Positions 1 through 64,000 of a DNA stretch of 64,000 nucleotides are shown here, piece by piece. How positions within the stretch are numbered: the first letter of the stretch is position 1; every line of letters begins with the position of its first letter. The notes beneath the pieces were generated by a model. It saw only the letters and a program-made list of their open reading frames with translations. It did no database searches and had not been told where the DNA came from. Origin of the DNA: an uncultured bacterium (GTDB taxonomy: Bacteria > Desulfobacterota > Binatia > UBA1149 > CAITLU01); the NCBI GenBank assembly GCA_903893315.1, contig CAITLU010000013.1, positions 155,026 to 219,025 of the forward strand. Reading direction: 5' to 3'. A program made the translations under genes and the position numbers.

Positions 1-957
1 GACCTCTTCGTCTCGTACACGTCGCGCGAAGGCCAGGGCTCGTACTTCGACTGCCCGATGATCGTCAACGGCCGCGAAGTCGCTTCGCGCAAACGGTACA
101 TCACCGAAGAAACCACCGGCTACGCTATCGAATTCATAGAGCAGGTAGTCGCACGACCAGCCGCCGAGCGCCGGCCCTTCGTCGTCTACCTTTCGCATCG
201 TCCCGGACACCCGCCCTATCAAGCCCCAGCCGCCATCCACGGGATGTACGACAACATCGACGTGACCAAAGTGTTGCCGCCGAATGTCGATTCGTGGTGG
301 TTCGGTAAGACCGGCGGCAACGTCTTCCAAGGAACGGCGCTGGGCTCGTACTACGATCAGTACCGCGGTTATCTGGAAACACTCACGGCGATGGACCGCG
401 ACATCGGGCGGTTGCTCACCCGCATCGACGAACTCGGCCTCAGAGACAACACCGCCGTCGTCTACATGGCCGACAACGGCATGCAGTGGGGAACTCACGG
501 AATGCACGGCATCCGCGAACCCTACGAAGACAGCGCCAGGCTGCCGTTGATCGTGCGCGCCCCGTGGCTGGTGCCCGACCCTGGCGCACTCAGAGAGCAA
601 CTCGTCGTCAACATCGACATCGCCCCCACGTTTCTCGAAATGGCCGGCGCAGCGCCGCTCGCTCACGCCGACGGCGAGAGCCTGGTGCCGCTCCTGCGCG
701 ACGCGAAGGCCAAGAGCCGCACGGCCTTCTTGATGGAGTTCTGGCGCTACTTTCCCGAAAACACGCCGACCTACCGCGCCGTACGCACGAGCACCCACAA
801 GTACGTGGAGTTCGAGCGGGGCCGCTCTCCGTGGCTTTTCAACGTCGCCGAAGATCCAGGCGAGACGCACAACCTGTACGGAACGCCGCAGGGCAACATG
901 GTGTTGCCGGAGTTACGTGGGATGCTCGAACGGATGAAAGCGGGGAAACGGCCGTAG
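1..957 (+). CDS. Sulfatase (arylsulfatase family), 5'-truncated at the window edge
   Basis: The frame is open from nt 1 in phase with ORF 58..957. The C-terminal sulfatase signature is present: YMADNGMQWGTHGMHG, then ...LFNVAEDPGETHNLYG at the C-terminus. The stop is at 957. Confidence 0.8.
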   Translation, partial: DLFVSYTSREGQGSYFDCPMIVNGREVASRKRYITEETTGYAIEFIEQVVARPAAERRPFVVYLSHRPGHPPYQAPAAIHGMYDNIDVTKVLPPNVDSWWFGKTGGNVFQGTALGSYYDQYRGYLETLTAMDRDIGRLLTRIDELGLRDNTAVVYMADNGMQWGTHGMHGIREPYEDSARLPLIVRAPWLVPDPGALREQLVVNIDIAPTFLEMAGAAPLAHADGESLVPLLRDAKAKSRTAFLMEFWRYFPENTPTYRAVRTSTHKYVEFERGRSPWLFNVAEDPGETHNLYGTPQGNMVLPELRGMLERMKAGKRP

Positions 958-1466
958 GTCGAATAGCCTGGCAACACGGGATGGAATCCGATCCGGCGTT
1001 TTTTGGGTGGAGTCTCAGGCGCCATGATCTGCCGGATAGCGTCGAACACGACCTTGAACTGGCTGTCGTATCGCCGCTCCAACGCGAAGAGCTTTCGCGC
1101 CATTTCCTCTTGGGACAGCAACAGACGACGCAGGCGTACGAACTTTCGCACGATCTCAACGTTGACGGCTACCGCGCGGGCGCCTCGTAGGACACCGGAA
1201 AGCATGGCAACTCCCTGCTCCGTGAACGCGTAAAACGCAGTATGACGTCCGCCCCAACTTGAGATCACAATTTGTGATCTCGAGTTCGTAAACTCAGCGT
1301 CGACAAGCTGGAACATGAAGTCCGCCGGAAATCGTTCGGCGTTCCGCTTCACGGCCTGCACAAGTGCACCGGTCGTTACACCGTACAAGAGGGCGAGATC
1401 GTGATCGAGCATCACCTTCTCAGAGCGGATCAGGTAGATCACGTTCTCGATACGTTCGGACGGCAC
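771..1466 (-). CDS. ORF6N-domain protein (KilA-N/antirepressor-like DNA-binding family); 3' end uncertain
   Basis: The N-terminal 170 aa match the ORF6N family pattern: IYLIRSEKVMLDHDLALLYGV...FMFQL...SQIVISSWGGRHTAFYAFTEQGVAMLSGVLR...VEIVRKFVRLRRLL...KVVFDAIRQIMAP. The ORF runs to 771 and overlaps the sulfatase 3' end convergently by about 187 nt. The tail has odd composition. Confidence 0.6.
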   Translation of the reverse strand: MPSERIENVIYLIRSEKVMLDHDLALLYGVTTGALVQAVKRNAERFPADFMFQLVDAEFTNSRSQIVISSWGGRHTAFYAFTEQGVAMLSGVLRGARAVAVNVEIVRKFVRLRRLLLSQEEMARKLFALERRYDSQFKVVFDAIRQIMAPETPPKKRRIGFHPVLPGYSTYGRFPAFIRSSIPRNSGNTMLPCGVPYRLCVSPGSSATLKSHGERPRSNSTYLWVLVRTAR

Positions 1467-2128
1467 AACGCCTTTTGTCGACTTTCACATTCGCCGTATG
1501 ACGGGAGCCCCAGTTACGGCAACGGCAGCCATGTCATAACCCTGCACTCAATCGGCCGGCCGGCCAGCCGGTCAGGTGGATTTTGGCGACCGCGGCGGCC
1601 GCCGGTTACTTTCGTCGTTAGGCCGATTCCATTTTCCTGGAGCCGCGACCGGGAGGTCCTGCATGGACAGTGACCCAACCGTGTCACGACCTGTGTCTTC
1701 GGGATCAATCGTCGGTGGAATGGCAGGTGCCGGTACGGGTCGATGCTGGCCGCGGTATTCTCGGCGTATCAGGCGGCGCATCTACCGGGCCGTACTCTTC
1801 GATGCAGTGCTTTCGGTAATAGACGCGTTGCCTGCAATCGCAGACTTCGCCAAGAGCGCTTGGGAGGACGTCCTGGGCCCAGTCGCCAACCTCGTTGTTA
1901 TTGTTCCGATGATCTGGATTGGAGTCTCTTGGTGGCGAGTCGGATTGAGATGCCGCTAGTGGGATTTCGTGCAACGGCTGAACATTTCATTCGGAGCAGC
2001 TTCTTGTCACCTTGCGCGGCGCCGACCGTTTCCGCCTTGTATTCCCGGCTAAATGACCGACGTTACCGTTTCGACAGCGAACACCCCTGTCGTACTTTCG
2101 TGCTTTTGTGAATGCCTATGAAACCGGG

Positions 2129-2293
2129 TCAACTCCAAATCGCGTCGAACACGACTCTGATTCGGCGATCGTACCGGCGTTCCCGCACCATAAGTTTACG
2201 GCCGAGTTCCTCTTGGGAGAGCAGCAGACGACGCACTCGCACAAGCGCTCGCACGATTTCGATGTCGACAGCCACGGCACAACCGCTTCGTAG
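2129..2293 (-). pseudogene. Truncated, degenerate second copy of the ORF6N gene (central/C-terminal segment only)
   Basis: The translation AVAVDIEIVRALVRVRRLLLSQEELGRKLMVRERRYDRRIRVVFDAIWS parallels residues about 95-150 of the intact copy. The DNA at 2138..2293 aligns with 1035..1190. Confidence 0.5.
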
Positions 2294-2361
2294 AACGCTC
2301 GAGGCATCGGTCCATGACCTGTTCGACGAAGCCGCACGGCGGGCATCGCCGCAACCTTCTC

Positions 2362-5184
<2,823 letters not shown>

Positions 5185-5203
5185 GGGGCAGACCGGAGGT
5201 TTA

Positions 5204-6577
5204 TCAGACGCTCGCGCACTGCTCGCGCAGCCGCGCCAGTTCGGTCTCGACGATGTTCCGGTACTCCGCCAGCGCGCTCTCGTCGCTGGCTTCGAAACGC
5301 AGCACCAGGATCGGCTGGGTATTGGACGCGCGGATCAAGCCCCAGCCTTTCTCGAACAGGACGCGCACGCCGTCGACGTCGATGATCTGGTAGCCGAGGT
5401 CACGAAAGCGCTGCTGGGCCGCGGCGGCGACCTTGAACTTGAGTTCATCGGGACAGTCGACACGAATTTCGGGGGTAAACACCGCCGGCGGAAGGTCGGC
5501 GAGAATCTCGGCCACGCGCTTGCCGCCGCGTGCCAGCACTTCGATCATGCGCGCGCCGGCGTAGATCCCGTCGTCGAAACCGTAATAGCGATCGGCAAAG
5601 AACAGATGCCCGCTCATCTCGCCGCCCAGCAGTGCGCCGGTCTCGCGCATCTTGGCCTTCAGCAGCGAGTGGCCCGCCTTCCACATGACGGCCGTGCCGC
5701 CGTGAGCCTCGATGTCGTCGTAGAGCCGCTGCGAGCATTTCACTTCTGAAACCACGGTCGCACCGGGATGCTCGGCCAGAACATCGCGCGAGAACACCAC
5801 CAGCATCTCGTCGCCCCAGATCACGCGCCCGTTTTCGTCGATTACCCCTACGCGATCGGCGTCACCGTCGAACGCAACGCCGAGATCGGCGCCGACTTCA
5901 CGAACCTTGGCGATACACTCGGCGATGTTTTCCTCCACCGTCGGGTCGGGGTGATGATTGGGAAAGCTGCCGTCGGGCTCACTGAAAAGCTCTATGACCT
6001 CACAGCCCATCTCGCGGTAAACGTCCGGCGCCACCGGGCCTGCGGTGCCGTTGCCGGAGTCGACCACCACTTTCACGCCCTGTCCGCAGCGCCCGAAATG
6101 TTCGGCCATGAAGCCCTGATACGCCGGAATGATCGGGTAAGTTTCCTGGCCGCCTTCGCCGCTGCAAAACTCCCCCGCCTCGATGAGACGGCGCAGATCC
6201 TGGATCTCGTCGCCGTAGATCGTGGTCTTGCCGACGACGATCTTGAAGCCGTTGTGGTCGGGAGGATTGTGACTGCCGGTCACCTGAATGCCGGCACTCA
6301 GATCGAGGTGATGGACGGCGAAGTACAGCAGCGGAGTCGGGCACATGCCTACGTCGACCACGTCGATGCCGCTCTCGCGCAGCCCCGCCATCAGCGCGGC
6401 GTGATAGCCGGGACCGCTCAGACGGCAATCGCGACCGACGGCGGCGCGAGAAATACCCTGAGCCGACAGCTTGGTCCCGAAGGCGCGTCCGAGCAGGGCC
6501 GCGAATTCGACGTCGTAGTCCTGCTCTGCGATGCCGCGAATGTCGTACTCACGGAATATCTGCGGATTCATTTTCAT
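5204..6577 (-). CDS. Phosphomannomutase/phosphoglucomutase (alpha-D-phosphohexomutase family)
   Basis: The active-site TGSHNPPDHNGFK is present, with the metal-binding DGDADR motif and the GGEMSGH motif. Confidence 0.9.
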   Translation of the reverse strand: MKMNPQIFREYDIRGIAEQDYDVEFAALLGRAFGTKLSAQGISRAAVGRDCRLSGPGYHAALMAGLRESGIDVVDVGMCPTPLLYFAVHHLDLSAGIQVTGSHNPPDHNGFKIVVGKTTIYGDEIQDLRRLIEAGEFCSGEGGQETYPIIPAYQGFMAEHFGRCGQGVKVVVDSGNGTAGPVAPDVYREMGCEVIELFSEPDGSFPNHHPDPTVEENIAECIAKVREVGADLGVAFDGDADRVGVIDENGRVIWGDEMLVVFSRDVLAEHPGATVVSEVKCSQRLYDDIEAHGGTAVMWKAGHSLLKAKMRETGALLGGEMSGHLFFADRYYGFDDGIYAGARMIEVLARGGKRVAEILADLPPAVFTPEIRVDCPDELKFKVAAAAQQRFRDLGYQIIDVDGVRVLFEKGWGLIRASNTQPILVLRFEASDESALAEYRNIVETELARLREQCASV

Positions 6578-6595
6578 GTTTTGCTCAACGCTCGT

Positions 6596-7573
6596 TCAGG
6601 AGGCCTTGGCGACTCGTGCGGAAGCCGTGCGGCTCATGCTCGCGGCCAGCAGGATGGCCGCTTCCATGCTGTCGGCGCTGGCGCGTCCGCTGCCCGCCAG
6701 ATCGTAGGCGGTGCCGTGGTCGGGCGACGTACGCAGAAACGGGAGCCCCATCGAAACATTCACTGCGTGGCGGAAATCGACCAGCTTCAGCGGTATCAAA
6801 GCCTGGTCGTGATACATGCAGAGCGCGGCATCGTAATCGCCGGCTACCACTGCCGCAAACATCGTGTCGGCAGGGAAAGGGCCTTTCGCGTCGATCCCGG
6901 CGCGGCGCAGACGTGCCACCGCTGGCGCTATCACGCGGCCTTCTTCGTCACCGAACAGGCCGCCTTCACCGGCGTGTGGATTCAAAGCCGCCACCGCCAG
7001 ACGCGGGCGTGCCAGGCCGTGATAGAGGCTGAGGTGTTCGGCAGTCACTCGACCGGCCGCGACGATGCGATCGACGCTGAGCAGACGCGGCACCTTGGCA
7101 ACGGCAACGTGGGTAGTCACCAGTACGACACGCAGGCGCGGCCCGGCGAGCATCATCGTTGCCGGACGGCCGGCCAGTTCGGACAGATACTCGGTGTGAC
7201 CGTCGTAGAGATGGCCGGCGCGATTCATCCACAGCTTGCTGAGCGGCGCCGTCGCCAACGCGTCGCATTCGCCCCGCGCAGTGGCCTGCGCCGCCGCTTC
7301 GAAATAGCGAAAAGCCGCTTCGCCGCAGCGTTTTGCCGCACGCGGCAGGGCGGCGTCGAGGCGCAACGCGGTGACCGCCTCGACCCTCTCGATGGCAGTG
7401 GGCGCAGCGGCTTTGATCTTGCGTATCCGGCGCGCGATCTCGAGCACGCCGAGGTCGCCGTAGACGAGCAGCCGACAGGCCCGTCTCACCTTCGCGCGCG
7501 CGGCAGCTTCGACGACGATTTCAGGCCCGATCCCGGCGGGGTCGCCGAGACTTACGGCAATCAGCGGCTTCAC
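6596..7573 (-). CDS. pdxA: 4-hydroxythreonine-4-phosphate dehydrogenase
   Basis: VKPLIAVSLGDPAGIGPEIV and NPHAGEGG motifs are present. The probable GTG start at 7573 overlaps the surA TGA (GTGA). The ORF-track N-terminal extension to 7648 is Arg-rich and probably spurious. Confidence 0.88.
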   Translation of the reverse strand: MKPLIAVSLGDPAGIGPEIVVEAAARAKVRRACRLLVYGDLGVLEIARRIRKIKAAAPTAIERVEAVTALRLDAALPRAAKRCGEAAFRYFEAAAQATARGECDALATAPLSKLWMNRAGHLYDGHTEYLSELAGRPATMMLAGPRLRVVLVTTHVAVAKVPRLLSVDRIVAAGRVTAEHLSLYHGLARPRLAVAALNPHAGEGGLFGDEEGRVIAPAVARLRRAGIDAKGPFPADTMFAAVVAGDYDAALCMYHDQALIPLKLVDFRHAVNVSMGLPFLRTSPDHGTAYDLAGSGRASADSMEAAILLAASMSRTASARVAKAS

Positions 7574-8655
7574 GATCCGGCAACGAGAGCGAGATCGTCG
7601 AGCAGCACTTCGACGCGGTGTTCCTTTCTCAGGTCGTCGTTGACCCACTTCTGGTAGCGCTCTTCGAGACGCGCATCGTAGAGTTTGTCGTGGATCTGCT
7701 GCGAGACTTCTTCGAGCGGGCGGCGTCCCTTCGAGTGAATTTTCAGAACCTTGACGACGTGCAGGCCGCCTCCGCCCTCGACCGGCTGCGAAACGTCGCC
7801 CGCGTCGAGTCCCTTGGCGGCGCGCTCGAAGTACTCAGCCATGGTGCCGCGCTCGAATTCACCGAGGCGCCCTTCGTCCGCGGCGGTGATTCCCTGCGAG
7901 TACTTGCGCGCCGCATCCGCAAAGTTTCGTTTCGCTTCGCGCACGACTTCCGTCGCCTGCGCACGCACGGCCGCGGCGGCTTCGGCATCGGCCGGAAGCG
8001 GCAGGAAGATGTCGGCGAGTTCGAGTCTTTCCGACTGCAAGAAGGCGGGATCGCTCTTCCAGGCTCTCTCCACCTCTTCCGGAGTTACGTTGACGCGGGA
8101 GCGGATCAGCATGTCGACCAGTGCGAGACGCTGAACCTCTTCACGCATGCGGTCGAAGTAGTCCGACCACTTCAGACCGGCGGACGCCAGAGCTTTTTCC
8201 ACCTGCTCGCGGGTCTGCCCTTCCTGCTGCAAGATCCCGTTGATGTAGTGCTCGACCATCTGGTCGTTTATGTGGACGCCGTTCTTCTCGAACTCGCCCA
8301 GCAGCAGACGCCGCTCGATCATGCCTTGCAGCAAGGCCTCGAAGTTGTCGCGCAGTTCGGGACGCAGGAACACCCTCGCCGTTTTCTGATACTCGCGAAG
8401 ATCGCGCAGCGTCAGCGGATCTCCGTCGACCACCGCAACCAGGCCGCCGAGAACCTTGGAATCTTCGCCGGCGGGTGCCTGTGCGGCAGGCGCCGCGACC
8501 ACCGGCGCAGCGGCCACGGGCGCGGCGGACTCTGACGCCATCTCCGCCGGCGCGTCGGCCTTGGCCGCGCAGCCTTGAACCACCGCCGCCAGCAGCGCCG
8601 CCGCAACCGCCACCTGACGGGCGACGACGAACGCCGGGGCCGAACAAGCGTTCAT
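7570..8655 (-). CDS. surA: SurA-like periplasmic chaperone/parvulin-type peptidyl-prolyl isomerase
   Basis: The signal peptide is MNACSAPAFVVARQVAVAAALLAAVVQGCA. A SurA N-terminal chaperone region and a parvulin domain are present. The gene sits in the conserved surA-pdxA linkage. Confidence 0.8.
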   Translation of the reverse strand: MNACSAPAFVVARQVAVAAALLAAVVQGCAAKADAPAEMASESAAPVAAAPVVAAPAAQAPAGEDSKVLGGLVAVVDGDPLTLRDLREYQKTARVFLRPELRDNFEALLQGMIERRLLLGEFEKNGVHINDQMVEHYINGILQQEGQTREQVEKALASAGLKWSDYFDRMREEVQRLALVDMLIRSRVNVTPEEVERAWKSDPAFLQSERLELADIFLPLPADAEAAAAVRAQATEVVREAKRNFADAARKYSQGITAADEGRLGEFERGTMAEYFERAAKGLDAGDVSQPVEGGGGLHVVKVLKIHSKGRRPLEEVSQQIHDKLYDARLEERYQKWVNDDLRKEHRVEVLLDDLALVAGS

Positions 8656-8668
8656 GCGCGGCTCACGC

Positions 8669-11600
8669 TCAGCCCCGCGCTCTTCGGAACGCTGTCGCGC
8701 CGCCGCGGCGCGCGCGGTCCTTGGCGTCTTGTCGACTCGGGTCATCATCTGATCGTCCTCCTTGGGGACCGGCGACGAGTCTGGCCAGCAGCTTCTCGAT
8801 CTCGTCGACCAAACCATTCCAATCCGGGGCGGCCGCCTGCATGGTCAGCACACCTTCGGGTCTTACTCGATAGCGCCTCGGCTGCTCGGTCGCCAACTGC
8901 AGAAGTTGCTGGCGGGAAACACCCGAGCGTTCGTCGAAGCGCAACGCCACCACGTTATCGCTGGCCTTGAGCGACACCACAAGGAGACGCTTGAGAGCGG
9001 GGCGCAAAGCCATGATGCGGACGAAGTTGGCGGCCTGACGCGGCAGCGGGCCGAAACGGTCCCGCAGCTCGTCGCGCAGACCGAGCAGGGCCTCGCCGTC
9101 AGGGGCGTTGGCCAGGCGTTTGTAGAGCAGCAAGCGCTCGCCGATGTCCTCGACGTACGAGCCGGGCAGGAAGGCCTCGGTGCCCAACTCGATCTCCGGC
9201 TCCACCTGGGCCAGGACCGCCCCGTCGCGCATCTCCTGAGTCGCCTCCTCCATCATGCGCAGGAACAGATCGAAGCCCACCGCCGCGATGTGGCCGGACT
9301 GGGCCTTGCCGAGCAGGTTGCCGGCCCCGCGGATTTCCAGATCGTGGGCCGCCAGCCGAAAGCCCGCGCCGAGGTCGTCGAGATCCTGCAACACCGCCAG
9401 ACGCTTGCGCGCGTCGTCGGTGATGCGCTCGCCCGGCACCAGCAGGTAGGCGTAGGCGCGCCGGTGCGAACGGCCGACGCGGCCGCGCATCTGGTAGAGC
9501 TGGGCCAAGCCGAAAGTGTCGGCGCGGTCGATCAGGATGGTGTTGGCGTTGGGGATGTCGAGACCCGACTCGATGATCGACGTACACACCAGCACGTCGA
9601 TCTTGTGGTCGAGGAACTCGACCATCACTTTTTCCAGTGCGCCTTCGTCCAGCTGTCCGTGCCCGACCCCGATGCGAGCGCCGCCGAGCAACTGGCCGAG
9701 GCGGCGCGCGGTTGCGTCGATCGAACTGACACGGTTGTGGACGAAGAAGACCTGCCCTCCGCGTCCCAGTTCGCGCTGCACCGCCTGAAGCACCAGGCCT
9801 TCGTCGTAACGCGCTACGTAGGTTCGGATCGACAGCCGATCCACCGGCGGTGTCTCGATCACGCTGAGGTCGCGCACCCCGCTGAGAGAAAGCTGCAAGG
9901 TGCGCGGGATCGGCGTCGCCGTCATCGTCAGCACGTCGACTTCGCGGCGCAGCGCCTTCATGTGCTCCTTGGCCTTGACGCCGAAGCGGTGCTCTTCGTC
10001 GATCACGATGAGGCCGAGGCGCGCAAAGCGCACGTCGGCCTGCAGCAGCCGGTGGGTTCCGACCACCACGTCCAGGGTTCCGTCGGCCAACCCGCGCACC
10101 ACCGCGGCGTTCTCGGCGTTGGTGGCAAAGCGCGACAGCACGCCCAGGCGCAGCGGGTAGCCTTCCAGCCGCGAGCGCAGCGTCTCGTAGTGCTGCTTGG
10201 CCAGCACCGTGGTCGGAACCAGGAAGGCCACCTGACGGCCCGCCATCGCCACCAGATAGGCCGCGCGAATGGCGACCTCGGTCTTGCCGTAACCGACGTC
10301 GCCGCACACCACCCGATCCATCGGTCTCTCGCGCGCCAGATCGGAAAGAATGTCGGCGATCGCGCCGAGTTGCCCTTCGGTTTCCTCGAACGGAAAGCGC
10401 GCCTCGAATTCCTCGAAATCGCTGCCTGGCGCGGCCCAGGCCGGGCGCGTGTGGACAGCGCGATAGGCCTCGAGGTCGAGCAGTTGGCGGGCCATCTCCA
10501 GGATCGAGTCGCGCGCGCGGCGCTTGGCCCTTTCCCACGAAGTTCCGCCGATCTTGTCGAGCGCGGGCTCGGCGCCGCCGGCACCGCTGTACTTCTCGAC
10601 CAAGTTGATGCGGTCGACCGGCAGGTAGTAGCGGTCACCGCCGGCGTACTCGATGTGCAGGAAGTCGCCTTCGGTGCCGCCCGCCTTCAGGTGACGCAGG
10701 CCATGATAGCGGCCGACTCCGTGATCGACGTGGACGACGTAATCTTCAGGCTTGAGTTCGGCCAGTGCCGACAGCATCCGTGAGCGCGCGGCCTTGCGGC
10801 GGCGCGGCCGCGAACGGCGCTCGCCGAACACCTCTTCGTCGCTGACGACGAGCAGGTGATCAGCCGGCAGGTTGAAGCCTTCGCGCAGGTGGCCCTCGAC
10901 CAGCCAGATCGCCTTCGGATCGGTCGGCGGCAACGGAGGCGGCGCCGCGAGCGCCTGCTCGCCGCCCGCCGCAGTCGCGGCCTTTTCGGCATCAGCCTGG
11001 GCTTTCGCCGCGGCCTTGCCCGCTGTCTTGGAAAGCAACGGCGGCGGCTCCCGGCGTTCCCCGCCCACCGCCCACGCAAACGATCTGGCGCGCCGCACGT
11101 TGTCGGCACCGGCCAGTCCCAGCATGTGCTCGATGCGACCGAGCTGGGTCGAATCCGACGCCATCATCACCACGCGGAAGCCATCGGCCCTGGCCGCGTC
11201 GAGCACCCGACGGACCGGCGCGAGGCCGCTCTCGGCTTTCTTCGCGCTGATGCGCACGCGCGCGGCCGCCAGTTCGGTATTGGTGCGAACCTCCACTCTC
11301 CACGAGCGGTGTCCGGCCTCACCCGCCGACTCGATTGCCTCGGTGGCGTCGAGTTCGACGCAGGGACGACGGCTCGTCAGTGCGCGCAGCTGCGAGCGCG
11401 AAAGGTACAGAAGCTCACGATCGGGAAAGAAACTTCCCGCCGCGGAGGCCGCTGCCGCGGCTTCACCCAGACGCACGTCGAGCGCATCGATGGCACTCTC
11501 GATCGCCGGTGGATCAACCGCCACCACCAGCGCACCCGCGTCGAGAAAATCCGCCAGCGAGCAGCGTTTGCCGTAGGCGTAGGGAGCCAGCAGTTCGACG

Positions 11601-12433
11601 CCGGGAAAGTGGACACCCGAAGCAAGGTACTCGTCCAGACGCCGGCGCTCGGAAGACGGCAGCAGCAGTTCCTCGCAACGCTCAGCGACCGTGCGCCGTA
11701 CATCAGCGGCAGCCATGCGCTCAAGCGCCACCGGCGCCGACGGCAGCACCACCAGATCCTCGCTCGGCTGGAAGGAACGCTGGTCGGAAGGATCGAAGAG
11801 TCGAATCGACTCGATGCTGTCTCCCGACAATTCCACTCTCAGCGGGTACTCGAAGCCCGGCGGCCACAGATCTACTATCCCGCCGCGCACTGCGACTTCG
11901 CCGGCTTCGTCGACAGTGGCCACCTTGCGATAGCCCACGCTCTCCAGACGCGGAACGAAGTCCTCCAGCAGCAGTTCGTCGCCCACCACGAAGTAGAGCG
12001 ACGAGGCGAGCAGCATCTCGCGCGGCATCGTCCACTGGGCCAGCGCTTCAACGGCGGCCACCACGATCGGCGCCTTGCTCTGGCAGAGACGGTGCAGCGC
12101 CGCGGTACGCGCCGCTTCGACCTCGGAAGACGGCGAGAGCATCTCCAACGGCGGCGCTTCACGCGCGGCGAACAGATGCACGCGTCTGGCCAGGAAACTG
12201 TCGTCGCCCGCCTCGCCGACAAAGGCTTGCAGTTCGACCACCATTTCCTCGGCCGCTTTCTCGTCGGCCACGACCACCAGGGCAGCGCGATCCTGGCCGT
12301 CGAGCAGGCGCGACAGAACGTAGGCCGGAGCGCCGCCGCCGAGACCCTGGAGACGCCAGAGCAGATTCGGAAAGTTTGCCAGCTCGGCGCGCAGCCCGGC
12401 TTGCAGTTCCTTGGTGGAGGGCGGCGGCGTCAA
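8669..12433 (-). CDS. mfd: Transcription-repair coupling factor
   Basis: The protein is 1254 aa. It has a UvrB-homology N-terminus, the RNAP-interaction region, superfamily-2 translocase motifs ([19 protein letters not shown]) and the TRG motif region. Confidence 0.95.
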
Positions 12434-12882
12434 GAGCGTTCGAGAACCGATACCAGTGCGCGCAGCCCGAGCAGGTAGCTGGTCGCCCCGAAGCCCATCA
12501 CTTGACCGACCGCCACATCGACGATCAGCGAACGGTGACGGAACTCTTCACGGCGGTGGATGTTGGAGAGGTGACACTCGACCACCGGTAGCGCGCAGGC
12601 GCTCACCGCGTCGCGAATCGCCACGCTGGTGTGGGTGTAGGCACCGGGGTTGATCAGGACTCCGCTGTTGCACGCGGCCGCCTGCTGGATGCGGGTGACT
12701 ATGTCGCCTTCGCCGTTGGACTGGTAAGTCTCCAGCGTCCAGCCGAGTTCGGCGGCCAACGCCGTCAGCGAAGCATCGATGTCGGCAAGCGTCGTGGTGC
12801 CGTAGATCTCAGGCTCGCGGCTGCCGAGCATGTTCAGGTTGGGCCCGTGAACGACGAGTATGGGTTTTCGTTTGCTGGTCAT
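12430..12882 (-). CDS. aroQ: Type II 3-dehydroquinate dehydratase
   Basis: The protein is 150 aa from [28 protein letters not shown]. It carries the AroQ signature. The upstream ORF extension is spurious. Confidence 0.9.
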
Positions 12883-12926
12883 CTGGCTTGGTCCTTCAGG
12901 GGTGTTCGGGTCGGCCGCGCGACCGC

Positions 12927-14639
12927 TCATTCCATCGCCGCGGCGATCTCCGCAACGTCGAGGGTTTCGGCGCGGCAACGGCCGAGGTCTTCGCACAGTA
13001 CGTAAGCCACACCAGCGCGCTCGGCTTTCTTGTCCAGCGCTATCGCCTTGCGAACGGCTTGCCGGTCGAGGCCGGCGGGCACCTGGTGTTCGAGCCCGAG
13101 ACGCACGAGCAATCTCTCGACACGGCGCGCAAGCTCGGACCCACACAGCCCGCGCCGCGCCGAAAGCCGCGCCGCCACTCCCATGCCGATGGCGACAGCC
13201 TCACCGTGCAGGTAGCGGTCGTAGCCGGTCACCTGCTCGACCGCGTGCGCGACGGTGTGGCCGAAGTTGAGAACGCGTCGCAGACCCGTCGTTTCAAACT
13301 CGTCCTTTTCGACGACGTCGGCCTTGATTCGCACGCAGCGGGCGATGATCGGCATCATCACCGCCGGGTCACGGGCCAGCACCGCGTCGGCCTCGGCTTC
13401 GATCCTCTCGAAGAGCGCGCGATCCAGGATGATGCCGTACTTGACCACCTCGGCCAGGCCCGCAAGGTACTCGCGCTGCGGCAGAGTCCCCAACGTGTCC
13501 GGATCGATCAGCACCAGGCTCGGCTGGTGGAAGGCCCCGACCAGGTTCTTGCCGTGGCTGCGGTCGATGCCGGTCTTGCCGCCGACGCTCGAATCCACGT
13601 GCGCCAGCAAAGTGGTAGGGATCATCACGAACCGGACCCCGCGCAGGATGGTAGCAGCGGCAAAACCCGTAAGATCGCCGACCACACCGCCGCCGAGAGC
13701 GACCAGCATCGCCTTACGATCGACACCGGCGTCGAGCACGCGGTCGTAGATCGTTTCGACGGTGGCCATCGTCTTGTAGCGTTCGCCGTCCGGAATCTCG
13801 ACGACATGAACGCGCCCGGCCAGCGTCGCGTCGGCACCGAGCAGAGCCTGTTCGACCGCCGCACCATACAGAGGCCGCACCGTCGAATTGGTGACGACGA
13901 ATATCTTCGAAGGCGCCAGTGCCGCGATGCGCGCAGCACCCGCGCCGAAGCAGCCGCACTCGATCAAGCAGTCATAGCCGCGCGGCCCGAGGTCCACGTG
14001 CACCGTTTCGCCGCCGGCACCGGTCGCGATCCGTTGCGTCATCCCCTGGCCCTGCCCCTGCCCTTGCCGCGTTTCTTGCCGCACCGGCTCGTGTCCCGCC
14101 GCGTCGTGGGTACTTCGAGCGCCGCGTTCGCGCAGACGCGGCGCCAGCACGGTGGCCACGCGCACGACCGCCTGATCCACAGTGAGCCCGTCAGTCTCCA
14201 CCATCACGTCGGCGCCGCGATAATGCGGAAGCCTTTCTTCGAGCAGCTTGCCCAGGCGTGCCGCCGCGTCTTCGCCGGCCGCCAGAGGTCTCTTGTCATT
14301 GCGGCCGACGCGTTCGAGAACGGTTTCAAGCGAAGTGACCAGGCAGACCACCGGCCCGAGGCGGCGCAGTGGCTCGCGGTTCGCCGCCTGTACGAAGGTT
14401 CCGCCGCCGGTCGCAATCACGCTGGCCCGTGCCGGCGCCAGGGTCGTGACCACCTCGTGCTCGACACGCCGGAACTCGATTTCCCCGTGACGCGAAAAAA
14501 ACTCTGCGATCGGCATGCCGATCTTCTCTTCGATGATCTGATCGGTGTCGATGAAGTCGTAGCCCAGACGCCTGGCCAGCCGGCGGCCGACTGCAGTCTT
14601 TCCGCTGGCCATGAAGCCTATGAGCACGACGTGGGACAT
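12927..14639 (-). CDS. aroKB: Bifunctional shikimate kinase / 3-dehydroquinate synthase (fused AroK-AroB)
   Basis: The N-terminus carries the Walker A of shikimate kinase ([22 protein letters not shown]) and the DTD motif. A linker containing QGQGQGQG follows. The C-terminal DHQ synthase carries [14 protein letters not shown] and the metal-binding region. It is a single uninterrupted ORF. Confidence 0.9.
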
Positions 14640-14824
14640 GGATGTCGAAGCCCGATGCGCTCGCCCTTGTTACCCCGCCGTAGCGCAAGCAAGGACGAAC
14701 CGCCGCTGAGCGTCGCGCACGCTATCACAGCAACCCCGCGGAACGCAGGCGTCCACTAGGTACGCCGCAGCGACCGAGTCGTCGCCCAACGCCGCAGATG
14801 GCCCCTTATGGACAGACTGCCTCC

Positions 14825-16351
14825 CTAATCGAGGACGCGTGGAGTAACCATCACTACCAACTCCTCATCCTCGCGCTCACGAGAGTGGCGACCGAAGAGG
14901 TTGCCGAGCAGCGGGACGTCGCGCAGGACCGGGATCCCGGCGCCGCTTCGCTGGCCGGACTCGCGCTGAAGCCCGCCGAGCACTGCGGTCTCGCCGTTGG
15001 CCACCAGTAATTCAGCGTCGACCATGCGGCTGAGTTCCTCGGGAATGTCGTCGGGCGGCAACGGAGCACCGAGGCTGCTCGACTTGGCCTTGATACGCAG
15101 CAGCACGCGGCGCCCGGCCCGCACCGACGGCGTCACTTCGAGACGCACGCCGACCGGAATCTCTTCAGTGGCGCGCTGGCCGTTGTCGACCTCGACGACG
15201 TCGCCGCCGACCACACTGCCGCGACTCGGCAAGCGGATGCGCAGGATGCGCACGCTCTCGACGGAGGCCGGGCTACCTTCGAGCATCACCACGCTCGGAC
15301 GCGAAACCACGTGGACGCGTCCGTCGGCTTCCATCGCCGAGATGCGCGCATCCAACGCTGAAGCACCGCCGGTGGCCAGCACCAGTGCCGCACTGCCGGA
15401 AACGGACGCCGGCGGAGGAAACTTGACGTCGGCGCCTACGTCACCGGCCAGCTTCCAGTCCACGCCGAGATCGAGGCGCGCCGAATGCGTCAACTCGACG
15501 ATCTTGGCTTCGAGCAGGACGCGGCGCCGCGGCCGATCCAATTCGCGCAGCAGGACAAGAGCGCGGTCGATCGCCTCGCGCGTGCCGGAAACCACCAGCG
15601 CGTTCGACGAAAGCTCGGGCACCACCGAAACCTTCAGGGGCTCCGCAGCTTTGGCCATGACTGCGGCCATCTCTTTGGCTGCCGCGTGAGCGAGCGGAAC
15701 GATGCGGGTCTCTATCGACGGCTCGGGTTTCTCGGGCTTTTCTGCCCCCGGCTCGCAGCCGGCCGTAGCCTTTGACCCGCCCGGCATATCAGCAGAAGCA
15801 GTGCCCAAAACCGCTTCGTCGGCGGCCACTGGGGCACCGGGTTCGCGACCACGCGGCTCTCGATTCGACGGCTGAGGACGCGATTGCGGGCGAACTTCGA
15901 TGAGGCCGTCGTCCAACGTGAAGTCGAAGCCGAACACGCGCGCGAACGCAGCCAGTCGCTGCTCCCACGCAAGGTTGCCGCCGTCCGTGGCGGTCAGGTC
16001 GCCGTGGACTTCGGGACTCACGACCAGATCGCGGCCGGCCTCGTGTGCAACTTCCCCGAGCCAGGCAGACAGCGGCCTCGTTTGCACCAGCGGCGTCGCG
16101 CGCGACGAGACGATCGCATCGGGAATGGCCGCTGCGGCTGGGCGGTTCGGCGCATCTGTCGCCTGCGAACGCGCAGCGTCGACCGTCCCGACCACCGTGG
16201 CAGACGGAGGTTGCAGGTACGCGCCCACCGGACCGCGCAATAGCCAGACTGAACAGACCGCCACCACCGCGACTGCGGCGCACCACGCGGCGCTACGGCG
16301 GCGGCCGCGGCGGCGATCGTTCTCCAGCAGATCAGCGTGCACGGCGGGCAC
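14825..16351 (-). CDS. pilQ: Secretin (type IV pilus PilQ / T2SS GspD family) outer-membrane channel
   Basis: The C-terminal secretin domain is present (VLRDVPLLGNLFG, ELVVMVTPRVLD). N0/STN-like and KH-like N domains lie upstream. It sits immediately upstream of aroK-aroB as in canonical pilMNOPQ-aroKB loci. The start may be internal. Confidence 0.8.
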   Translation of the reverse strand: MPAVHADLLENDRRRGRRRSAAWCAAVAVVAVCSVWLLRGPVGAYLQPPSATVVGTVDAARSQATDAPNRPAAAAIPDAIVSSRATPLVQTRPLSAWLGEVAHEAGRDLVVSPEVHGDLTATDGGNLAWEQRLAAFARVFGFDFTLDDGLIEVRPQSRPQPSNREPRGREPGAPVAADEAVLGTASADMPGGSKATAGCEPGAEKPEKPEPSIETRIVPLAHAAAKEMAAVMAKAAEPLKVSVVPELSSNALVVSGTREAIDRALVLLRELDRPRRRVLLEAKIVELTHSARLDLGVDWKLAGDVGADVKFPPPASVSGSAALVLATGGASALDARISAMEADGRVHVVSRPSVVMLEGSPASVESVRILRIRLPSRGSVVGGDVVEVDNGQRATEEIPVGVRLEVTPSVRAGRRVLLRIKAKSSSLGAPLPPDDIPEELSRMVDAELLVANGETAVLGGLQRESGQRSGAGIPVLRDVPLLGNLFGRHSREREDEELVVMVTPRVLD

Positions 16352-17138
16352 CGAACCAGGCCAGCGCCAGGCCTACCGGAACCGCAAGGTCGTCACCCAG
16401 CGCGTGCGCCGCACGCTCGGCCTCGGGACTGACACTCACGGCCGCTAACGGCTGCGGTGACGCGAGCTGCGCGCCGGGAGATTGCCGCAACGACGAATGC
16501 GCCGAAGAACCCGGCGACGGTACCAGCGACGGCGACGAGGCACCCAAGGTGTCGGCCAGCGTCACCAGCGCGCAGGCTTCGCAGTCCAGTGCGAGCAGGC
16601 GAAGACCGGCACGGCGAAACAAACCCTGGGCCTGGCTGACGGCGCGAAGCTGGGCGCGAACCCGCAGCCCCGAATTGGCGGAATCACCGGCTGCCACCTT
16701 GATGTTTGCCACACGCTCGGCGGCCGTCGGCTCCGCACCGTCGGCGACCACCGCACCGCCGTCGGCCACCATCGTTTCGCCGACCGGAGACGCCGCAGCG
16801 CTGCCGCGCCGGACGCGCGTCTCACCTGCCCGGTCGATGGTGCAGAATGGCGCAGCCAGCGCAGCGACGTGGCCGAAACGATCGGCGCCCAGCAACCACG
16901 CCAGTTCGACGATGCCCGGCGCGAACAGCGACGGCGGACCGCCGTGCGCGTAGGAAGCGGCGCAGGCTTCGAGCAACGGCTCATCTGCGGTGCGGACGAT
17001 GACGGCCGCGACCAGTCGATCAGCGGCGAGATACCAGAATGTGGCGCGACCGGCCCTGAGTGATGCGAACATGACCGCGCCACCCTGCCCGCGTCGGTCC
17101 CGCGCGCGCAACGACGGCGATGTAATGGAACGCAGCAA
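16332..17138 (-). CDS. Hypothetical protein (weak PilM/N/O/P-like character at best)
   Basis: A 268 aa ORF sits just upstream of the secretin. No recognisable motifs. A high-GC artefact is possible. Confidence 0.25.
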   Translation of the reverse strand: MLRSITSPSLRARDRRGQGGAVMFASLRAGRATFWYLAADRLVAAVIVRTADEPLLEACAASYAHGGPPSLFAPGIVELAWLLGADRFGHVAALAAPFCTIDRAGETRVRRGSAAASPVGETMVADGGAVVADGAEPTAAERVANIKVAAGDSANSGLRVRAQLRAVSQAQGLFRRAGLRLLALDCEACALVTLADTLGASSPSLVPSPGSSAHSSLRQSPGAQLASPQPLAAVSVSPEAERAAHALGDDLAVPVGLALAWFGARRAR

Positions 17139-17183
17139 ACAGACGCGCTGCGAACGAACCGCCGGCTATCCCCCGCGACGCGA

Positions 17184-18002
17184 TCAGCGCGGCAAGCGCG
17201 ACAGTACTTCCTGGGCGAGAGTCGCGACGTGAGTCCCGTCGGCGGCAAACACGTGGCCGATCGCCAGCCCGCGACCTCCCACGTAGTTGTGGCATGACAT
17301 GTCGTGCAGGTGCCACGCATCGGCACGCAGCGGACGGTGGAACCAGATGGTGTGATCGAGACTCGCGTTGAACATCTTCTCGCCGGCCTCGCTGCGTCGC
17401 CGCGCTTCGGGATGGGAACGGATAACGGTGTCGGTGGGAAGGTCGTCGGACAGGTAGGCGAGCGCGCAGCGCTGCATCAGCTGATCGTCGCCGAGGTCGC
17501 TCGTCACCTTCATCCAGGCGCCCGTGCGGCCTGCGCCGGTGCCGGCGGGTTCGGCCAGGACGCCGTCCGGAAGGAAGCGGCGGTCGAAGAACTCGCTCCA
17601 CGAAGTGGCCGGCAGATCTTCGGGCGCAGGCAGACCTCCGGGCATCGGCACCGTCTGGATGTCGTCGCTGTCCTCGTGACACTGAAACGAAGCTTCGAGG
17701 TTCAAGATGGCGCCTATCGACTGGCGGGCAACGACGCGGCGGGTGGCAAAGCTGTGCCCGTTGCGGATGCGGTCGACCTCGTAGCGCACCGGCTCCTGGT
17801 TGTCACCGCGGCGGATGAAGTAGGCGCGCAGCGAATGCGGCAGCAGACCCGCTTCGACCGTGTTGGCCGCGGCACGAAGCGCCTGGGCGACGATGTGCCC
17901 GCCGTAAAGACCGCCCCACGCGTAGCTGAGCCCTTCACCGACGTAGACGTCGGGGCCGTGAGAAGCGAGGTCGAACAGTTCGCTGAGGTTGCGTGATGCC
18001 AT
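17184..18002 (-). CDS. tesB: Acyl-CoA thioesterase II
   Basis: The protein is 272 aa from MASRNLSELFDL. It has the double hotdog fold pattern of TesB (GGHIVAQALRAA...). Confidence 0.85.
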   Translation of the reverse strand: MASRNLSELFDLASHGPDVYVGEGLSYAWGGLYGGHIVAQALRAAANTVEAGLLPHSLRAYFIRRGDNQEPVRYEVDRIRNGHSFATRRVVARQSIGAILNLEASFQCHEDSDDIQTVPMPGGLPAPEDLPATSWSEFFDRRFLPDGVLAEPAGTGAGRTGAWMKVTSDLGDDQLMQRCALAYLSDDLPTDTVIRSHPEARRRSEAGEKMFNASLDHTIWFHRPLRADAWHLHDMSCHNYVGGRGLAIGHVFAADGTHVATLAQEVLSRLPR

Positions 18003-18257
18003 CCGGTTGCCTTCCTCGAAGCGTGGTCGCGCCGGACTCGCCTGCGGGAACCAACGGCAACGCATCCACGACCCGGCGCGATCGCCGCGCGCACCAGAGC
18101 ACGGCGATCGAAAAGTTGCACACCAGATGATCACAACGGCTGCGACGACCGGCGCGTCGCGACGCGCCGGCCGAAGCTGCGGCTCGGTCTTCCGGTTCCG
18201 CCGACGGTCTGCATCGACAATGCGGCGCCACCGTGCGACACGGCCCTCACTCCTCCA

Positions 18258-20684
18258 GTGATCAGATACGTCCACGTCACGCCGCTTCCTGCCATCGCCG
18301 ACCTCGAGCGACTCACCTACGAACTGCCGGAGGAATTTGCAGCCGACGTGCGCGCCGGCATGCGCGTGCTGGTCCCGCTCGGATCCCGGCGCATCACCGC
18401 GCTGGTCACGCACCTGGCAGACGCGGCTCCCGATGACGTCACCTGTCGAAACGTGCTGGCTGTTCTCGACGATTCGCCGATCGTCACCGAGGGCCTGCTG
18501 CGTCTGCTCGAGTGGATGGCCGAGTATTACCTTGCCGGACTCGGCGAAACGCTTTCGCTGGCGGTAGGTCGCACGCTGACCTCGACGTCACGCCGGGTGG
18601 TCGCGTTGCGCAACCCAGCCGCCGCCCACGGCGATCTCGAAGAACAACTGGTCGCGACCCTGGCGAAGATCGGCAAAGCGACCGATCCGGCGCGTCTGGC
18701 GGCGATGCTCGGCCGCCGCAGCATCGACCGGCTGCTGTTCTCGATGGCCGAGCGCGGCGCGATCGCGATCGAGGATCTGCTGCCGCGGCCCAAGACCACC
18801 ACCAGGTTCGAGACCGTCGTCAGCATCGAACGCATGCCCGACGACGCGGCCAAAGCGGCGCTGTTCGCGAGGGCACCCAAACGCCGCGCGATCTTCGAAC
18901 ACCTCAACGCGCAACCGCACCGGCGCGCGACGCTGGCCGAGCTCACCCAACTCTATCCATCGGCGGGCGACTCGCTGACGGCGCTGGCCGAAGCCGGCAT
19001 CGTCAGGCTGACCCGCAGCGAGGCCTATCGCACGCCCGGCGGTTTCGTCGAAGACTCGGCGCCTCCCACGCTCACCGACCCGCAAAGCCGCGCGGTCGCA
19101 GCGATCGCGGAACAGTCGGCAAAGTTCGCGACCTTTCTCCTGCAGGGCGTCACCGCCAGCGGCAAGACCGAAATCTACCTGCGCAGCATCGAAACCGTGC
19201 TGGCAGCCGGCGCCGGCGCGCTGGTGCTGGTGCCGGAGATCTCGCTCACTCACCAGGTGGTGGCGCGGCTGCGCGGACGCTTCGGCAATCTGGTGGCGGT
19301 GCTTCACAGCGACCTGAGCGCTGGAGAGCGCTGGGACGAGTGGCGGCGTCTGGCACGCTCCGAAGCGAGAATCGCGGTTGGAGCGCGCTCGGCGGTACTC
19401 GCGCCGGTACCGAACCTCGGCCTCATCGTCGTCGACGAAGAACACGACTCGGCCTACAAACAAGACGACGGCGTCCGCTACAACGCCCGCGACGTCGCGG
19501 TGATGCGCGCCCGTATCGAGTCGTGCCCGGTGGTTCTAGGCTCGGCCACGCCGTCGCTGGAAAGCTGGCGCCACGCCCGCGAAGGACGCTACCGTCACCT
19601 GCACATGCCCAACCGCGTGACCGCCAGTCCGCCGCCGCGCATCGAAGCGATCGACCTGCGCGGCCGCGACCTGGAGGCCGGCGGTGGACTCAGTGAACCT
19701 CTCATCGATGCCATGCGCGCCAACTTCGACGCGCGCGGACAGACCCTGCTGTTCCTGAACCGTCGCGGCTACGCACGCAGCCTCCAGTGCTGGTCGTGCG
19801 GTCTGACCCTCGAGTGCAATTCGTGCAGCGTCGCGCTCACGCTGCACCAGAGCGACCGTACCCTGCGCTGTCACCACTGTGATGCCAGACGCCCGGTGCC
19901 GCCTCGCTGCCCCGACTGCAAAGCCGACGCGCTGTTTTCCCAGGGCCTCGGCACCCAGCGGCTGGAGGCAACCGTACGTTCGCTGATGCCGAGCGCACGC
20001 GTGGCGCGTCTGGATCGCGATACCACCGAGCAGCGAGGCCTGCTGGCATCAACCCTGGGAGCGTGGCGACGCGCCGAAGTGGACGTGCTGATCGGTACTC
20101 AGATGATCGCCAAGGGTCACGACGTTCCGGGCGTCACGCTGGTGGGCGTAGTGCAGGCCGATCTGGCTCTCGCGGTGCCGGATTTCCGCGGCGCCGAGCG
20201 CACCTTCCAACTGCTGGCCCAGGTTGCCGGACGGGCCGGGCGCGGCAGTGAGCAAGGCCGCGTGCTGGTGCAGACGTACCAACCCGAGCACCCGGCCATC
20301 GCACTGGCCATCGACAACAACTTCGATGGTTTCGCCGAGGCTGAACTCGCCGAAAGGGCCGAACTCGGCTACCCGCCGATCACGCGCATGGGGCTGCTGC
20401 GTCTGGAGGGAGCCGATCGCGGCGCCACCGAACGCATCGCGGCTCAGGCCGCGCGTGCGATGGCCGAGGCCGGCGCCTCCGACCCGGCTTTCGTCGTGCG
20501 CGGACCGGCGCCGGCGGTGATCGAGAAGGTCAAGGACCGCTATCGCTACCAGGTGCACGCACGCGCGCCCCGCTCCTCGATAGTCCGCCATGCCCTTTCG
20601 CGCGCCCGGTCTGTGGTGAGCGTCGCCGCCCGCGGCGCCGGCGTGCGCGTGCTGGTCGACGTCGATCCGGTCGACATGTTCTGA
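18258..20684 (+). CDS. priA: Primosomal protein N' (replication restart helicase)
   Basis: Walker A GVTASGKTE and DEEHD motifs are present. The Cys-rich zinc-binding insert is present (CWSCGLTLECNSCSVALTLHQSDRTLRCHHCDARRPVPPRCPDC). Confidence 0.95.
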   Translation: MIRYVHVTPLPAIADLERLTYELPEEFAADVRAGMRVLVPLGSRRITALVTHLADAAPDDVTCRNVLAVLDDSPIVTEGLLRLLEWMAEYYLAGLGETLSLAVGRTLTSTSRRVVALRNPAAAHGDLEEQLVATLAKIGKATDPARLAAMLGRRSIDRLLFSMAERGAIAIEDLLPRPKTTTRFETVVSIERMPDDAAKAALFARAPKRRAIFEHLNAQPHRRATLAELTQLYPSAGDSLTALAEAGIVRLTRSEAYRTPGGFVEDSAPPTLTDPQSRAVAAIAEQSAKFATFLLQGVTASGKTEIYLRSIETVLAAGAGALVLVPEISLTHQVVARLRGRFGNLVAVLHSDLSAGERWDEWRRLARSEARIAVGARSAVLAPVPNLGLIVVDEEHDSAYKQDDGVRYNARDVAVMRARIESCPVVLGSATPSLESWRHAREGRYRHLHMPNRVTASPPPRIEAIDLRGRDLEAGGGLSEPLIDAMRANFDARGQTLLFLNRRGYARSLQCWSCGLTLECNSCSVALTLHQSDRTLRCHHCDARRPVPPRCPDCKADALFSQGLGTQRLEATVRSLMPSARVARLDRDTTEQRGLLASTLGAWRRAEVDVLIGTQMIAKGHDVPGVTLVGVVQADLALAVPDFRGAERTFQLLAQVAGRAGRGSEQGRVLVQTYQPEHPAIALAIDNNFDGFAEAELAERAELGYPPITRMGLLRLEGADRGATERIAAQAARAMAEAGASDPAFVVRGPAPAVIEKVKDRYRYQVHARAPRSSIVRHALSRARSVVSVAARGAGVRVLVDVDPVDMF

Positions 20685-20770
20685 CGCAGATGCCGACGGC
20701 TCGGCGCCGGTATCGCGACAAACGCGCACCGAGCCTTGCTCTCCGTCGGCGTTTCCCTTTGATTAGCGGC

Positions 20771-21313
20771 GTGTCGGTACTGTCCATACATCGTTATCCC
20801 AGCCGCGTGCTCACCCAGCACGCGGCCGAAATCACTCAGATCAACGCGCGAGCCGCCAAACTGCTCAACGACATGGTCGACACCATGTACGCCTCCAACG
20901 GCATTGGATTGGCCGCGCCTCAGATCGGCTCGCTTCTGCGCGCGATCGTCATCGATACCGACTCCGAGTCGCGCGGCAAGCAGCTCATCAAGATCATCAA
21001 TCCTGAGATTCTCGAGTCGAGCGGTTCGGTGGTCTGGGAAGAAGGTTGCCTGAGCGTCGTCAATTACACCGCCGACGTGACGCGTGCGCGTCACGTCCTG
21101 ATGCGCGGATGGACGATCGAGCACAAGGAAGTCCAGATCGAAGCCAGTGACCTGTTGGCGGTGTGCATCCAGCACGAGATCGACCATCTTGACGGCCGCC
21201 TCTTCATCGACCGCATCTCGGCGCTGAAACGCAGCCTCTACCGCAAGCGACTGAACAAGCAGGTACGCCAGGACGAAGACGACGCTCCCGCCAAACGGCC
21301 AGGCGCGCTGTGA
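20771..21313 (+). CDS. def: Peptide deformylase
   Basis: The GIGLAAPQ, EGCLS and HEIDHLDG motifs are present. A GTG start at 20771 follows the priA stop. Confidence 0.9.
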   Translation: MSVLSIHRYPSRVLTQHAAEITQINARAAKLLNDMVDTMYASNGIGLAAPQIGSLLRAIVIDTDSESRGKQLIKIINPEILESSGSVVWEEGCLSVVNYTADVTRARHVLMRGWTIEHKEVQIEASDLLAVCIQHEIDHLDGRLFIDRISALKRSLYRKRLNKQVRQDEDDAPAKRPGAL

Positions 21314-21374
21314 CGGGGTTTGCTGACGGCGCACTGCATCCGGCTGTCGTGATCGCGCGCCAGAACGCAACGCC

Positions 21375-22415
21375 GTGACGGCAAAGACCGAGGCCGCCGT
21401 GACCAGATCCCTCGACCTGGTTTTCATGGGCACGCCGCAGTACGCGGCCGTCTCGCTGCGCCGCCTGCTGGCGGGGCCGCATCGCGTGCGAGCGGTCGTC
21501 ACTCGCGCTGACAAGGCCCGCGGCCGCGGGCAGGAATTGAAGCCCTCGCCGGTCAAGGAATTGGCGCTGGAAGCCGGGATCGAAGTTCTCGATCCCGCGT
21601 CACCGCGCACTCCCGAATTCGCCGCGCGCCTTCGTGACATCGCTCCCGACCTCGGCGTCGTCGTCGCCTACGGACGCATCCTGCCTCTGCAGGTACTGAC
21701 TATCCCCCGCTACGGCTGCATCAACGCGCACGGGTCCCTGCTGCCGGCGCTGCGGGGCGCCGCGCCGATCGAGCGCGCCATCCTGGCGGGGCACACCGAA
21801 ACCGGCGTGACGATCATGCAGATGAGCGAAGGACTCGATGAAGGCGACATGATTTCGGCGCGCGCACTGGCGATCGGAGCGCAGACCACCGCCGAGGAAC
21901 TGCGCGAGAAGATGGCGCAGCTCTCGGCACAACTGCTCGTCGAAGCGGTGGGGCGTTTCGCCGCCGGGCCGGTCGCGGCCACGCCACAGGACAATGCCGC
22001 AGCGACGTTCGCGCCTCCCCTTCGCAAGGAAGAAGCGGCGCTCGACTGGAGTGAAGATGCCGAAGCGGTAGTGCGTCGCGTGAGAGCCTTCGCACCGCGC
22101 CCCGGAGCGTTCACGTTCGACGGCAACACCAGACTCAAGGTGCTGGAGGCGAAGGTAGCGGAGGCCGGCGCGTCGCCGGATGCAGCTGGCACCGTCCTTG
22201 CCGACGGCGCGGCACACGGCGGCTTGCTGGTAACCTGCGGACGCGGAGTCGTCGAACTCGTCAGCGTGCAACCCGAGGGCCGCCGCCCGATGAGTGGCAG
22301 CGACTACCGCCGCGGCCGCCGAAACGCCGATACACAGCGCAGACTCGGCAGCTCGCCCTGCGCTGATGCAAGTGGCGCCGCCGAAACCACAGGAAGGCCA
22401 AATGCCAGTCTCTGA
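21375..22415 (+). CDS. fmt: Methionyl-tRNA formyltransferase
   Basis: The formyltransferase N-domain is present (VFMGTP, HGSLLP). This is the classic def-fmt-rsmB arrangement. Confidence 0.9.
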   Translation: MTAKTEAAVTRSLDLVFMGTPQYAAVSLRRLLAGPHRVRAVVTRADKARGRGQELKPSPVKELALEAGIEVLDPASPRTPEFAARLRDIAPDLGVVVAYGRILPLQVLTIPRYGCINAHGSLLPALRGAAPIERAILAGHTETGVTIMQMSEGLDEGDMISARALAIGAQTTAEELREKMAQLSAQLLVEAVGRFAAGPVAATPQDNAAATFAPPLRKEEAALDWSEDAEAVVRRVRAFAPRPGAFTFDGNTRLKVLEAKVAEAGASPDAAGTVLADGAAHGGLLVTCGRGVVELVSVQPEGRRPMSGSDYRRGRRNADTQRRLGSSPCADASGAAETTGRPNASL

Positions 22416-23724
22416 TCCGCGCACGCTGGCGCTCGAGGTGTTGCTTGACGTCGGGCGCGGCGCCTGGGGCGACGAGAGCCTGGCCAAAGCCCTCGACGCC
22501 AGCGCGCTGCAAGGCGCCGACCGCGGCCTGGCAACGCTGCTCGTCTACGGCACGCTGGCCTGGCAACGCACTCTCGATCACACCGTCGAGGCATTCGCTT
22601 CGCGACCGGTGGAGCGTCTCGATCCATGCGTGCTGATCGCGCTTCGCCTGGGCCTGTTCCAACTCGGGATTCTCGACCGCGTTCCGGCCTACGCGGCCAT
22701 TTCGACCAGCGTCGATCTGGTGCGAAGCCGTACCAAGAGTGCGGCTGGTTTCGTCAACGCGCTGTTGCGACGCGCCCAGCGTGAAGGACTGGTGCCACCG
22801 CCATCGTCTCCGACCGACACCAGGCTCGGCATTGCGACGTCGCATCCGGACTGGCTGGTGTCGATGTGGCGCGGCGAACTCGGCGAAGCCGAAACCGAGG
22901 CCTTGCTCGAAGCCGACAATCAAGCCGCGCCAACCGCCTACCGCGCCCTTGGTTCCACGAGTGTCGAAGACGTCGTCGCTGCGCTCAGCGCACGCGGCGT
23001 AACTGCCGAAAAAGGCCGCTTCGGCGCGCGTGCGCTGGTAGTCGCCGGTGCCGTCCAGACGGCAGCCGGACTCACCGTGCTGCAAGGCGAAGCTTCGCAG
23101 CTCGTCGTCGAGATGCTTGATCTCCAGCCCGGCTGGCGTGTACTCGACGCCTGCGCCGCGCCCGGCGGCAAGACCGCATACATCGCGGAACTGGTCGGCG
23201 ATGCGGCCTGCGTCGTCGCCGTCGATCCGGCGCCGCGCGCACGCGAACGCATCGAAGCTTCGCTCGGCGCCGCCGGCATCGCGGCCGGCGTCAACATCCG
23301 CAACCAGGATCTGCGCGCGTTCGCCGCTGCAACCACCGGCGACCCGCTCTTCGATGCAATCCTGGTCGACGCACCTTGCTCCGGCCTCGGCACCCTCAGG
23401 CAGCACCCGGAAATACGCTGGCGGCGTGAGGTCTCCGACATCGAACAACTGGCCGAGCGCCAACGCTCGATCCTGGACGACGCCGCTTCGCTGCTGCGCC
23501 TGGGCGGCCGCCTGGTCTACTCAACCTGTACGATCTCGCAGCGCGAGAATGAAGAAGTGGTAGGCGACTTCCTCGCCTCACACCCCGACTTCCGCTGCGA
23601 TCGTGTCGACGCCCTGCCGCCGCACATCGCCGCGCTGTGCGACGAGGAAGGAGCCTTGCGCACCTTCCCTCACCGTCACGGCCTCGACGGTTTCTTCGCC
23701 GTGCGCCTAGTGCGCCGCGACTGA
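22402..23724 (+). CDS. rsmB: 16S rRNA (cytosine967-C5)-methyltransferase
   Basis: A NusB-like N-domain is followed by a SAM MTase with LDACAAPGGKT and DAPCSG...R motifs. It overlaps the fmt end by 14 nt. Confidence 0.9.
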   Translation: MPVSDPRTLALEVLLDVGRGAWGDESLAKALDASALQGADRGLATLLVYGTLAWQRTLDHTVEAFASRPVERLDPCVLIALRLGLFQLGILDRVPAYAAISTSVDLVRSRTKSAAGFVNALLRRAQREGLVPPPSSPTDTRLGIATSHPDWLVSMWRGELGEAETEALLEADNQAAPTAYRALGSTSVEDVVAALSARGVTAEKGRFGARALVVAGAVQTAAGLTVLQGEASQLVVEMLDLQPGWRVLDACAAPGGKTAYIAELVGDAACVVAVDPAPRARERIEASLGAAGIAAGVNIRNQDLRAFAAATTGDPLFDAILVDAPCSGLGTLRQHPEIRWRREVSDIEQLAERQRSILDDAASLLRLGGRLVYSTCTISQRENEEVVGDFLASHPDFRCDRVDALPPHIAALCDEEGALRTFPHRHGLDGFFAVRLVRRD

Positions 23725-23830
23725 CGGGTCCGCCCTTAAGCCGCGGGCCATCGGCCGCACCGCCAGATTCCGATGGATTCCCCGGCTTCTCCGGCCGTTT
23801 GCCTCACGAGTTTTCCAGGAACGCGAACCC

Positions 23831-24907
23831 ATGGACCCGGACATCCGGCCCATGGCACGCGATTTGCTTCTCACCACTGCCAATGGCGAAACGGAGTGCA
23901 GAATGAGGCGAGCAAGTCCCAAGGTAATCGACGCGGCGTCCGCCTCGCCGACGCGGTCGGTTGCAGCGGGCGACGCGGCTGATGGCGGCGCCGCGACCGA
24001 TTCGCCGCTACCCGACAAGATCCCGCGTTTCCTGAGAACCGAGAGGTTGCTGCACTGGGCACTCGCCTTGCCGTTCCTCGGCTGCCTCTTCAGCGCTGTC
24101 GCGCTGGTCGTCGTCTACAACCCGGATCCGACGCGACCTTACCGCTACGTCTTCGCCTGGGCTCACCGCGGCTGTGGTGCCGCACTGTTCATCCTGCCGA
24201 GCCTCGTCCTGCTCACCAGCGGACGCCACATGCGAGTGCTGCTCTACAACATCCGCCAGGCGTGGGGCTGGAGACTCGACGACATCAAGTGGCTGATGCT
24301 GATGGGCCCGGCCACCGTCTTCAAGCGGATCGTGCTGCCCGACCAGGGCAAGTTCAACGCTGCCGAAAAACTGAATTTCATGATGGTGATGGTCTTTACC
24401 CCGCTTTTCATAGCCAGCGGCATCGCGATCTGGCTGCCCGACTACACTTCGCTCGACCCGTTCGCACCGTGGATGTTTCACTGCGCCCTGGCCGCAACCG
24501 GACTGCCGCTGATTCTCGGCCACATGTTCATGGCCATGATCAACCCCGAAACTCGCGTCGGGCTGAGCGGCATGATCACCGGCTCGGTGAGCCGAACCTG
24601 GGCCCAGCATCACTACGCGCGCTGGTATCGCGAGCAGTTTCCCCACCTGGTCGCTGCCGGCGGCGACCACCACAAATCCGGCGCTGAACCGGCAACTGCG
24701 GCGGCCGTGGATGGGCAAACGTCGCCGGAGGTCACATCGAATGAATTGGAGCAACCGCGCGATGCGACAATGCGGGCCGCTGAGAGTAGGGTGGCGTGCG
24801 AAGACGAATATGAATCGAGCGATCCCGGGGGGGACGAGGCTGGATGTGTCCGCGAGGCGTATTTCGCCAGCGATGCAGGTGCTTCGAGAGACGTGATGGC
24901 GCCCTGA
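23831..24907 (+). CDS. Di-heme b-type cytochrome, membrane subunit (FdnI/HydC Ni/Fe-hydrogenase b-cytochrome family)
   Basis: Four predicted transmembrane helices carry His in TM1 (LHWALALPF), TM2 (AWAHRGCG) and twice on TM4 (FHCALAATGLPLILGH). The NAAEKLNF motif is present. The exact start is uncertain. The C-terminal tail is acidic. Confidence 0.7.
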   Translation: MDPDIRPMARDLLLTTANGETECRMRRASPKVIDAASASPTRSVAAGDAADGGAATDSPLPDKIPRFLRTERLLHWALALPFLGCLFSAVALVVVYNPDPTRPYRYVFAWAHRGCGAALFILPSLVLLTSGRHMRVLLYNIRQAWGWRLDDIKWLMLMGPATVFKRIVLPDQGKFNAAEKLNFMMVMVFTPLFIASGIAIWLPDYTSLDPFAPWMFHCALAATGLPLILGHMFMAMINPETRVGLSGMITGSVSRTWAQHHYARWYREQFPHLVAAGGDHHKSGAEPATAAAVDGQTSPEVTSNELEQPRDATMRAAESRVACEDEYESSDPGGDEAGCVREAYFASDAGASRDVMAP

Positions 24908-24996
24908 TTGCATCACTGCCGCTACCCGCAATTTATTGCGCGCATCCGCGATCCTTTGCGCGATTTTGTGCGCGGATATCGGCAGTGAAAGTTCGG

Positions 24997-26499
24997 ATGG
25001 CCACCCTCATGGCGTTCACGAGCGCGTTGTTGGCCGCGGTGCCTGGGATCGTGCGTAACAAATGGAAAGGCGCCCGTCGAAGCTCCGCACGTCGGTTTCA
25101 CACGAATCTAACGACGACGTGTGGACGATGGCATTCGCCATGTGTTCTGCTGTGCCTGATGCTGCTCACTAGCACACCGATGGTCTTCCGTTCCACACCG
25201 GCACGGGCCTCCTGGGTCGAGTCGCTGGTCATGCCGGGCGAAGTCGCGGCCAAGCACGCCAAGATCGAGCACGAATGCACCAAGTGTCACGCACCGCTCG
25301 ACAAGGTGGCGCAGGAAAAACTTTGCCTGGACTGCCACAAGGAGGTGGCCGCGGATCTGCTCGAAAAGCGCGGGTTCCACGGCCAGTCACCCGATGTCAG
25401 CGGACGGCCGTGCAAGACTTGCCACGCCGAGCACAAGGGACGCACCGCCGACCTGGTGCATCTCGACCGCGACAAGTTCGACCACCGGCTGACCGATCAC
25501 CCGCTGGTCGGCGCCCATCTGCTGGCGAAATGCGACGGCTGCCACAAATCCGACAAGCGCTTTCGCGAAGCGCCTCCGCACTGCAGCGACTGTCACACCG
25601 CCAAAGATCCGCACGAAGGTACCCTCGGGCTCACCTGCAACAACTGCCACGATGAGTCAGCCTGGAAATCAGTGCGCTTCAACCACGACACCGTTGCCTT
25701 TCACCTGGAGGGCCGCCACCGTGAAGCGCACTGCGATGACTGTCACAAGACTCGCCTTTTCAAGTCCACCGCGACGGACTGCTTCTCGTGCCACGAGCGC
25801 AAGGACGATCACCACGGCAGCTTCGGCCGCGACTGTCAGTCCTGTCACACGACGCGCGGGTTTGCCGGCACGACGTTCGACCACGCCCGCAAGACGAAGT
25901 TTCCCCTGGTCGGAAAGCACGCGCACGTCGCGTGCGGGAAATGCCACAAAAACGGGCTTGCCGCAGCACTCACGCCGACCAACTGCCACGACTGCCACGA
26001 GTACGACGCGAGCCGTCACGGACTGTTCGGGAGCAAGTGCGAGAGTTGCCACACGCCGGACGACTGGCGGCGCACGATCTTCGACCACGACCGGGACACT
26101 CACTTTCCGTTGCGCGGCCACCACGTCGGTCGCCGCTGCACCGACTGTCACCGCTCGGACCTGCGCGTGGAACGCCCCGACCAGAAGTGTGTCGGCTGCC
26201 ATCGCGACGACGACGTCCACCACGGTCGCCAGGGCACCGACTGCAAACACTGCCACGACGAACGCGGCTGGAGTCGCGACGTGCTGATCGACCACAACGC
26301 AACCCGCTTTGCGCTGACGGGCGCGCATGCGCGGACAGCCTGCCTGCGCTGCCACCAGTCACCGCAGTTCAAGGAAGTCGCGCTGGAGTGCGTCGGCTGT
26401 CACAAGGAAGACGCCTCCGCGCACCGCTGCGAACGCGGCAGCGATTGCGCTCGCTGTCACGACACCTCCAACTTCCACACGATCAAGGCGGCCCACTGA
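24997..26499 (+). CDS. 18-heme c-type cytochrome made of six tandem tri-heme cytochrome c7-type domains
   Basis: There are 18 CxxCH motifs in a periodic pattern of about 75 aa: F-x-H-x(2-3)-H ... CxxCH ... CxxCH ... CxxCH, repeated six times. The start and signal peptide position are uncertain. Confidence 0.85.
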   Translation: MATLMAFTSALLAAVPGIVRNKWKGARRSSARRFHTNLTTTCGRWHSPCVLLCLMLLTSTPMVFRSTPARASWVESLVMPGEVAAKHAKIEHECTKCHAPLDKVAQEKLCLDCHKEVAADLLEKRGFHGQSPDVSGRPCKTCHAEHKGRTADLVHLDRDKFDHRLTDHPLVGAHLLAKCDGCHKSDKRFREAPPHCSDCHTAKDPHEGTLGLTCNNCHDESAWKSVRFNHDTVAFHLEGRHREAHCDDCHKTRLFKSTATDCFSCHERKDDHHGSFGRDCQSCHTTRGFAGTTFDHARKTKFPLVGKHAHVACGKCHKNGLAAALTPTNCHDCHEYDASRHGLFGSKCESCHTPDDWRRTIFDHDRDTHFPLRGHHVGRRCTDCHRSDLRVERPDQKCVGCHRDDDVHHGRQGTDCKHCHDERGWSRDVLIDHNATRFALTGAHARTACLRCHQSPQFKEVALECVGCHKEDASAHRCERGSDCARCHDTSNFHTIKAAH

Positions 26500-29183
26500 T
26501 GGCAACGCCGAAGCACATCGCTCTGTGGATCAGTGTTCTGCTTGCCGCTTTGTCGGCGGCGCCGCTGCATGCCGCCTGCACGGGCGGAGGAACTTCGGGC
26601 CTGGCCCCGCCGGCAGTTTCTTTCCTGCGCAGTTACCGCGCCCCGTTCGGTGCGCCGACTCGCATGGCGGTCGATGCTTCCGGAAAGATCTATGTGACCG
26701 ATCCCTCGCAGGGACAGGTCGTCGTGCGCGAAGCGAGCGGGCGGATCATCTCGCGTGCGACCGTCGCAACGCGCCCGGTGAGCGTCGCGGTCAACGCTGC
26801 CGGCCGCGTCTATGTTGGCGATTCAACTTCGGGCAGCGTCACCGCCTACGACTCAGAGTGGAACGCGGTGCTGCGATTCGGCCGGGGCGACGGCGAATTC
26901 CAGCAACCGAGCGATCTGTCGTTGGAAGCCGCCACCGGCGACGTCTACGTCGCCGACAGCGCGGCCCAACTGGTGAAGGTCTACAGCGCCGACGGCATTT
27001 TCCTGCGTTCATTCGGCGGGCAGGGTAACGGCGACGGCGAATTCAACTACCCGGTAGGCGTATTCGTCGACGCGCCTGCGCGCCGTGTGCTGGTAGCCGA
27101 CCAGCTCAACTATCGAATCCAGGTCTTCGATCTGAGCGGCACTTTCGTCAGTTGCTTCGGCGGGCACGGCAGCGGCGCGGGGAATTTCAACATGCCGCAG
27201 GGCGTGACGGTCGACGGCCTGGGCCGCGTGTACGTCGCCGATGCCGTCGAAGGACGCGTCCAGGTGCTCGACCGCAGCGGCGACTTCGTCGGCTTCATCG
27301 GTGACTTCGGCGACGACGCCGCGCAACTGCGCATTCCCATCGGCATGGTCATCGATCCGTCCAACAGGTTGTTCGTCGCCGCTTCCAACAACGCGCGTCT
27401 CGAAGTGTTCGGGCTCGACACCTTCGCCGATCCGGAAACCATCCTGCCCGCCGTGGTTCGGGTGGAGCCGGAAATGATCGAGCGGGCCACGCCGGGAAAC
27501 TCGATCGGCGCGTACCTGGAAGTGCCGGGATACATGCTCGACCGCATCGACGCCGCCAGCATTGTCGCGAACGGCGTTCCCGCGCTGCCGGGTACGAACT
27601 CGATCGGCGATGGGAATGGTGACGGCGTTGCCGACCTGCGCGTCGAGTTCGCTCCCACGGCTTTGCTGGCCACTCTTCCCGCCGGCGGCATCGGCGGCAT
27701 CGCCATCTCCGGAACTTTGTCCGGCATTCGCTTCGAGGGATCGACGACGGTTCGTGTGAGCACCTGCGGGCCCACCACGGTGTGCCCGCTCGGTGCAGCC
27801 GACCCTCAGTGCAACGAAGCCGTGTGCGACGCGGCAACCGGTTGCACCGTGCGGCCGAAAAACGACGGCGCCGGTTGCGAAGACGGCAGTGCCTGCACGA
27901 TGGACGACGTCTGCGCCGCTGGCATATGCACCGGTGCGACGCTGGCCTGCAACGACGTCAACGTCTGCACCGACGACGGCTGCGACACCGCTGCCGGTTG
28001 CGTCTTCGCCGCCAATACCGCGCCGTGCGACGACGCGAACGCCTGCACCACCGACGACACCTGTGCAGCACAAACCTGTTCGGGCGCGGCGATAACGTGC
28101 AACGACGGCAATGCCTGCACCGACGACGGCTGCGACACCGTGACCGGCTGCGTATTCGCCGCCAATAACGCACCGTGTGACGACGCGAGCATCTGCACCA
28201 CGGACGACACATGCGTGGACGGCGTCTGCACGGGAACGCGGATTTCCTGCAATGACGGCAACCTATGCACCGACGATGTCTGTGATCCGCTGGCCGGCTG
28301 CACGCACGCCGATAATCGCGGACCTTGTGACGACGGCGATCCGGGAACGGTAGCCGACACCTGCGACGGCAACGGTCTGTGCCGTGGCCAGACCGCGACA
28401 GGCCAATACGCGATCCTGCAGTGGCCCCCGGAATCGTCCGGGCGCCGGACGGTGACGATTGCGGCTCGTGGCCTGGTCGGCGGCAACGTGTGCGCCGAAA
28501 ACATCAGCATCGGCCGATCGGTCGAGGTGAACGGCGACGTTCTGGCCTGGTCGCCCGTCGATCGCGCGCTCAGCTTGCGTTCCGGCGTCTGGATCGACGG
28601 CAACGTCGTGAGCGGCGGCGGAGCGATTACCGGCCTCGAATTCGCAACCATCGGCGGCCTGGTCGATTCGGCCGGCGGCACCGCCGAATTCGAAGACTGC
28701 TTCGCTGCACGCTACCAAGCCGCGCAGCGCCGCGCCGAGTTCGTGACGTTGCTCCCCACGCCCGGAATGACCACGGGATCGCTGCGGCTCGGCGTGTTGG
28801 AAGAACGGCGAATTCCCGAGACGGGAGACGTCGGCAGCGGCCTGATCGTGATCGACGCCGACAGCATCAACCTGGCGACCTCGAGTCGGCTGACGATCGT
28901 CGGCGACGCATCAACCGAACAGGTCGTGGTCCGCGTTCGCGGCCGGCTTATCCTGGAACGCGGCGCGAGCATCGTCGTCGAAGGATTTCCGGCAGAGCGA
29001 CTGATCTTCGTGGTGGACGGAACAATCAACCTGCGGTTGCAGACGCGCGTCGATGGTTCGCTGTTCGGAGCCGGGACGGTCCGGATCGGCAGCGGCGGCG
29101 CGGTCAGCGGCGCGGTCATCGGCCGCACCGTCGACCTGGCTCATTCGGCAAGTATCAATCTGCAACCGTTCGTGGGGTGGTGA
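26499..29183 (+). CDS. Secreted NHL-repeat beta-propeller protein with cysteine-rich tandem repeats and a C-terminal beta-helix-like region
   Basis: The ATG overlaps the upstream TGA (ATGA). The signal peptide is MATPKHIALWISVLLAALSAAPLHAAC. NHL blades are present (YVADsxnxRVqVfD-like, about 6). Four repeats of about 51 aa follow, of the form CNDGNxCTDDGCDtxxGCvfaaNxxPCDDxxxCTTDDTC. A G/V/I-rich repetitive tail ends the protein. Confidence 0.8.
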   Translation: MATPKHIALWISVLLAALSAAPLHAACTGGGTSGLAPPAVSFLRSYRAPFGAPTRMAVDASGKIYVTDPSQGQVVVREASGRIISRATVATRPVSVAVNAAGRVYVGDSTSGSVTAYDSEWNAVLRFGRGDGEFQQPSDLSLEAATGDVYVADSAAQLVKVYSADGIFLRSFGGQGNGDGEFNYPVGVFVDAPARRVLVADQLNYRIQVFDLSGTFVSCFGGHGSGAGNFNMPQGVTVDGLGRVYVADAVEGRVQVLDRSGDFVGFIGDFGDDAAQLRIPIGMVIDPSNRLFVAASNNARLEVFGLDTFADPETILPAVVRVEPEMIERATPGNSIGAYLEVPGYMLDRIDAASIVANGVPALPGTNSIGDGNGDGVADLRVEFAPTALLATLPAGGIGGIAISGTLSGIRFEGSTTVRVSTCGPTTVCPLGAADPQCNEAVCDAATGCTVRPKNDGAGCEDGSACTMDDVCAAGICTGATLACNDVNVCTDDGCDTAAGCVFAANTAPCDDANACTTDDTCAAQTCSGAAITCNDGNACTDDGCDTVTGCVFAANNAPCDDASICTTDDTCVDGVCTGTRISCNDGNLCTDDVCDPLAGCTHADNRGPCDDGDPGTVADTCDGNGLCRGQTATGQYAILQWPPESSGRRTVTIAARGLVGGNVCAENISIGRSVEVNGDVLAWSPVDRALSLRSGVWIDGNVVSGGGAITGLEFATIGGLVDSAGGTAEFEDCFAARYQAAQRRAEFVTLLPTPGMTTGSLRLGVLEERRIPETGDVGSGLIVIDADSINLATSSRLTIVGDASTEQVVVRVRGRLILERGASIVVEGFPAERLIFVVDGTINLRLQTRVDGSLFGAGTVRIGSGGAVSGAVIGRTVDLAHSASINLQPFVGW
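27948..28390 (+). repeat. Intragenic tandem DNA repeat (about 150 bp unit, about 3 copies) encoding the cysteine-rich modules
   Basis: Units beginning tgcaacgacg...ctgcaccgacgacggctgcgacacc recur at 27948, 28098 and 28248, with decreasing identity. Confidence 0.6.
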
Positions 29184-29191
29184 AGACGTCG

Positions 29192-30580
29192 ATGGCATCG
29201 AAGCTGACAGCGTTCTCGTGGCTGCTCCTGACGTGGGCGGCGTACGCGTCGGGGCCGGCATACGCGCTCGACCCGCCGCACGACGTCAGTCGGTCGATCG
29301 ACTGCGCCAGTTGCCACATCTCGCACCATGCGGCGGGCGGCTCGATCACCCGGATCAGCGGTAACTCCAACCTGTGCGCGAGTTGCCACTCGGCCGGCGG
29401 CGTTGCGGCCACAAGCGCGCTCGCCAACAGCGACCAGGCGATCCCCGGCGTGAGCGGCACTTCACACCGCTGGGATTCCGGCGCGTCCGGCTGGGTGAAG
29501 AAGAATCCCGCCAACACCTCGACCGGAACGGTGCGCTCCACCGGCGTCTTCACCGGGCGCTATCGCAAGACCTACACGATCACCATCACCGCCGACGGTG
29601 TCGGCAACGCCGGTGGTGCCCAGTTCGCGTGGACCACGTCCACGCCGCAGCGCAATACGTACCTCGATGCGTTCCCAGCGCTGGCATACAACGGCAGCAG
29701 CGGCACGCAGGATTGGAGCGCAACCGCATGGCAGGAGAGCGGCGAGGCCGACGGCGTTGCCGCCGGCGTCGTGCGCGTCGTGACCAACGCCGCGTGCGCC
29801 GCCGGCAACTGCCTTCGCGTGGGCGGCGTAATCATCAACGGCATCAGCGTGGCGCGTGCGGCCGATCTTCACGCGGGCACGGCCGCCATGCTGACGTTCA
29901 GCTACCGCCGCCAGCTTGCTGCCTGTCCAAATACGAACACCGACGGGGTGGCGCTTCAGGTAAGCGCGGACGCTGTTTCGTGGACGACGCTGGCTACTTA
30001 CGTGCTGAACGCGTGCGATGCAGCGCAGGTGGAACAGGCCTTCGACGTCACGGCCTACATCGCGGCGACAACCGCGATTCGCTTCCTCGGTACCGGAACC
30101 AGCGCAGCCACCGACTTCATCTACGTCGACGACGTGCAGATTGAGAACCTCGTTGCCGGCGGCGGCGCCGCCGGCGTTTCGGCTGCCGGCACCGTAGCCC
30201 TCGACGAGGGCATCAGCGTGACGTTCGGCAACGGGACATCATCGCCCTACTTCAAGCTCGGCAGCCAGTGGACCGTCTACGCCAACCCGGACATCAACCA
30301 GCCGACGTCCTTCGCTCTTGCCGCGCGCCTGGCTAATGAAAAGGTCACCTGCTCCACCTGCCACAACGAGCACAGCCAGTTGGCTGAGCCGTTCGATCTG
30401 GCGGCGCCGGCCTACCCGTTGACGGGGAACGGCGGGGAGGGACGACACAACCAGCGTCTCGACAACGACATCAACCAGATATGCGTCGACTGCCACAGTG
30501 CGCGCAACGTCACCGCGGCGCAGAGTTCACATCCGGTGGGAATCGTCATCCCCGCCACCGGCTCGTACAAGAACCCATAG
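29192..30580 (+). CDS. Tetra-heme c-type cytochrome with a large non-heme central domain, secreted
   Basis: The signal peptide is MASKLTAFSWLLLTWAAYASGPAYA. Two CASCH motifs lie near the N-terminus, and CSTCH and CVDCH lie near the C-terminus. They flank about 300 aa of beta-rich sequence with no heme motif. Confidence 0.8.
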   Translation: MASKLTAFSWLLLTWAAYASGPAYALDPPHDVSRSIDCASCHISHHAAGGSITRISGNSNLCASCHSAGGVAATSALANSDQAIPGVSGTSHRWDSGASGWVKKNPANTSTGTVRSTGVFTGRYRKTYTITITADGVGNAGGAQFAWTTSTPQRNTYLDAFPALAYNGSSGTQDWSATAWQESGEADGVAAGVVRVVTNAACAAGNCLRVGGVIINGISVARAADLHAGTAAMLTFSYRRQLAACPNTNTDGVALQVSADAVSWTTLATYVLNACDAAQVEQAFDVTAYIAATTAIRFLGTGTSAATDFIYVDDVQIENLVAGGGAAGVSAAGTVALDEGISVTFGNGTSSPYFKLGSQWTVYANPDINQPTSFALAARLANEKVTCSTCHNEHSQLAEPFDLAAPAYPLTGNGGEGRHNQRLDNDINQICVDCHSARNVTAAQSSHPVGIVIPATGSYKNP

Positions 30581-30588
30581 GATCCACC

Positions 30589-31971
30589 ATGACGCGGCTC
30601 AACCGATTTCTCAGCGCGGCCTGCATTCTCCTGGCGTCATCGCTCGCCGGAATCGCCGCGGCCCAGACCCCGGCGCCGTTGCCTGCCGCTGCCTTTCCTC
30701 TGCCGCTCGACAAGAAGATGAACATGGTGCGCTGCACCACGTGTCACGACGCGCACTTCCAGAGCGGCGGCAACGGCATGCTGCTGCGCAGCGGCGACAT
30801 CAACGCTCTGTGCACCGATTGTCACACTCTGGCCGACACCGCTTCTCCGGCCGCGCACCTCGATCCCTCCACCGGCGTGCTGTGGCCCGGCCCGCAGTAC
30901 GGCACACTTTTCCCGCGCGTAACCGACACGTCACAGCGCGGCTTCTGCAGCAACTGTCACCAGGCGCACGGCTGGCCCGACGAGGCCAACGCGGGGCAGG
31001 ACTACCCATCGCTGCTGGTCAATCGCGAAGAGAACCTATGTTTCGCCTGTCACGACGGAAGCCCCGCGGCCAAGAACGTCATTGCCTCGTTCGCCAAGAG
31101 TTACCGCCACCCCACTACCGACTACAGCAACCGTCACACCACCACCGAGGACGGCGTAGCGGCAAACTTCGGCACGTCCAATCGTCACGCCGAATGCACG
31201 GACTGTCACGACGCCCACGTCGCCCGCGCCGACGCTACCGCACCGGTTGCGCCGGCGGCTTGGAACAGCATCCGCGGAGTCAGTCGAATCGCGGTCACCA
31301 ACGGCGCCGCCGGTACCGCGCCGGCGTACACATACCGCGGACCCACCGACACAACCGCGCCCGTGGCCGAATATCAGCTGTGTTTCAAGTGTCATTCGTC
31401 GTGGACCACCCGGCCCGCGGGCCAGTCGGACCTGGCCGTGCGTTTCAACACCAACAACCCCTCCTTCCACCCGGTGGAAGGTCAGGGCAAGAACCTCAAC
31501 ATCAACGTCAACTCCTTCGTGCCAGGCTGGAATGCGCTGCGCACGACATACTGCAGCGACTGTCACGCAGACAACGACGCGAGCGTGCGTGGCCCGCACG
31601 GCTCTCAGTACCGCTACCTGCTCAAACGGCCCTATGTGGCGAGCGGCGCGTCGCGCACGACCGCCGCAACCGAGGCGTGCTTCGACTGCCACACCTTTGC
31701 CACCTACGCTAGCACCGTGTCCAGCGACACCGTGCTTGGCTACAGCCGCTTCAACCGGCCCGGTTTTGAAGAAGGCCACTCTTTCCACGTCGTCAAAAAG
31801 GGGGCTCCCTGCTACGCCTGCCACGACTCGCACGCTTCCAGCACCAAGCCGCATCTGATCGTCACCGGCCGGGTTCCGGGTCTGAACAGCTACACCGAAA
31901 CGGCAACCGGCGGCAGTTGCTCCCCTACGTGCCATGGCACACAAACCTACAGGATAAACTATGCGCGCTGA
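30589..31971 (+). CDS. Deca-heme c-type cytochrome (paired-CXXCH, Geobacter-type), secreted
   Basis: The signal peptide is MTRLNRFLSAACILLASSLAGIAAA. There are nine CxxCH motifs plus one CxxxCH (CSPTCH). Confidence 0.85.
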   Translation: MTRLNRFLSAACILLASSLAGIAAAQTPAPLPAAAFPLPLDKKMNMVRCTTCHDAHFQSGGNGMLLRSGDINALCTDCHTLADTASPAAHLDPSTGVLWPGPQYGTLFPRVTDTSQRGFCSNCHQAHGWPDEANAGQDYPSLLVNREENLCFACHDGSPAAKNVIASFAKSYRHPTTDYSNRHTTTEDGVAANFGTSNRHAECTDCHDAHVARADATAPVAPAAWNSIRGVSRIAVTNGAAGTAPAYTYRGPTDTTAPVAEYQLCFKCHSSWTTRPAGQSDLAVRFNTNNPSFHPVEGQGKNLNINVNSFVPGWNALRTTYCSDCHADNDASVRGPHGSQYRYLLKRPYVASGASRTTAATEACFDCHTFATYASTVSSDTVLGYSRFNRPGFEEGHSFHVVKKGAPCYACHDSHASSTKPHLIVTGRVPGLNSYTETATGGSCSPTCHGTQTYRINYAR

Positions 31972-32394
31972 TCCACGCACCGCGGTCTCACTCGCCACGT
32001 CGAATACGTGCGCCGCGCGTTTACGCGCTCCGTGCGCCGCCGGCCCTGAGCACCTTTTGGCGAATCGTCGAGCATCCGAAGACTACCGTGCGATCCTGCA
32101 AGTACGGCGCGTTAGCGCGCAAACAATTGCTCGGTTCGGGGCTCGCGCATCAGGACGGTTCGTTGACTTCGCGTCGGCTGCGGCCGGATTGGGTTGGCCC
32201 GCGATACCTGAAATCACCAGGGCACCGGAAATGCGCGCCGACGATGCTGCGTCCTGGAACAGGCAGAATGCGGCGAAAAACAACGCGAAGACTCCATGAA
32301 CGCTTCGGACAGGCTCTCGTCCGCCATCGTCTCGATTTTGCCGAAAGCATCCGGCAGCGGGTTGGCTCGCGTGTTGCTTATCAAACGACCTCTC

Positions 32395-33486
32395 ATGAAT
32401 GTGGCGTTTCGCACAAGGTGGACGAGGGACGCACGTTTTGCGGTGAACACTGCGGCGCTCGCGTGGTGCATGGGCATGGTCGCGGGCTGCGCGGCACAGC
32501 AAAAGCCGCAGGACATGTTCTGGCCCGACCCTCCGGACAAGCCGCGCATCAGGTTCGTGCGCAACCTCCAATCCAAGAGCGATCTCGGCGCCCCGGCCTT
32601 GCTCGAAACGCTGGTCGGACGCGACAAGGAGCAGGCCCTTTACCAGCCGATGGGCCTTGCGCTTTCCGATGACTGCCAGCGCCTCTACGTAGCCGATCGG
32701 GTCTGGAACTCCGTTTTCGTTTTCGATTTCCAATCCAAGGCCGTGCGCACCATCGGAGGCGACGAGCGTTATCCGCTGACAATGCCGGTCGGCGTAGCCC
32801 TGGACGGGGACGAGAACGTCTACGTCGCCGATACCGGCACACGCACGGTCCGCGTCTACGACAAGACCGGAAAGTTTCTGCGCGGCATCGGCAAGGACCA
32901 GCTCGTGCGGCCGACGGGAATCACCATCGACGCAACGCGCGGGCGGCTCTACGTCGTCGACACCGGACAGAACGACACTCCCGAAGCGCACCGGGTGAAA
33001 GTATTCGACCTCGCGGGCGGCCTGATACGAGAGATCGGACGGCGCGGCGAAAGCGACGGCGAATTCAATTTCCCGACCTTCGCCAACCTCGACGCGCAAG
33101 GCCGGCTCTACGTCGTCGACTCCGTGAACAGCCGTATCCAGGTCTTCGATCCGGATGGGAAGTTCTTGTGGAAGTTCGGCAGTTCCGGCGACCACATCGG
33201 GAATTTCGCGCGCCCCAAGGGCGTGGCGGTCGACAGCTTCGGCAACATCTACGTGGTCGATTCGCGCTGGGGCAACGTGCAGATCTTCAACCAGCAGGGG
33301 CAGCTGCTGATGCTTTTCGCCGGAGTCGGAGAGTACCCCGGACTGATGATCAACCCCGGCGCCATCGTCATCGACCGCCACAATCGAATCTACGTCTCCG
33401 ACACGCTGGGGAGACGCGTGAGCATCTACGAACTCATCGGCACATCTGCCGAAGACAGCCTCGAGTCACGGGGCACAGCGCCATAA
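32395..33486 (+). CDS. NHL-repeat beta-propeller lipoprotein
   Basis: The lipobox is MVAGC. Six NHL-like blades are present (LYVADrvwNsVfVFD, VYVADTGTRTVRVYD, LYVVDTGQ..., LYVVDSVNSRIQVFD, IYVVDSRWGNVQIF, IYVSDTLGRRVSIYE). Confidence 0.8.
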   Translation: MNVAFRTRWTRDARFAVNTAALAWCMGMVAGCAAQQKPQDMFWPDPPDKPRIRFVRNLQSKSDLGAPALLETLVGRDKEQALYQPMGLALSDDCQRLYVADRVWNSVFVFDFQSKAVRTIGGDERYPLTMPVGVALDGDENVYVADTGTRTVRVYDKTGKFLRGIGKDQLVRPTGITIDATRGRLYVVDTGQNDTPEAHRVKVFDLAGGLIREIGRRGESDGEFNFPTFANLDAQGRLYVVDSVNSRIQVFDPDGKFLWKFGSSGDHIGNFARPKGVAVDSFGNIYVVDSRWGNVQIFNQQGQLLMLFAGVGEYPGLMINPGAIVIDRHNRIYVSDTLGRRVSIYELIGTSAEDSLESRGTAP

Positions 33487-33604
33487 GCCGCTGGGGGAGG
33501 GGCGTATTCCGGCGAATGATGCGCGAAGTCGGACATCGAGAAATACAAACGAAGCTAGAGAGCGTGAAACGAACAGACGGAAAGGAACGATAGGAGGTTC
33601 CATC

Positions 33605-34255
33605 ATGAAAAGAGGAAGATCATTATTAATCGCCGCATCCTTGCTGGTGCCAACCATGGCGTCGGCGGGGACCATCGCCAACACGAAGCACGACTTGAGC
33701 GCGACCTCGACCGCGGTGATCAAGTCGGGGACTCAAACCGACACCTGCGTGTTCTGCCACGTATCGCACAGCAGCGCTCCGGGCGTGGCGCGGCCGTTGT
33801 GGAGCCACACGATGACCACCCAGAACCTGACCTGGGCGCCGACCACGACGGTGCGCGGGACGGTACTGCCGACCGCGATCACCAGCGCAGCGCTGACCGG
33901 CTCACGTTCATGCATGAGTTGTCACGACGGGACAGTCGCGCTCGGCGATCTGCTCAACGGAACCGGCGGCACCGTCAGCGGAACCAACGTCACGGCCGGC
34001 AAGCTGACCGGTGGCATCAACCTGCTCAACCCGGCATCGATGCAGAGCAACCATCCGATCGGTGTTGCCAAGCCGGCGGCGGCCACCGGCTTCACGGCCT
34101 TCAAGACCGTCGCGGCCAGCAGCCCCGTCAACTACGATTCGTCCGGTTTCGTACAGTGCGACTCGTGCCACAACCCGCATGACAACACCTTCGTGCCGTT
34201 CCTGAGGATCAGTCCGGCGGGCGGTGCGATCTGCACCTCCTGCCACGACATCTGA
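33605..34255 (+). CDS. Tetra-heme c-type cytochrome, small secreted (216 aa)
   Basis: A strong RBS (taggagg) sits 8 nt upstream of ATG 33605. The signal peptide is MKRGRSLLIAASLLVPTMASA. CVFCH, CMSCH, CDSCH and CTSCH are present. The N-terminal motif TKHDLS...CxxCHxSH...PLW is shared with the 39045 cytochrome. Confidence 0.85.
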   Translation: MKRGRSLLIAASLLVPTMASAGTIANTKHDLSATSTAVIKSGTQTDTCVFCHVSHSSAPGVARPLWSHTMTTQNLTWAPTTTVRGTVLPTAITSAALTGSRSCMSCHDGTVALGDLLNGTGGTVSGTNVTAGKLTGGINLLNPASMQSNHPIGVAKPAAATGFTAFKTVAASSPVNYDSSGFVQCDSCHNPHDNTFVPFLRISPAGGAICTSCHDI

Positions 34256-34352
34256 CCACGGTGCCAATGCGGCGGAGAATGCCCTCTAGTGATTGGGATT
34301 CCCCGCCGCAACGGTCTAGTAGTTGACCCCTGGAGTTCGGACCCGGGGGGGC

Positions 34353-34682
34353 ATGGTGACGAGTAGAAACTTCTGCGGAATCCTTTCGCTCGTCGTTCTG
34401 TGCGTGTCGCTCGTTGCAGCGCCGGGATCGGCAACCACGCTCGGCGACATCATCTACTCGCGCAAAGCCGGCCCGGGAGATTGGGCCCCGGCCTACTTCC
34501 CGCACTGGGTCCATCGCATCAAGTACAAGTGCTACGCGTGCCACGACACGCTGTTCCCCATGCGGCGCGGCGGTAATCCGACAATGGCGGGGATGTCGAC
34601 CGGCGCTTCGTGCGGCGCGTGTCACAACGGCAAGACTGCCTTCGGGCTGGACACCTGCCAGCGATGCCACGTTTCGCAATGA
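34353..34682 (+). CDS. Tri-heme cytochrome c7 (PpcA-like periplasmic carrier)
   Basis: A signal peptide is followed by FPHWVHRIKYKCYACH...CGACHNGKTAFGLDTCQRCH. The three CxxCH motifs have c7 spacing. The mature protein is about 80 aa. Confidence 0.85.
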   Translation: MVTSRNFCGILSLVVLCVSLVAAPGSATTLGDIIYSRKAGPGDWAPAYFPHWVHRIKYKCYACHDTLFPMRRGGNPTMAGMSTGASCGACHNGKTAFGLDTCQRCHVSQ

Positions 34683-35938
34683 GGCACCGCGCGACGATCT
34701 GCATGATCGTCGCGCTCGTCGCGGCTGCCGGAGGCTGCAGCCGCGAAACGCGCTACCGCGCGCTCGACGTTTTGTTCGAGGGCGTCCCGCCACCCGGCCA
34801 GGTCGTCAGCAACGAACCGGTCACGCATCGTCCTCGTCGTTCGCCTCCACCTCCTCCGATTCCGCCTCCCGTCGCGTTCACGCCGCTGCCGCCCAACGCA
34901 GGCCTCGCGTCGCTGCAAACCTGGGACGACGTCGTGCGACTGCTGCCCAAAGACCAGGCCGGCAATCCGGACTGGACTGCGGCGGTCGACGAAAAAATGA
35001 TCGCCCCGCGTTCCGTACTGGACCCCGACTCCGCGGAGTCGGAAGCGATCACTCTTGACGCCCTCGATGCTTCGTCGGTCGCTCCGGATGTCGAACTCGC
35101 CGCCAAGTCGGATCCGGCTTTCGATGTCTCCTTCTCACACCGGAAGCACGGGACCTGGCTGAGCTGCGGGAACTGCCACCCTGCCCCCTTCGAGAAGAAA
35201 GCCGGGCAGACGCCGATGACCCCGGCCAGCGTGCACGCACAAGAGTACTGCGCTGCCTGTCACGGCAAGGTCGCGTTCGACATCGGACCCAATTGCCTGT
35301 CGTGCCACCTTCGCACCATGCCGCGCGACGCGGCCGGACAGGTAGATTGGAATCGCGCACTGGATGAGCAGCGCATCGCGCCGCGCCCTGGACCGGGATC
35401 TAAAACCGTCGATCAGGAGGTTCTCAAACTCGATATAGAAATGACGCCGCCGGCCCAGCCCGCGTTTGCGTCGGTATTTTCACACGGCACACACACGCGG
35501 TTGATAGCTTGCGCCAGTTGCCATCCGAGTCCCTACTCGGCCAAGGTTCGCACGGCGATGACCGACACCGCCGAACTGCATTCGTCCCGCTATTGCGGTT
35601 CCTGCCACGGCACGGTGTCGTTTGGAATCACCGGATTCTGTCAGCGCTGCCACCCGGCTCTCGAAAAAGCGCGTCAGCACCAGGAAACTCTGGACCTCGA
35701 TGTGGCGGTGACGCCCAAGGCGCAGACCGGCGGCGCCACGACGTTCTCGCACAAGCAGCACCGCTGGGTGGAGTGTGCCACCTGTCACAGCAACCTCTTC
35801 ACCAACACGCCGGGGGCAACCACCATGCCGAAGGCCGATATCTACGGCGGCAAGTACTGCGCCCCCTGCCACGGCAAGGTGACCGACGATCTCACCGTCA
35901 GTTGCCGGCGCTGTCATTCGGGCGGTGACGCCCGATGA
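34679..35938 (+). CDS. Nona-heme lipoprotein cytochrome (three tandem c7-type domains behind a Pro-rich linker)
   Basis: The ATGA overlap is with the c7 gene. The lipobox-like sequence is VALVAAAGGCS, followed by a PPPPPIPPP linker. The module FSH(x)xH...CxxCH...YCxxCHG...CxxCH is repeated three times. Confidence 0.85.
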   Translation: MRHRATICMIVALVAAAGGCSRETRYRALDVLFEGVPPPGQVVSNEPVTHRPRRSPPPPPIPPPVAFTPLPPNAGLASLQTWDDVVRLLPKDQAGNPDWTAAVDEKMIAPRSVLDPDSAESEAITLDALDASSVAPDVELAAKSDPAFDVSFSHRKHGTWLSCGNCHPAPFEKKAGQTPMTPASVHAQEYCAACHGKVAFDIGPNCLSCHLRTMPRDAAGQVDWNRALDEQRIAPRPGPGSKTVDQEVLKLDIEMTPPAQPAFASVFSHGTHTRLIACASCHPSPYSAKVRTAMTDTAELHSSRYCGSCHGTVSFGITGFCQRCHPALEKARQHQETLDLDVAVTPKAQTGGATTFSHKQHRWVECATCHSNLFTNTPGATTMPKADIYGGKYCAPCHGKVTDDLTVSCRRCHSGGDAR

Positions 35939-35963
35939 CCGGCAGCACACTTGCGGCATCGTG

Positions 35964-37979
35964 ATGAAGCGCGCCGCACGGCCAGCGATCGCGTGCGGCG
36001 TTCTCGCGTGCATGGTGCTCACCATCACGCCTGCGGCCGAGGCCGGACTGAACTGGGGGCTGGGTCGCTGGGAAGGCGACACCACGCTTCTCGTGAACTG
36101 GGAAACCCAGCACGACAAACGGACTCAGGACCGTTACGACACGCTTCTCTTCGAAGAGCGCCTGCGTCTGCGCAACACCGGCGCCTTCATCTTCGATCCG
36201 CGCTTGCTGACGCTCAATCTCAGCGGATCGTTCGGAGCGCCTCAGGAAATGGCGCTGGGGCACACCGACACGTCGCTGCGGGTGGGCAACGGAACTCTGT
36301 TCGACTATGCCTTCGAGGGCCTGGTCCTGGCGGATACGGCTTACCCGACCACTCTGTTCGCCACCCGCAGCCAGACCATGCTTACGCAGGGCTTCGGCGG
36401 TCGCTCTGATCTGACCTTCCAGAGCTTCGGCGGCACCTTCGATCTGCACGAAAACAATTTCCTCGAGGCCCGCGGGTGGCGCGGATTGACCGCGACGCTG
36501 GACGCCCGCGAGGAGTCGCTCCTCGAAAATTCGTCGTATTTCGGCAGTCCGTTCAAACGCGACGAGACCCGACAGATAGTCAACGCGCAGGCGCACCGCT
36601 CCGGCGAGAACTCGGACCTCGATCTGCACTACGAACTCAACTCCGTAAGCGACCCGCTCAACCCGTCGAACGTATTCGACAGCCACACATTTCGTGCGAC
36701 TCACAGTCTCGACTTCGGTCCCACGCTCAACCGGCGCCTCGACTCGGGACTCTATTCCTTCATCCGCAGCGGCGCATCGAACGGCAGTTACGTGTCGGCG
36801 AGCGAGGCTCTGCACGTCGACCACCATCGCGACTTCTCGACCAACTATCGCTACGACTTTTCCCAGAGCGATTCGGAATCCGGCACCACCACTACCAATA
36901 CCGCCAACGCCACGCTGCTGAGGCGGTTCTATCGCAACCTCTCGACCACGCTCGGCGCGCGCGGATCACTGCAGAATTTCCCGAACGGCGACAAGTACCT
37001 TTACGGAGGCGAGGCCGGCGCCGACTACCGGCGCGCGATTCCCGGCCAGGGGCAACTGTTCGCGGACACCCACCTCGGTTACGAGGTTGACAACAACAAC
37101 TTCACCTCGTCGTTCGTCGATGAACCCGACGAAAGGCAGACGGTTCCAATCGATGTCGGCACCGGCGCCGGGTTCACCCTGACTCATCCATTCGTGGTCA
37201 TCGGATCGATCGTGGTGGTCGACCTCGGTCCCGACGGCAACTCGCGCTTCGACACCATCGTCAACCGGGACTACCTCGTCGTCGCGGAAGGCAGCCGCAC
37301 CCGGATCGTGCCGTTGCCCGACAGCCCCGTGCTTCGCGCCGGCGATCAGTTGTCGGTGAGCTACACCTACACCATCGCGCCCAGTCTCGAGTATTCAACC
37401 TTCGACACGAGCATACGCACCGGTCTGGAATTCCCGTGGCTTTCGCTATCCTACGAACACATGATGAGCGATCAGACGCGTCTGTCCGGGACTTCCGCCC
37501 CGCAATTCCTGATCGATCAGAACGCGGACCGGTTTCAACTCGAGCTGAGGAGCCGGTGGAAACGCCTGCTCGCGCAATCGGCGGTCGATTACGAAATTCT
37601 CAAATCGTCGATCGTCGACTCCAACGGATTGCGCTTCGGCCAACTTCTCGTCTACCAAATCAACGCCGGCCTGGTCGCGGAGTTGACCGCTGACGAGAAC
37701 TTCGTCGACTACCCGAAAGAAAATCGCAGTTCCGAGTCCTACCTGGCGCGGGCTTCGATCGACTGGACGGCCTTCGAAGGGCTTTCCGCTTCGCCTTTCA
37801 TCGACTACCGTAGTTTTCACGACTCGACCGTCATGAGCGACGTTGTCGTCGAGGCCGGAATGCGCCTGCACTGGACCTATCGAAGCGTGGACATCTTCCC
37901 AACTGTCACCTGGACCGACTATCGCAACAGGATGGATGGCGTTCATGCCGAACTGCGCATCACCCGACGTTTCTTCTGA
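35964..37979 (+). CDS. Outer-membrane beta-barrel protein (putative porin of a porin-cytochrome conduit)
   Basis: The signal peptide is MKRAARPAIACGVLACMVLTITPAAEA. The protein is about 670 aa with Y/T/S/G/N-rich alternating beta-strand texture. The C-terminal ...ELRITRRFF ends in an aromatic Phe, the OMP sorting signature. Confidence 0.7.
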   Translation: MKRAARPAIACGVLACMVLTITPAAEAGLNWGLGRWEGDTTLLVNWETQHDKRTQDRYDTLLFEERLRLRNTGAFIFDPRLLTLNLSGSFGAPQEMALGHTDTSLRVGNGTLFDYAFEGLVLADTAYPTTLFATRSQTMLTQGFGGRSDLTFQSFGGTFDLHENNFLEARGWRGLTATLDAREESLLENSSYFGSPFKRDETRQIVNAQAHRSGENSDLDLHYELNSVSDPLNPSNVFDSHTFRATHSLDFGPTLNRRLDSGLYSFIRSGASNGSYVSASEALHVDHHRDFSTNYRYDFSQSDSESGTTTTNTANATLLRRFYRNLSTTLGARGSLQNFPNGDKYLYGGEAGADYRRAIPGQGQLFADTHLGYEVDNNNFTSSFVDEPDERQTVPIDVGTGAGFTLTHPFVVIGSIVVVDLGPDGNSRFDTIVNRDYLVVAEGSRTRIVPLPDSPVLRAGDQLSVSYTYTIAPSLEYSTFDTSIRTGLEFPWLSLSYEHMMSDQTRLSGTSAPQFLIDQNADRFQLELRSRWKRLLAQSAVDYEILKSSIVDSNGLRFGQLLVYQINAGLVAELTADENFVDYPKENRSSESYLARASIDWTAFEGLSASPFIDYRSFHDSTVMSDVVVEAGMRLHWTYRSVDIFPTVTWTDYRNRMDGVHAELRITRRFF

Positions 37980-38001
37980 TCCGCCTTGCGGCACCCGGCC
38001 G

Positions 38002-39048
38002 GTGGCTGCGGCCGGCCGGCGCTGGGCGCGCGGACTGGCGTTGGCGGCGCCGGCCCTGCTCGCTGCGGCCGCGGCTGCCTGCTCGTCGGGTTGGCCGACC
38101 CACGGCCAGCCCGCGGAGCCCGCGCGGATGGTGTGGCCCGAAGCGCCGGACGCGCCTCGCATAGAACTGGTTTCCACGTTCAGCGCCGGCTCCGATCTCG
38201 GCATCGAACTCTCCATATGGTCGCGTATTGCCAACGTCATTTCAGGCGGCGGCGAAACGCGGATGGTACGCCCCAGCGGCGTGAGTGCCGCCGGCGGACG
38301 CATCGCGGTGGCCGATCCGGGAGCCGGACTCGTTCACCTCTACGATCCGGCCCGCCGCCGCGCTCTGGCGCTGCGCGAGTGTGGTGACACGGCGCTCGCA
38401 GAGCCGGTCAGCGCAATTCTGCTCGGCGAGCGCCTGTACGTGGCCGACGCGAGCGCGGCGCGCATTTTCGTATTCGATCTCGACGGCGCCTGCATAGCCG
38501 GCTGGCCGCTTGAAGAGGGATCGCGTCCGGCCGGGTTGGCGGCCGACCCCGCGCGGTCGAGAATCTACGTGGCGGAAGCCGCATTACATCGCGTCGTCGT
38601 CTACGATCCACAGGGCAACAGAGTTCTGGAAATCGGCCGCCGCGGCGCCGCGCCCGGCCAGTTCAATTATCCAACTTGGCTGGCAGTAGACGACGCCGGT
38701 AACATATACGTAACGGACGCGCTCAACTTCCGGGTGCAGATCTTCGATCCGGAGGGCCGGCCGACCGGCGTCTTCGGTGAGCAAGGCGACGCCTCCGGAG
38801 CGCTGTCGCGACCAAAGGGCATAGGTATCGATCGTCATGGGCACATCTATCTGGTCGATGCTCTTTTCGACGCCGTGCAGATGTTCGATCGCGAGGGCCA
38901 CTACCTGATGGTCTTCGGCGGCAGCGGCCGCGAGCCGGGGCTTTTCTGGCTTCCTTCCGGCCTCGCCGTCGATGGCGACCGCATCTACGTTTCGGACTCG
39001 TACAATCAGCGGGTGCAGGTGTTCCGCTTCCTGGCAGACGAGTCATGA
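38002..39048 (+). CDS. NHL-repeat beta-propeller protein (probable lipoprotein)
   Basis: The GTG start gives MAAAGRRWARGLALAAPALLAAAAAAC-SSG. The NHL blades are LYVADASAARIFVFD, IYVAEAALHRVVVYD, IYVTDALNFRVQIFD, IYLVDALFDAVQMFD and IYVSDSYNQRVQVF. Confidence 0.75.
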   Translation: MAAAGRRWARGLALAAPALLAAAAAACSSGWPTHGQPAEPARMVWPEAPDAPRIELVSTFSAGSDLGIELSIWSRIANVISGGGETRMVRPSGVSAAGGRIAVADPGAGLVHLYDPARRRALALRECGDTALAEPVSAILLGERLYVADASAARIFVFDLDGACIAGWPLEEGSRPAGLAADPARSRIYVAEAALHRVVVYDPQGNRVLEIGRRGAAPGQFNYPTWLAVDDAGNIYVTDALNFRVQIFDPEGRPTGVFGEQGDASGALSRPKGIGIDRHGHIYLVDALFDAVQMFDREGHYLMVFGGSGREPGLFWLPSGLAVDGDRIYVSDSYNQRVQVFRFLADES

Positions 39049-40754
39049 CGCTGCGCCTGTTCGCCTGTCTCGCCGTTCTCTTGATGCTGGCCGCGGCCGG
39101 CGCGGCCCAAGCCGGCCTGCGTGAGACCGCGCACAACCTGAGCCCGAGTGCAGTCGGAGGCCGCTCCTCAGCTTCCGCAGCCGTGGCTCCATCTATCGAC
39201 GGTACCGACAGCGACCTCTGCGCGTATTGCCACACGCCACACTCGGCAAAGACCCAGCGCGGTCTGTGGAGCCGCGCTCTGGCGCCCGCGCGCTACAAGC
39301 TCTACGAGAGCAGCACCACCGAAGCGAAACTGCAGCAACCGAACGGAAGCTCGCGTCTGTGTCTGTCCTGCCACGACGGCACCATGGCCGCCGGATCGAC
39401 GTCGCGTCAGGGTGGAGCGGCGGTCAGCAAGTTGACCGGTCGCAGCGTGCTCGGCACCGATCTTTCCGACGACCACCCCATCTCGTTCGTCTACGATCAA
39501 TCACTGGTCACCCGGCGACGGGATCTCGCCAACCCGGCGTCCCTGATCGGCGGTGTCCGCCTCGACTCGAGCGCGCAGGTCCAGTGCACCTCGTGTCACG
39601 ACGCGCACGCAGACCGTCATCCGCAATTCCTCGTCGCCGATCCCGCGTTTTCGCGACTGTGCCTGACCTGCCACCGGCCGCAGCACTGGCAGGAATCGGC
39701 ACACGCGACTTCACCGACCAGTGCTCTCGGCGCCGGATCGTTGCCCGGGCTGGGCTACGCGACCGTCGGCGAAAATGGCTGCTCGAGCTGCCATCGCTCC
39801 CACGGCGCCGAGCACCCTCAGCGCCTGCTCACATCAGCAACGGAAGAAGGGGTCTGCTTCAATTGTCACGACGGCCGCATCGCCGAGAAGGATATGCGGC
39901 GCGAATCGCGCAAGTTCAGCGCGCATCGAGTCGACGTGTACACCGATGTCCACGACCCGACCGAAAACCCCAACCACATGCCGATGCACGTCGAGTGCAT
40001 CGACTGCCACAACGCTCACGCAGCGCGCGCCGACTCCGGCGGCGGACCGATGCCCGGCCCTCTCACCGGTGTATCGGGCGTGACCGTCTCCGGCGGTTTC
40101 GTGCGCGAGGCGACTTTCGAGTACGAAGTCTGTCTGAAGTGCCACGGAATAAGCGAAGCGCGCGACCCAGTGGTGTTCCGCAACGACAGCCCGAGCAATC
40201 TGCGGATGAAGATCAACCCGCAGAACGTCTCGTTTCACCCCATCGCCGACGTCGGCCGCAACCCCACCATCGCGGGCCTGGTCTCGCCGTGGACTCCGGC
40301 CAGCCGTACGTCGTGCACCGCGTGTCACGACAACAACTCCGCCGACCGCAGCGCACCGCGCGGACCGCATGGTTCCAATTACCGACCTATCCTCGCTGCC
40401 GAGTATCACCTCGACGCGACGCCGGGCAGGGAGTCATATCAACTCTATGCCCTGTGTTATCGCTGCCATGACCGCAATACGCTGCTCGACCGCCACGAAG
40501 GCTTCCCGCACCGGTCGCACGTCGTCGACGACGGCGCGAGCTGCGCCGTCTGTCACGACGCTCACGGTTCGCCCCACAACGCGCACCTGATCAATTTCAT
40601 GCGCCGCGACCTTACCGGCAAGGAGGTCGTGCTGCCGTCCGTCAAGACCGGCCGCCTCGAATACATATCGAATGCGCCGGGGTCAGGTCAGTGCTCGCTC
40701 AGTTGCCACGGATACGATCACAACGACGCGAAGTATCCTTCACAAGGCAGGTAG
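39045..40754 (+). CDS. Dodeca-heme c-type cytochrome, secreted
   Basis: The ATGA overlap is with the upstream NHL gene. The signal peptide is MTLRLFACLAVLLMLAAAGAAQA. There are eleven CxxCH motifs plus CSLSCH. The N-terminal TAHNLS...CAYCHTPH...LW motif is present. Confidence 0.85.
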   Translation: MTLRLFACLAVLLMLAAAGAAQAGLRETAHNLSPSAVGGRSSASAAVAPSIDGTDSDLCAYCHTPHSAKTQRGLWSRALAPARYKLYESSTTEAKLQQPNGSSRLCLSCHDGTMAAGSTSRQGGAAVSKLTGRSVLGTDLSDDHPISFVYDQSLVTRRRDLANPASLIGGVRLDSSAQVQCTSCHDAHADRHPQFLVADPAFSRLCLTCHRPQHWQESAHATSPTSALGAGSLPGLGYATVGENGCSSCHRSHGAEHPQRLLTSATEEGVCFNCHDGRIAEKDMRRESRKFSAHRVDVYTDVHDPTENPNHMPMHVECIDCHNAHAARADSGGGPMPGPLTGVSGVTVSGGFVREATFEYEVCLKCHGISEARDPVVFRNDSPSNLRMKINPQNVSFHPIADVGRNPTIAGLVSPWTPASRTSCTACHDNNSADRSAPRGPHGSNYRPILAAEYHLDATPGRESYQLYALCYRCHDRNTLLDRHEGFPHRSHVVDDGASCAVCHDAHGSPHNAHLINFMRRDLTGKEVVLPSVKTGRLEYISNAPGSGQCSLSCHGYDHNDAKYPSQGR

Positions 40755-40847
40755 TCACCGCGGACATGGCCGCAGCGCGGGCGTGATCGGCGCGGTTGCG
40801 GACACAGGGACGGTTGCCCGCCTGCCGCCCGGTCCGTATAAGACGCC

Positions 40848-41558
40848 GTGCCGCTGATCGCTCCCTCTATTCTTTCCGCCGATTTCGGTCGTCTCGGTGA
40901 CGAAGTGAAGGCCGTTGCCACCGCCGGCGCCGACTGGATCCACATCGACGTGATGGACGGACATTTCGTCGACAACCTGACCATCGGTCCGGTGGTGGTC
41001 GCCGGCATCCGCGATCTGACCACGCTGCCGCTCGACGTGCACCTGATGATCGAGGATCCCGAGAAGTACGCACCGCGCTTTCTCGAAGCCCTGCAACGCA
41101 GCGATCGCGCCGGCGGCGAACGCTACGTTTCGGTGCACTGGGAAGTGGTCGGCGACATTGCCGGCGCCGAGCGCGCGTTCCGAATCATCGAAGCGCACGG
41201 CGCCAAGGCCGGTATCGTGATCAACCCCGGCACTTCGGTCGACGGCATCCTGCCGCTGGTCGAACGTGCGGCGCTGATCCTGGTGATGAGCGTGGAGCCG
41301 GGTTGGGGAGGACAGGCCTTCGACGAACGCGCCCTTCCCAAACTGCGCGCGCTCAGGGAAGCCAGGGAACGCTGCGGCGCTTCGTGCCTGCTCGAGATCG
41401 ACGGCGGCATCAGCGCCGAGACGACGACGCAGCGCCCGGTGTCCACCGCGAGCATGGCCGCCGAGGCCGGGGCCGACGTACTGGTGGCAGGCTCGGCGGT
41501 GTTTCGCAGCAAGGACTACGCGGCGACCATGTCAGCGCTGCGAGGTCGCCCGGTTTAG
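40848..41558 (+). CDS. rpe: Ribulose-phosphate 3-epimerase
   Basis: IAPSILSADF, HIDVMDGHFV and MSVEPGWGGQAF motifs are present. Confidence 0.9.
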   Translation: MPLIAPSILSADFGRLGDEVKAVATAGADWIHIDVMDGHFVDNLTIGPVVVAGIRDLTTLPLDVHLMIEDPEKYAPRFLEALQRSDRAGGERYVSVHWEVVGDIAGAERAFRIIEAHGAKAGIVINPGTSVDGILPLVERAALILVMSVEPGWGGQAFDERALPKLRALREARERCGASCLLEIDGGISAETTTQRPVSTASMAAEAGADVLVAGSAVFRSKDYAATMSALRGRPV

Positions 41559-41656
41559 CACTCCGCCGAGCCCCCGGCCTGTTTGATTCACGGCTTGTGG
41601 GCTTCGCTTTCCGCCCCCGCCGTGTTATTCGGTCCGGTCTTTCAGGGATCCCGAAT

Positions 41657-41733
41657 CGGGGTGTAGCTCAGCCTGGTAGAGCACTGCGTTCGGGACGCAG
41701 GAGCCGGAGGTTCAAATCCTCTCACCCCGACCA
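41657..41733 (+). tRNA. tRNA-Pro (anticodon CGG)
   Basis: A cloverleaf was folded by hand. The acceptor stem CGGGGTG/CACCCCG is present, with D-stem GCTC/GAGC and anticodon stem CTGCG/CGCAG. The loop TTCGGGA has CGG at positions 34-36. The T-arm is GGAGG-TTCAAAT-CCTCT, with discriminator A and an encoded CCA. Confidence 0.9.
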
Positions 41734-41759
41734 CTTCCTTTCCCTGCCCGCGTTACCGC

Positions 41760-42569
41760 GTGATTTACGGCTCCAACCTCGGCTGCCTGCTTGTCCTGCT
41801 ACTGCTGGCGGCGGTCGGAGGCGGCCCGCTCATCGGTCTGGCCCGTCTGGCGCTGTTCTTCACTGTCTTCACGATGGCCGCCGCCGCCATCGGCAGCTGG
41901 TGGCTGCGCCGCCACGCCGTGCGGCTCTACACCAGCAGCCAGTCCGAGCGTCACAACCGTTACGTCGAGACGTTGGTGACGCTGCTGGTGCGTCTGGCTC
42001 AGGTAGACGGCCCGCTCGATCGCCGCGAAGTGACGGTGATCCGCCACTTCTTCGAGCGCGACCTCGGCTACCAGGGCGAGCGCCTGTTGTGGGTTCGCGA
42101 CCTCATCAAGGAAGCCCAGGACTCCACCGAATCGGTCGCTGACCTCTGTGAGAGGCTGGTCGGCGACTTTGAGTTTCAAGCCCGACTGATCGCCATCGAG
42201 GTACTGACACGCGTGGCCCAGGCCGACGGCAACGTAAGCCCTGCCGAGGCCGGCTTTCTCGAAGAGGTCGCACGACACCTGGGCCTGGCCCCGTTCATGG
42301 GTGGCTTCCACTGGCAGAGCCGCTTCGAGGAAGCGCGCGGCTTCGGCACCCCACGCCGCGAAGCGACCACCGAAGCTCTCGCCGAGCTCGGGCTCGCGCC
42401 GGGGGCCGACGCGGACGAGATCAAGCAGGCGTGGAGAAAGCTCTCGATGGAGAACCACCCGGATCGCGTGACCCACCTCGGGGAAGAGTTCCGGCGCGTG
42501 GCCGAACAACGGATGCGCCGCATCAACGCGGCCTACGATGTGCTGAAGTCGGCCGGAATGGTCTCCTGA
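41760..42569 (+). CDS. djlA: Co-chaperone DjlA-like (N-terminal TM, TerB-like domain, C-terminal J domain)
   Basis: The N-terminus is hydrophobic. A TerB-like middle region follows. The C-terminal J-domain carries the HPD motif (KLSMENHPDRV...AYDVLK). Confidence 0.75.
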   Translation: MIYGSNLGCLLVLLLLAAVGGGPLIGLARLALFFTVFTMAAAAIGSWWLRRHAVRLYTSSQSERHNRYVETLVTLLVRLAQVDGPLDRREVTVIRHFFERDLGYQGERLLWVRDLIKEAQDSTESVADLCERLVGDFEFQARLIAIEVLTRVAQADGNVSPAEAGFLEEVARHLGLAPFMGGFHWQSRFEEARGFGTPRREATTEALAELGLAPGADADEIKQAWRKLSMENHPDRVTHLGEEFRRVAEQRMRRINAAYDVLKSAGMVS

Positions 42570-42661
42570 CGAATCTGCCCAAGTGCCGTGCAGTGCCGGG
42601 TTTAGAGGCAGGTCGACACTTGGTTAGCTGTTGGAATTGTTAAGAAAATGCCTGTCTACGC

Positions 42662-42677
42662 TGGCACCGTGATTGCA
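42662..42677 (+). promoter_or_regulatory. Sigma-54 (-24/-12) promoter upstream of glnB-glnA
   Basis: TGGCAC-cgtga-TTGCA is a perfect match to TGGCAC-N5-TTGCW. It lies about 145 nt upstream of the glnB ATG and is preceded by an AT-rich tract. Confidence 0.6.
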
Positions 42678-42769
42678 GTAAGCATATCCAGGCAAGACCG
42701 TAAGTCGCCCCTGTTGCCTCCGCGCTCTGCTGGTCCCGCGCCAGTTCGGGAAAGCGGGATGGGATCTGA

Positions 42770-43159
<390 letters not shown>

Positions 43160-43285
43160 CGAGCAGTACCGTTTCAGGGTCGGCGGATGATCGGCGCCCG
43201 CGTCGAACGAATCCACCGCAAATTTTCAATCGCAGCGCAGCCGTCGCGACGTAGACGGCACATCGCACTAGGAGGACCGCAACCA

Positions 43286-44698
43286 ATGACAGCGAAGGAA
43301 GCCCTGAAGTTCGCCAAAGACAACCACGCAGAAGTGGTGGACTTCAAATTTTGTGATCTGCTGGGAACCTGGCAGCACTTCAGCACGCCCATCAGCGAGT
43401 TCGAAGAGGAGATCTTCGAGGAAGGACTCGGATTCGACGGCTCGTCAATCCGAGGTTGGAAGTCGATCGACTCCTCCGACATGCTCGTGATCCCAGAGGC
43501 GAAAACCGCACGCATGGACCCGTTCATGGAGAGGCCGACCCTTTCCCTGATCTGTGACATCGAAGATCCGCTGACCCGCGAGCGTTACTCGCGCGACCCG
43601 CGCAACATCGCGCGCAAAGCCGCCGAGTTCCTGCGCTCGACAGGCTTGGCCGATACCGCCTTCTTCGGCCCCGAACCCGAATTCTTCGTGTTCGACTCGG
43701 CCCGCTTCCAGACCAGCGCGAACATGGGCTACTACGAGCTCGACTCGATCGAAGGCTGCTGGAACTCCGCCGACGACGGCGGCCAGAACCTCGGCTACAA
43801 GATACGCTACAAGGAAGGCTACTTCCCGGTGGCGCCCACCGACCACTTCCAGGACATGCGCACCGAAATGTGCCAGCTCATGGAACAGGTCGGCATTCGC
43901 GTCGAGCGTCAGCACCACGAAGTCGCCACCGCCGGCCAGGCCGAAATCGACGTGCGGTTCTCGCCTCTCGTCGAGATGGGCGACATCCTCATGTGGTACA
44001 AGTACATCGTGAAGAACGTGGCGCGTCGCCACGGTCGCACCGCCACCTTCATGCCGAAGCCTCTGTTCGGCGACAACGGCTCTGGCATGCACTGTCACCA
44101 GTCGCTGTGGAAGGACGGCAAGCCCCTGTTCGCCGGTGACAAATACGGCGGCATGTCGCAGATGGCTCTGCACTACACCGCCGGCATCCTGCACCACGCC
44201 AAGGCGCTGTGCGCGATCACCAACCCGACGATGAACTCCTACCACCGTCTGGTCCCCGGCTTCGAAGCGCCGGTGAACCTCGCTTACTCGAGCCGCAACC
44301 GTTCGGCTTCGGTACGCATTCCGATGTACTCGCCTTCGCCCAAGTCGAAGCGCATCGAAGTGCGCTTCCCGGATCCGGCCGCCAACGGCTATCTGGCGTT
44401 CTCGGCCATGCTGATGGCCGGTCTCGACGGCATCGAGCGCAAACTCGATCCCGGCCAGCCTCTCGACAAGGACATCTACTCGCTGTCCAAGGCCGAGTTG
44501 AAGGACGTCCCGAGCGTTCCGGGTTCACTGGCCGAAGCGTTGTCCGCGCTGGAGAAGGATCACGCCTTCCTGCTCAAGGGCGACGTGTTCACCGAGGACT
44601 TCCTCTCGACCTGGATCGAGTTCAAGCACTCGCGTGAAATCGACCCGATCCGGCTGCGGCCGCATCCCCATGAGTTCGAGATGTACTACGACTGCTGA
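43286..44698 (+). CDS. glnA: Glutamine synthetase type I
   Basis: The protein is 470 aa from [11 protein letters not shown] catalytic motifs are present ([18 protein letters not shown]). The adenylylation-loop region is present. The RBS is ggagga. Confidence 0.95.
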
Positions 44699-44722
44699 AG
44701 TCGCAGGACTCCGGCCTTAAGA

Positions 44723-44762
44723 AAACGGCCCGTCCCCTTCACCGGGGGCGGGCCGTTTTACG
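44723..44762. terminator. Rho-independent terminator (likely bidirectional) after glnA
   Basis: The hairpin is aaaacggcccgtcccc-ttcacc-gggggcgggccgtttt. The stem is about 15 bp, GC-rich, with U/A tracts on both flanks. Confidence 0.7.
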
Positions 44763-44793
44763 TCGAAAGCTCAGCCCACACGGGCTGCTTTCA

Positions 44794-45351
44794 TCAATGC
44801 GCGGGCATCGCCGCCTGCGAAGCCCACTGCGCGATTGCCGCCTTGTTCTCGACACTCAGACCGACGCTCGGGTGCATCACCTTGTAGTCCCAGGGAGGCA
44901 TGTCGCCGGCGCTCACCGTCTTGGCGATGGCCGTGAGTTTCGTCGATCGCTGTTGCGCGTCGTACTTGTCCCAGTTCGAGAAGTTCAGCACCTCACGCGC
45001 CGAGCCTGCAAACCAGTACGAGGGAGCGAGTTTGGCGTGCCACGGAGCAACGTGCAGGTCGGAATGGCATTCGTAGCAGGAGGTGACCAGGGCTGCTCCT
45101 ACGCGCGCGTCGGAGACGACGGCGGCACTTGCCGACGGCGAGAGCGAACCGGCGCCGGCAGCCGAGCAGCCCAGCGCAATGACAGCTGCAAGAAGGCAAG
45201 GGATGCCGCGCAGCGCAAGCGCGGCGCCGCGGCCGCCATGCCGAGTTATCGTACTCGAGTAAAAAAGCCGTGCCGGGAACGAACCGCTTGTCGAATTCAA
45301 GACCCTGTCCTCCTTGGCCGTTACGGTTTCGCAGCGGTCTGCTGTCTTCAT
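44794..45351 (-). CDS. Small heme-binding-domain protein with single CxxCH (Haem_bd-like), probable lipoprotein/secreted
   Basis: CYECHS is followed by W-rich spacing (APWHAKLAPSYWF...NWDKYD...DMPPWDY). The hydrophobic leader is LLAAVIALGC. The start is uncertain. The ORF-track extension to 45789 is Arg-rich and spurious. Confidence 0.5.
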   Translation of the reverse strand: MKTADRCETVTAKEDRVLNSTSGSFPARLFYSSTITRHGGRGAALALRGIPCLLAAVIALGCSAAGAGSLSPSASAAVVSDARVGAALVTSCYECHSDLHVAPWHAKLAPSYWFAGSAREVLNFSNWDKYDAQQRSTKLTAIAKTVSAGDMPPWDYKVMHPSVGLSVENKAAIAQWASQAAMPAH

Positions 45352-45395
45352 CGTTGGTGCGCCTGCTGTGGCCGAAAAGCAACCCGGCTCGCAGT

Positions 45396-46577
45396 TCACA
45401 GACATGAGTACAGTGCGTCGATCAGACCGCGATTGGTAGGGTTGTGCCAGCGCGGTCCCATGCGGTTCATGACGTAACCGAACGCGACCCCGGCTACCGG
45501 ATCCGCGAAACCTACCGAACCGCCAGCGCCGAAGTGTCCGAATACGCCCGGATTCGGGCCGATCGCCCGCTCCGGTCTGGGGAGTTGGAACCCAAGCCCG
45601 AAACGGCTCGGCCGGTCGAGCACCGCGTCCAATCCGTCGGAGTGCACGGTCGCCGCTTCGCGCAGCACGTCGCGGCCTGCGATCTCGACACCGTCCAGCG
45701 TACCGCCGGCGCACAGCGCGCTGTAAACGCGTGCCACGCCGCGGGCAGTGGCGTGCGCGTTGGCGGAAGGAATTTCGGCGCGACGCCACTCCGAGGTGTT
45801 CACCACGTCGTGGCCCGAGAGTCCGCGCGGATTGAAGTAGGTGTTGTAGGCCATCCGTTGCGCGTCGGTGAGCGGCTGCGTGACAAGCCCCGGAGGAACC
45901 ACTCCTAGTTCGGGAAGCCAGACGAATTCAGCCACGCGGGCCTCGTCGCTTGCCGCGAGGCCGATGTGGACATCCGCTGCCAGCGGACCGGTGATCTCGT
46001 CGCGCAGGAACGTTCCAAGAGAGCGAGAACCGCCTGGAGCACCCGTCGAAACGCGGCGCACGACCTCGCCGACCAGGAAGCCGAACGTGTTGACGTGATA
46101 GCCGTGCCTCGTTCCAGGCTGCCACCATGGCCGTTCGACCGCCAGTGCCTCGGTCATCACCCGCCAGTCGAACATCGCGTTGTCGGCAAGTTGGCGGCGA
46201 ACCGCGGGAAGTCCGGCCTGATGACACAGGAGCTGCCTGACGGTGATCGCTTCCTTGCCGGCCTCAGCAAACTCGCGCCAGTAACGCGCCACCGAAGCGT
46301 CGAGATCGAGGAGGCCCCGGTGCACCAGCAGCAGAGCACACAGAGTAGTGAAGGCCTTGCCTACCGAGAAGACGTCGACCAGCGTGTCGCGTTGCCACGG
46401 TGAACTTCGCGCGGCGTCGACGTGACCGCCCCACAGATCGACGACGGTGCGTCCGTCGAGCACTATCGTAACCGCGGCGCCGAATTCACCGTGTTCGGCA
46501 AAGTTGGCGGCGAATCCGTCGCGGATCGCGGTAAAGCGAGCGTCGCAGGTTCCTTCGATCAGCGCGACGGCGGCCAC
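45396..46577 (-). CDS. Serine hydrolase, beta-lactamase/esterase (class C-like) family
   Basis: The S-x-x-K active-site motif is SVGKAFT. The Y-x-N-like and HxG regions are present. The protein is 393 aa. Confidence 0.8.
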   Translation of the reverse strand: MAAVALIEGTCDARFTAIRDGFAANFAEHGEFGAAVTIVLDGRTVVDLWGGHVDAARSSPWQRDTLVDVFSVGKAFTTLCALLLVHRGLLDLDASVARYWREFAEAGKEAITVRQLLCHQAGLPAVRRQLADNAMFDWRVMTEALAVERPWWQPGTRHGYHVNTFGFLVGEVVRRVSTGAPGGSRSLGTFLRDEITGPLAADVHIGLAASDEARVAEFVWLPELGVVPPGLVTQPLTDAQRMAYNTYFNPRGLSGHDVVNTSEWRRAEIPSANAHATARGVARVYSALCAGGTLDGVEIAGRDVLREAATVHSDGLDAVLDRPSRFGLGFQLPRPERAIGPNPGVFGHFGAGGSVGFADPVAGVAFGYVMNRMGPRWHNPTNRGLIDALYSCL

Positions 46578-46584
46578 CCCGGAT

Positions 46585-47073
46585 CTACCCGTTAGTCTCG
46601 CGCGACCGCAGCGTAGCGATCACGAGCAGCGCCACACCGACCGTGATCGCACTGTCGGCAACGTTGAAGGCCGGCCAGTGCCAACTGCGGTAGTAGACAT
46701 CGAGAAAGTCAATGACCTCGCCGTAACGGATGCGGTCGTAGAGATTTCCCGCCGCTCCGCCGATCACCAAGGTCAGCGCCAGACGCTGAACCAGATCCTC
46801 TACCGGTGTGTTGCGCAGCATCCACGCCAGCAGCGCGACGGTCCCGAGCGCGAACACGACGAAAAACAGCTGCCCCCAGATCCCCGGCAGATCCGCCAGC
46901 AACCCGAAAGCTCCGCCGCGGTTGCGTACGTAGGTCAGCGAGAAAAAACCCGGGATGACAGCCCTTGATCCACCGACTCCGGCGCCGTTGAAGAAATCCA
47001 GTATCAGGCCTTTGGTCACCTGATCAGCGACGAATACCAACACTGCAACCAGAACTGCGCTACGACCCTTCAA
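46585..47073 (-). CDS. lspA: Lipoprotein signal peptidase (signal peptidase II)
   Basis: The conserved LspA blocks are present (FFSLTYVRNRGGAFG, FNVADSAI). I propose a TTG start at 47073 with GGGAG 8 nt upstream. It sits downstream of ileS as in many bacteria. Confidence 0.8.
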   Translation of the reverse strand: MKGRSAVLVAVLVFVADQVTKGLILDFFNGAGVGGSRAVIPGFFSLTYVRNRGGAFGLLADLPGIWGQLFFVVFALGTVALLAWMLRNTPVEDLVQRLALTLVIGGAAGNLYDRIRYGEVIDFLDVYYRSWHWPAFNVADSAITVGVALLVIATLRSRETNG

Positions 47074-47093
47074 CGCTTCAACTCCCGGACCCG

Positions 47094-49868
47094 CTACAGC
47101 GCGGCTGCCGCCACGACCGGATAACAGCGGCCGCAAAGTTCGGGGTGATCGGCGTGGCTGCCGACGGCCTCCGAGAAATTCCAGCAACGGCCACACTTGG
47201 CACCACGCGCCTTCTCGACCGTAACCGTCAGTTCACCGTCACCGCCGGCAACTTCGACTTGAGAGACGATGAACACTTCGCAAAGCGCGACCTCACCGAG
47301 AGTCGCCAGGACCGCCGCGTCGGCGGCGCCGGCTTCGATCTTCACCCGCGCCTCCAACGAATGTCCAATGCGCCCATCGCGGCGCCACTCCTCCAGAGCC
47401 TTGGTCACGACCTGCCGGATCTCCCACAGGCGTGCCCAGCGCGCCGACAGTTCGGCATCGCGCCAGGCGGCGTCGGGCTCGGGGAAATCCGCGACAAAAA
47501 CGCAGTCTGTCTCGACCCCACGACCCTTGCGCTGCGCGGCAGGGACCGCCCGCCAGATCTCGTCGGCGGTGAAACAAAGTACCGGCGCTATCACCCGCGC
47601 CAGCGCCAGCAGGATCGCGTGCATCGCCGTCTGCGCGCTGCGCCGCGCCTTGGAGTCGACCGCCGACGTGTAAAGACGGTCCTTCACGATGTCGAAATAC
47701 AGAGAGCTGAGATCGACGCTGCAGAAGTTGTTGAGAGCGTGGAAGACGAGATGGAACTGGTAATCCTCGTAAGCCCTCCGGCAGCGCGTGACGAATTCGT
47801 CCAGACGCGACAGCACCCAGCGGTCCAGATCGGCCAGGTCGCCGACGTCCACCGCGTGCAGAGCCGGATCGAAGTCGGCAAGGTTGGCCAGCAGGTTACG
47901 CGAAGTGTTGCGGATGCGCCGGTACGAATCGGCCAGGCGCTTCAAGATCTCGTCGGAGATACGAACGTCTTCGCTGTAATCTTCGGATGCCACCCACAGG
48001 CGCAGGATGTCGGCGCCGTAGTTTTTCAAGATGTCCTGAGGGGCCACCACGTTGCCGAGCGACTTCGACATCTTGCGACCGTCGCCGTCGAGCACGAAGC
48101 CGTGGGTGAGCACCGCTTTGTAGGGAGCGCGGCCACGTGTGGCCACCGACGCGAGCAGCGCCGAGTGGAACCAGCCGCGGTGCTGGTCGCTGCCCTCCAG
48201 ATAAAGATCGGCGATGGCGTCCTTGCCAAACTCGGCCTCGATCACCGCCGCAAAACTGACGCCCGAATCGAACCAGACGTCGAGAATGTCGGTCTCCCTC
48301 TCGAAGCCGCTGCCGCCGCAGCCCTTGCAGCGCATTCCCGTCGGCAGGAAGTCTTCAACCGGCCGGGCGAACCACGCATCGGCACCCTCGACGGCGAACA
48401 TCTCCGCCGCCTTGCGCGCCATTTCCGGGTTGGCCTCGACCTCGCCGCACGCCGTGCAATGCACCGCAACGATCGGAACTCCCCAGGCGCGTTGGCGCGA
48501 CAGACACCAGTCGGGACGATTGGCCACCATCCCGTAGATGCGCTCGCGGCCCCACGACGGAATCCAGCGCACGCCGTCGATGGCGGCCAGCGCCCGCTTG
48601 CGAAGGTGCGTTTCTTCCATTGACAGAAACCACTGATCGGTAGCTCGAAAGATGATCGGCTTCTTGCAGCGCCAGCAGTGCGGGTAGCTGTGCTCGATCG
48701 GCTCCTCGCCCAGCAGCGCGCCGATTTCACCCAGCATATCGATGATCGAACGGTCGGCATCGAACACGAAGCGGCCCTGAAATTCCGGCACCTCGGCAGT
48801 GAAGCAGCCGCCCGCGTCCACCGGGGCGTAGGCCTCGAGGCCGTGGCGACGGCCGATGACGTAGTCGTCGTGACCGTGGCCGGGCGCCGTGTGAACGCAG
48901 CCGGTGCCGGTATCGAGCGCAACGTGCTCACCCGTCAAGACGACCGAGTCGCGATCGATCCAGGGATGGCGCGCCTTCAAACCCTCGATATCAACACCCC
49001 GGAAGGTGGCCAGGGTAGCACCGAGTGCGAAGCGTTTGGTCAGCGAGTCCAGCAGATCGGTGGCCACCACCAGCGCGCGGTCGCCGGCTTCGACGAGCGA
49101 ATAGGAGAAGTCGGGACCAACCGCCACGGCCAGGTTGGCCGGCAGCGTCCACGGGGTCGTCGTCCAGATCGCGATCGCAAGCTTGCGATCGGCAAACGGT
49201 GCCAACGGTCCCTTGGCCTCGATCGGAAAGGCGACGTAGATCGAGGTCGTCTTCTTGTTGTCGTGATCGACTTCGGCTTCGGCCAGGGCCGTGCGGCACG
49301 ACGCGCACCAGTGCACCGGCTTGCGGCTGCGAAACATCCCGCCGGTACCCAGGATATCGGCGAGTTCGCGGGCCTCCTGGGCCTCGAAGTCGAAGTCCTT
49401 GGTCAGGTAGGGACGCTGCCACTCGCCGAAGATGCCGAGACGCTGAAAGTCCGTGCGCTGCACACCGACGAAGCGGTCGGCGTATTCGCGACACAGGCGG
49501 CGCACTTCGACCAGACCCATCTCGGCTTTGGCCTTGCGGCCGACTTTCTTCTCGACCTCGAGTTCGATCGGCAGGCCGTGGCAATCCCAGCCCGGCCGGT
49601 ACGGCGCGCGCAGGCCGGACAGGGTCTTGTACTTGAGGATGATGTCCTTGAGGACTTTGTTCAGGGCGTGGCCGAGGTGGATGTTGCCGTTGGCGTAGGG
49701 GGGACCGTCATGCAGCACGAAGAGCGGCGCCGAGGCGCGCGCGTCCAGCATGCGCTGGTAGACGTTCTCGTTCGCCCAGGTCTCGAGCATCACGGGCTCG
49801 CGCTGGGGCAGGTTGGCCCGCATCGGGAAATCGGTACTCGGAAGCTGCAACGTGTGCTTGTAGTCCAT
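47094..49868 (-). CDS. ileS: Isoleucine--tRNA ligase
   Basis: The HIGH motif is PYANGNIHLGHA. The KMSKS motif is KMSKS. The C-terminal zinc-binding cysteines are present. The start is MDYKHTLQLPSTDFPMRANL. Confidence 0.95.
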   Translation of the reverse strand: MDYKHTLQLPSTDFPMRANLPQREPVMLETWANENVYQRMLDARASAPLFVLHDGPPYANGNIHLGHALNKVLKDIILKYKTLSGLRAPYRPGWDCHGLPIELEVEKKVGRKAKAEMGLVEVRRLCREYADRFVGVQRTDFQRLGIFGEWQRPYLTKDFDFEAQEARELADILGTGGMFRSRKPVHWCASCRTALAEAEVDHDNKKTTSIYVAFPIEAKGPLAPFADRKLAIAIWTTTPWTLPANLAVAVGPDFSYSLVEAGDRALVVATDLLDSLTKRFALGATLATFRGVDIEGLKARHPWIDRDSVVLTGEHVALDTGTGCVHTAPGHGHDDYVIGRRHGLEAYAPVDAGGCFTAEVPEFQGRFVFDADRSIIDMLGEIGALLGEEPIEHSYPHCWRCKKPIIFRATDQWFLSMEETHLRKRALAAIDGVRWIPSWGRERIYGMVANRPDWCLSRQRAWGVPIVAVHCTACGEVEANPEMARKAAEMFAVEGADAWFARPVEDFLPTGMRCKGCGGSGFERETDILDVWFDSGVSFAAVIEAEFGKDAIADLYLEGSDQHRGWFHSALLASVATRGRAPYKAVLTHGFVLDGDGRKMSKSLGNVVAPQDILKNYGADILRLWVASEDYSEDVRISDEILKRLADSYRRIRNTSRNLLANLADFDPALHAVDVGDLADLDRWVLSRLDEFVTRCRRAYEDYQFHLVFHALNNFCSVDLSSLYFDIVKDRLYTSAVDSKARRSAQTAMHAILLALARVIAPVLCFTADEIWRAVPAAQRKGRGVETDCVFVADFPEPDAAWRDAELSARWARLWEIRQVVTKALEEWRRDGRIGHSLEARVKIEAGAADAAVLATLGEVALCEVFIVSQVEVAGGDGELTVTVEKARGAKCGRCWNFSEAVGSHADHPELCGRCYPVVAAAAL

Positions 49869-50007
49869 TGGTGAGGGGCTCTCGGCGCGGGCTCGAACGG
49901 CCAGCGAAAACATCAAGTTCACCGGCGTCTTGGAAGGGGTGCCCGGCTAATACCAACGCCGCCCCGGGCTGGCAACCCTCAACGGTCCACGCTAAGGAGG
50001 GTCCGCT

Positions 50008-50247
50008 ATGGCAAAGCGACTCCAGCTCAACTTCCACCACACCGGACCAACCATGGTAGACGAGAATGGGCAGGCCCGTCCTTGCGCGATGGGAGTTCCC
50101 TGGGTGAACGAACACACGCTCGCGACGTTGCGCAAGGTATTCATCCCGCGCACCGACGCCAAGGGCCAGGTCATTCAACCTGCCGACGGCGGAACCAGCG
50201 CGGGCGACGCTTCCCTCAAAGAAGACTCTCCCTATCGCAAGGCCTGA
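50008..50247 (+). CDS. Hypothetical small protein (79 aa)
   Basis: A strong RBS aaggaggg sits 7 nt upstream of the ATG. It is divergent from ileS. No recognisable motif. Confidence 0.4.
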   Translation: MAKRLQLNFHHTGPTMVDENGQARPCAMGVPWVNEHTLATLRKVFIPRTDAKGQVIQPADGGTSAGDASLKEDSPYRKA

Positions 50248-50298
50248 TTTACTTTTCAGTTGTCCGCCGGTCGCGTGACGAGGTCCGTTCGCGGCCTG

Positions 50299-50589
50299 TC
50301 AGTCCCGGGAATTCGCCAGTCGCGACCGCGACCGCACCGGTACCTTTTCCATCTTGTCCCAGTCGAAGGTCATCTCGCGGCGCAGACCCATGAAGTAGCA
50401 ACACATCTCGTGGTCGAGATCGTTGTGAAAGGTCCGCTGAATGCCGTCTTCGAACATTATGCGGACCAGGCAGGTACCGCCGGTGATGGTGGAGGTCATC
50501 TCTTCGACGACCGTCCCCGAGCCCCAACTCTCGCGCTCCTGGTGATGAACCCGGTCTCCGAGTCTGAGGTATAGACGCTTCCCGTCCAT
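50299..50589 (-). CDS. DUF3553-like small protein
   Basis: The N-terminal L-x-x-GDRVHH...WGSGTV pattern is typical of DUF3553 family proteins. Confidence 0.45.
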   Translation of the reverse strand: MDGKRLYLRLGDRVHHQERESWGSGTVVEEMTSTITGGTCLVRIMFEDGIQRTFHNDLDHEMCCYFMGLRREMTFDWDKMEKVPVRSRSRLANSRD

Positions 50590-50769
50590 GCGGCGCCAAC
50601 ATACACGGCGCTCCGGCTGGTAGCCAGAATCTTTCTCGCTCTACTGAACGATCAACATCAAGCTCGTCGAGACCATCAAGAGCGTACCGGCCTCGCAGGA
50701 CGCTTCGCAAAGAAGCCACCCTAACAGGCTCGCCGTCCCGACACGGGTCCGCGCCTTATTCTCCGCCTT

Positions 50770-50988
50770 TCAAACCTCGCTCCCGCCGTCCACCGCGATT
50801 TCGATCCGCACGCCGTCGATCAGCACCGGAACGACACGCCGACCGCGCGTCACCTTTAGCAGTTCGGGAATGACTTCGGGGTGTTCGCCGACGTCTATTT
50901 CGGTGAAGCGCGTGCCGGTCGCGTTCAGGCGATCGCGCACTACGCGGCTGAACGGACAGTCCTTGGTGGCGTAGAGAGTGGTGGCCAC
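50770..50988 (-). CDS. Glutaredoxin-like small redox protein (monothiol CPFS motif)
   Basis: The protein is 72 aa. The sequence is TLYATKDCPFSRV...VPVL with thioredoxin-fold spacing. CPFS stands in place of CPYC. Confidence 0.6.
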   Translation of the reverse strand: MATTLYATKDCPFSRVVRDRLNATGTRFTEIDVGEHPEVIPELLKVTRGRRVVPVLIDGVRIEIAVDGGSEV

Positions 50989-50997
50989 AGCGCCGTG

Positions 50998-51186
50998 TCA
51001 GATGCGTTCGCCGTCGCCTTCGACCTTGCGGACCGAGGTGTCGAGTACGCGCATCTCCAGTCCGCCCTTGGAGCGGATCGTCAGGATGTTGCTGTAGACG
51101 TTCATGCTCGGAGGCGGCTCGACCTTGGTGACGGTAAAACGGCCTGGGTTGCTCTGGTGTACGACCTGGTCACCGACTTTCATCAT
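50998..51186 (-). CDS. Hypothetical small protein (62 aa), DUF3553-like N-terminus
   Basis: The MMKVGDQVVHQSNPGRFTV pattern resembles the 50299 ORF. It is tightly packed between plsC-like and grx-like genes. Confidence 0.35.
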   Translation of the reverse strand: MMKVGDQVVHQSNPGRFTVTKVEPPPSMNVYSNILTIRSKGGLEMRVLDTSVRKVEGDGERI

Positions 51187-51220
51187 CGTCTCTCCCGTCC
51201 GCGCCGCCCGTCGCCGCGAA

Positions 51221-52075
51221 CTATCCGAAGAACACCGAACTCCGCCCGGCCAACTCGCGCTGGATCAGCAACGCGACGCTGCGCCGCAACCGCTCCGTCA
51301 TCGCTGCGAAATCCGGGTCGCGGATGAAGCGCTGCTCGCGGCGAAGGTAGATACGACGCCCGAAGGCCAAGGTCCACTTGCTCGGCAACGGCAGTACTCC
51401 GAGCGGGCCGAGCAGCGGGAAGAACGGCGTGATCGGCACATACGGAGCCCCGAGAGCGAGGCCGGCGCTCTCGCTGCGGCCGATCACCGGGTAAGCCTCT
51501 TCGGCACCGACGAACGCGAACGGAATGATCGGCACGCGATGTTTCCACGACAGCCGCGCAGCCGATGTCGCGAAAGGCTGCAGCCGGTAGCGCTGATCGA
51601 AGAGCTTGGCGATACCGCCGACGCCTTCGGGAAAAATCACCACCAACTCACCACGCGCCAGCATCGCATCGGCCACCGCGTAGCGGGCCGGTACCGCGCC
51701 GCTGCGGCGATAGAGGTCCGCCACCGCCGGCATCCCGTCGATGAAACGATCATAGAGAATCCGCGCGATACGGCCTGGCGAAGCCGGGTTCCCGCGGTTT
51801 TCGAGCGCGTAGCCGAGCATCGCGGCGTCGAATGGAATGCCGCCCGAATGATTGCCGACCAGAATCGCGCCGCCGCGGCGCGGAACGTGCTCCATCCCGC
51901 GCACCGCCACGCGCCAGTAGGTATCGAACAGAAATCGCAGCAGAGGCAGCGCGCGCTCGCGAAGTTCGTAATCGATCGGATAGGCGCTGGTCGCGCGCGC
52001 AGAGGCAGAGTCCGGCGTCGGCTTCGATCGTGGTTGCGTGTAATCGCCCATCGGCTTGCCGCTCGGGCTTACCAC
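51221..52075 (-). CDS. Lysophospholipid (1-acyl-glycerol-3-phosphate) acyltransferase, PlsC family
   Basis: The HX4D motif is NHSGGIPFD. The FPEG motif is present. Confidence 0.8.
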   Translation of the reverse strand: MVSPSGKPMGDYTQPRSKPTPDSASARATSAYPIDYELRERALPLLRFLFDTYWRVAVRGMEHVPRRGGAILVGNHSGGIPFDAAMLGYALENRGNPASPGRIARILYDRFIDGMPAVADLYRRSGAVPARYAVADAMLARGELVVIFPEGVGGIAKLFDQRYRLQPFATSAARLSWKHRVPIIPFAFVGAEEAYPVIGRSESAGLALGAPYVPITPFFPLLGPLGVLPLPSKWTLAFGRRIYLRREQRFIRDPDFAAMTERLRRSVALLIQRELAGRSSVFFG

Positions 52076-52126
52076 AAATCGCAGACGGACGTCTGCGACC
52101 TAGACGAAAAGCGCTGCCTCGCGCGT

Positions 52127-53683
52127 CTACTCCTGCCCGCCGCTCGGAGAAGCGCCGCCCTCACCACCGCTTCCGGCTTCGCCGCGACCTCCGCCGCCGC
52201 GTCGGCGTCTGCGTCGCTTGCGCGGAGTTGCTGCGCCGGCCGCGTCGGTACCAGTCGCCGCGGTGGCCGGCGGCGGCGCGCCGCCAGCCGTCGCACTCTC
52301 GTGCCGCGGACGCGGCGGCGCCGTCCCTTCCGGCGACGGCGAGCGGCGCTCACGGCTCACCGTGCCCGTGCGCCGCGGTGGCACACGCTGTTGTCCCCGC
52401 CCGCCGGGTCCCGACCTCTGCCCCCTGTTCTTAGGCAGGTCGTTCTCGTCGAAGTCGAGCAACGACACGGCCGACCGCGGTGGCACCGGCGGCGCCACCA
52501 ACAACTCCGCATCGGGAAAGCAGTGCGGGATCCGTATCCCGATGAACTCTTCGATGGCCTCGAGCGAATAGACGTAGTGTTCACAGGCCAGCGACAGCGC
52601 CTTGCCCGAAGCGCCCGCCCGCGCCGTACGGCCGATACGGTGAACGTAATCTTCGGGATCCTGCGGCAGATCGTAGTTGAATACGTGGGTGACCGCGTCG
52701 ATGTGCAACCCGCGCGATGCGACATCGGTGGCAACCAGGACTTCGAGGTCGCGGTCCTTGAAACCCTTGAGCATGCGGATACGCTTTTTCTGGTCCAGAT
52801 CTCCCATCAGCACACCGCAGCGATAGCCGTAGCGCTCGAGTTTGAGCGCTATGTGACGGGCGCCGCTCTTGGTGTTGACGAAGACCAGCGTGCGTTCGGG
52901 TTTCTCGCGGGCCATCAGCGTCAACAGCACGGTCGACTTCTCGTGCACGCCGACGTGGTAGACCATCTGCTCGACACGCTCGACGGTCACCTGTTCCTCG
53001 TCAATGGCCACCCGGTGCACGTCGTTCATGTGCTCGTAGGCGAGTTCGAGAACGCGGTACGACAGCGTCGCCGAGTACAGGAAGGACGAACGTTCTTCCG
53101 GGGGAGGCAGGCGCTTTACCAGGTAGCGCAGGTCGTCGATGAACCCCATGTCGAACATGCGGTCGGCTTCATCGACGATCAGCACCTCGGTATCCTTGAG
53201 GCTGAATACCCGCTGTTTGAAGTAGTCGATCAGACGCCCAGGCGTCCCGATCAAGATGTCGACTCCGTCGCGCAGGCGATCGAGCTGCTTGTGGTAGTCG
53301 ACGCCTCCGTAGACAGCGTGAAAGGTCAGCCCTGTGTGCTTACCGAGCAGTTCGGCTTCCTCGCGGATCTGCATGGCCAGTTCGCGGGTAGGCGCGATGA
53401 TCAGCACGCGAGGACAGGACTCCTCACCTTTGTGGCGACGGGGATTTCGCAGCAGCAGCGTGAACGCCGCGATCAGAAAGGCAGCCGTCTTGCCGGTCCC
53501 GGTCTGGGCTTGCCCCGCGATGTCGTGACCGTCGAGTGCCAGCGGCAGCGTCTCGGCCTGGATCGGCGTGCAGAACTCGAAGCCGGCGTCCTCGATGCCG
53601 CGCCGCACCGGCTCGGGCAGGTCGAGTTCGGCGAACGCTATGATTCGTTGTTCGTTGACGTGCTCGGTGTGCGAAGATGCCAT
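52127..53683 (-). CDS. DEAD-box ATP-dependent RNA helicase with C-terminal Arg/Gly-rich tail
   Basis: The Q-motif region, AQTGTGKT, PTRELA, DEAD, SAT and HRIGRTARAG motifs are present. An RG-rich tail of about 110 aa follows. The start is at MASSHTEHVNEQ. Confidence 0.9.
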   Translation of the reverse strand: MASSHTEHVNEQRIIAFAELDLPEPVRRGIEDAGFEFCTPIQAETLPLALDGHDIAGQAQTGTGKTAAFLIAAFTLLLRNPRRHKGEESCPRVLIIAPTRELAMQIREEAELLGKHTGLTFHAVYGGVDYHKQLDRLRDGVDILIGTPGRLIDYFKQRVFSLKDTEVLIVDEADRMFDMGFIDDLRYLVKRLPPPEERSSFLYSATLSYRVLELAYEHMNDVHRVAIDEEQVTVERVEQMVYHVGVHEKSTVLLTLMAREKPERTLVFVNTKSGARHIALKLERYGYRCGVLMGDLDQKKRIRMLKGFKDRDLEVLVATDVASRGLHIDAVTHVFNYDLPQDPEDYVHRIGRTARAGASGKALSLACEHYVYSLEAIEEFIGIRIPHCFPDAELLVAPPVPPRSAVSLLDFDENDLPKNRGQRSGPGGRGQQRVPPRRTGTVSRERRSPSPEGTAPPRPRHESATAGGAPPPATAATGTDAAGAATPRKRRRRRRGGGGRGEAGSGGEGGASPSGGQE

Positions 53684-53697
53684 ATGAGACCGTCCGG

Positions 53698-54234
53698 CTA
53701 GCTTTTCTTTTCGGACTTCCAACTCTCGCGCAGCAACCGGGCGTACTCGTCGGGAGGAATGAAGCCGATGCGGCGCTGCCACTCTTTGCCGTCGGGGCCG
53801 AAAAAGATCGTGGTAGGAGCGCCGAACACCTTGAAACTCTTGAGAACCAGCTTGAGGTAGTGATCGCTGTGGGTCATGTCGACCGACAGGAAACGAAGTC
53901 CGGAAGACGCCTCGACCACCGCGCTGTCGGTGTAGGTCCTCGTCTTCATTTCTTCGCAGGGGCCGCACCACTGGGCGCCGAACGACAAGACGAACGGCGC
54001 CTTGCTGCGCTGAGTCAGCGTGAACTCATCTGCTGAAAACGGCGTCCAGACAAGCGGGCGGCCTGGCGCTTCTTCGGCGAGCGCAGCCACCGGCATCGTG
54101 ACCTGGCAGAGCGCAGAAAAGAGCGCCAACATCACCGCCGCGACAACGCTCAAGGAGCCGGTAAGACGTGCAGCCGTACCGGCACCGAGCCTGGGCAGGC
54201 CGGTAGTCATCGAGTCGTTCCGGAAGCCGGACAT
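53698..54234 (-). CDS. Periplasmic thioredoxin-like thiol:disulfide oxidoreductase (TlpA/ResA family)
   Basis: The signal/TM segment is followed by the WCGPC active site. Confidence 0.8.
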   Translation of the reverse strand: MSGFRNDSMTTGLPRLGAGTAARLTGSLSVVAAVMLALFSALCQVTMPVAALAEEAPGRPLVWTPFSADEFTLTQRSKAPFVLSFGAQWCGPCEEMKTRTYTDSAVVEASSGLRFLSVDMTHSDHYLKLVLKSFKVFGAPTTIFFGPDGKEWQRRIGFIPPDEYARLLRESWKSEKKS

Positions 54235-54304
54235 GAGGAGATTCTCACCGTAGCCGACCGCTCCCCGATTTGCGAGTCGGAAGGCGCGAGGTTAAGGGAG
54301 GTCC

Positions 54305-54892
54305 ATGCTGAGCAACCGCATTCCGTTTATGTTTCTGGCTGCCGCGCTGAACGTCGCGGTTCTCGTCCTGCCGTCTGTTCGCGCCGAGGCGCAAAACATC
54401 TCCAACGGCCCATTCATGGTCGGCGGATACTCCGGCGACCAGGACGCCTCAGGTAACAACGACGCGCTGGGGTTTGCCGGGCTTGGCTGGCGCTGGCACC
54501 GCGACGGTGCCGACTTTCTCGATAATTTCTTCGAGAAAGGCCACACCGACTTTTCGTGGACCATCGAGCCGATGGCGGCCGCGGTCGTCGGCAACGAGAA
54601 TACCTTCGAGGCCTCGCTGGTCCCGTTCGTGCGCTTGCAGCCTCTTGGTTGGAAGGAGTACGCGCCGTACTTCGAAGCCGGCATCGGCCTGATCTACACG
54701 GGCCTGGACGGTTACGGCCTCGGCTCCCACGTACAGTTCAGCGACAACGTCGGACTCGGGATGGCCTTCGGTAGCCAGGATGGCATGCGCTGCACCATCG
54801 GGTACCGATTCCGACACATCTCCAACGCGAACATCTGGGGAAATGACAACCAGGGGCTCAACGCCCACTTCCTGGTGTTTGCGGTCGAATAG
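54305..54892 (+). CDS. Lipid A 3-O-deacylase (PagL)-like outer-membrane protein
   Basis: The signal peptide is followed by a small 8-strand-like OMP. The C-terminal catalytic-type motif is FRHISNANIWG. The protein ends in aromatic-rich FLVFAVE. Confidence 0.65.
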   Translation: MLSNRIPFMFLAAALNVAVLVLPSVRAEAQNISNGPFMVGGYSGDQDASGNNDALGFAGLGWRWHRDGADFLDNFFEKGHTDFSWTIEPMAAAVVGNENTFEASLVPFVRLQPLGWKEYAPYFEAGIGLIYTGLDGYGLGSHVQFSDNVGLGMAFGSQDGMRCTIGYRFRHISNANIWGNDNQGLNAHFLVFAVE

Positions 54893-54901
54893 AAATCGCA
54901 C

Positions 54902-56551
54902 TCAAGGCAGCGCCCCGGCTGCGGCGAACTGCGAATCGTAGTAGCTCCACCACATTTCGCAGCGCTCGCGCCGAAAGCCCCTCAGCACGTTGGACTGGAG
55001 ATTGAGGCGCAGGAGCCTGTCGCTCCTGGCGTTGTAACGCGGCCAACCGACGGCCTGCCTGGCTTTCGGCTTGCCGCGCTCGGCAAAACGCGACCAGTAC
55101 TCGCGCATGCGCCGGCCGAGTCCGGCATCGGACGGCGTCGGCGGATCCAGGGTACCGAACACGTACGGGATGTCGGCGCCGTGAAAGGCTCCCAGCTTCA
55201 GCACCACGGCGATCGGAATCGGGATCTCCCTGGCGAAGTTGTAAAGATAGGTGCGGGCGCGGCCGGCGGCCGCGCGCCGGGCCGTGTCGTAGGTGGGACA
55301 CACCAGAAACGAATCACCGACCACGCGTGCCAGCGCATCCTGCGGCGACGCGAAATCACTGACCGGATAGGCGGCAATGACCTCGGCCGCGAAGTCTCCG
55401 AGGCGGCCTTGCAGCGTTGCCACGTACTCGGCCTCGGTCGTCACCGGCGGTGTGTTCAGCAGGAAGACGGTCCCTTCATCCGAGTTGAATCCCAGAACAT
55501 ATGGAACCTTCGCGTAGTCTCCGGAGTCGAACAGTGCTCGCGGCTGGTCGGGCAGGAAACCGCCGTCGACCACGATGCCTAGTTGGCTCGCACCCGCCGT
55601 GGCCACCAGAGGCTCGGCATCGGCAAGCACCGTTGCCGCCGGAAGCCCACGCAGACACGCGAGTTCGTCGGGACCGTTGCAGCCTTCGGCGGCAGCAAAC
55701 CCCAGCGCCGTTGCAGCACCTTCTGCCGCCGTTCGCTGCAGCGTCGTGCACCCGCCGCTCTGACTTATGGCGCGATGGAAGAGTCCGCGACTGAGCGGCG
55801 ACACCACGTGCGCGCACACGTCGATCGAACCGGCCGATTCGCCGAAGATCGTCACGTTGCCGGGGTCGCCGTCGAACGCCGCGATGTTGTCGCGCATCCA
55901 CTCCAGCGCCGCGGTCTGATCGAGCAGACCTTGGTTGCCGCCGTACGGATAGGCGGCGTCTTCGCCGGCCAACGCCGCATGCGCGAAGAAACCGAACACT
56001 CCGAGTCTGTAGTTGACGGTAACGACGACGACGTTGCGTTCCTGGGCCAACAGGTGACCGTCGTAGAAATGACCCGGATAGCCGGGGAACGGGATCCCCG
56101 CGCCGGTGGAACCGGTAACGTTGCCGCCGCCGTGAAACCACACCATCACCGGACGCGGCGTGGTCGCGGCAGGCTCCGGCGTCCATACGTTCAGGTACAG
56201 ACAGTCCTCGTTGTCGCTCGACGCGCCGCTGTTACCAGCCCGCTGAGGGCAGGCTGAGGAGAACGTCGTCGCGTCGAGTACGCCGCTCCACGGCGTCACC
56301 GGCGCCGGCGGCCTCCATCGAAGTTCGCCAACCGGCGGCGCGGCAAACGGGACACCGAGGAATTCGCGGGTCGCGCCGTTGAGCTGCCCCTGCACGTTAC
56401 CGTCCGAAAGCTGGATCAAGGTTGCGTCGTCGGCCGCAGCGCGCGAGGCCGAGACAGCGATGCCAAGAGATGCGATCACGAGCGACACGACGATGCCGCG
56501 CACGGAGGCGCGGGCGGTGCGGCGGTTACCGAGGCTTCGCCTTTCGCTCAT
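54902..56551 (-). CDS. Carboxylesterase type B (para-nitrobenzyl esterase-like), secreted
   Basis: EDCLYLNVWTP, the HGGG oxyanion-hole motif and the GESAG nucleophile elbow are present. Confidence 0.85.
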   Translation of the reverse strand: MSERRSLGNRRTARASVRGIVVSLVIASLGIAVSASRAAADDATLIQLSDGNVQGQLNGATREFLGVPFAAPPVGELRWRPPAPVTPWSGVLDATTFSSACPQRAGNSGASSDNEDCLYLNVWTPEPAATTPRPVMVWFHGGGNVTGSTGAGIPFPGYPGHFYDGHLLAQERNVVVVTVNYRLGVFGFFAHAALAGEDAAYPYGGNQGLLDQTAALEWMRDNIAAFDGDPGNVTIFGESAGSIDVCAHVVSPLSRGLFHRAISQSGGCTTLQRTAAEGAATALGFAAAEGCNGPDELACLRGLPAATVLADAEPLVATAGASQLGIVVDGGFLPDQPRALFDSGDYAKVPYVLGFNSDEGTVFLLNTPPVTTEAEYVATLQGRLGDFAAEVIAAYPVSDFASPQDALARVVGDSFLVCPTYDTARRAAAGRARTYLYNFAREIPIPIAVVLKLGAFHGADIPYVFGTLDPPTPSDAGLGRRMREYWSRFAERGKPKARQAVGWPRYNARSDRLLRLNLQSNVLRGFRRERCEMWWSYYDSQFAAAGALP

Positions 56552-56687
56552 GCGCGTACCCTCCGACTTCGCACATCGTCGGCGACGGCCGACGGCAGGC
56601 AGACCTCCGTCGAAAAAACAGAGCCCTTTCCGGACAGCAACACGGCGAACCTCCGCGCTTCGTGCTCCGTGGGGACGGAGTCTGCCG

Positions 56688-57830
<1,143 letters not shown>

Positions 57831-57887
57831 GCCCGCGGCTTATACCCCTGCGGAGCGCTGGACAAAACTGCGAGCCGAGACCGGCAC

Positions 57888-59297
57888 CTATGCCCGGCCC
57901 GGCCTTCTCTTCACCCTGGCCTGGGTCCTTTCTTCGGCTTTTCTCTTGAAGATCGGGACGATGGTGAGGGTGTACGCGGTGGTGAAAAGGAAGAAGCCGG
58001 CCATCGCCAGAGCCACCCAGTAATTCTGGAAGAGCACCTTGCCTTCGTAGTCCCGCGTCGCGTCCGAGAACAGGCCGATCAGCAGGCCAGCGAACACCAC
58101 GATGGTGACAATGGGGATCGTGTAGCCGAGCGGGACCTTGAACGACCTCTCCTTGTCGGGGAACTTCATCCTCAGCCGGATCACGCACACCGCCGCCACG
58201 ATGTAGATGAAGCACTCGAGCGCCGCGGCCATCACGATCAGGAAGAAGTACTGCCCCGTAAGCAGGGTCAGCAAAGACACCACGGCGGAGAGCAGCGACA
58301 GGAAGAGGATCGACACCCACGGACTCGCATGCACGGGGTGGAGCTTGCTGAAGACCCGCGGCAGCACGTTGTCGCGCGCCATCGCATAGGAGAAACGTGA
58401 AGTGTTGAGAAGACCGGAGTTGAAGGACGTGACCGACGCAAGAATGCTCATCAGCACGAAGAAAAGGCCCCCGACCGGACCGAAGAGGTTGCGACCGAAC
58501 ACGATGTGCGGAATCGGAGTCGGCGAGGAGAGCTGTTCCCTGATCTGCTCCTGAGTAAGTCCGACGTACAACCCCACCGTAAACAACGAATAGGTGCAGG
58601 TCAGGATGCCGATGGCCCAGAGCATCCCTCTGCCGATCAGTTTGTAGTCCGTAGTTTCCTCGGCGAGGGGCGCGACCCACTCGAAGCCGACGAACAGGAA
58701 CACGCCCACCGCAGCCGCCTGGATGATGTTACTGAGCGTGAATCTGTCGCTGTGGGTCGCCGCGACGACGTCCACACCGTTCTTCGAAATCGAATAGATC
58801 GACACCCCGACCAAGAAGGCGATCATCACGTAGGTCATTATGTCCTGCGCGATGCCGGTGATGAGTACGCCGCGGTAGTTTATGTAAGCGACGAAGAAGA
58901 CGAAGAAGAACAACCAGAAATACCGATCGAAGACCGGCCCGACGAGCCTGATCGTACTGGTCAGCACGCTGGAGAGCAGGTAACTTTCCGCTCCCACCAT
59001 CGCGATCCCGAGCACCACGTAGAACATCCCGATGATGATCGCCACCCTCTCGCTGAAGGCGTGCTGTATGAAGAGCTTGATGCCCGCCGCGCTCGGATAC
59101 AGCGCCGTCAGTTCCGAAAAGCACATCGCGGACAGCAGGCAGAAAAAGCCCGCTACCAGCACGGAAATCCACGCCAGTTCTCCGACCAGGACGGTGGCGA
59201 TCTGGAGCCCCGCCAGGTAACACGAGGTGGCGATCGCCATTCCCGCGGACGTCGAAATCACCGTCCGCAGCTTCAGCACTTTGCGCAGCTCTGTCAT
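57888..59297 (-). CDS. APC-family amino acid/polyamine permease
   Basis: The protein is 469 aa with about 12 predicted TM helices. The N-terminal TVISTSAGMAIAT motif is typical of the APC superfamily. Confidence 0.85.
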   Translation of the reverse strand: MTELRKVLKLRTVISTSAGMAIATSCYLAGLQIATVLVGELAWISVLVAGFFCLLSAMCFSELTALYPSAAGIKLFIQHAFSERVAIIIGMFYVVLGIAMVGAESYLLSSVLTSTIRLVGPVFDRYFWLFFFVFFVAYINYRGVLITGIAQDIMTYVMIAFLVGVSIYSISKNGVDVVAATHSDRFTLSNIIQAAAVGVFLFVGFEWVAPLAEETTDYKLIGRGMLWAIGILTCTYSLFTVGLYVGLTQEQIREQLSSPTPIPHIVFGRNLFGPVGGLFFVLMSILASVTSFNSGLLNTSRFSYAMARDNVLPRVFSKLHPVHASPWVSILFLSLLSAVVSLLTLLTGQYFFLIVMAAALECFIYIVAAVCVIRLRMKFPDKERSFKVPLGYTIPIVTIVVFAGLLIGLFSDATRDYEGKVLFQNYWVALAMAGFFLFTTAYTLTIVPIFKRKAEERTQARVKRRPGRA

Positions 59298-59309
59298 CGC
59301 CGGATTCCT

Positions 59310-59669
59310 CTAAGCGTCGGGCCAGATGATCATCGTGATCGCGTCGAGCCGCATGACGTCTTCCTGGCTGGCCTTGACCCGGATCTCTCCCTGAAGGTAC
59401 TTCTGCGAAGGATTGAGATCGCCCCAGAACATGTCGCACAGATACTCACTGCGCGAGGTGACCACGATGTCGGGCGTTCCCGACGCCCCCGACTCGAAGG
59501 ACACGATCTCTCCCTTGACGACGTTCATCGTAAAACGATCGTCGTTGTCGTCGGCGATGAAATGCAGCAGCTTGGTCCAGTCTCTCTGCATCTTGCGCAG
59601 GCGTTTGTTGTCGTTGCACTGCACCTGGTAGTCGGCGAGCGCTTCCAGAATTTCCTGACTCGTTGCCAT
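59310..59669 (-). CDS. SCP2 sterol-carrier-like domain protein
   Basis: The protein is 119 aa with SCP2-like C-terminal pattern ...LQGEIRVKASQEDVMRLDAI. Confidence 0.65.
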   Translation of the reverse strand: MATSQEILEALADYQVQCNDNKRLRKMQRDWTKLLHFIADDNDDRFTMNVVKGEIVSFESGASGTPDIVVTSRSEYLCDMFWGDLNPSQKYLQGEIRVKASQEDVMRLDAITMIIWPDA

Positions 59670-59701
59670 CGGTCCTCCCTTGTGTCGCCGGTTCTCGCGA
59701 C

Positions 59702-60973
59702 TCAGTCGTTCTTGCCGAGGCCGGCTTCTTTCGAAAGTTCTTTCATCGAATCCTCGAGAGCACCGAGCACGAGGTCGACTTCGTCCGGGGTGATCACGAG
59801 CGGCGGCATCAGACGGCAGATGCTTGGATCGTTGCCGGTATAGACCGCGATGACACCGCGGTCAGCCATTTTCCTGGTCATCCGCGGCCCGATCGATTCG
59901 TTGGTGTACTGAAGTCCCATCATCAGCCCTTTCTGGCGCACTTCCAGCAACAGATCCGGGGACTCCTTCAGCAGACGATCGAATCCCGTCCGGAACCGTT
60001 TGCCCATCTTCTCGGCGTGGTCGGCCAGGTTGTTCTTTTCGATGTACTCAATCACCGCCAGACCGACCAGGCAGCCCAGATCCGAGCCTCCGAAGGTCGA
60101 AAGATGGATGAACGGATGCGGCACGAAAAAGTCCTGGATCTCTTCCTTGAAGATCGTCGCCGAAATCGGATAAAGACCGCCGCCGAGCGACTTCGCCACG
60201 GTCATGATGTCGGGGACGACGCCCCAGTGTTCGCTCGCAAACATCTTTCCGGTTCGAGCCATGCCCGTCTGGATCTCGTCGAGGATCAGCAGGATTTCCC
60301 TCTCGTCGCACAGCTTGCGGATCGCCGGCAGGTAGTCGTCCGGCGGAATATGGATGCCGCCCTCGCCCTGTATCGGCTCCAGGATGATCGCTGCGGTGTC
60401 GTCGGTGACAGCGCCCCGCATCGCTTCGATGTCGCCGAACGGCACCGTCTTGAATCCGGGCATCAGCGGCTCGAAAGGCTCCTTGTAGGCTGCCCGGCCG
60501 ATCGCCGACAGCGCAAAACCGGTATGCCCGTGGTAGGCCCGCTCGGTCGAAATGATCTCGGTCTTCATCGTGTAGCCGCGGGCGATCTTGATCGCGGCGT
60601 CGTTGGCTTCACCTCCGCCGACGCCGAAGATCGTGCAGGCGAGATCTCCCGGAGTGATCTCCGCGAGCTTTTTGGCCAGATCCGCTTTCTGCTTGGAACA
60701 CAGCAGAAATACGCCGATATCGTAGGTGTCGAGAGCTTCCTTGAGCTTCCGCACGATCTCCGGGTTGTGCCTGCCCACGTTCATGATCCCGGAACCGGTC
60801 TGGCAGTCGATGTACTTCTTGCCGGTGATGTCCCAGACGCAAGCGCCTTCGCGCCTGCCTTCGATGATGCCCAATTGCGCGGCCTTCATCGTCCGCACTT
60901 TCATCGGGTTGACGAACTTCGCGAAGTCGGCCAGCGCCTGCTCTTTGATCTTGGTCGGGTCAGCGTCCATCAA
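59702..60973 (-). CDS. Class-III PLP-dependent aminotransferase (acetylornithine/GABA/putrescine aminotransferase family)
   Basis: The [15 protein letters not shown]-lysine region and the GGG...N.A motif are present. The protein is 423 aa. Confidence 0.85.
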
Positions 60974-61234
60974 GCGGTCTCCTCATAAGTCGAACCAGGT
61001 CCGTGTTGCCTTCCTAAATGCTGGGCGCAGGAAATCCAAGCCCTTCGACTACCTGGCGGCATCTCGCGCAAACTGCTGACCGGCTGCGCCTCTCTCCACA
61101 CGCTCGCGGTCGGCCGCCGGCAGATCGGTCACGGAAAGCTAGTGCAGCGAAAGAGTGTGGTGGTGAGCGTCAATGCGATGCAGCGATGTCGCGATCGAGA
61201 ACTTCCCGCGCGACTTTGGAGCCACCGACGCTGC

Positions 61235-61774
61235 TTACTTCGGCCCGCTCCACTTTCCGGAACGGTACTCCTGTGACAGTTCCAGATACCTCTCACAGGC
61301 GATGCGATGCTGCTCGCGCTCCCACGGCTGGAGCGGCCGGATAAGCCGGGCCGGCGCTCCGTAGATCATCGAATCGGGCGGAAACTGTGCTCGATACGGC
61401 ACGAAGCTGGCGGCACCGACGATCGAGCCTTCGCCGATCACCGCCCCGCTCATGACGGTGGCGTTCATGCCGACCAGGACACGGTCACCGATCCGTGCCC
61501 CGCGAACGACCGCACCGTGCCCGATCGTCACCCACGCGCCTATCTCCACTGCCGCTCCCAGATCCGAGTGCAGCACGCAGCAGTCCTGCACGTTTGAGCA
61601 CTCTCCGATCCGTATCGGTCCCTCGTCGCCGCGCAGCACCGCGTTGAACCAGATACTGGCGCGCTCGCCGACGACCACGTCGCCGCGAATTGCCGCGCCC
61701 TCGGCAACGTAGGCCGAAGCGCTGATGACGGGTCTGACTTCGGCCATCGCTACCTTTTCCGGGCTTTTCGGCAT
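61235..61774 (-). CDS. Gamma-class carbonic anhydrase / hexapeptide-repeat (YrdA/PaaY/CaiE) family protein
   Basis: Left-handed beta-helix hexapeptide repeats are present. Conserved His residues are at HSD and HGAVV positions. Confidence 0.8.
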   Translation of the reverse strand: MPKSPEKVAMAEVRPVISASAYVAEGAAIRGDVVVGERASIWFNAVLRGDEGPIRIGECSNVQDCCVLHSDLGAAVEIGAWVTIGHGAVVRGARIGDRVLVGMNATVMSGAVIGEGSIVGAASFVPYRAQFPPDSMIYGAPARLIRPLQPWEREQHRIACERYLELSQEYRSGKWSGPK

Positions 61775-61828
61775 CCAGTTACGCGCGGCCTGAAATATCC
61801 GCCGGGGCTGAAACGCCGTCCGTCCGCG

Positions 61829-63658
61829 TTACTCGACCGTGACGCTCTTGGCCAAGTTGCGCGGCTGATCCACGTCACTGCCGCGCTCGACCGCGACGTA
61901 GTAGGCGAGCAATTGCAGCGGGATCGCCAGGATCACCGGCATCAGCAGACTGTCGGTTCGCGGCACCGCCACCACCCACTCCGAAATCCGCTTGAGTTCC
62001 GTGTCGGCGTCGTCGGTCACCGACAGGATGCGTCCTCCGCGCGACTCGACTTCCTTGAGGTTGCTCAGGGTCTTCTCGTAGACCTCGTCCTTGGGGATGA
62101 TCACCACCACCGGCATCTGTTCGTCGATGAGTGCGATCGGACCGTGTTTCATCTCGCCCGAGGGATAGCCCTCTGCGTGAATGTAGGAAATCTCCTTGAG
62201 CTTGAGCGCCCCTTCGAGCGCGACCGGGAAGTTCACGCCGCGCCCAAGATAGAGCACGTCGGAGACCGTCGACAGTTGGCGTGCCACGCGGGCGATCGTC
62301 TCTTCTTCCTTGAGCGCGCCTTCGACCAGCAACGGCAACTCGACCAGAGCCTGCACGTAGCGGGCTTCTTCGGCGGCAGTGAGCACGCCGCGACGCCGCC
62401 CCAGCCAGACCGCGAGCAGGTAGAAGGCAGAAAGCTGCGTGGTGAAGGCCTTGGTGCTGGCCACGCTGATCTCGGGACCGGCGTGGGTGTACAACACGAA
62501 GTCGGACTTGCGGGCGATAGAAGAGTCGAGAACGTTGCAGATCGCCAGCACCTTGGCGCCGCGTTCGTGGGCAGCCTCGACCGCGGCCAGCGTGTCGGCG
62601 GTCTCGCCCGACTGAGAGACCACTATCATCAACGTGCGCGAATCGATGATCGGATCGCGGTAGCGGTACTCGCTGCCGTAGTCGACGTCGACCGACAGAC
62701 GCGCCAGACGTTCGATGGCGTAGCGTCCGATCAAGCCGGCGTGCCAGGCAGTGCCGCAGGCCACGATAGCAATGCGCTTGAGGCCGGCGATGTCCTTCTC
62801 CAGACCTCCGAGTTCTCCCAGGACGACGCTGGCGGTTTCCTGGTCGAGGCGTCCGCGCAGGGTATCGATGATGGCGGTGGGCTGTTCGTGTATTTCCTTG
62901 AGCAGGAAATGCTTGTAGCCGCCTTTCTGGGCGGTGACCGGATCCCAGGTGATGCGCCGCGCCGCGCGCTTTATCTCGCGGCCGTCGAAAGTCGACAGAC
63001 GCACCGAGTCGGCGGTGAGTTCGGCCATCTCGCCGTCTTCCAGGAACAGGACGTCGCGTGTGTAGTCGAGCAGGGCCGGAACATCGGAGGCCACCAGGTT
63101 CTCGCCTTGCCCGAGACCCAGGACCACCGGCGTCGCGTTCTTGGCGGCGATCAAACGATCCGGCTCGCTGGCCGACAACACCACGATCGCGAACGAGCCG
63201 CGCAACCTGGCGATGGCGGCGCGCGTCGCGTCGGCCAGCGACTTTCCGCTCTGGCGGCCGAGCTCGATCAGGTGGCCGATCACTTCGGTATCGGTTTCTG
63301 ACTTCAGTTCGCAACCGGCTGCGGCCAGTTCCTCACGAAGCTGGACGTAGTTCTCGATGATGCCGTTATGGATGACGACAACGTCGCCGGCACGATGCGG
63401 GTGGGCGTTGCGCTGCGAAGGACGGCCGTGGGTAGCCCAGCGCGTGTGGCCCATGCCGACAGTCCCGGCCAGCGGCTCGGCGTCGAGCAGCGTCTGGAGG
63501 TTGTCGAGCTTGCCGACCGCGCGCCGCACTTCGACTCGCCCATCGTTGATCGTGGCCAGACCGGCCGAGTCGTAGCCTCGGTATTCGAGCTTGCGAAGAC
63601 CGCCGAACAAGACGCGCTCGGCTTGTCGATGACCCACGTATCCGACGATCCCGCACAT
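61829..63658 (-). CDS. glmS: Glutamine--fructose-6-phosphate aminotransferase
   Basis: It starts MCGIVGYVG (Cys2 nucleophile), with two SIS domains. The protein is 609 aa. The ORF-track N-extension is spurious. Confidence 0.95.
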   Translation of the reverse strand: MCGIVGYVGHRQAERVLFGGLRKLEYRGYDSAGLATINDGRVEVRRAVGKLDNLQTLLDAEPLAGTVGMGHTRWATHGRPSQRNAHPHRAGDVVVIHNGIIENYVQLREELAAAGCELKSETDTEVIGHLIELGRQSGKSLADATRAAIARLRGSFAIVVLSASEPDRLIAAKNATPVVLGLGQGENLVASDVPALLDYTRDVLFLEDGEMAELTADSVRLSTFDGREIKRAARRITWDPVTAQKGGYKHFLLKEIHEQPTAIIDTLRGRLDQETASVVLGELGGLEKDIAGLKRIAIVACGTAWHAGLIGRYAIERLARLSVDVDYGSEYRYRDPIIDSRTLMIVVSQSGETADTLAAVEAAHERGAKVLAICNVLDSSIARKSDFVLYTHAGPEISVASTKAFTTQLSAFYLLAVWLGRRRGVLTAAEEARYVQALVELPLLVEGALKEEETIARVARQLSTVSDVLYLGRGVNFPVALEGALKLKEISYIHAEGYPSGEMKHGPIALIDEQMPVVVIIPKDEVYEKTLSNLKEVESRGGRILSVTDDADTELKRISEWVVAVPRTDSLLMPVILAIPLQLLAYYVAVERGSDVDQPRNLAKSVTVE

Positions 63659-63662
63659 GATC

Positions 63663-64000
63663 CTAACCCTTCTTCTTGCCGCGATTCCTGGCCGCGTCGC
63701 CGCGTACCTTTGCAACCTGCGAACGCGCGCGGAAACTTTCGACCCACCCCACGCGCCCGCATTGAGGCTTGTCGTTGTAGGCCAGCGAGCCGGATTCGAC
63801 GTCCTTGGTGATGGTCGAACCCGCGGCAACGTAGCTGTCGTCACCTACTTTCACCGGCGCGACCAGTTGTGTGTCGCTGCCGATCTGCACGCGATTGCCG
63901 ATCACCGTGCGATGCTTCTGCACGCCGTCGTAGTTGCAGGTGATGAGCCCGGCCCCCAGGTTGCTGTCCTCGCCCACCTCGGCGTCGCCGATGTAGCTGA
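63663..64000 (-). CDS. glmU: Bifunctional GlmU (C-terminal acetyltransferase hexapeptide region), 5' part lies beyond the window edge
   Basis: The sequence [50 protein letters not shown] is a left-handed beta-helix ending 4 nt before glmS. This is the classic glmU-glmS pair. Confidence 0.85.

Follow-up and report, generated by a model that had tools for sequence, protein, structure and literature searches.

Our analysis suggests that the 894-aa protein encoded at 26499..29183 of the window (the whole 64,000-nt stretch of DNA analysed) is best read as a stalked scaffold or adhesin arm of a putative extracellular-electron-transfer conduit, with a putative localisation and ligand. More specifically, we tentatively propose that, in a Binatia-type diderm bacterium, it serves a multiheme-cytochrome electron conduit as a non-catalytic accessory subunit. 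It is probably the docking or adhesion arm of an electron-transfer complex, because the same multiheme cytochrome gene adjoins it in every Binatia relative examined; the link to the cytochromes is drawn from synteny alone. The initial annotation described an NHL propeller, cysteine-rich repeats and a beta-helix-like tail. All three parts were found, while an IPT/Ig-like domain at residues 312-421 had been overlooked. The domains are arranged as follows:

26499..29183, + strand: whole gene (ORF with translation), 894 aa, stop codon at 29181-29183
26499..26573, + strand: signal peptide, residues 1-25, with predicted signal-peptidase-I cleavage between LHA and AC
26604..27431, + strand: six-blade NHL beta-propeller, residues ~36-311, from Pfam PF01436 and PDB NHL matches
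27432..27761, + strand: IPT/TIG-type Ig-like beta-sandwich, residues 312-421, with a DGNGDGVADL loop
27762..28391, + strand: Cys-rich stalk, residues 422-631, eight Dicty_CTDC hairpin modules forming four units of 50 aa, with 32 Cys
27948..28247, + strand: the truly alike tandem units U2 (27948-28097) and U3 (28098-28247), period 150 in Tandem Repeats Finder
28392..29180, + strand: tip, residues 632-894 (263 aa), a beta-solenoid with one long alpha-helix of the DUF3494/IBP-1 fold

As first annotated, the ORF encodes an exported protein, and the n, h and c regions of its N-terminal signal peptide are visible in the sequence. Its orthologs share the pattern [A/V/L]-x-[A/G/S] before the cleavage point and x-Cys after it, which corresponds to a signal-peptidase-I type site. 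We considered and rejected a lipoprotein, because Cys27 covaries with Cys219: 21 orthologs have both residues and 4 have neither, with at least three separate events of paired loss, and the pair is also kept in short homologs. The residues at position -1 before the N-terminal Cys in the orthologs (V, L, M, T, D) also misfit a lipobox. No anchor or sorting signal was recognisable in the 894-aa protein, C-terminus included; it carries a Sec signal only. A disulfide between Cys27 and Cys219 would close the propeller and tie the N-terminus to it. All 36 cysteines appear to be paired, giving 18 predicted disulfides (16 in the stalk, Cys27-Cys219 and Cys665-Cys734).

The six-blade NHL region called in the initial annotation was confirmed. 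Pfam NHL (PF01436) matches six stretches within the propeller (E 6e-27), and the NHL domains of Thin, TRIM71, Brat and PknD in the PDB match it with E-values from 5e-50 to 5e-10. The invariant residues of the propeller make up the per-blade structural NHL motif (VxD...N.R.qVF), which recurs in each blade. Mean pairwise identity among the orthologs is 65% for the propeller, ~60% for the stalk, 51% for the IPT domain and 46% for the tip, which makes the propeller the most conserved domain and the tip the least. The propeller and IPT base is common to shorter homologs, which are found at the equivalent place in comparable clusters of other lineages. A propeller-plus-IPT arrangement is also seen with galactose oxidase domain 3 and in the Sema-PSI-IPT ectodomains of plexin/Met, a likeness in fold only (7-12% identity); the galactose oxidase and plexin/Met propellers are of the kelch and Sema types with seven blades, whereas the one described here is an NHL propeller with six.

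The gene belongs to a conserved 12-gene cluster, whose other products include a cytochrome b, further NHL proteins, multiheme cytochromes and a putative porin. The ATG of the gene shares 1 nt with the stop of the 18-heme cytochrome gene that precedes it (TGATG), and its own stop is followed after 8 nt by the start of the next cytochrome gene. The main features of the cluster are:

23831..24907, + strand: first cluster gene, FdnI-like dihaem cytochrome b, the membrane quinone-interacting subunit (Pfam Ni_hydr_CYTB, E 4e-13)
25159..26499, + strand: upstream neighbour, multiheme cytochrome with 18 CxxCH motifs, start putative, stop overlapping the ATG of the 894-aa gene
29192-30580, + strand: downstream partner, the "LDPPH" cytochrome, 462 aa, 4 CxxCH
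30589-31971, + strand: 9-10-heme cytochrome with an MtrC domain II/IV match
32296..40754, + strand: second cluster half, with an NHL protein (NHL396), a 4-heme cytochrome and a c7 triheme cytochrome, then a 9-heme lipoprotein cytochrome (three c7-type domains), an NHL lipoprotein and an 11-12-heme MtrC-like cytochrome
35964-37979, + strand: putative outer-membrane barrel, ending in RRFF

The first gene also matches the NCBIfam formate-DH gamma-like family with E 2e-22, below the family cutoff, and searches of Pfam and the PDB gave no match for the putative porin. Two plain NHL genes are present in the window, at 32296-33486 and 37936-39048. The partner cytochromes match the MtrC/MtrF domain II/IV family, and in some genomes the "LDPPH" and 9-10-heme cytochromes are fused into one protein of 884-886 aa. 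The position between cytochromes, already recognised in the initial annotation, is not a chance placement: the same gene order surrounds the 894-aa gene in five species-level genomes, and the synteny of the second half (32296..40754) is kept in loci L003-L008. In 9/9 loci, including relatives with another tip or without a stalk, the next gene downstream encodes a protein with the mature N-terminus LDPPH. None of the papers searched links Binatia to multiheme cytochromes. Roles in protein-protein contacts, in stabilising complexes or in adhesion have been suggested but not proven for NHL propellers of cytochrome/porin clusters. Exported propellers of this kind, whose genes likewise lie with those of multiheme cytochromes, c7-type trihaem proteins and a beta-barrel, include UetH/UetI (Tenderiales, Gallionella), DFE_0451/DFE_0463 (Desulfovibrio ferrophilus) and Gmet_0556 (Geobacter metallireducens). 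By their description, the 894-aa protein differs from them in adding an IPT domain, a variable disulfide stalk and an IBP-fold tip.

The predicted beta-helix tail is supported by structure modelling. The AF2 model of the tip (pLDDT 93.8, pTM 0.92) shows a compact solenoid against which an alpha-helix packs, and its top 29 Foldseek matches in the PDB are all DUF3494 ice-binding proteins (TM 0.45-0.71, identity 11-17%). A polymer-forming tail, also suggested earlier, gains no support from this compact model or from a bactofilin match of 13.4 bits against a cutoff of 27.9. At the sequence level, the tip matches 3vn3 and 5b5h weakly (E ~1.5e-3) and scores 10.9 bits against Pfam Ice_binding, below the 28.7 threshold, while 32/50 tip relatives match that family (best E 2.8e-14). 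Like the DUF3494/IBP-1 proteins (TisAFP 3vn3/5b5h, FfIBP 4nu2, ColAFP 3wp9 and SfIBP_1 6bg8), it belongs to a secreted protein and combines a beta-solenoid with a long packed alpha-helix. In contrast to them, it has 263 aa rather than about 220, with ~90 residues of strands before the helix, a conserved disulfide and a conserved terminal HPFVGW, and it ends a cytochrome-linked multidomain protein of temperate soil/groundwater bacteria. The disulfide is predicted between Cys665 and Cys734, which are lost together in one protein (P0026). Among 1.84 billion proteins, the tip family is represented 122 times; it nearly always forms the very C-terminus of its protein, often after Cys-rich repeats, and is combined with FG-GAP, VWA, TSP3, disintegrin, LamG or PKD-type heads. 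In one homolog (P0032), the NHL propeller and stalk are kept and two Laminin_G_3 domains replace the IBP-fold tip.

The stalk reaches 35.9 bits for Pfam Dicty_CTDC (PF00526), above the gathering score of 27. This is an extracellular module family, in agreement with the resemblance to disulfide-rich extracellular modules proposed earlier; the secreted proteins EcmA/EcmB of Dictyostelium carry Dicty_CTDC as a 24-aa repeat. Module alignment retained the four Cys-rich repeats and corrected their dimensions: the unit is an exact 50-aa super-repeat rather than 51 aa, and it contains 8 Cys rather than ~10 because it is an alternating A/B pair of 24-26-aa four-Cys modules. In the AF2 model, the stalk forms eight successive beta-hairpins (pLDDT ~90-97), with a pTM of 0.51, as expected for a rod; structure comparison found no solved structure resembling this rod. 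Hundreds of loci with Dicty_CTDC-type Cys-rich repeats were found, mostly in Myxococcota MAGs. EcmA/EcmB and the Myxococcota DUF4215/MYXO-CTERM Cys-rich proteins likewise combine 24-26-aa four-Cys modules with a signal peptide, whereas the stalk here has only eight modules, arranged in A/B pairs and linking two globular ends.

At the DNA level, Tandem Repeats Finder recovered the 150-bp repeat of the initial annotation at 27946..28301 (period 150, 2.4 copies, 77% matches, score 416). The repeat is real but old, and its units are not near-identical as had been thought. Only U2 and U3 resemble each other, with 77% nt and 70% aa identity and a longest exact run of 26 nt, and they agree least at third codon positions (0.68, against 0.84 and 0.78 at the other two). 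The first and last units are degenerate and share 45% and 57% of their nucleotides with the inner units. About 25 full-length homologs (42-77% identity), all from Binatia-type MAGs of soil and groundwater, served as the ortholog set. Their stalks contain 2 to 6 units in exact 50-aa steps, with at least eight changes in unit number on a neighbour-joining tree. The expected variation in repeat number thus holds among orthologs and fails between strains: stalk length is the same inside each of seven clusters with at least 90% identity, which comprise 17 sequences, and the at least 10 contigs, from several samples, on which the exact 894-aa protein recurs showed no length variant. An in-frame 150-bp tandem repeat and orthologs that differ in unit number could point to a contingency locus, in which recombination between units switches stalk length between strains and varies a surface antigen. 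We consider this barely credible, given the divergence of the units, their short exact runs (<=26 nt), the invariant length in close relatives, and the positional orthology of units that these relatives keep.

Another possible explanation is that the protein remains in the periplasm, oxidised in a DsbA-type manner, as a strut that organises the 18-heme and c7-type cytochromes between the inner-membrane cytochrome b and the porin, with the tip binding peptidoglycan or the inner face of the outer membrane. The Sec signal without any C-terminal secretion or sorting signal would fit, as would the location of the gene in the first cluster half by cytochrome b and the 18-heme cytochrome, and the NHL proteins of other cytochrome clusters are predicted to be non-cytoplasmic or periplasmic. 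However, a three-fold variation in stalk length (2 to 6 units) fits a fixed-width compartment poorly, Dicty_CTDC, DUF4215 and the tip family co-occur with cell-surface/extracellular modules and MYXO-CTERM proteins, and the adjoining cytochromes match the MtrC/MtrF family; we therefore regard a periplasmic strut as rather unlikely. Still less probable is an enzyme, with the propeller as a lactonase-like, lyase-like or cofactor-binding redox core that the cytochromes feed or drain, and the stalk and tip as targeting modules only. Several cytochrome-linked enzymes employ beta-propellers, such as cd1 nitrite reductase, quinohaemoprotein dehydrogenases and hydrazine synthase; no other domain of the 894-aa protein is as well conserved as its propeller, and the propeller reaches 29.5 bits for Pfam SGL (SMP-30/gluconolactonase), just over the 26.3 threshold. 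Yet its invariant residues belong to the structural motif of each blade rather than to a single-site constellation, it most closely matches non-enzymatic NHL domains (TRIM71, Brat, Thin and PknD), and no cofactor motif was found in the 894-aa protein. The fold of the tip might also suggest an ice-binding or general adhesin standing among cytochromes by chance, since adhesins with a stalk and an ice-binding domain exist. The 1.5-MDa Marinomonas primoryensis adhesin is a works-like analogue, unrelated in sequence, that differs in type I secretion, calcium-stiffened Ig repeats, a differently folded solenoid and the lack of a cytochrome link. Ice binding by the tip seems unlikely, and a chance-placed adhesin is highly improbable in view of the 11-17% identity to ice-binding proteins, the soil and groundwater sources, and the LDPPH cytochrome synteny in 9/9 loci across 42-77% protein identity and different tips.

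We then propose a model for the favoured stalked accessory subunit. Upon Sec export, the 36 cysteines would be oxidised into 18 disulfides, and the propeller and IPT base would dock onto the co-encoded cytochrome. The stalk would act as a rigid spacer whose length depends on how many 50-aa units it contains, from 2 to 6 according to species. The solenoid tip, which evolves fast and is swappable with lectin-like domains in relatives, may bind something solid or polymeric outside the cell, and candidate targets are a mineral surface, a matrix polysaccharide or an envelope layer. With its propeller and IPT base, stalk and binding tip, the protein would thus fix the distance between the cytochrome complex and its substrate.

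The gene runs on the + strand from an ATG at 26499 to a stop codon at 29181-29183, where the initial annotation had placed it, and its open reading frame, its Pfam matches to NHL and Dicty_CTDC and its period-150 DNA array are all far beyond chance. The ATG shares one base with the TGA of the upstream gene (TGATG overlap), and 8 nt separate the stop of the 894-aa protein from the start of the next gene. Residues 1-25 form a signal peptide. Residues ~36-311 constitute a canonical six-blade NHL propeller (Pfam PF01436, six stretches, 92.7 bits vs a cutoff of 20, E 6e-27), matched in the PDB by the NHL domains of Thin, TRIM71, Brat and PknD with E-values of 5e-50 to 5e-10. In the AF2 model of residues 312-633, an IPT-like beta-sandwich, overlooked in the initial annotation, lies between the propeller and the repeats and precedes the hairpins of the Cys modules. 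A cysteine-rich stalk (residues 422-631) and a C-terminal tip (residues 632-894) complete the protein, which passes the curated thresholds of the NHL and Dicty_CTDC families. This multidomain exported protein is real and well defined, and the initial annotation described it essentially correctly while interpreting it only partly so.

The stalk exceeds the gathering score of Dicty_CTDC (Pfam PF00526, 35.9 bits vs 27), a family of ~24-aa modules with four spaced cysteines in secreted proteins, and the protein does carry a signal peptide. Eight modules of the form C-x5-C-x4/5-C-x4/5-C are present. Two modules of 24-26 aa, type A (C-x5-C-x4-C-x5-C) and type B (C-x5-C-x5-C-x4-C), make up one unit, which is exactly 50 aa long instead of the 51 aa first read and holds 8 cysteines instead of about 10, with 32 cysteines between residues 423 and 628. 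Structure prediction, proposed at the outset for both the repeats and the tail, gave an eight-hairpin rod and a beta-solenoid tip. The rod model (residues 312-633, 31 sequences, pLDDT 92.3, pTM 0.51, a value in line with an elongated shape) consists of eight consecutive beta-hairpins, one for every Cys module; no similar solved structure was found for it.

At the DNA level, the 150-bp tandem repeat was recovered by Tandem Repeats Finder (period 150, 27946-28301, 2.4 copies, 77% matches, score 416). The similarity is confined to unit 2 (27948-28097) and unit 3 (28098-28247), which share 77% of nucleotides and 70% of amino acids, while the identity to these two is 57% for unit 4 and 45% for unit 1. 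Units 2 and 3 are least conserved at the third codon position (0.84, 0.78 and 0.68 at positions 1, 2 and 3), and their longest exact run is 26 nt. These values point to an old duplication under purifying selection rather than to the near-identical, recombination-prone units initially suggested.

A search of 5.8 billion proteins returned ~25 full-length homologs (42-77% identity, 802-1004 aa). The few that carry names all come from Candidatus Binatia or "Deltaproteobacteria bacterium" MAGs, and the same holds for the only 4 of 185,579 species-representative genomes with a full-length ortholog. The remaining 76 loci of the genome-collection scan, mostly in Myxococcota MAGs, encode Cys-rich repeat proteins that are uninformative on the function of the 894-aa protein. 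Throughout the family, both ends are constant in length apart from differences in called start, with ~420 residues at the N-terminus and 253-270 (mostly 266) at the C-terminus. Mean pairwise identity within the Binatia family is highest in the propeller (65%), followed by the stalk (~60%), the IPT domain (51%) and the tip (46%).

The stalk, by contrast with these constant ends, comprises 16, 24, 32, 40, 44 or 48 cysteines, equal to 2 to 6 units, with degenerate first and last units enclosing 0 to 4 canonical 50-aa units. Unit number has changed at least eight times on a neighbour-joining tree built on non-stalk columns, and even the close pair P0020 and P0022, both homologs, have 4 vs 3 units. 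Between the closest relatives, unit 2 resembles the other genome's unit 2 (0.76) better than its unit 3 (0.66), which argues against recent homogenisation. Seven clusters drawn at 90% identity or more, with 17 sequences between them, show no internal difference in stalk length, and the exact 894-aa protein was found again on at least 10 contigs from several samples. Comparing copy number across relatives thus showed variation among orthologs of different species and not the variation between strains that had initially been suggested. Thus, the stalk length is labile between species, without any sign of strain-level switching.

Two cysteines outside the stalk covary. Cys27 and Cys219 are both present in 21 of 25 full-length family members, both absent from the other 4 and never found singly. 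The members without the pair do not form a single clade (P0020 pairs with P0022 as its nearest relative, whereas the sequences nearest to P0007 and to P0017 contain the cysteines), and the pair is kept in shorter NHL homologs. A Cys27-Cys219 disulfide would tie the mature N-terminus to the propeller. Lipidation of Cys27, for which we required a lipobox [LVI][ASTVI][GAS]C and a free Cys at +1, was ruled out by this covariation and by the non-lipobox residues that precede the cysteine. The orthologs follow the cleavage-site pattern [A/V/L]-x-[A/G/S]↓x-Cys with A, T, V, L, M or D before the Cys27 position, indicating a signal peptidase I site (AxA↓xC) and not a lipobox. Cys665 and Cys734 are lost jointly in the homolog P0026. 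All 36 cysteines can be assigned to 18 putative disulfides, which would require an oxidising compartment.

The tip (28392-29180) was modelled by AF2 as residues 629-894 from 30 sequences (pLDDT 93.8, pTM 0.92) and is a beta-solenoid with one 21-residue alpha-helix (model residues 101-121). All 29 Foldseek matches in the PDB at E<1e-3 are DUF3494/IBP-1 ice-binding proteins (TM 0.45-0.71, 11-17% identity), and phmmer matches the snow-mould antifreeze proteins 3vn3 and 5b5h to the tip at E ~1.5e-3. Against Pfam PF11999 Ice_binding, the tip scores 10.9 bits, below the gathering threshold of 28.7. Judged by its model, the tip has the DUF3494 fold, yet it stays below the sequence threshold of that family; NCBIfam has no model for it. 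The last 110 residues give sub-threshold Pfam matches only, to the beta-solenoid families DUF7305, Ice_binding and Bactofilin. The match to DUF7305 (PF23981, residues 782-887) is a near miss at 25.1 bits vs 27, and our literature search found no paper on that family. The initial call of a beta-helix-like tail was hence right and becomes, more precisely, a DUF3494/IBP-1 fold on the AF2 and Foldseek evidence. Its suggestion of a polymer is unsupported: a bactofilin or polymer-forming helix was rejected, as PF04519 scores 13.4 bits vs 27.9 (E 0.093) and the solenoid is compact, with a packed helix.

Relatives of the tip are rare. Exhaustive phmmer against 1.84 billion representatives found only 122 at the level of 50% identity representatives, and among the 50 scanned, 32 match Pfam Ice_binding with E<1e-3, the best of them at 2.8e-14. 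The domain forms the extreme C-terminus in almost all 122, with the endings HPFVGW, APWVLW or PWIGWCD, and is often preceded by Cys-rich repeats. Its N-terminal partners include FG-GAP, RCC1, DUF5122, PD40, VWA, TSP3, disintegrin, Laminin_G_3 and PKD-type domains, while some relatives consist of a signal peptide and the tip domain alone. This position, the repeats and the many different N-terminal domains identify a Cys-rich stalk plus an IBP-fold C-terminal domain as a reusable extracellular-type cassette, and the Binatia protein is this cassette joined to a cytochrome-associated NHL/IPT base. Nearly all 122 relatives (P0121-P0239) have nothing beyond the terminal aromatic motif; the strictly C-terminal position with a terminal Trp could serve as a structural cap or a recognition signal.

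The gene is the third of twelve + strand genes (23831-40754) between rsmB and rpe.

Genes of the cytochrome cluster, in order, all on the + strand
Gene 1: FdnI-like cytochrome b, which starts the cluster
Gene 2, 25159-26499: cytochrome with 18 CxxCH, adjoining the 894-aa protein gene upstream
Gene 3, 26499-29183: the 894-aa protein
Gene 4, 29192-30580: 462-aa cytochrome with 4 CxxCH
Gene 5, 30589-31971: 460-aa cytochrome with 9-10 haems, MtrC/MtrF domain II/IV match
Gene 6, after a 324-nt gap: NHL protein
Gene 7: 4-haem cytochrome
Gene 8: c7 trihaem cytochrome
Gene 9: 9-haem cytochrome with three c7-type domains and a lipobox
Gene 10, 35964-37979: 671-aa protein
Gene 11: NHL protein with a lipobox
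Gene 12: MtrC-like cytochrome with 11-12 haems

The protein is thus embedded between cytochromes, as initially noted, with 18 CxxCH upstream and 4 downstream. Among the seven cytochromes encoded, which have 3 to 18 CxxCH motifs, two exceed the gathering score of MtrC/MtrF domain II/IV and another consists of three c7-type trihaem domains; the cluster co-encodes periplasmic and outer multiheme cytochromes as in a porin-cytochrome conduit cluster. The 671-aa protein has a signal peptide, a mature part without cysteine, no transmembrane helix and the C-terminus RRFF (VRRFF in its homolog at the related locus L087). Sequence searches of Pfam, NCBIfam and the PDB gave no match for it. It is probably an outer-membrane barrel and might represent a hitherto undescribed family of such barrels in porin-cytochrome conduits. 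It possibly contains an inserted beta-rich domain at about residues 395-470.

Gene order is kept in five species-level genomes (loci L003/L007, L004, L005, L006 and L008). The tightest link is to the gene directly downstream, whose product carries the mature N-terminus (A)LDPPH...C-x-x-C-H-I-x-H-H-A-x-G in 9 of 9 loci (29192-30580 of the window, L003-L008 and L085-L087). These include the loci of the homologs P0032, whose tip is two Laminin_G_3 domains, P0035, with an unidentified tip and adjacent ResB and CcsA cytochrome-maturation genes, and P0039, a 606-aa stalk-less homolog within a similar cluster. Right after the cleavage site, all nine strictly read (A)LDPPH(D/N)xSxSIxCxxCHIxHHAxGGAIT. 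This LDPPH cytochrome has merely 4 CxxCH in 462 aa, is fused in some genomes to the next 9-10-haem cytochrome (884-886 aa) and gave nothing usable in a PDB sequence search; the conserved His at residue 5 of the mature protein may ligate a haem.

Some further observations concern the cluster. The 18-CxxCH cytochrome lacks a signal peptide when read from the annotated ATG at 25159, and the in-frame stretch upstream (region 24844-26499 taken together with the gene) encodes a hydrophobic segment, CVLLCLMLLTSTPMVF...ARA↓S, so that translation probably begins before 25159, at an alternative codon. A scan of 23500-41200 found promoter and terminator sites no more numerous than in shuffled sequence. 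The whole 17-kb cluster (23725-40847) sits here between rsmB and rpe, two genes often found near each other. In another Binatia-type genome (L003/L007), the orthologous genes have other neighbours and a partly altered arrangement, which suggests that the cluster moves as a block. In P0040, a partial database protein of 836 aa among the homologs, a single ORF joins a CcsA cytochrome-assembly domain to an NHL propeller and a paired-CXXCH motif. Whether this is a genuine fusion or an artefact of gene calling, the NHL gene is again flanked by genes for cytochrome maturation and for cytochromes.

The rest of the window is an ordinary diderm chromosome (uvrA, pgm, pdxA, surA, mfd, aroK-aroB, secretin, priA, def, fmt, rsmB), with rpe, glnA, ileS and glmS past the cluster. 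The organism is a diderm, as indicated by surA (7570-8817, -) and a secretin gene with Secretin and Secretin_N domains (14825-16351, -). The latter adjoins a fused aroK-aroB (12927-14639, -), an arrangement characteristic of pilQ, the gene for the type IV pilus secretin. An 865-aa ORF at 51104-53701 (+) has no Pfam match at E<1e-5.

NHL propeller genes recur in the multiheme-cytochrome clusters of bacteria that oxidise or reduce iron, of corroding sulfate reducers and of autotrophs grown on electrodes. Examples are UetH and UetI beside the barrel UetC and c7 cytochromes in the Uet cluster of Tenderiales and Gallionella, DFE_0451 and DFE_0463 in the outer-membrane cytochrome clusters of Desulfovibrio ferrophilus, and Gmet_0556 inside a multiheme-cytochrome cluster of Geobacter metallireducens. 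Only protein-interaction, complex-stabilising or adhesion roles have been suggested for them. The 894-aa protein resembles these partners in context and propeller but differs in having an IPT domain, a stalk and an IBP-fold tip.

Building on the observed architecture, export signal and conserved synteny, we propose a model for the 894-aa protein. The conserved propeller/IPT base would dock on the co-encoded LDPPH or MtrC-like cytochrome, the disulfide rod would act as a rigid spacer with a length set by unit number, and the variable, exchangeable solenoid tip may bind a solid or polymeric partner. We favour a location outside the outer membrane, given the usual company of the modules, the MtrC-family matches of the partners and the three-fold variation in stalk length. 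A periplasmic strut is a serious rival. An enzymatic propeller is less likely, as its best PDB matches are NHL domains without enzymatic function and no cofactor motif was found. Also less likely is an ice adhesin independent of the cytochromes, which would take the fold of the tip at face value and leave the conserved gene order and the LDPPH link aside. A contingency surface gene could draw on the variable unit number, and was rejected on the 77% nucleotide identity, the 26-nt exact run and the invariant stalk length in the seven clusters.

It is tempting to speculate that the IBP-fold tip binds a mineral lattice or another solid surface, its flat solenoid faces clamping a cytochrome complex at the outer surface to oxides of iron or manganese, although we consider this rather unlikely. 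Binatia would then have re-used an IBP-type solenoid, with the clamping distance set by the stalk unit number; other solids are possible. If true, a DUF3494 fold would be seen for the first time in the service of extracellular electron transfer, and the NHL propellers found alongside multiheme cytochromes in many phyla would gain their first concrete job. Our literature search found no direct precedent for ice-binding(-fold) domains with multiheme cytochromes or cytochrome conduits, the sole adjacent idea being that the Thr-Pro repeats of Geobacter PgcA have been likened to oxide-binding and antifreeze motifs. For the uncultured lineage itself, it found no paper joining Binatia with multiheme cytochromes.

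Together, these results define a rare cassette, known from 122 representatives at 50% identity, in which a Cys-rich stalk leads to an IBP-fold domain ending in HPFVGW, and which Myxococcota and related bacteria place behind many extracellular head domains. The architecture found here couples an ice-binding fold to an electron-transfer setting. Binatia, known chiefly for methylotrophy and alkane use as predicted from MAGs, carry a conserved, conduit-like cluster of 12 genes with a cytochrome b, multiheme cytochromes and a putative porin. Within it, the propeller bears a rigid spacer and an exchangeable tip, which makes a scaffold or adhesion role a hypothesis testable domain by domain.

What the first reader, a model, noticed from the sequence alone, without database searches (positions are those of the whole stretch)
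29192..30580. Split tetra-heme cytochrome: two CxxCH near each terminus separated by about 300 aa of non-heme, beta-rich domain
The heme motifs are CASCH at about residues 38 and 63, and CSTCH and CVDCH at about residues 400-440. The middle lacks heme motifs. It is rich in T/S/G/A/N with hydrophobic alternation, resembling a carbohydrate-binding or jelly-roll module. It could be a substrate or mineral-binding domain sandwiched by electron-transfer hemes.
Basis: seen in the sequence. Interest (0 to 1): 0.5.

Follow-up and report, generated by a model that had tools for sequence, protein, structure and literature searches.

The report
Split cytochrome carrying inserted jelly-roll module
This gene encodes the four-haem front piece of a 14-haem electron-wire protein that has been split into two genes and has gained a mobile adhesion or sugar-binding-type domain, which is a modest new twist on known extracellular electron-transfer cytochromes.

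Summary
Window 29192-30580 (+) is one 462-aa ORF with a signal peptide and CxxCH at residues 38, 62, 387 and 431. Between them lie 320 haem-free, ordered, all-beta residues.

It is probably not a self-contained tetrahaem protein. It is the N-terminal part of a widespread, uncharacterised 14-haem cytochrome family that almost always sits beside an NHL beta-propeller gene. In most relatives a single 700-800-aa protein continues directly into the homologue of the next gene, 30589-31971. Here the gene is split, and the second half has its own signal peptide.

The haem-free middle has two parts:
- A family-wide ~100-aa beta domain with no clear solved relative.
- Nested in one of its loops, a ~170-aa mobile jelly-roll module (aa ~151-321). 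It is related by fold, and below threshold by sequence, to reelin subrepeat B, MAM, gingipain adhesin domains and CBMs. It also occurs in over 1000 other protein clusters; the ten checked include subtilases, a beta-helix protein and a T9SS-tailed protein.

The same module type entered this cytochrome family repeatedly. The surrounding cluster encodes an OmcE-type nanowire subunit, a probable beta-barrel and NHL lipoproteins.

Most likely role (inferred): a binding or targeting head on a two-subunit 14-haem wire. I rate it a new variant of a known kind, of moderate interest.

The parts
29192..30580 (+). Target gene: 462-aa c-type cytochrome, here called 'subunit A' of a split 14-haem cytochrome
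   Evidence: ORF and translation; 19 orthologues at 61-68% identity
29192..29266 (+). Signal peptide (aa 1-25), with predicted cleavage AYA|LDPPHD
   Evidence: By inspection. The mature N-terminus DPPHD is nearly invariant across the family
29303..29389 (+). Haem motifs 1 and 2 (CASCH at aa 38-42 and aa 62-66), forming a doubled-CXXCH unit
   Evidence: Paired_CXXCH_1 above cut-off
29474..29641 (+). First half of the family-wide small beta domain (aa ~95-150), just after the invariant SHRWD motif (H92)
   Evidence: Alignments A1 and A2. AF2 pLDDT is 85-94 here and 94-98 in the uninserted relative P0022
29642..30154 (+). Inserted mobile jelly-roll module (aa ~151-321), reelin-B/MAM/CBM-like
30155..30289 (+). 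Second half of the small beta domain (aa ~322-366)
30350..30496 (+). Haem motifs 3 and 4 (CSTCH at aa 387-391, CVDCH at aa 431-435)
   Evidence: invariant in 106 family members
30578..30591 (+). Split junction: TAG stop, an 8-nt spacer (an AGGA overlaps the stop), then the ATG of the next gene
   Evidence: In fused relatives the reading frame continues here...YK.P-..LPLD..V.C.SCH
30589..31971 (+). 'Subunit B': 460 aa with its own signal peptide, 9 CxxCH plus 1 CSPTCH. Homologous to the C-terminal two-thirds of the fused relatives
26499..29183 (+). NHL beta-propeller protein with C-terminal Cys-rich Dicty_CTDC repeats and DUF7305. A conserved partner gene of the 14-haem family
   Evidence: Pfam. 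An NHL1-like gene lies within a few kb of the family member, usually directly adjacent, in most of the 79 loci
23831..26499 (+). Cytochrome b (FdnI/Ni_hydr_CYTB-like, 23831-24907) and an 18-CxxCH c7-type polymer cytochrome (24844-26499)
32296..40754 (+). OmcE-type nanowire cluster: NHL lipoprotein (32296-33486), OmcE homologue (33605-34255), triheme c7 (about 34353-34682), 9-haem 3x c7 (34610-35938), 684-aa probable outer-membrane beta-barrel (35925-37979), NHL lipoprotein (37843-39048) and an 11+1-haem cytochrome (39045-40754)
   Evidence: The composition matches the minimal omcE cluster described in bioRxiv 10.1101/2025.10.22.684050. The beta-barrel assignment is inferred from size, position and lack of any Pfam hit

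Best explanation
Gene 29192-30580 encodes the exported N-terminal four-haem part of an uncharacterised, NHL-propeller-associated 14-haem c-type cytochrome. In this Binatia-like genome the ancestral ~715-aa gene has been cut into two adjacent genes: A with 4 haems, and B (30589-31971) with 10 haem motifs and a new signal peptide.

The haem-free middle of A has two parts. One is a small beta domain that all family members have. The other is a ~170-aa mobile jelly-roll module of the reelin-B/MAM/CBM superfamily, nested in one loop of that beta domain.

Inferred mechanism. A and B reassemble after export into one 14-haem chain, probably with at least one histidine from A ligating a haem bound to B. 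The jelly-roll projects from the haem 1-4 end as a binding or targeting head. It would hold that end of the wire against a partner such as a polysaccharide or EPS matrix, a mineral-associated polymer, or another protein. The whole would work within the cluster's extracellular electron-transfer machinery (cytochrome b, c7-type periplasmic cytochromes, beta-barrel, NHL lipoproteins, OmcE-type filament subunit).

Shown: the anatomy, the homology, the split, the nested insertion and its recurrence. Inferred: A-B assembly, extracellular location and a binding role.
For: Haems. Four CxxCH motifs, far beyond chance, with a doubled-CXXCH domain above cut-off.

Family and split.
- 147 database hits and 208 loci among GTDB species representatives.
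- Fused 700-810-aa relatives align over all of A except aa ~151-321, then continue straight into the homologue of gene B. The nine fused relatives counted carry 13 CxxCH, and eight of them also a C-terminal CX3-4CH; A+B here carry 4+9+1.
- The fused P0020 occupies the same syntenic slot.
- Related MAGs named Binatia or Deltaproteobacteria show every state: unsplit without insert (L001), unsplit with insert (L006, L009, L010, L030) and split with insert (window, L003, L005, L007, L008, L011). Split forms without insert also exist (P0022, P0025; taxon not determined).

Module.
- phmmer finds 1297 cluster representatives, often with 2-5 copies per protein. Hosts include subtilases, beta-helix proteins and T9SS cargo.

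Recurrent capture.
- A second copy with a ~75-aa Pro/Thr linker sits on gene B in L003, L005, L007 and L008.
- Two copies occur in unsplit gammaproteobacterial proteins, one at the same loop.
- Module identities are 27-36% between these lineages, against up to 54% to non-cytochrome proteins.

Histidine budget. The A part has 6 family-conserved free His for 4 haems. The B part has 9 for 10 motifs.

Context. The gene at 33605-34255 is an OmcE homologue (E 5.5e-22 to 7TFS). The cluster composition matches published minimal omcE clusters.
Against: - There are no experimental data for any family member.
- Location is unproven. The protein has only a Sec-type signal, with no lipobox or recognised sorting signal.
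- AF2 was run without haems, and haem regions have low pLDDT. Haem-to-module geometry could not be measured.
- The ligand of the module is unknown. Its invariant residues (D159, W175, W180, E182, R222, D313) do not identify a substrate.
- MAM and reelin-type modules often mediate protein-protein contacts rather than glycan or mineral binding.
- The closest relative (L006) is unsplit, so the split may be functionally neutral.
- The histidine argument assumes bis-His ligation of all 14 haems.
Confidence: 0.6

Rival explanations
1. One reading: an autonomous tetrahaem cytochrome. Two haem pairs flank a substrate- or mineral-binding domain and pass electrons directly to whatever that domain binds.
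For: The gene product as encoded has exactly four CxxCH motifs and its own signal peptide and stop. About 19 orthologues keep this 461-aa form. Split forms also exist without the insert (P0022, P0025).
Against: Most relatives, including the closest one (L006), are single polypeptides continuing into gene B. Gene B follows after 8 nt. The histidine budget suggests the two parts share ligands. The binding-type module is a late insertion, not part of the family's design.
Confidence: 0.15
2. The jelly-roll is a protein-protein docking or oligomerisation module (MAM/reelin-like). It would attach the 14-haem wire to a cluster partner such as an NHL propeller, the beta-barrel or the OmcE-type filament, rather than to an external substrate.
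For: The best fold matches include reelin subrepeat B, MAM domains and the gingipain adhesin domain, which act in protein recognition. The family is tightly linked to NHL propeller genes. The cluster encodes a filament subunit and a probable barrel.
Against: Most family members work with the same partners without the module. Module relatives sit in very diverse secreted proteins such as proteases and beta-helix proteins, which fits a generic matrix or glycan-binding role better. CBMs are equally good fold matches.
Confidence: 0.2
3. The split and insertion are neutral or degenerative: a decaying locus or an assembly or annotation artefact with no functional meaning.
For: The locus is highly plastic, with five architectural states in one clade. 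The closest relative is unsplit.
Against: All haem motifs and ligand histidines are intact. Codon-position GC is gene-like, with GC3 of 0.80-0.86 in all three parts. The split adds a complete signal peptide that is similar by eye to the one in L003-type loci. The insert is 58-74% conserved across more than 10 MAGs and folds confidently.
Confidence: 0.05

Closest known systems
OcwA of Thermincola potens (PDB 6QVM, deposited as 'multiheme cytochrome cf')
   Same: It is the best solved sequence relative of the family profile (E 2.4e-14). From my own knowledge, it is a cell-surface multihaem terminal reductase.
   Different: The match covers haem motifs 3-4 of A and the B part only. By my recollection OcwA has nine haems, and nothing in it aligned to the small beta domain or the jelly-roll. 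It is not split and has no NHL partner that I know of.
MtrC/OmcA/UndA outer-surface decahaem cytochromes
   Same: These are multihaem chains interrupted by haem-free beta domains and are thought to face extracellular substrates (my own knowledge). There are weak hits to the Mtrc-MtrF_II-IV Pfam domain.
NHL-propeller-associated outer-membrane cytochrome clusters: Uet of Ca. Tenderia and Gallionella, and DFE_448-451 / DFE_461-465 of Desulfovibrio ferrophilus
   Same: These clusters combine long multihaem cytochromes with doubled CXXCH motifs, NHL propellers, c7-type trihaem proteins and a large beta-barrel. DFE_461 has 14 haem sites.
   Different: No UetB-like PPIase or UetF-like cupredoxin was found among the cluster genes scanned. 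None of those reports describes a jelly-roll insert or a split.
OmcE cytochrome-nanowire clusters (PDB 7TFS, 9YUQ)
   Same: The window's neighbouring gene 33605-34255 is an OmcE homologue. Genes 32296-40754 match the published minimal cluster of 2 MHCs, 2 propeller lipoproteins, OmcE and a large barrel.
   Different: The target itself shares only motif-level similarity with OmcE. The target, NHL1, the 18-haem cytochrome and cytochrome b form an extra upstream module that is not part of the described minimal cluster.
Reelin subrepeat B, MAM domains, gingipain cleaved-adhesin domain, CBM families 4/16/22/61, and 'choice-of-anchor J'
   Different: No curated model reaches its cut-off. The module has its own signature (D..F....Y.GN.G...W...W.E ... 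R..DL ... IRF ... Y.DNV.I). Its ligand is unknown.
PgcA of Geobacter sulfurreducens (haem domains tethered by Pro-Thr repeats; PMC11520253, title and abstract seen, repeat detail from my own knowledge)
   Same: In L003-type relatives a Pro/Thr-rich linker tethers a second jelly-roll to the haem part of subunit B. This suggests a flexible extracellular tether.
   Different: The window's own genes lack the PT linker. PgcA is a trihaem protein with no jelly-roll.

Membership tests
c-type multihaem cytochrome | Multiple CxxCH haem-attachment motifs in an exported protein | tested here: met
   Four motifs; 0 of 20000 shuffles reach four; signal peptide seen by inspection
c-type multihaem cytochrome | Conserved distal ligands (His) sufficient for the haems | tested here: met
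   H30, H45, H92, H394, H419 and H447 are >=90% conserved in 106 sequences
Doubled CXXCH domain (Pfam PF09699 / TIGR01905) | Score above the curated cut-off | tested here: met
   34.7 vs 20.6 bits and 33.8 vs 25.2 bits, for aa 30-68
Uncurated NHL-associated 14-haem cytochrome family (this report) | Mature N-terminus DPPHD, haems 1-2, SHRWD, small beta domain, haems 3-4, SHPVG, then ten more haem motifs | tested here: met
   All features are present across A+B, but on two polypeptides
Uncurated NHL-associated 14-haem cytochrome family (this report) | Adjacent NHL beta-propeller gene | tested here: met
   NHL1 (26499-29183) lies directly upstream. An NHL1-like gene lies within a few kb, usually adjacent, in most of the 79 loci
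MtrC/OmcA/MtrF outer-membrane decahaem family | Score above cut-off for PF22113 or TIGR03507; two pentahaem domains plus two split-barrel domains | tested here: not met
   PF22113 scores 21.1 vs 30 bits. The target gave no TIGR03507 hit. No fold match to any MtrC-type chain
DmsE/MtrA periplasmic decahaem family (TIGR03508) | Score above the 192-bit cut-off | tested here: not met
   33 bits for the target and 53-66 bits for fused relatives
OmcE nanowire subunit | Full-length homology to the ~220-aa tetrahaem OmcE (7TFS) | tested here: not met
   Only short motif-level matches to the window's OmcE homologue. The neighbour 33605-34255 does meet it
Reelin_subrepeat-B (PF21471) / InhA-like MAM (PF20773) | Pfam score above the gathering cut-off | tested here: not met
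   The window's insert gives no Pfam hit. 11 of 25 and 5 of 25 module relatives hit at sub-threshold or marginal E-values
Reelin_subrepeat-B / MAM / CBM jelly-roll fold | Beta-sandwich jelly-roll topology | tested here: met
   [not shown]
choice-of-anchor J domain (NF038128) | Score above the 30-bit cut-off | tested here: not met
   16-18.8 bits for the insert; 11 of 25 relatives hit at best E 1.5e-5
Carbohydrate-binding module | Demonstrated glycan binding, or a conserved sugar-binding cleft of a defined CBM family | not testable with these tools
   Only fold-level resemblance. No CBM family model matched
Uet (undecahaem electron transfer) cluster | Homologues of UetA-J, including the UetB PPIase and UetF cupredoxin | tested here: inconclusive
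   The window has analogous parts: a barrel candidate, c7 trihaems, NHL genes and an 11+1-haem protein. No PPIase or cupredoxin was found among the cluster genes scanned.

The most novel reading that the evidence does not exclude
The 4-haem subunit with its jelly-roll head could be a dedicated contact or adhesin end-piece of an extracellular wire. In this reading it is a two-subunit 14-haem conduit stitched together by cross-subunit His-haem ligation, as in OmcS/OmcE filaments. It would dock the cell's OmcE-type nanowire system onto a solid or polymeric partner. The repeated capture of the same module type by this cytochrome family in different phyla would then mark a general, previously unrecognised way in which bacteria target electron wires to surfaces.
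Probability: 0.12. Interest if true: 0.75.

Novelty: new variant of a known kind. Interest (0 to 1): 0.45.

Why it matters
How the far end of an extracellular multihaem wire finds and holds its partner is still poorly understood. The recent OmcE bundle paper explicitly asks what sits at the filament tip and contacts minerals.

This finding offers a natural series of variants: the same 14-haem cytochrome with 0, 1 or 2 adhesion-type modules, either split or unsplit. These are ready-made constructs for testing whether binding modules tune electron transfer to solids or polymers.

It also defines three things that no curated family covers. The first is a widespread NHL-linked 14-haem cytochrome family that includes cultured Geothrix paludis. 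The second is a small beta domain with no solved relative. The third is a jelly-roll module with more than 1000 members.

Finally, it places an OmcE-type nanowire cluster in Binatota, a phylum not listed among the five reported so far.

Tried and rejected
- A word-indexed protein search with the insert alone returned only two hits. The exhaustive phmmer search was needed to find the module family.
- The AFDB50 fold library was unavailable.
- Literature searches for the osc cluster, for '14-haem' or 'tetradecahaem' and for Binatia plus multihaem produced nothing specific to this family. A 2026 peat EET preprint did not mention NHL or jelly-roll modules.
- I rejected the idea that the target is an OmcE paralogue, because similarity is only at motif level.
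- I rejected a mis-joined gene or disordered linker.
- I rejected a sequencing frameshift as the cause of the split, because the junction carries a complete new signal peptide.

Full report
**1. Observation**

Window 29192-30580 (+) is a single ORF of 462 codons. It starts at an ATG, ends at TAG 30578-30580, and has a Sec-type signal peptide by inspection. CxxCH motifs sit at residues 38, 62, 387 and 431, with none in between. Shuffling the protein 20000 times never gave four motifs; the mean was 0.007. Residues 30-68 pass the curated cut-offs of the doubled-CXXCH domain. Codon-position GC is gene-like in all three thirds of the gene.

**2. What the protein belongs to**

A search of 5.8 billion proteins returned about 19 orthologues of ~461 aa at 61-68% identity. 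The few that carry source names are from Candidatus Binatia MAGs. It also returned well over 100 longer proteins of 700-810 aa from Thermoanaerobaculia, Holophagaceae, Verrucomicrobiota, Gammaproteobacteria, Rhodocyclaceae and others.

Alignment shows three things:
- The long proteins match the target's N-terminal ~150 residues and its C-terminal ~140 residues.
- They lack residues ~151-321.
- They run on, exactly where the target stops (...YKNP), into a sequence homologous to the mature product of the next window gene, 30589-31971 (LPLD..V.C.SCH...).

The nine fused proteins counted have 13 CxxCH, and eight of them also a C-terminal CX3-4CH. The window pair has 4 + 9 + 1. A fused member (P0020) occupies the same slot in a syntenic cluster.

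A scan of one genome per GTDB species found 208 loci. They include the cultured Geothrix paludis SG195. An NHL beta-propeller gene lies next to the cytochrome gene in most of the 79 loci fetched.

No Pfam or NCBIfam model covers the family beyond generic haem motifs. The best solved sequence relative is OcwA of Thermincola (6QVM), which matches only haem motifs 3-4 of A and the B part.

**3. The split**

In the window the stop is followed by 8 nt and an ATG. The new ORF begins with a full signal peptide. This signal peptide resembles, by eye, the one at the same junction in L003, L005, L007 and L008. The split is therefore an evolved feature and not a frameshift.

Several architectural states are seen:
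- Unsplit without insert: L001.
- Unsplit with insert: L006 (887 aa, the closest relative of the window), L009, L010 and L030.
- Split with insert and a second module on gene B: L003, L005, L007 and L008.
- Split with insert and no second module: the window.
- Split without insert: P0022 and P0025 (their taxon was not determined).

The L-numbered loci come from MAGs named Binatia or Deltaproteobacteria.

Counting family-conserved histidines outside the motifs gives six in the A part for four haems, and nine in the B part for ten motifs. If all haems are bis-His ligated, at least one histidine of A must ligate a haem carried by B. This is an inference. It argues that A and B function as one unit.

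**4. The haem-free middle is two things**

- reelin subrepeat B
- the gingipain K1 cleaved-adhesin domain
- MAM domains
- many CBMs

An exhaustive phmmer search of 1.84 billion cluster representatives found 1297 proteins with this module, 699 of them at E <= 1e-10. Among the best 150 hits, more than half carry 2-5 copies, in proteins of up to ~3800 aa.

Of the ten host proteins checked, four are Peptidase_S8 subtilases, one is a beta-helix protein and one carries a T9SS sorting tail. Module members hit Reelin_subrepeat-B, InhA-like MAM, F5/8 type C and choice-of-anchor J only at sub-threshold levels.

The module has its own signature, with near-invariant D159, W175, W180, E182, R222 and D313 in target numbering.

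**5. Recurrent capture**

- In L003-type loci, gene B starts with a second copy of the module, followed by a ~75-residue Pro/Thr linker.
- In gammaproteobacterial MAGs (L012, L013) an unsplit 1100-1190-aa version has two copies. One is at the same loop of the small beta domain. The other follows a later haem motif (CTDCH/CMDCH) in the region homologous to gene B.
- The two gammaproteobacterial copies are 74% identical to each other but only 27-31% identical to the window's insert. The second Binatia copy is 34-36% identical to the first.
- Some non-cytochrome proteins reach 44-54% identity to the window's insert.

This pattern fits repeated domain acquisition and duplication better than a single ancient insertion. 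The cytochrome flanks are 44-68% identical between these lineages.

**6. Context**

Upstream of the target:
- a cytochrome b (FdnI-like)
- an 18-CxxCH c7-type polymer
- an NHL propeller with Cys-rich Dicty_CTDC repeats and DUF7305

Downstream:
- an NHL lipoprotein
- a 216-aa tetrahaem protein
- a trihaem c7
- a 9-haem 3x c7 protein
- a 684-aa protein with no Pfam hit, ending in ...RRFF (a probable outer-membrane barrel, inferred)
- another NHL lipoprotein
- an 11+1-haem cytochrome

The 216-aa protein is a full-length homologue of the OmcE nanowire subunit (7TFS, E 5.5e-22; 9YUQ, E 3.8e-23). [quoted passage not shown] It lists five phyla, and Binatota is not among them. Window 32296-40754 fits that description.

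Similar NHL-linked cytochrome clusters have been described as Uet in Ca. Tenderia and Gallionella, and as outer-membrane cytochrome clusters in Desulfovibrio ferrophilus, where one cytochrome has 14 haem sites.

**7. Mechanism**

Shown: the gene is the four-haem front part of a split 14-haem cytochrome, and it carries a nested, mobile jelly-roll module.

Inferred:
- A and B reassemble into one haem chain after export.
- The complex acts at or beyond the outer membrane together with the NHL propeller and the nanowire machinery.
- The module is a binding or targeting head.

The arguments for an extracytoplasmic, surface-exposed role are indirect:
- The kinds of proteins that carry the module.
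- The PT linker on the paralogous copy.
- Two conserved Cys pairs in the insert, seen in the alignment.
- The cluster context.

What the module binds cannot be decided here. It could be glycan or EPS, mineral-associated organics, or a partner protein. I give the protein-docking alternative 0.2 and the autonomous-tetrahaem reading 0.15.

**8. Novelty and score**

Multihaem cytochromes with haem-free beta domains or tethers are known (MtrC/OmcA, PgcA), and NHL-linked cytochrome clusters have been reported. The new elements are:
- The definition of this 14-haem family.
- Its gene split, with the inference of shared haem ligands.
- The nested jelly-roll module and its repeated capture.
- The association with an OmcE-type cluster in Binatota.

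This is a new variant of a known kind. It is interesting to specialists in extracellular electron transfer but not startling. I score interest at 0.45.

Noticed in passing
window 33605-34255 (+), with 32296-40754 as a cluster: A full-length homologue of the OmcE cytochrome-nanowire subunit (7TFS E 5.5e-22; 9YUQ E 3.8e-23) lies in a cluster that matches the published minimal omcE cluster. The genome appears to be Binatota, a phylum not among the five reported to carry OmcE homologues.
   Followed up: partly
L003 11394-13439 (also L005, L007, L008): The orthologue of the downstream gene carries a second copy of the jelly-roll module at its N-terminus. A ~75-aa Pro/Thr-rich linker follows before the haem part. 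The window's gene 30589-31971 lacks both.
   Followed up: yes
L012 9617-13180 and L013 9878-13216: Gammaproteobacterial MAGs encode an unsplit 1100-1190-aa version of the cytochrome with two jelly-roll modules that are 74% identical to each other. One sits in the same loop as in the window. The other follows a later haem motif (CTDCH/CMDCH) in the part homologous to gene B.
   Followed up: yes
[not shown]
   Followed up: partly
window 26499-29183 (+): The NHL propeller upstream of the target has a long C-terminal extension with Cys-rich Dicty_CTDC-type repeats and a DUF7305/bactofilin-like region. An NHL gene accompanies the 14-haem cytochrome in most loci examined, but the extension is seen almost only in the Binatia-type loci.
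   Followed up: partly
window 23831-26499 (+): An FdnI-like cytochrome b gene overlaps the start of an 18-CxxCH c7-type polymer cytochrome. This could be an inner-membrane quinol-linked entry or exit point for the cluster.
   Followed up: no
window 34323-34682 and 34610-35938 (+): A PpcA-like trihaem c7 gene is followed by a 9-haem protein made of three c7 units. The second protein's likely start (MRHRATICMIVALVAAAGGC, around 34679) looks like a lipoprotein signal.
   Followed up: no
window 12927-16351 (-): A secretin gene (Secretin and Secretin_N domains) lies next to a fused shikimate kinase/3-dehydroquinate synthase gene. This is the usual pilQ-aroK-aroB arrangement and is probably unrelated to the cytochrome cluster.
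   Followed up: no
P0121 (133 aa): A short protein 44% identical to the insert was found alone on a 13.6-kb metagenome contig. It may be a stand-alone module or a truncated gene call.
   Followed up: no

Follow-up and report, generated by a model that had tools for sequence, protein, structure and literature searches.

The DNA stretch analysed here (the window, 64,000 nucleotides from an uncultured Binatia bacterium) carries three genes for NHL-propeller proteins interspersed with genes for multiheme cytochromes. This arrangement raises the question of what the propellers do for their cytochrome neighbours, and whether they form fixed stoichiometric pairs with them, as the initial annotation proposed.

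Gene organisation of the cytochrome and propeller region

The two propeller genes of main interest, NHL2 and NHL3, had been placed at the positions listed in Table 1, and the ends of the open reading frames agree with them. As had also been noted, each of the three NHL genes is located directly 5' of a cytochrome gene, with 4 CXXCH motifs in the case of NHL1, 4 in the case of NHL2 and 11 in the case of NHL3. An ATGA overlap with the following cytochrome gene had been claimed for two of these junctions. The overlap is present between NHL3 and cyt11 (39045-39048), whereas the NHL1/cyt4a junction has either a GTGA overlap, if GTG 29180 is the start codon, or an 8-nt gap, if ATG 29192 is used.

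Table 1. Features of the cytochrome and NHL-propeller region, in positions of the window
Feature	Position	Strand	Properties
Membrane cytochrome b, FdnI / Ni-hydrogenase cytb family	23831..24907	+	PF01292, E 4.4e-13
18-heme c7/c3-type multiheme cytochrome	24997..26499	+	18 CXXCH; Pfam Cytochrome_C7; start uncertain
NHL1, 894-aa mosaic, third NHL gene	26499..29183	+	Lipobox HAA/C
cyt4a, 4-CXXCH cytochrome	29180..30580	+	Pfam Paired_CXXCH_1; start GTG 29180 or ATG 29192
cyt9a, 9-CXXCH (+ CX4CH) cytochrome	30589..31971	+	Pfam MtrC/MtrF II-IV domain, Paired_CXXCH
NHL2, six-bladed NHL beta-propeller lipoprotein	32395..33486	+	363 aa; ATG start, TAA stop; lipobox MVAG/C
cyt4b, OmcE-family tetraheme c-type cytochrome	33605..34255	+	216 aa; 4 CXXCH, 9 His
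Small triheme c7-type cytochrome	34353..34682	+	109 aa; Pfam Cytochrome_C7, E 1.3e-15
Nine-heme lipoprotein, three c7-type triheme domains	34679..35938	+	9 CXXCH
Large outer-membrane beta-barrel	35964..37979	+	671 aa from ATG 35964; GTG 35961 alternative start
NHL3, six-bladed NHL beta-propeller lipoprotein	38002..39048	+	348 aa; GTG start, TGA stop; lipobox AAAA/C
cyt11, undecaheme, UetJ-like	39045..40754	+	569 aa; 11 CXXCH + one CX4CH

In the upstream part (23831-31971), the membrane cytochrome b matched TIGR01583 (E 1.9e-22) without reaching the family cutoff, and it is probably the quinone-pool link of the pathway. The stop codon of the 18-heme gene overlaps the NHL1 start (TGATG). According to Pfam, NHL1 starts with an NHL propeller, continues with Cys-rich Dicty_CTDC-like repeats and ends in DUF7305; it shares 33% identity with NHL2 over 255 aa, its propeller is slightly closer to the NHL3 type (32%) than to the NHL2 type (28%), and a homolog of it is present in locus L006. 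In cyt4a, an insert of about 320 aa separates two doubled-CXXCH units. An OmcE-like HMM matched these units only, the PDB sequence search with cyt4a returned no relative, and cyt4a is not a full OmcE-like domain. The following gene, cyt9a, is paralogous to cyt11 over the C-terminal two thirds of the latter (31% identity over 432 aa by blastp, residues 178-556 of cyt11, E 1e-41).

A non-coding gap of 423 nt (31972-32394) precedes NHL2. With this gap, the 17-kb stretch may not be co-transcribed as a whole, and what had been called the operon is probably two modules. The second one, from 32395 to 40754, is conserved and comprises NHL2, the OmcE-family tetraheme, the c7 trihemes, a barrel of about 29 strands, NHL3 and the undecaheme.

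NHL2 and NHL3 are six-bladed propeller lipoproteins

The six NHL blades attributed to each protein were borne out by motif counts, Pfam and an AlphaFold2 model of NHL3. PF01436 (NHL) matched NHL2, NHL3 and NHL1 with E values of 3.9e-25, 1.9e-28 and 6e-27, respectively, and all three also matched DUF5128 ('6-bladed beta-propeller'). Six xYVxD strand motifs are present in NHL2, and an RxQVFD-type motif follows five of them. In NHL3, regular expressions retrieved five strand motifs and five RxQVFD-type motifs, and the fifth blade reads IYLVD...AVQMF. The NHL3 model (pLDDT 91.9) contains 24 strands, i.e., six blades of four, and the last strand of blade 6 is the conserved N-terminal strand 54-60. 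In NHL2, the closing strand of the propeller is supplied by the N-terminal motif FWPDPPDKPRIRFV.

Both lipoboxes were likewise found where they had been proposed. A lipobox-like Cys is present in 49 of 58 NHL2-type and 63 of 81 NHL3-type orthologs, and an Asp after this Cys is absent in NHL2 and NHL3 and rare among orthologs. When 30 homologs were aligned, Cys27, W45, P46 and P49 of NHL3 were invariant; the motif WPxPPxxPRI is invariant alongside the lipobox Cys, and both are also found in NHL361 of Geobacter. No CXXCH was found in NHL2 or NHL3. The two proteins share 36% identity over 319 aa, NHL3 has 1689 homologs at E<=1e-10, and the NHL2 and NHL3 types are two separate, ancient orthogroups.

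In the Foldseek search with the NHL3 model, the best structural matches were NHL domains of TRIM2/3, Thin, Brat and PknD, with those of TRIM2/3 and Thin at the top (TMt 0.81-0.84). These matches bear on the idea that the propellers are six-bladed hydrolases or lyases, like PAL, SMP-30/gluconolactonase, paraoxonase or virginiamycin B lyase, which modify or mature the cytochromes or the cell surface. The distant structural matches did include PAL and virginiamycin B lyase, and Pfam gave weak matches to SGL, Arylesterase and MRJP. However, the best matches in both sequence and structure are NHL domains that bind protein or RNA (TRIM2/3/71, Thin, Brat and the PknD sensor) with E values of 1e-49 to 1e-20, compared to 5e-6 for PAL. 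Moreover, most of the residues invariant in the 30 homologs belong to the structural consensus of the NHL repeat, and a three-His or acidic metal-site pattern was not evident among the residues of the sequence alignment. We regard an enzymatic role as very improbable.

NHL3 is followed by an undecaheme gene in related loci

Related loci were collected by a search of genome contigs, and the best 80 of at least 533 matches were compared. In these 80, the order NHL2, cyt4b, c7, barrel, NHL3, cyt11 recurs, and the loci span Binatia, Gamma-, Beta- and Alphaproteobacteria, Thermodesulfobacteriota, Myxococcota, Omnitrophota, Nitrospinota, Rokubacteria and others. As the initial annotation had anticipated, the homologs of the NHL lipoproteins are cytochrome-linked: among the best 80 matches, an undecaheme gene directly follows the NHL3 ortholog in 70 of 72 loci from many phyla. 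In the same 80 best matches, 35 of 76 NHL3-undecaheme junctions overlap and 26 more are at most 50 nt long (61 of 76). The adjacency of NHL3 and the undecaheme gene is near-invariant and usually translationally coupled.

Residues 7-211 of cyt11 form an OmcE-like tetraheme domain, which matched 7TFS (E 8.7e-22) and the OmcE-like HMM (iE 1.2e-49). Among the cyt11 orthologs of the best 80 matches, this N-terminal domain is present in 69 of 69, and exactly 11 CXXCH motifs are present in 67 of 69.

NHL2 is adjacent to an OmcE-family tetraheme gene

The tetraheme cyt4b matched the OmcE nanowire subunits 9YUQ (E 3.8e-23) and 7TFS (E 5.5e-22) over its full length, with all eight conserved His in place in the alignments, and it is 34% identical to OmcE of G. 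sulfurreducens. OmcE-family tetrahemes are the subunit type of extracellular cytochrome nanowires in Geobacter and Desulfuromonas (bioRxiv 10.1101/2025.10.22.684050; PMC12016550), and cyt4b is a UetA-like candidate filament subunit. Since the tetraheme belongs to this filament-subunit family, a 1:1 ratio of NHL2 to tetraheme is unlikely, and any fixed stoichiometry would be unlikely for NHL2 if the tetraheme polymerises.

NHL2 and cyt4b are separated by 118 nt with a GGAGG ribosome site. Among the best 80 matches, an OmcE-like gene adjoins the NHL2 ortholog in about 50 of 54-58 cases; NHL2 lies before the tetraheme gene in 37-38 of these loci and after it in 11-13, and the gap has a median of 187 nt, with 1 of 38 junctions overlapping. 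The adjacency is conserved but uncoupled, and translational coupling almost never occurs. In G. sulfurreducens, the protein encoded directly upstream of omcE (NHL361, locus L081) shares 34% identity with NHL2 over 319 aa (E 3e-52) and scored 329 bits with the NHL2-type HMM versus 293 bits with the NHL3-type HMM. This Geobacter gene and NHL2 belong to one orthogroup.

The outer-membrane barrel and the c7-type cytochromes

The AlphaFold2 model of the barrel (pLDDT 86.8) has about 29 long antiparallel strands and a small insert (395-471). The barrel matched no Pfam and no NCBIfam family, and its structural matches (Cir/FepA, MtrB, LptD) have low TM scores throughout. By tblastn, a barrel gene lies immediately 5' of the NHL3 ortholog in 39 of 69 loci from the best 80 matches. 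A profile of 43 barrel orthologs had no significant similarity to the 752-aa protein of the Geobacter omcE cluster (E 0.04). The C-terminus of the barrel reads ...RRFF, and the Geobacter protein also ends in FF.

The triheme c7 gene, situated between the tetraheme and nine-heme genes, is an addition to the earlier description of the region. Its stop codon has an ATGA overlap with the start of the nine-heme lipoprotein gene, and homologs are present in most related loci among the best 80 matches. TIGR04257 (nanowire_3heme) matched the nine-heme lipoprotein in three stretches (E 2.9e-41), and this protein is probably a periplasmic electron carrier, UetD/E/G-like but fused.

Co-variation of the propellers with their neighbours

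Distance-matrix (mirror-tree) correlations were calculated for 31 taxa. The partial Mantel correlations were 0.55 for NHL3-cyt11, 0.55 for NHL2-barrel and 0.42 for NHL2-cyt4b (each p=5e-4), values which a shared recombination history, and not binding alone, may also produce. The NHL-cytochrome cross pairs gave partial correlations of 0.12-0.16.

Such adjacency could be the outcome of cluster co-inheritance only, the propellers being generic scaffolds or barrel-assembly partners (an LptE- or SusD-like plug or lid) with no specific pairing. The barrel correlates with NHL2 no less strongly than any cytochrome does, the raw distance correlations within the cluster are all high (0.57-0.85), and the structural neighbours of the barrel include large barrels that have lipoprotein partners (LptDE, SusCD, XusAB). 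However, the partial correlation between barrel and NHL3 is low (0.15) despite their adjacency, and the adjacency of NHL2 and the OmcE-like gene outlasts order flips and holds in Geobacter. Furthermore, six loci (L016, L031, L045, L060, L066 and L071) have an NHL3-undecaheme(-c7) unit in whose vicinity neither NHL2 nor an OmcE-like gene nor a barrel was detected, and L008 has a second NHL-undecaheme pair. Co-inheritance as the sole explanation is unlikely. The conserved adjacency, the co-variation and the corresponding NHL-omcE arrangement in G. sulfurreducens together support specific NHL:cytochrome partnerships; the dedicated pairing that had been proposed stands in this form, without the stoichiometry.

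The same observations weigh on a further possibility, namely that the propellers are surface-exposed adhesion or mineral-binding modules (for Fe/Mn oxides, sulfides, electrodes or partner cells) and not cytochrome-specific assembly factors. This idea comes from suggestions in the literature, including the attribution of Gmet_0556 to adhesion, and NHL-like designed 'Pizza' propellers that bind metals or polyoxometalates were among the structural matches. Nevertheless, the two separate orthogroups each keep to a cytochrome gene of their own, NHL3 and the undecaheme are translationally coupled, and the co-variation with cyt11, cyt4b and the barrel is specific, none of which would be expected of a generic adhesin. 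In addition, the organisms that carry the cluster differ widely in their substrates, and intracellular sulfur-oxidising symbionts are among them. We consider adhesion quite unlikely.

Proposed role of NHL2 and NHL3

The reading that we favour, and hold to be reasonably probable, is that NHL2 and NHL3 serve an outer-membrane cytochrome system of the OmcE/Uet type as its two conserved accessory lipoproteins, which are non-redox and act as docking or assembly factors. Given that no Asp follows the Cys, each propeller would be lipid-anchored to the outer membrane, under Lol sorting rules which are not established for Binatia, and one propeller face would serve as a protein-binding platform. NHL3 may bind the undecaheme at about 1:1 and hold or position it at or in the barrel. 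NHL2, together with the barrel and the OmcE-like subunit, may act as a docking or hand-over (chaperone/usher-like) factor that would be needed for export, anchoring or ordered polymerisation, and would not be a stoichiometric component of the filament. The upstream genes for cytochrome b and the 18-heme, NHL1, 4-heme and 9-heme proteins probably connect the module with the quinone pool and contribute a second, diverged NHL-cytochrome unit. Judged by sequence, the pathway could serve electron uptake as well as disposal.

Comparison with known systems

In its parts, the segment from NHL2 through the 11-heme gene matches both the nanowire cluster around omcE in Geobacter/Desulfuromonas and the Uet cluster known from Tenderiales/Gallionella, each of which is reported to have two NHL/beta-propeller proteins. 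Clusters of this widely conserved type serve bacteria in electron transfer across the outer membrane. In the omcE clusters of Geobacter, Desulfuromonas and Geoalkalibacter, an NHL gene likewise lies directly 5' of an OmcE-family tetraheme gene with a large barrel after it, and its product shares with NHL2 the lipobox and the N-terminal motif FWPPxPxxPRI, besides the identity given above. The layout in G. sulfurreducens and Desulfuromonadales is cyt-cyt-NHL-omcE-barrel, and in the Geobacter loci examined Pfam detected a single NHL gene at a distance of up to 10 kb from omcE. In the smallest omcE clusters, a pair of beta-propeller lipoproteins and a large barrel are described as always present, 'putatively functioning as a secretion or anchor' (bioRxiv 10.1101/2025.10.22.684050). 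Further multiheme cytochromes are common to both; those of the window are the triheme, nine-heme and eleven-heme genes, accompanied by the second propeller, NHL3. However, Binatia is outside the five phyla named in that study, the window is without a glycosylation gene block, and the 8- and 9-heme proteins of Geobacter contrast with the c7 trihemes and the undecaheme with its OmcE-like N-domain.

By description, the Uet cluster of Ca. Tenderia electrophaga and Gallionella (PMC10734462) has the same parts, namely a tetraheme, c7 trihemes, a barrel of about 28 strands and two NHL proteins, and an 11-heme cytochrome gene directly after an NHL gene: UetH and UetI are NHL proteins adjoining the undecaheme UetJ (bioRxiv 10.1101/2022.05.06.490989). 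In contrast to the window, where NHL2 opens the module and three triheme domains are fused, the two NHL genes are adjacent in uetA-J. No domain of a UetB-type peptidyl-prolyl isomerase or a UetF-type cupredoxin was found by Pfam and NCBIfam in the genes from 23831 to 39048.

NHL genes interleaved with multiheme cytochrome genes are also described in Desulfovibrio ferrophilus IS5, where the NHL proteins are co-expressed with outer-membrane cytochromes (PMC5815863), and DFE_0451 and DFE_0463 are proposed stabilisers of an outer-membrane cytochrome complex (PMC5815863; PMC9769857). Among the best 80 matches, related Thermodesulfobacteriota loci have the tetraheme upstream of the first NHL gene.

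In the osc/omcS cluster of G. sulfurreducens, the nanowire cytochrome gene likewise has an NHL protein gene as its neighbour, and channel-like and folding factors are encoded with them. The resemblance is one of analogy: the filament there is built of the hexaheme OmcS, which has no sequence relationship to OmcE, and PDB sequence searches with cyt4a, cyt4b, cyt9a and cyt11 for an OmcS-family hexaheme gave only OmcE entries or nothing. OscD is reportedly propeller-like. For GSU2505, the NHL protein beside omcS, a requirement in the assembly or expression of OmcS has been proposed (PMC9070056), and PMC13194489, citing Shen et al. (2025), proposes roles of the osc genes in nanowire folding, secretion and morphology.

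A porin-cytochrome conduit of the Mtr/Pio kind was considered and rejected, with TIGR03508 (MtrA/DmsE) matches far below the cutoff and a TM score of 0.33 to MtrB (6r2q_B). LptDE, SusCD and chaperone-usher pili offer an analogy in combining a very large barrel, dedicated lipoproteins and a polymerising exported subunit; however, they share no homology with the window beyond a low-TM barrel resemblance, and the window is without a periplasmic Ig-fold chaperone. A porin or usher analogy for such barrels has been raised in the literature. Earlier accounts of the Uet, D. ferrophilus, omcE and omcS clusters include NHL genes beside cytochrome genes; the OmcE/Uet cluster type and its propeller genes are already known, and the pattern seen here is not new.

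Propeller lipoproteins of the putative operon

The genes on the + strand from approximately 23831 to 40754, whose start and stop codons were checked, form a same-strand run. Housekeeping genes border it, with priA, fmt and rsmB at one end and rpe, terB-dnaJ and glnA at the other. NHL2 and NHL3 matched the Pfam NHL family (E 3.9e-25 and 1.9e-28, respectively) and the "6-bladed beta-propeller" family DUF5128, as did the N-terminus of NHL1, the 894-aa protein encoded at 26499-29183. NHL2 was 36% identical to NHL3 (319 aa, E 4e-64) and 33% identical to NHL1 (255 aa).

Features of the putative NHL-cytochrome operon in window coordinates
Feature	Position	Strand	Description
Membrane cytochrome b and 18-heme cytochrome	upstream of NHL1 unit	+	domain matches
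NHL2	32395-33486	+	ATG...TAA, 363 aa
OmcE-like tetraheme (cyt4b)	33605-34255	+	216 aa, four CXXCH, just after NHL2
Triheme c7 cytochrome	34353-34682	+	109 aa, between tetraheme and nine-heme lipoprotein genes
Barrel protein	35964-37979	+	671 aa, without Pfam or NCBIfam family
NHL3	38002-39048	+	GTG...TGA, 348 aa
Undecaheme cytochrome (cyt11)	39045-40754	+	569 aa, directly after NHL3

The six blades that the initial annotation gave to NHL2 and NHL3 were recovered in both. NHL2 has six xYVxD strand motifs, with an RxQVFD-type motif after five of them, and the AlphaFold2 model of NHL3 (30 homologs, pLDDT 91.9) has 24 strands, corresponding to six blades. By regex, NHL3 has five motifs of each type, and its fifth blade reads IYLVD...AVQMF; in the model, blade 6 is closed by a conserved N-terminal strand (54-60) after a WPxxPDxPRI motif. 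Both proteins are predicted lipoproteins, as had also been proposed, with lipobox-type signal peptides whose Cys is invariant among 30 homologs. Heme motifs are absent from the propellers. The possibility that they are enzymes was judged unlikely from the invariant residues among 30 homologs and from the Foldseek matches of the NHL3 model, which were the NHL domains of TRIM2/3, Thin, Brat and PknD. The C-terminal part of NHL1 (27650-29183), possibly a surface-exposed extension, combines Cys-rich Dicty_CTDC-like repeats with a C-terminal DUF7305 domain.

Cytochromes, barrel and gene junctions

The tetraheme cyt4b was homologous over its full length to the OmcE nanowire subunits 9YUQ (Desulfuromonas soudanensis, E 3.8e-23) and 7TFS (G. 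sulfurreducens OmcE, E 5.5e-22), and all eight conserved heme-ligand His are present. It has a ninth His, His68 in WSH, compared to eight in both solved OmcE subunits; nine His were also found in 25 of 52 cyt4b orthologs within the best 80 of at least 533 related loci. Petersen et al. (bioRxiv 10.1101/2025.10.22.684050) proposed a filament "stopper" role for a nine-His, four-heme OmcE-like protein. A GC-rich hairpin (GCGGCGG...CCGCCGC, 34268-34309) lies directly 3' of the OmcE-like gene and recalls the stem-loops after major pilin genes, but the 97-nt spacer around it was not significantly more stable than shuffled sequence (z -1.7; 15 of 200 shuffles did as well). The stop codon of the triheme c7 gene shares ATGA with the next start codon, and this gene is easily overlooked among spurious high-GC ORFs. 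The nine-heme lipoprotein that follows has three TIGR04257 triheme domains.

The AlphaFold2 model of the outer-membrane barrel protein (pLDDT 86.8) has approximately 29 strands and an inserted mini-domain of approximately 75 residues (395-471). It resembled Cir/FepA, MtrB and LptD at low TM only, and a word-indexed search returned 44 database relatives at E<=1e-5. The undecaheme cyt11 is composite. An entire OmcE-like domain spans residues 7-211 (7TFS E 8.7e-22; profile iE 1.2e-49) and keeps all eight conserved His, and the part at residues 178-556 is a paralog of the nine-heme protein encoded at 30589-31971 (31% identity, E 1e-41); by its domain content, cyt11 is a fusion-like protein. Elsewhere in the window, a PilQ-like secretin gene (PF00263; 12927-16372, - strand) adjoins a fused shikimate kinase/3-dehydroquinate synthase gene, which appears to be the common pilQ-aroKB arrangement, unrelated to the cytochrome operon.

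Each of the three NHL genes lies directly upstream of a multiheme cytochrome gene, as initially described; the downstream genes have 4, 4 and 11 CXXCH. An ATGA overlap had been claimed for two of these pairs. It is present at the NHL3/cyt11 junction, but the junction after the 894-aa gene reads GTGA and overlaps only if GTG 29180 is the start codon; with the alternative ATG 29192, the two genes are 8 nt apart. The distance from NHL2 is 118 nt to the cytochrome gene downstream and 423 nt to the preceding gene. A promoter/terminator scan of 23000-41500 gave nothing beyond shuffled expectation, no Rfam family was found within the operon, and no conserved motif was seen when the region upstream of NHL2 was aligned among the window and five Binatia loci. 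RNA hairpins after NHL2 (z -0.9), cyt4b (z -1.7) and cyt11 (z -0.4) were no better than shuffles.

Pairing of the propellers with cytochromes

One genome per species was scanned for NHL3 relatives, and the best 80 loci of at least 533 matches were kept, to which the locus counts below refer. The NHL homologs were cytochrome-linked in this survey. In 70 of the 72 loci whose sequence extends at least 1.5 kb downstream, a cyt11 homolog came directly after NHL3; of the other two, one had a split copy and one none. Exactly 11 CXXCH were found in 67 of 69 complete genes downstream of NHL3, and the OmcE-like N-terminal domain in all 69 complete undecaheme orthologs. The end of NHL3 overlapped the start of the cytochrome gene in 35 of 76 pairs, and in 26 more the two were no more than 50 nt apart. 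Moreover, in six of the 80 loci NHL3 and the undecaheme (with or without c7) stood alone, with no NHL2, tetraheme or barrel detectable nearby, and one locus (L008) carried a second NHL-undecaheme pair. NHL3 and the undecaheme are thus a near-invariant and, as read from these junctions, translationally coupled pair. The propellers as adhesin or mineral-binding modules is a less well supported reading.

Where at least 7 kb of upstream sequence was present (57 loci), 54 loci had a second NHL gene. The OmcE-like gene lay after it in 37 (38 in a second tally) and before it in 11 (13). Their junction was rarely coupled (median gap 187 nt, overlap in 1 of 38), which would suit a highly expressed polymer subunit. 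In three related loci the OmcE-like gene occurs in two to three tandem copies after NHL2 (L003 4776-6145, L004 4883-6201, L023 3920-6830). The NHL2-type and NHL3-type proteins fell into two orthogroups, the nearest neighbour being of the same type in 57 of 58 and 81 of 81 cases, respectively; on this sequence evidence, they are two ancient propeller orthogroups with different putative partners.

Co-variation was assessed by partial correlations of distance matrices in the 31 taxa carrying all five proteins, with the other three proteins controlled for and a permutation test. The values were 0.55 for NHL3-cyt11, 0.55 for NHL2-barrel and 0.42 for NHL2-cyt4b (p 5e-4 each), while the cross pairs gave 0.12-0.21 and the adjacent barrel-NHL3 pair only 0.15. 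This support is weak and may partly reflect recombination history. That the propellers are generic barrel partners is likewise less well supported. Of the fixed stoichiometric NHL:cytochrome pairs first proposed, the pairing itself is supported in part by the conserved adjacency, the orthogroups and the co-variation, but a fixed 1:1 complex of NHL2 and tetraheme is argued against, since their junction is uncoupled and the neighbour comes from a filament-subunit family. The NHL-cytochrome association is real and non-random.

The upstream NHL1 unit

The four-heme protein encoded directly after NHL1 was rejected as OmcE-like: the OmcE-like profile matched nothing in it but the doubled-CXXCH units, and it had no PDB relative. 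Therefore, the statement that every NHL gene precedes an OmcE-type domain is true only for NHL2 and NHL3. The NHL1, four-heme and nine-heme genes (26499-31971) resemble a second, diverged NHL-cytochrome unit, given that the nine-heme protein is paralogous to the C-terminal part of cyt11. The unit is carried by one related locus (L006). In another (L005), an 18-heme cytochrome homolog lies approximately 280 nt upstream of NHL2, and no homolog of NHL1 or of the four-heme and nine-heme genes was detected between them. As it was not detected there, the unit seems to have been inserted in some Binatia.

Distribution of the module

The closest proteins came from Candidatus Binatia and "Deltaproteobacteria" MAGs. 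The best 80 loci cover Binatia, Acidiferrobacterales, Ectothiorhodospiraceae, Thiobacillus, Sulfuritalea, Rubrivivax, Kiloniellales, Thermodesulfobacteriota, Myxococcota, Omnitrophota, Nitrospinota, Rokubacteria, Thiodiazotropha and tubeworm endosymbionts, and the module of NHL2, OmcE-like tetraheme, c7 trihemes, barrel, NHL3 and undecaheme was near-universal among them (tblastn with the window proteins). The whole module was seen in 11 loci (L009, L015, L018, L023, L032, L037, L038, L042, L047, L051, L052) from Ca. Thiodiazotropha of lucinid clams, Escarpia and Lamellibrachia tubeworm endosymbionts and one Sedimenticolaceae MAG. Chemosynthetic symbionts are not an obvious place to expect a cluster of the extracellular-electron-transfer type.

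Discussion

Export, anchoring, start and stop of nanowires and outer-membrane cytochrome complexes are open matters in extracellular electron transfer. Among the non-redox genes of the omcE/Uet-type clusters, those for NHL lipoproteins show the most consistent conservation, and to our knowledge no such lipoprotein has been characterised. The propellers would serve as outer-membrane-anchored protein-binding platforms. NHL3 and the undecaheme most likely form a roughly equimolar complex, given their translational coupling, near-invariant adjacency and co-variation, and NHL3 would place the undecaheme at the barrel; NHL2 is most likely a docking or hand-over factor whose partners would be the barrel and the OmcE-like protein. 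More speculatively, the OmcE-like N-domain of the undecaheme could dock onto the end of an OmcE-type filament, which makes this protein a candidate base or cap.

A bolder and rather doubtful proposal is that NHL2 and NHL3 are subunit-specific periplasmic adaptors that serve OmcE-type cytochrome filaments in a pathway of the chaperone/usher kind. The undecaheme, with its OmcE-like N-domain and seven-heme extension, would be held by NHL3 as the barrel-associated base or cap; NHL2 would bring tetraheme subunits to the barrel, and these would polymerise on the undecaheme by the same His-to-heme hand-over. If this were true, the Uet electron-uptake and omcE nanowire clusters would be one ancient machine, present in many more phyla than the five already listed, Binatia and chemosynthetic animal symbionts included. 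The initiator or anchor for which the structural work on OmcE finds no candidate in Desulfuromonadia operons would then also be provided.

The G. sulfurreducens OmcE sequence was rebuilt from the 7TFS alignment and used as the query for the protein and its locus. This locus carries purHDE, a ppc-like c7, resB, ccsB, and nine-heme and eight-heme proteins, then a 361-aa NHL protein, OmcE, a 752-aa protein without Pfam family whose C-terminus is FF, and glycosyltransferases; the layout was identical in a Desulfuromonadales MAG. The NHL protein of Geobacter carries a lipobox and the motif FWPPLPERPRIEW, and it was 34% identical to NHL2 (319 aa, E 3e-52). Its score was 329 bits against the NHL2-type profile and lower, 293 bits, against the NHL3-type one. 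The barrels of the window and of the Geobacter omcE cluster had no detectable sequence similarity.

Several NHL proteins have been linked to cytochromes before. Those of D. ferrophilus are co-expressed with outer-membrane cytochromes and were proposed as complex stabilisers (PMC5815863; PMC9769857), Geoalkalibacter has an OmcE homolog and two NHL proteins (PMC12016550), and GSU2505, an NHL protein adjoining omcS, was suggested to be necessary for OmcS assembly (PMC9070056). OmcS folding, secretion and morphology have been credited to the osc operon (PMC13194489). Petersen et al. (bioRxiv 10.1101/2025.10.22.684050) already described the NHL/barrel association with OmcE, used the barrel and propeller lipoprotein as markers for nanowire-competent OmcE homologs in five phyla, Binatia not among them, and left filament secretion, initiation and termination as open questions. 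The window is a new Binatia example of an already described cluster kind; what it adds is a sharper set of partner assignments that can be tested, together with the apparent unity of Uet and omcE. The uetABCDEFGHIJ cluster of Tenderiales (bioRxiv 10.1101/2022.05.06.490989) comprises a tetraheme (UetA), a PPIase (UetB), a 28-strand barrel (UetC), triheme c7 proteins (UetD/E/G), a cupredoxin (UetF), NHL proteins (UetH/I) and an undecaheme (UetJ), and the cluster also occurs in Gallionella (PMC10734462). Within their searchable text, the Uet and OmcE papers do not name each other's system. Our comparisons suggest that the electron-uptake Uet and metal-reducing omcE clusters are one system, which bears on the annotation of metagenomes, those of sulfur-oxidising symbionts included.

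Follow-up and report, generated by a model that had tools for sequence, protein, structure and literature searches.

A tetraheme cytochrome of the OmcE/UetA family, candidate nanowire subunit, in an electron-conduit gene cluster of an uncultured Binatia bacterium

The window analysed here, the whole 64-kb stretch of Binatia DNA, contains a series of genes for multiheme cytochromes and associated proteins (Table 1). From 32296 to 40754, all on one strand, these encode an NHL protein, an OmcE-like tetraheme cytochrome, c7 cytochromes, a 671-aa putative barrel, a second NHL protein and a 12-heme cytochrome, a seven-gene core which is kept in relatives with 52-85% identity. The genes of 23831-29183, which are also carried by the compared loci L003, L087 and L088, probably serve as the entry to the pathway at the inner membrane and in the periplasm. 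MHC462 and MHC460 occupy the position of the two cytochromes found upstream of NHL-omcE in Geobacter, and MHC460 resembles a 370-aa cytochrome of G. sulfurreducens (E 1.6e-14, and 4e-14 in a second comparison). Between NHL396 and the NHL proteins encoded immediately ahead of omcE in four Geobacter-type loci, identity is 34-37% (E 5e-55 to 6e-69); a second comparison, with the omcE-adjacent NHL gene of G. sulfurreducens, gave 34% (E 5e-60). The order MHC-MHC-NHL-gap-tetraheme-...-barrel is identical at G. sulfurreducens omcE. Judging from this gene content, the tetraheme gene lies inside a conserved cluster whose products would carry electrons through the outer membrane.

Table 1. Coordinates of the genes and other features discussed in the text.
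Feature	Position	Strand	Remarks
b-type cytochrome (358 aa), 18-heme c7-type cytochrome (446 aa), 894-aa NHL + Cys-rich-repeat protein	23831..29183	+	Pfam Ni_hydr_CYTB, Cytochrome_C7, NHL, Dicty_CTDC; heme motif counts
Two multiheme cytochromes, 462 aa (4 CXXCH; MHC462) and 460 aa (9 CXXCH; MHC460)	29192..31971	+	upstream of NHL gene
NHL beta-propeller protein, 396 aa (NHL396)	32296..33486	+	lipobox-like MVAGC; Pfam NHL E 9e-25; directly upstream of subunit gene
Leader/intergenic region, 118 bp, purine-rich, low GC, predicted largely unstructured	33487..33604	+	composition, folding
Shine-Dalgarno taGGAGG	33591..33597	+	7 nt (ttccatc) ahead of ATG
CDS, tetraheme c-type cytochrome, OmcE/UetA family, candidate nanowire subunit	33605..34255	+	216 aa
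Signal peptide, residues 1-21 (MKRGRSLLIAASLLVPTMASA)	33605..33667	+	AxA cleavage site, then GTIANTKHDLS; read by eye
GC-rich hairpin, no U-tract, 13 nt past stop codon	34268..34310	+	folding; candidate partial terminator or 3'-end stabiliser
Triheme c7-type cytochrome, 109 aa, probably periplasmic	34353..34682	+	Pfam Cytochrome_C7; 3 CXXCH
Nonaheme cytochrome, 419 aa, three c7 triheme domains (c7x3_419)	34679..35938	+	TIGR04257 nanowire_3heme x3, E 3.6e-41; 9 CXXCH
Putative large outer-membrane beta-barrel, 671 aa (655 aa from start 36012)	35964..37979	+	signal peptide; C-terminus ...RITRRFF
Second NHL beta-propeller protein, 370 aa or 306 aa	37936..39048	+	lipobox-like AAAAC; Pfam NHL E 5e-28
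12-heme cytochrome, UetJ-like, 569 aa (MHC569)	39045..40754	+	N-terminal OmcE-like tetraheme domain + 8-heme extension
OmcE-like domain, residues 6-211 of 12-heme protein	39060..39677	+	BLASTP, family HMM

The earliest possible start of the tetraheme ORF is an ATG. Its product had been described beforehand as a four-heme protein with a signal peptide, and both features were read from the sequence: there are four CXXCH motifs, C48-H52, C103-H107, C185-H189 and C210-H214 (Cys/His sets C48/C51/H52, C103/C106/H107, C185/C188/H189 and C210/C213/H214), and the N-terminus is, by inspection, a Sec signal peptide without a lipobox Cys, cut between MKRGRSLLIAASLLVPTMASA and GT, with which the signal peptides of the solved OmcEs align. 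A phmmer search of all PDB chains matched only two sequences, both of them OmcE filaments and both over the full length: 9YUQ of Desulfuromonas soudanensis WTL (DSOUD_2954) at E 3.8e-23, with residues 6-215 against 4-217, and 7TFS of G. sulfurreducens (GSU0618) at E 5.5e-22. This is the comparison with OmcE suggested in the preliminary description, which had also given the length of OmcE correctly as 232 aa. Identity to the two solved proteins is 32-35%, namely 32% for D. soudanensis and 34-35% for G. sulfurreducens (34% by BLASTP, E 1.5e-27). The heme-ligating residues (8 Cys, 4 proximal His and the 4 distal His H29, H55, H150 and H192) are invariant in alignments of 19 and of 62 homologues, both solved proteins included, and these 16 residues are also kept, with rare exceptions, over about 140 domain sequences; the same conserved features, CXXCH and distal His, are given for the OmcE family by Petersen et al. 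(2025). In a rough neighbour-joining tree, the protein is placed in a stand-alone clade with both solved OmcEs and a UetA-position protein. Its size lies within the range of the family (~200-240 aa with four CXXCH), and its predicted fold is of the OmcE type, mostly coil around a linear heme chain; the fold match of the AF2 model, which is of moderate confidence and without hemes, is specific to the OmcE filament subunit. By these sequence comparisons, the tetraheme protein is a true relative of OmcE, and the gene is an ordinary member of a large, already known family, an OmcE query returning more than 2200 proteins at E <= 1e-10.

The public database name of the protein, 'cytochrome c3 family protein', would rather imply an ordinary periplasmic class III (c3-type) tetraheme cytochrome, which we consider extremely improbable. 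The weak Pfam matches in agreement with this name, Cytochrome_C7 and Cytochrom_c3_2, are confined to the last 35 residues (180-215) and span one paired-CXXCH motif, whereas the 195 mature residues, about 80% coil, are unlike a compact c3 of about 110-130 aa. No c3 structure was matched by sequence or fold, and Pfam Cytochrom_CIII gave no match. A compact c3-like fold, named beforehand as the outcome that would speak against a filament former, was looked for with a negative result.

The minimal omcE cluster consists of two multiheme cytochromes, two beta-propeller lipoproteins, OmcE and a large beta-barrel (Petersen et al. 2025). All of these parts are present here, the barrel as a putative one: an NHL gene adjoins the subunit gene and a second one follows downstream, and MHC462 and MHC460 are accompanied by the further cytochromes c7x3_419 and MHC569. 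As at G. sulfurreducens omcE, the subunit gene has NHL and two multiheme genes on its 5' side and, on its 3' side, a hairpin or terminator and the gene of a large putative barrel, the four CXXCH and four distal His occupy identical columns and the signal peptide is followed by the TKHDLS motif. Unlike in G. sulfurreducens, the subunit is 16 residues shorter, the gap upstream of its gene is 118 bp (577 bp at omcE), c7 genes are inserted before the barrel, an extra NHL and 12-heme pair is present, glycosyltransferase genes are absent downstream of the cluster, homology between the barrels is not detectable and the host belongs to the Binatia and not to the Desulfuromonadia. OmcE of D. soudanensis, which forms bundled antiparallel nanowires, is similar in length (218 aa) with the ligands conserved, and its 'minimal' cluster is likewise devoid of glycosylation genes. 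Bundling is not inferable here, since the bundling-interface loops of D. soudanensis OmcE are not conserved among homologues (Petersen et al. 2025).

One residue of the protein brings in a different role within a filament. The motif PLWSH of the protein includes H68, at a position taken by Arg in both solved OmcEs. This makes nine His in a protein of four hemes, the number that Petersen et al. (2025) put forward for an ideal terminator, so that the protein could be a minor filament component, a cap or 'stopper', and not the major subunit. This appears very unlikely to us, as the family varies at position 68 between basic residues (His in 60, Arg in 61 and Lys in 13 of about 140 domains), a pattern that fits a heme-propionate contact and not an axial ligand; the ninth His was rejected as the mark of a stopper on account of this variation. 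Moreover, the family HMM found no second stand-alone OmcE-like gene within the 64-kb window that could be the major subunit, and the gene sits in the omcE position with the strongest expression signals.

These signals begin in the leader, which is AT-richer than the rest of the locus, as the preliminary description had observed: its GC is 0.55, with 68% purine, against a GC of 0.65 for the window, and the 100-nt stretch that overlaps it at 33531-33630 has, with 0.41, the lowest GC among the 6390 overlapping windows of this length along the 64 kb. Folding of the leader gave no significant structure (z-score -0.71), the centroid being almost unpaired. The ribosome-binding site had been called near-perfect, taggagg-N8-ATG, of which the strength stands, the anti-SD duplex of -10.9 kcal/mol being the strongest among the 13 cluster genes, and the spacer does not, being 7 nt and not 8. 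GGAGG is found in the same place at L003, L086, L088 and L089, and GGAG at L087 and at G. sulfurreducens omcE. The claim that the gene is separately promoted was not borne out. A sigma-70 scan of 32200-34700 found no consensus promoter, and the aligned upstream regions of six relatives have nothing in common beyond the Shine-Dalgarno and a weak GAAACGAAC-like patch, so that no promoter could be called. An intrinsic-terminator scan of the same interval returned terminator-like matches at chance level, away from the gene ends. Riboswitches are known upstream of Geobacter cytochrome genes, and for this reason the whole window was scanned with Rfam, which returned tRNA only and no family in the leader.

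On the other side of the gene, the 107-nt spacer that holds the hairpin folds with -47.5 kcal/mol (z -1.95). A hairpin directly 3' of the stop codon is present in five of the six compared loci (L003, L086, L088, L089 and G. sulfurreducens omcE, which has a canonical intrinsic terminator downstream), L087 having no strong hairpin after its subunit gene. The post-stop hairpins rank in the top 0.1-4% of 60-nt windows at 6/7 loci, the one described here only in the top 4% of local folds. It is a candidate for separating the expression of the subunit gene from that of the downstream genes, and the combination of a strong Shine-Dalgarno and a conserved post-stop hairpin would fit an elevated expression of the tetraheme gene. 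For the argument on expression, the Shine-Dalgarno, the unstructured purine-rich leader and the conserved hairpin are a better basis than a separate promoter.

Further downstream, the 671-aa protein has no Pfam match and, in a PDB profile search with the barrel family, no PDB match. Its family is located directly upstream of NHL and fused-cytochrome genes in about 50 loci of many phyla. Homology with the Geobacter omcE-adjacent barrel was looked for and could not be demonstrated: BLAST found no match, the iterated HMM search was weak, and so was the profile-profile comparison, hhalign giving a probability of 17% over the C-terminal 79 columns only.

The 12-heme cytochrome contains 11 CXXCH and one CX3CH (the latter by inspection), so that its earlier label, 'dodeca-heme', is right; it matches Pfam Paired_CXXCH_1 and the MtrC/MtrF II-IV domain. 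The N-terminal motif that it was said to have in common with the tetraheme protein is real, and was understated, as a whole OmcE-like domain is found there. BLASTP aligns residues 52-210 with the tetraheme protein at 33% identity (E 2e-18), the family HMM covers residues 6-211 (E 4e-45, HMM positions 6-216) and all eight axial-ligand His are present. The 8-heme extension resembles the 335-370-aa cytochromes of Geobacter omcE clusters (E 3e-10). The matches listed in the profile search of the genome contigs are mostly N-domains of 12-heme proteins, and not close relatives. Stand-alone and fused OmcE-like genes are found together in 32 of 34 loci, and the stand-alone subunit, barrel, NHL and fused cytochrome co-occur in 29-32 of the 34.

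This assemblage recalls a second known system. The uetABCDEFGHIJ genes (undecaheme electron transfer) of 'Ca. Tenderia electrophaga', with a proposed role in electron uptake, encode the extracellular tetraheme UetA, the large barrel UetC, the c7 trihemes UetD/E/G, the NHL proteins UetH/I and the 11-12-heme 'doubled CXXCH' cytochrome UetJ. By published description, the parts list here matches that of uet, namely a tetraheme, a barrel (putative here), c7 trihemes, two NHL proteins and a 12-heme cytochrome. The gene order, NHL-tetraheme-c7-c7-barrel-NHL-12-heme, differs from uet, and no gene of 23.8-40.8 kb has a rotamase or cupredoxin match that would correspond to the PPIase UetB or the cupredoxin UetF. 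The Thiohalomonadaceae locus L028, the only proxy for the Uet proteins of Ca. Tenderia electrophaga in the sequence comparison, has the exact published uet gene order with the PPIase present; the gene at its UetA position is a member of the OmcE family (HMM E 6e-51), and the one at its UetJ position has an OmcE-like N-domain.

We propose, with a probability of about 0.62, that the product of ORF 33605-34255 is the major subunit of an OmcE-type cytochrome filament, its gene lying in a Uet/omcE-type electron-conduit cluster. The pre-protein would be exported by Sec and receive its four c-type hemes in the periplasm, and the outer-membrane barrel and NHL propellers encoded alongside may aid its delivery to the surface. 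On the outside, the protein would polymerise head to tail, as in the solved OmcE filaments, with a single continuous chain of hemes to which each subunit adds four, all bis-His ligated, and with one distal His of each subunit ligating a heme of its neighbour. The gene appears to be built for higher output than its neighbours, with its top Shine-Dalgarno, purine-rich unstructured leader and post-stop hairpin, the last of which would reduce read-through or shield the 3' end. The earlier proposal of an OmcE-like secreted tetraheme and candidate filament former is supported by the full-length homology, the 16 invariant ligands and the cluster composition; it is from the sequences that we infer the extracellular location and the polymerisation of the protein, and likewise the expression level of its gene.

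Against this proposition, only two members of the family, both from Desulfuromonadia, have been shown to polymerise, and the present protein shares only 32-35% identity with them; homology of the barrel with the Geobacter omcE neighbour could not be demonstrated, no promoter was found, the hairpin is of modest rank and not matched at L087, and the confidence of the AF2 model is moderate. In addition, the cluster make-up is closer to uet, described as a porin-cytochrome complex and first modelled as a finite one. As in that first model of UetA, the protein could be a non-polymerising surface or periplasmic partner, a single tetraheme docked on the complex of barrel and 12-heme (UetJ-like) protein, which would extend or cap a finite conduit with no micrometre-long filaments. 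A 1:1 heterocomplex is possible because the 12-heme protein has its own OmcE-like domain, a natural heterodimer partner, and the frequent occurrence of stand-alone and fused genes together is in keeping with such a pairing. We nevertheless hold this arrangement to be rather unlikely: all the heme-ligating residues of the filament are conserved, the four distal His included, the fold matches the filament subunit specifically, the expression signals exceed those of the neighbours, which suits a structural component made in many copies better than a partner at 1:1, and the uet authors themselves raised possible polymer formation.

Under the filament reading that we prefer, a further role can tentatively be considered for the 12-heme cytochrome, namely that of a built-in filament base. 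Because its N-domain is a full OmcE-like subunit with the eight axial ligands kept, stand-alone subunits could polymerise onto it via the same His-heme interface, and the extension, the barrel and an NHL propeller would connect the filament across the outer membrane; this is possible, if doubtful. Besides the domain homology, the co-occurrence of stand-alone subunit, barrel, NHL and fused cytochrome counts in favour of this role. The likeness of the extension to the separate Geobacter cytochromes may hint at a link of the Rosetta-stone type. According to Petersen et al. (2025), omcE operons encode no candidate for filament initiation or anchoring. The fused OmcE-like domain suggests a way of anchoring a filament to an outer-membrane conduit and, if the hypothesis is true, would provide a concrete candidate for the starting point or anchor of a cytochrome nanowire; the OmcE nanowire system and the electron-uptake complex 'Uet' would then be one and the same machine, present in more than a dozen phyla.

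To our knowledge, structures of cytochrome nanowires are available for no more than a handful of organisms, and those of the OmcE type for two Desulfuromonadia only. The locus represents a clean, compact OmcE-type system in a lineage outside the five phyla given for OmcE clusters, the Binatia, to which the best named IleRS matches also point. It links the omcE nanowire clusters, associated with metal reduction, with the uet clusters, associated with electron uptake, which are unconnected in the literature searched. With its strong Shine-Dalgarno and post-stop hairpin, it also constitutes testable material on the expression of a filament in excess of its partners. The hexaheme nanowire OmcS of G. 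sulfurreducens follows, per the literature, the same working principle, with an insulated heme chain, inter-subunit His ligation and a genomic link with barrel and accessory genes, but was not matched in any sequence or fold search with the tetraheme protein. As in MtrCAB conduits, a barrel is combined with periplasmic and surface multiheme cytochromes, and the 12-heme protein matches the Pfam MtrC/MtrF domain II/IV; unlike in MtrCAB, the tetraheme protein and the putative barrel are without homology to Mtr components, and NHL propellers and a presumptively polymerisable subunit are added.

The tetraheme protein is almost certainly a secreted cytochrome of the OmcE/UetA family, encoded within an outer-membrane electron-conduit cluster. 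Its open reading frame, for which the ATG is the earliest possible start codon, specifies a Sec signal peptide of typical form (recognised by eye; MKRGRSLLIAASLLVPTMASA/GT), four CXXCH motifs and five additional histidines, in agreement with the small four-heme protein with a signal peptide of the preliminary description. When all PDB chains were searched with phmmer, exactly two sequences were matched, both full-length: 9YUQ (E 3.8e-23), the OmcE homologue DSOUD_2954 of Desulfuromonas soudanensis WTL, which assembles into bundled nanowires, and 7TFS (E 5.5e-22), the OmcE nanowire of Geobacter sulfurreducens. Two alignments were evaluated, one with 18 homologues, which takes in both solved OmcEs, and one with 61; in both, the eight Cys, the four proximal His and the four distal His (H29, H55, H150, H192) are invariant, as are the motifs PLW, CxSCHDG and HP. 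These are the same features that were named as conserved in OmcE homologues (Petersen et al). The OmcE-like kind proposed beforehand is corroborated by these full-length matches and invariant ligand columns. The AF2 model (pLDDT 70, pTM 0.59) is mostly coil, as expected for the OmcE family, and the sole structure matched by Foldseek was 7TFS (E 1e-5, TM 0.5). The result thus does not show the compact c3-like fold, which had been set beforehand as a refuting outcome. The name under which the protein is publicly listed, 'cytochrome c3 family protein', is generic.

The fifth histidine outside the motifs, H68 (PLWSH, nt 33806-33808), is Arg in both solved OmcEs. A ninth His ligand has been proposed as a filament 'stopper' (Petersen et al). 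This role was rejected for H68, as its column alternates across ~140 family domains (His 60, Arg 61, Lys 13); it is a conserved basic position, probably and most simply in contact with a heme propionate rather than an iron ligand.

When the source contig's gene calls were combined with Pfam and NCBIfam scans and heme-motif counts, the tetraheme gene (the subunit gene) and its neighbours were seen to form a single same-strand block, 23831-40754. The closest relative of the protein comes from the groundwater MAG GCA_016218925.1, and the relatives' loci L003 and L086-L089, with subunits 52-85% identical, retain a seven-gene core of NHL, subunit, c7, c7, barrel, NHL and 12-heme genes. Also conserved, in L003, L086, L087 and L088, is the 894-aa protein, in which an NHL propeller is joined to many repeats rich in Cys (C..DDxC pattern; weak Pfam match to Dicty_CTDC). 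The b-type cytochrome followed by the 18-heme c7-type cytochrome (23831-26499) resembles a split quinol-oxidising inner-membrane cytochrome, and the two may feed the conduit. Just beyond the block, a tRNA-Pro (CGG) lies at 41657-41733, downstream of rpe.

Features of the cytochrome block and of the region following the subunit gene
Feature	Coordinates	Strand	Remarks
b-type cytochrome	23831-24907	+	Ni_hydr_CYTB
c7-type cytochrome, 18 hemes	25159-26499	+	
NHL/Cys-rich protein, 894 aa	26499-29183	+	
Multiheme cytochrome, 462 aa	29192-30580	+	
Multiheme cytochrome, 460 aa	30589-31971	+	
NHL propeller	32296-33486	+	lipobox-like MVAGC
Tetraheme subunit gene, 216 aa	33605-34255	+	
GC-rich hairpin	34268-34310		few bases 3' of subunit stop codon; without U-tract
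c7 triheme, 109 aa	34353-34682	+	
Triple-c7 nonaheme, 419 aa	34679-35938	+	
Putative barrel	35964-37979	+	signal peptide; C-terminus RRFF; no match in Pfam or PDB
Second NHL propeller, 370 aa	37936-39048	+	
12-heme cytochrome, 569 aa	39045-40754	+	

A minimal omcE cluster consists of OmcE, a large beta-barrel and two each of multiheme cytochromes and beta-propeller lipoproteins (Petersen et al), and every one of these classes is also found in the window, the barrel being putative. In G. sulfurreducens (locus L084), purHDE, ppcA, resB and ccsB precede two multiheme cytochromes, an NHL gene, a 577-bp gap and omcE, which is followed by a 752-aa protein without Pfam match and by glycosyltransferases; the order of two multiheme cytochromes, NHL, gap, subunit and, further on, barrel is common to both loci. 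The NHL genes of Geobacter-type omcE loci are clearly related to the one directly upstream of the subunit gene in the window (34-37% identity, E down to 6e-69), and one cytochrome of the G. sulfurreducens locus is weakly related (E 1.6e-14). The putative barrels of the window and of Geobacter (L084 10863-13121) are alike in position, size and C-terminal ...FF. Homology between them is not demonstrable by BLAST (no match), iterated HMM (weak) or hhalign (17% probability, last 79 columns). Judged by the best named matches of the IleRS that the window encodes, the host is probably a member of Candidatus Binatia: several IleRS so labelled share 67-77% identity with it, and one from a 'Deltaproteobacteria bacterium' MAG shares 90%. 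OmcE clusters have been listed for five phyla, with Binatota not among them (Petersen et al).

Present in 'Ca. Tenderia electrophaga' and in some Gallionella, the uetABCDEFGHIJ cluster encodes the extracellular tetraheme UetA, the PPIase UetB, the 28-strand barrel UetC, the c7 trihemes UetD, UetE and UetG, the cupredoxin UetF, the two NHL proteins UetH and UetI, and the undecaheme 'doubled CXXCH' cytochrome UetJ. This parts list fits the window even better than that of the omcE cluster: all parts except the PPIase and the cupredoxin are present, but the gene order differs. A Thiohalomonadaceae MAG (locus L028, 10001-20741) has a cluster whose genes follow the published uetA-J order exactly: tetraheme, PPIase, barrel-sized protein, c7, c7, unknown, TPR, c7, NHL, NHL and multiheme. 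Its gene at the UetA position is an OmcE-family member (HMM E 6e-51), and that at the UetJ position carries an OmcE-like domain at its start. With this locus as a proxy for the Tenderia sequences, UetA would be an OmcE-family protein, a link that is seemingly not explicit in the literature searched, where the two are co-mentioned only via the title of a reference cited in a review. Electron flow serves metal reduction in Geobacter, and uptake has been proposed for Tenderia.

The 12-heme protein had been described as having an N-terminal motif in common with the tetraheme protein, which understates the likeness: its residues 6-211 (39060-39677) constitute a complete OmcE-like tetraheme domain (33% identity, E 2e-18 by BLASTP; E 4e-45 with the family HMM) in which all eight axial His are present. 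The remainder, an eight-heme extension, has MtrC/MtrF domain matches and is similar (E 3e-10) to cytochromes of 335-370 aa that are separate proteins in Geobacter omcE clusters. It has been pointed out that omcE operons encode no tip or anchor candidate (Petersen et al). In the OmcE-like domain of this fusion we see a candidate base, anchor or initiator of a filament. The kind of protein studied here is already known; what it adds is a probable new host lineage for the OmcE-type cluster, a connection of omcE with uet clusters, and this fused domain as a candidate filament base.

Fused proteins predominate among the matches listed in a contig scan for OmcE-like domains. As labelled, the fused-gene loci among these matches belong to many phyla, among them Verrucomicrobiota, Planctomycetota, Acidobacteriota, Nitrospirota, Bacteroidota and relatives, Elusimicrobiota, Campylobacterota, Pseudomonadota and Thermodesulfobacteriota. 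Where at least 7 kb was available upstream of the fused gene (34 loci among the matches listed), a stand-alone OmcE-like gene was found in 32 and the same barrel family in 29. It is at this association that a rival reading has to be weighed, in which the tetraheme protein is a finite partner of a complex of barrel and 12-heme protein; we regard it as possible but doubtful. We favour, with a probability of about 0.6, a filament in which it polymerises as the major subunit, filaments being the form in which both OmcEs were solved; what remains is left to other roles, such as that of a minor subunit. A rough NJ tree, indicative only because distances are large, sets the fused domains apart as one clade; in it, the stand-alone protein of the window falls together with the two solved OmcEs and the UetA-like protein of L028, and a second clade of stand-alone proteins is separate from these. 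Among GTDB representative genomes (loci L005-L083), a module of stand-alone tetraheme, putative barrel of ~650-750 aa, NHL propeller and 11-12-heme cytochrome with OmcE-like N-domain occurs in MAGs labelled as >12 phyla, far wider than the five reported for OmcE clusters.

The 118 bp upstream of the subunit gene have a GC content of 0.55 (window 0.65) and are 68% purine. The earlier observation of a 'conspicuously AT-rich' leader is correct and no chance fluctuation, because 33531-33630 (100 nt, GC 0.41) is the lowest of 6390 overlapping windows across the 64 kb. The taGGAGG Shine-Dalgarno (33591-33597) gives the strongest anti-SD duplex among the block's 13 genes (-10.9 kcal/mol); the claim of a strong ribosome-binding site and translation signal therefore stands, with the spacer to the ATG corrected from 8 to 7 nt. 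The separate strong promoter postulated with it is not demonstrable, no sigma-70-type consensus having been found in the leader, which likewise yielded no significant secondary structure (z -0.71; centroid nearly unpaired) and no match to Rfam families. In 6/6 compared loci, the start is preceded at a distance of 6-8 nt by GGAGG, shortened to GGAG in L087 and in the Geobacter locus. Also conserved is a gap of 100-160 bp with lowered GC upstream of the subunit gene.

Hairpins differing in sequence from that of the window follow the subunit stop at the equivalent place in L003, L086, L088 and L089, and a textbook intrinsic terminator takes this place after G. sulfurreducens omcE; position is conserved among these loci, sequence is not. 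In six of seven loci, L087 being the exception, the post-stop hairpin is among the top 0.1-4% of the 60-nt folds of its locus. Directly behind a many-copy subunit gene, a hairpin without U-tract classically serves partial termination or protects the 3' end, and we infer one or the other role for the hairpin of the window. A second hairpin, 34327-34349 (CCCCUGGAGUUCGGACCCGGGGGGG), overlaps the G-run that is the ribosome-binding site of the following c7 gene, the translation of which it might dampen.
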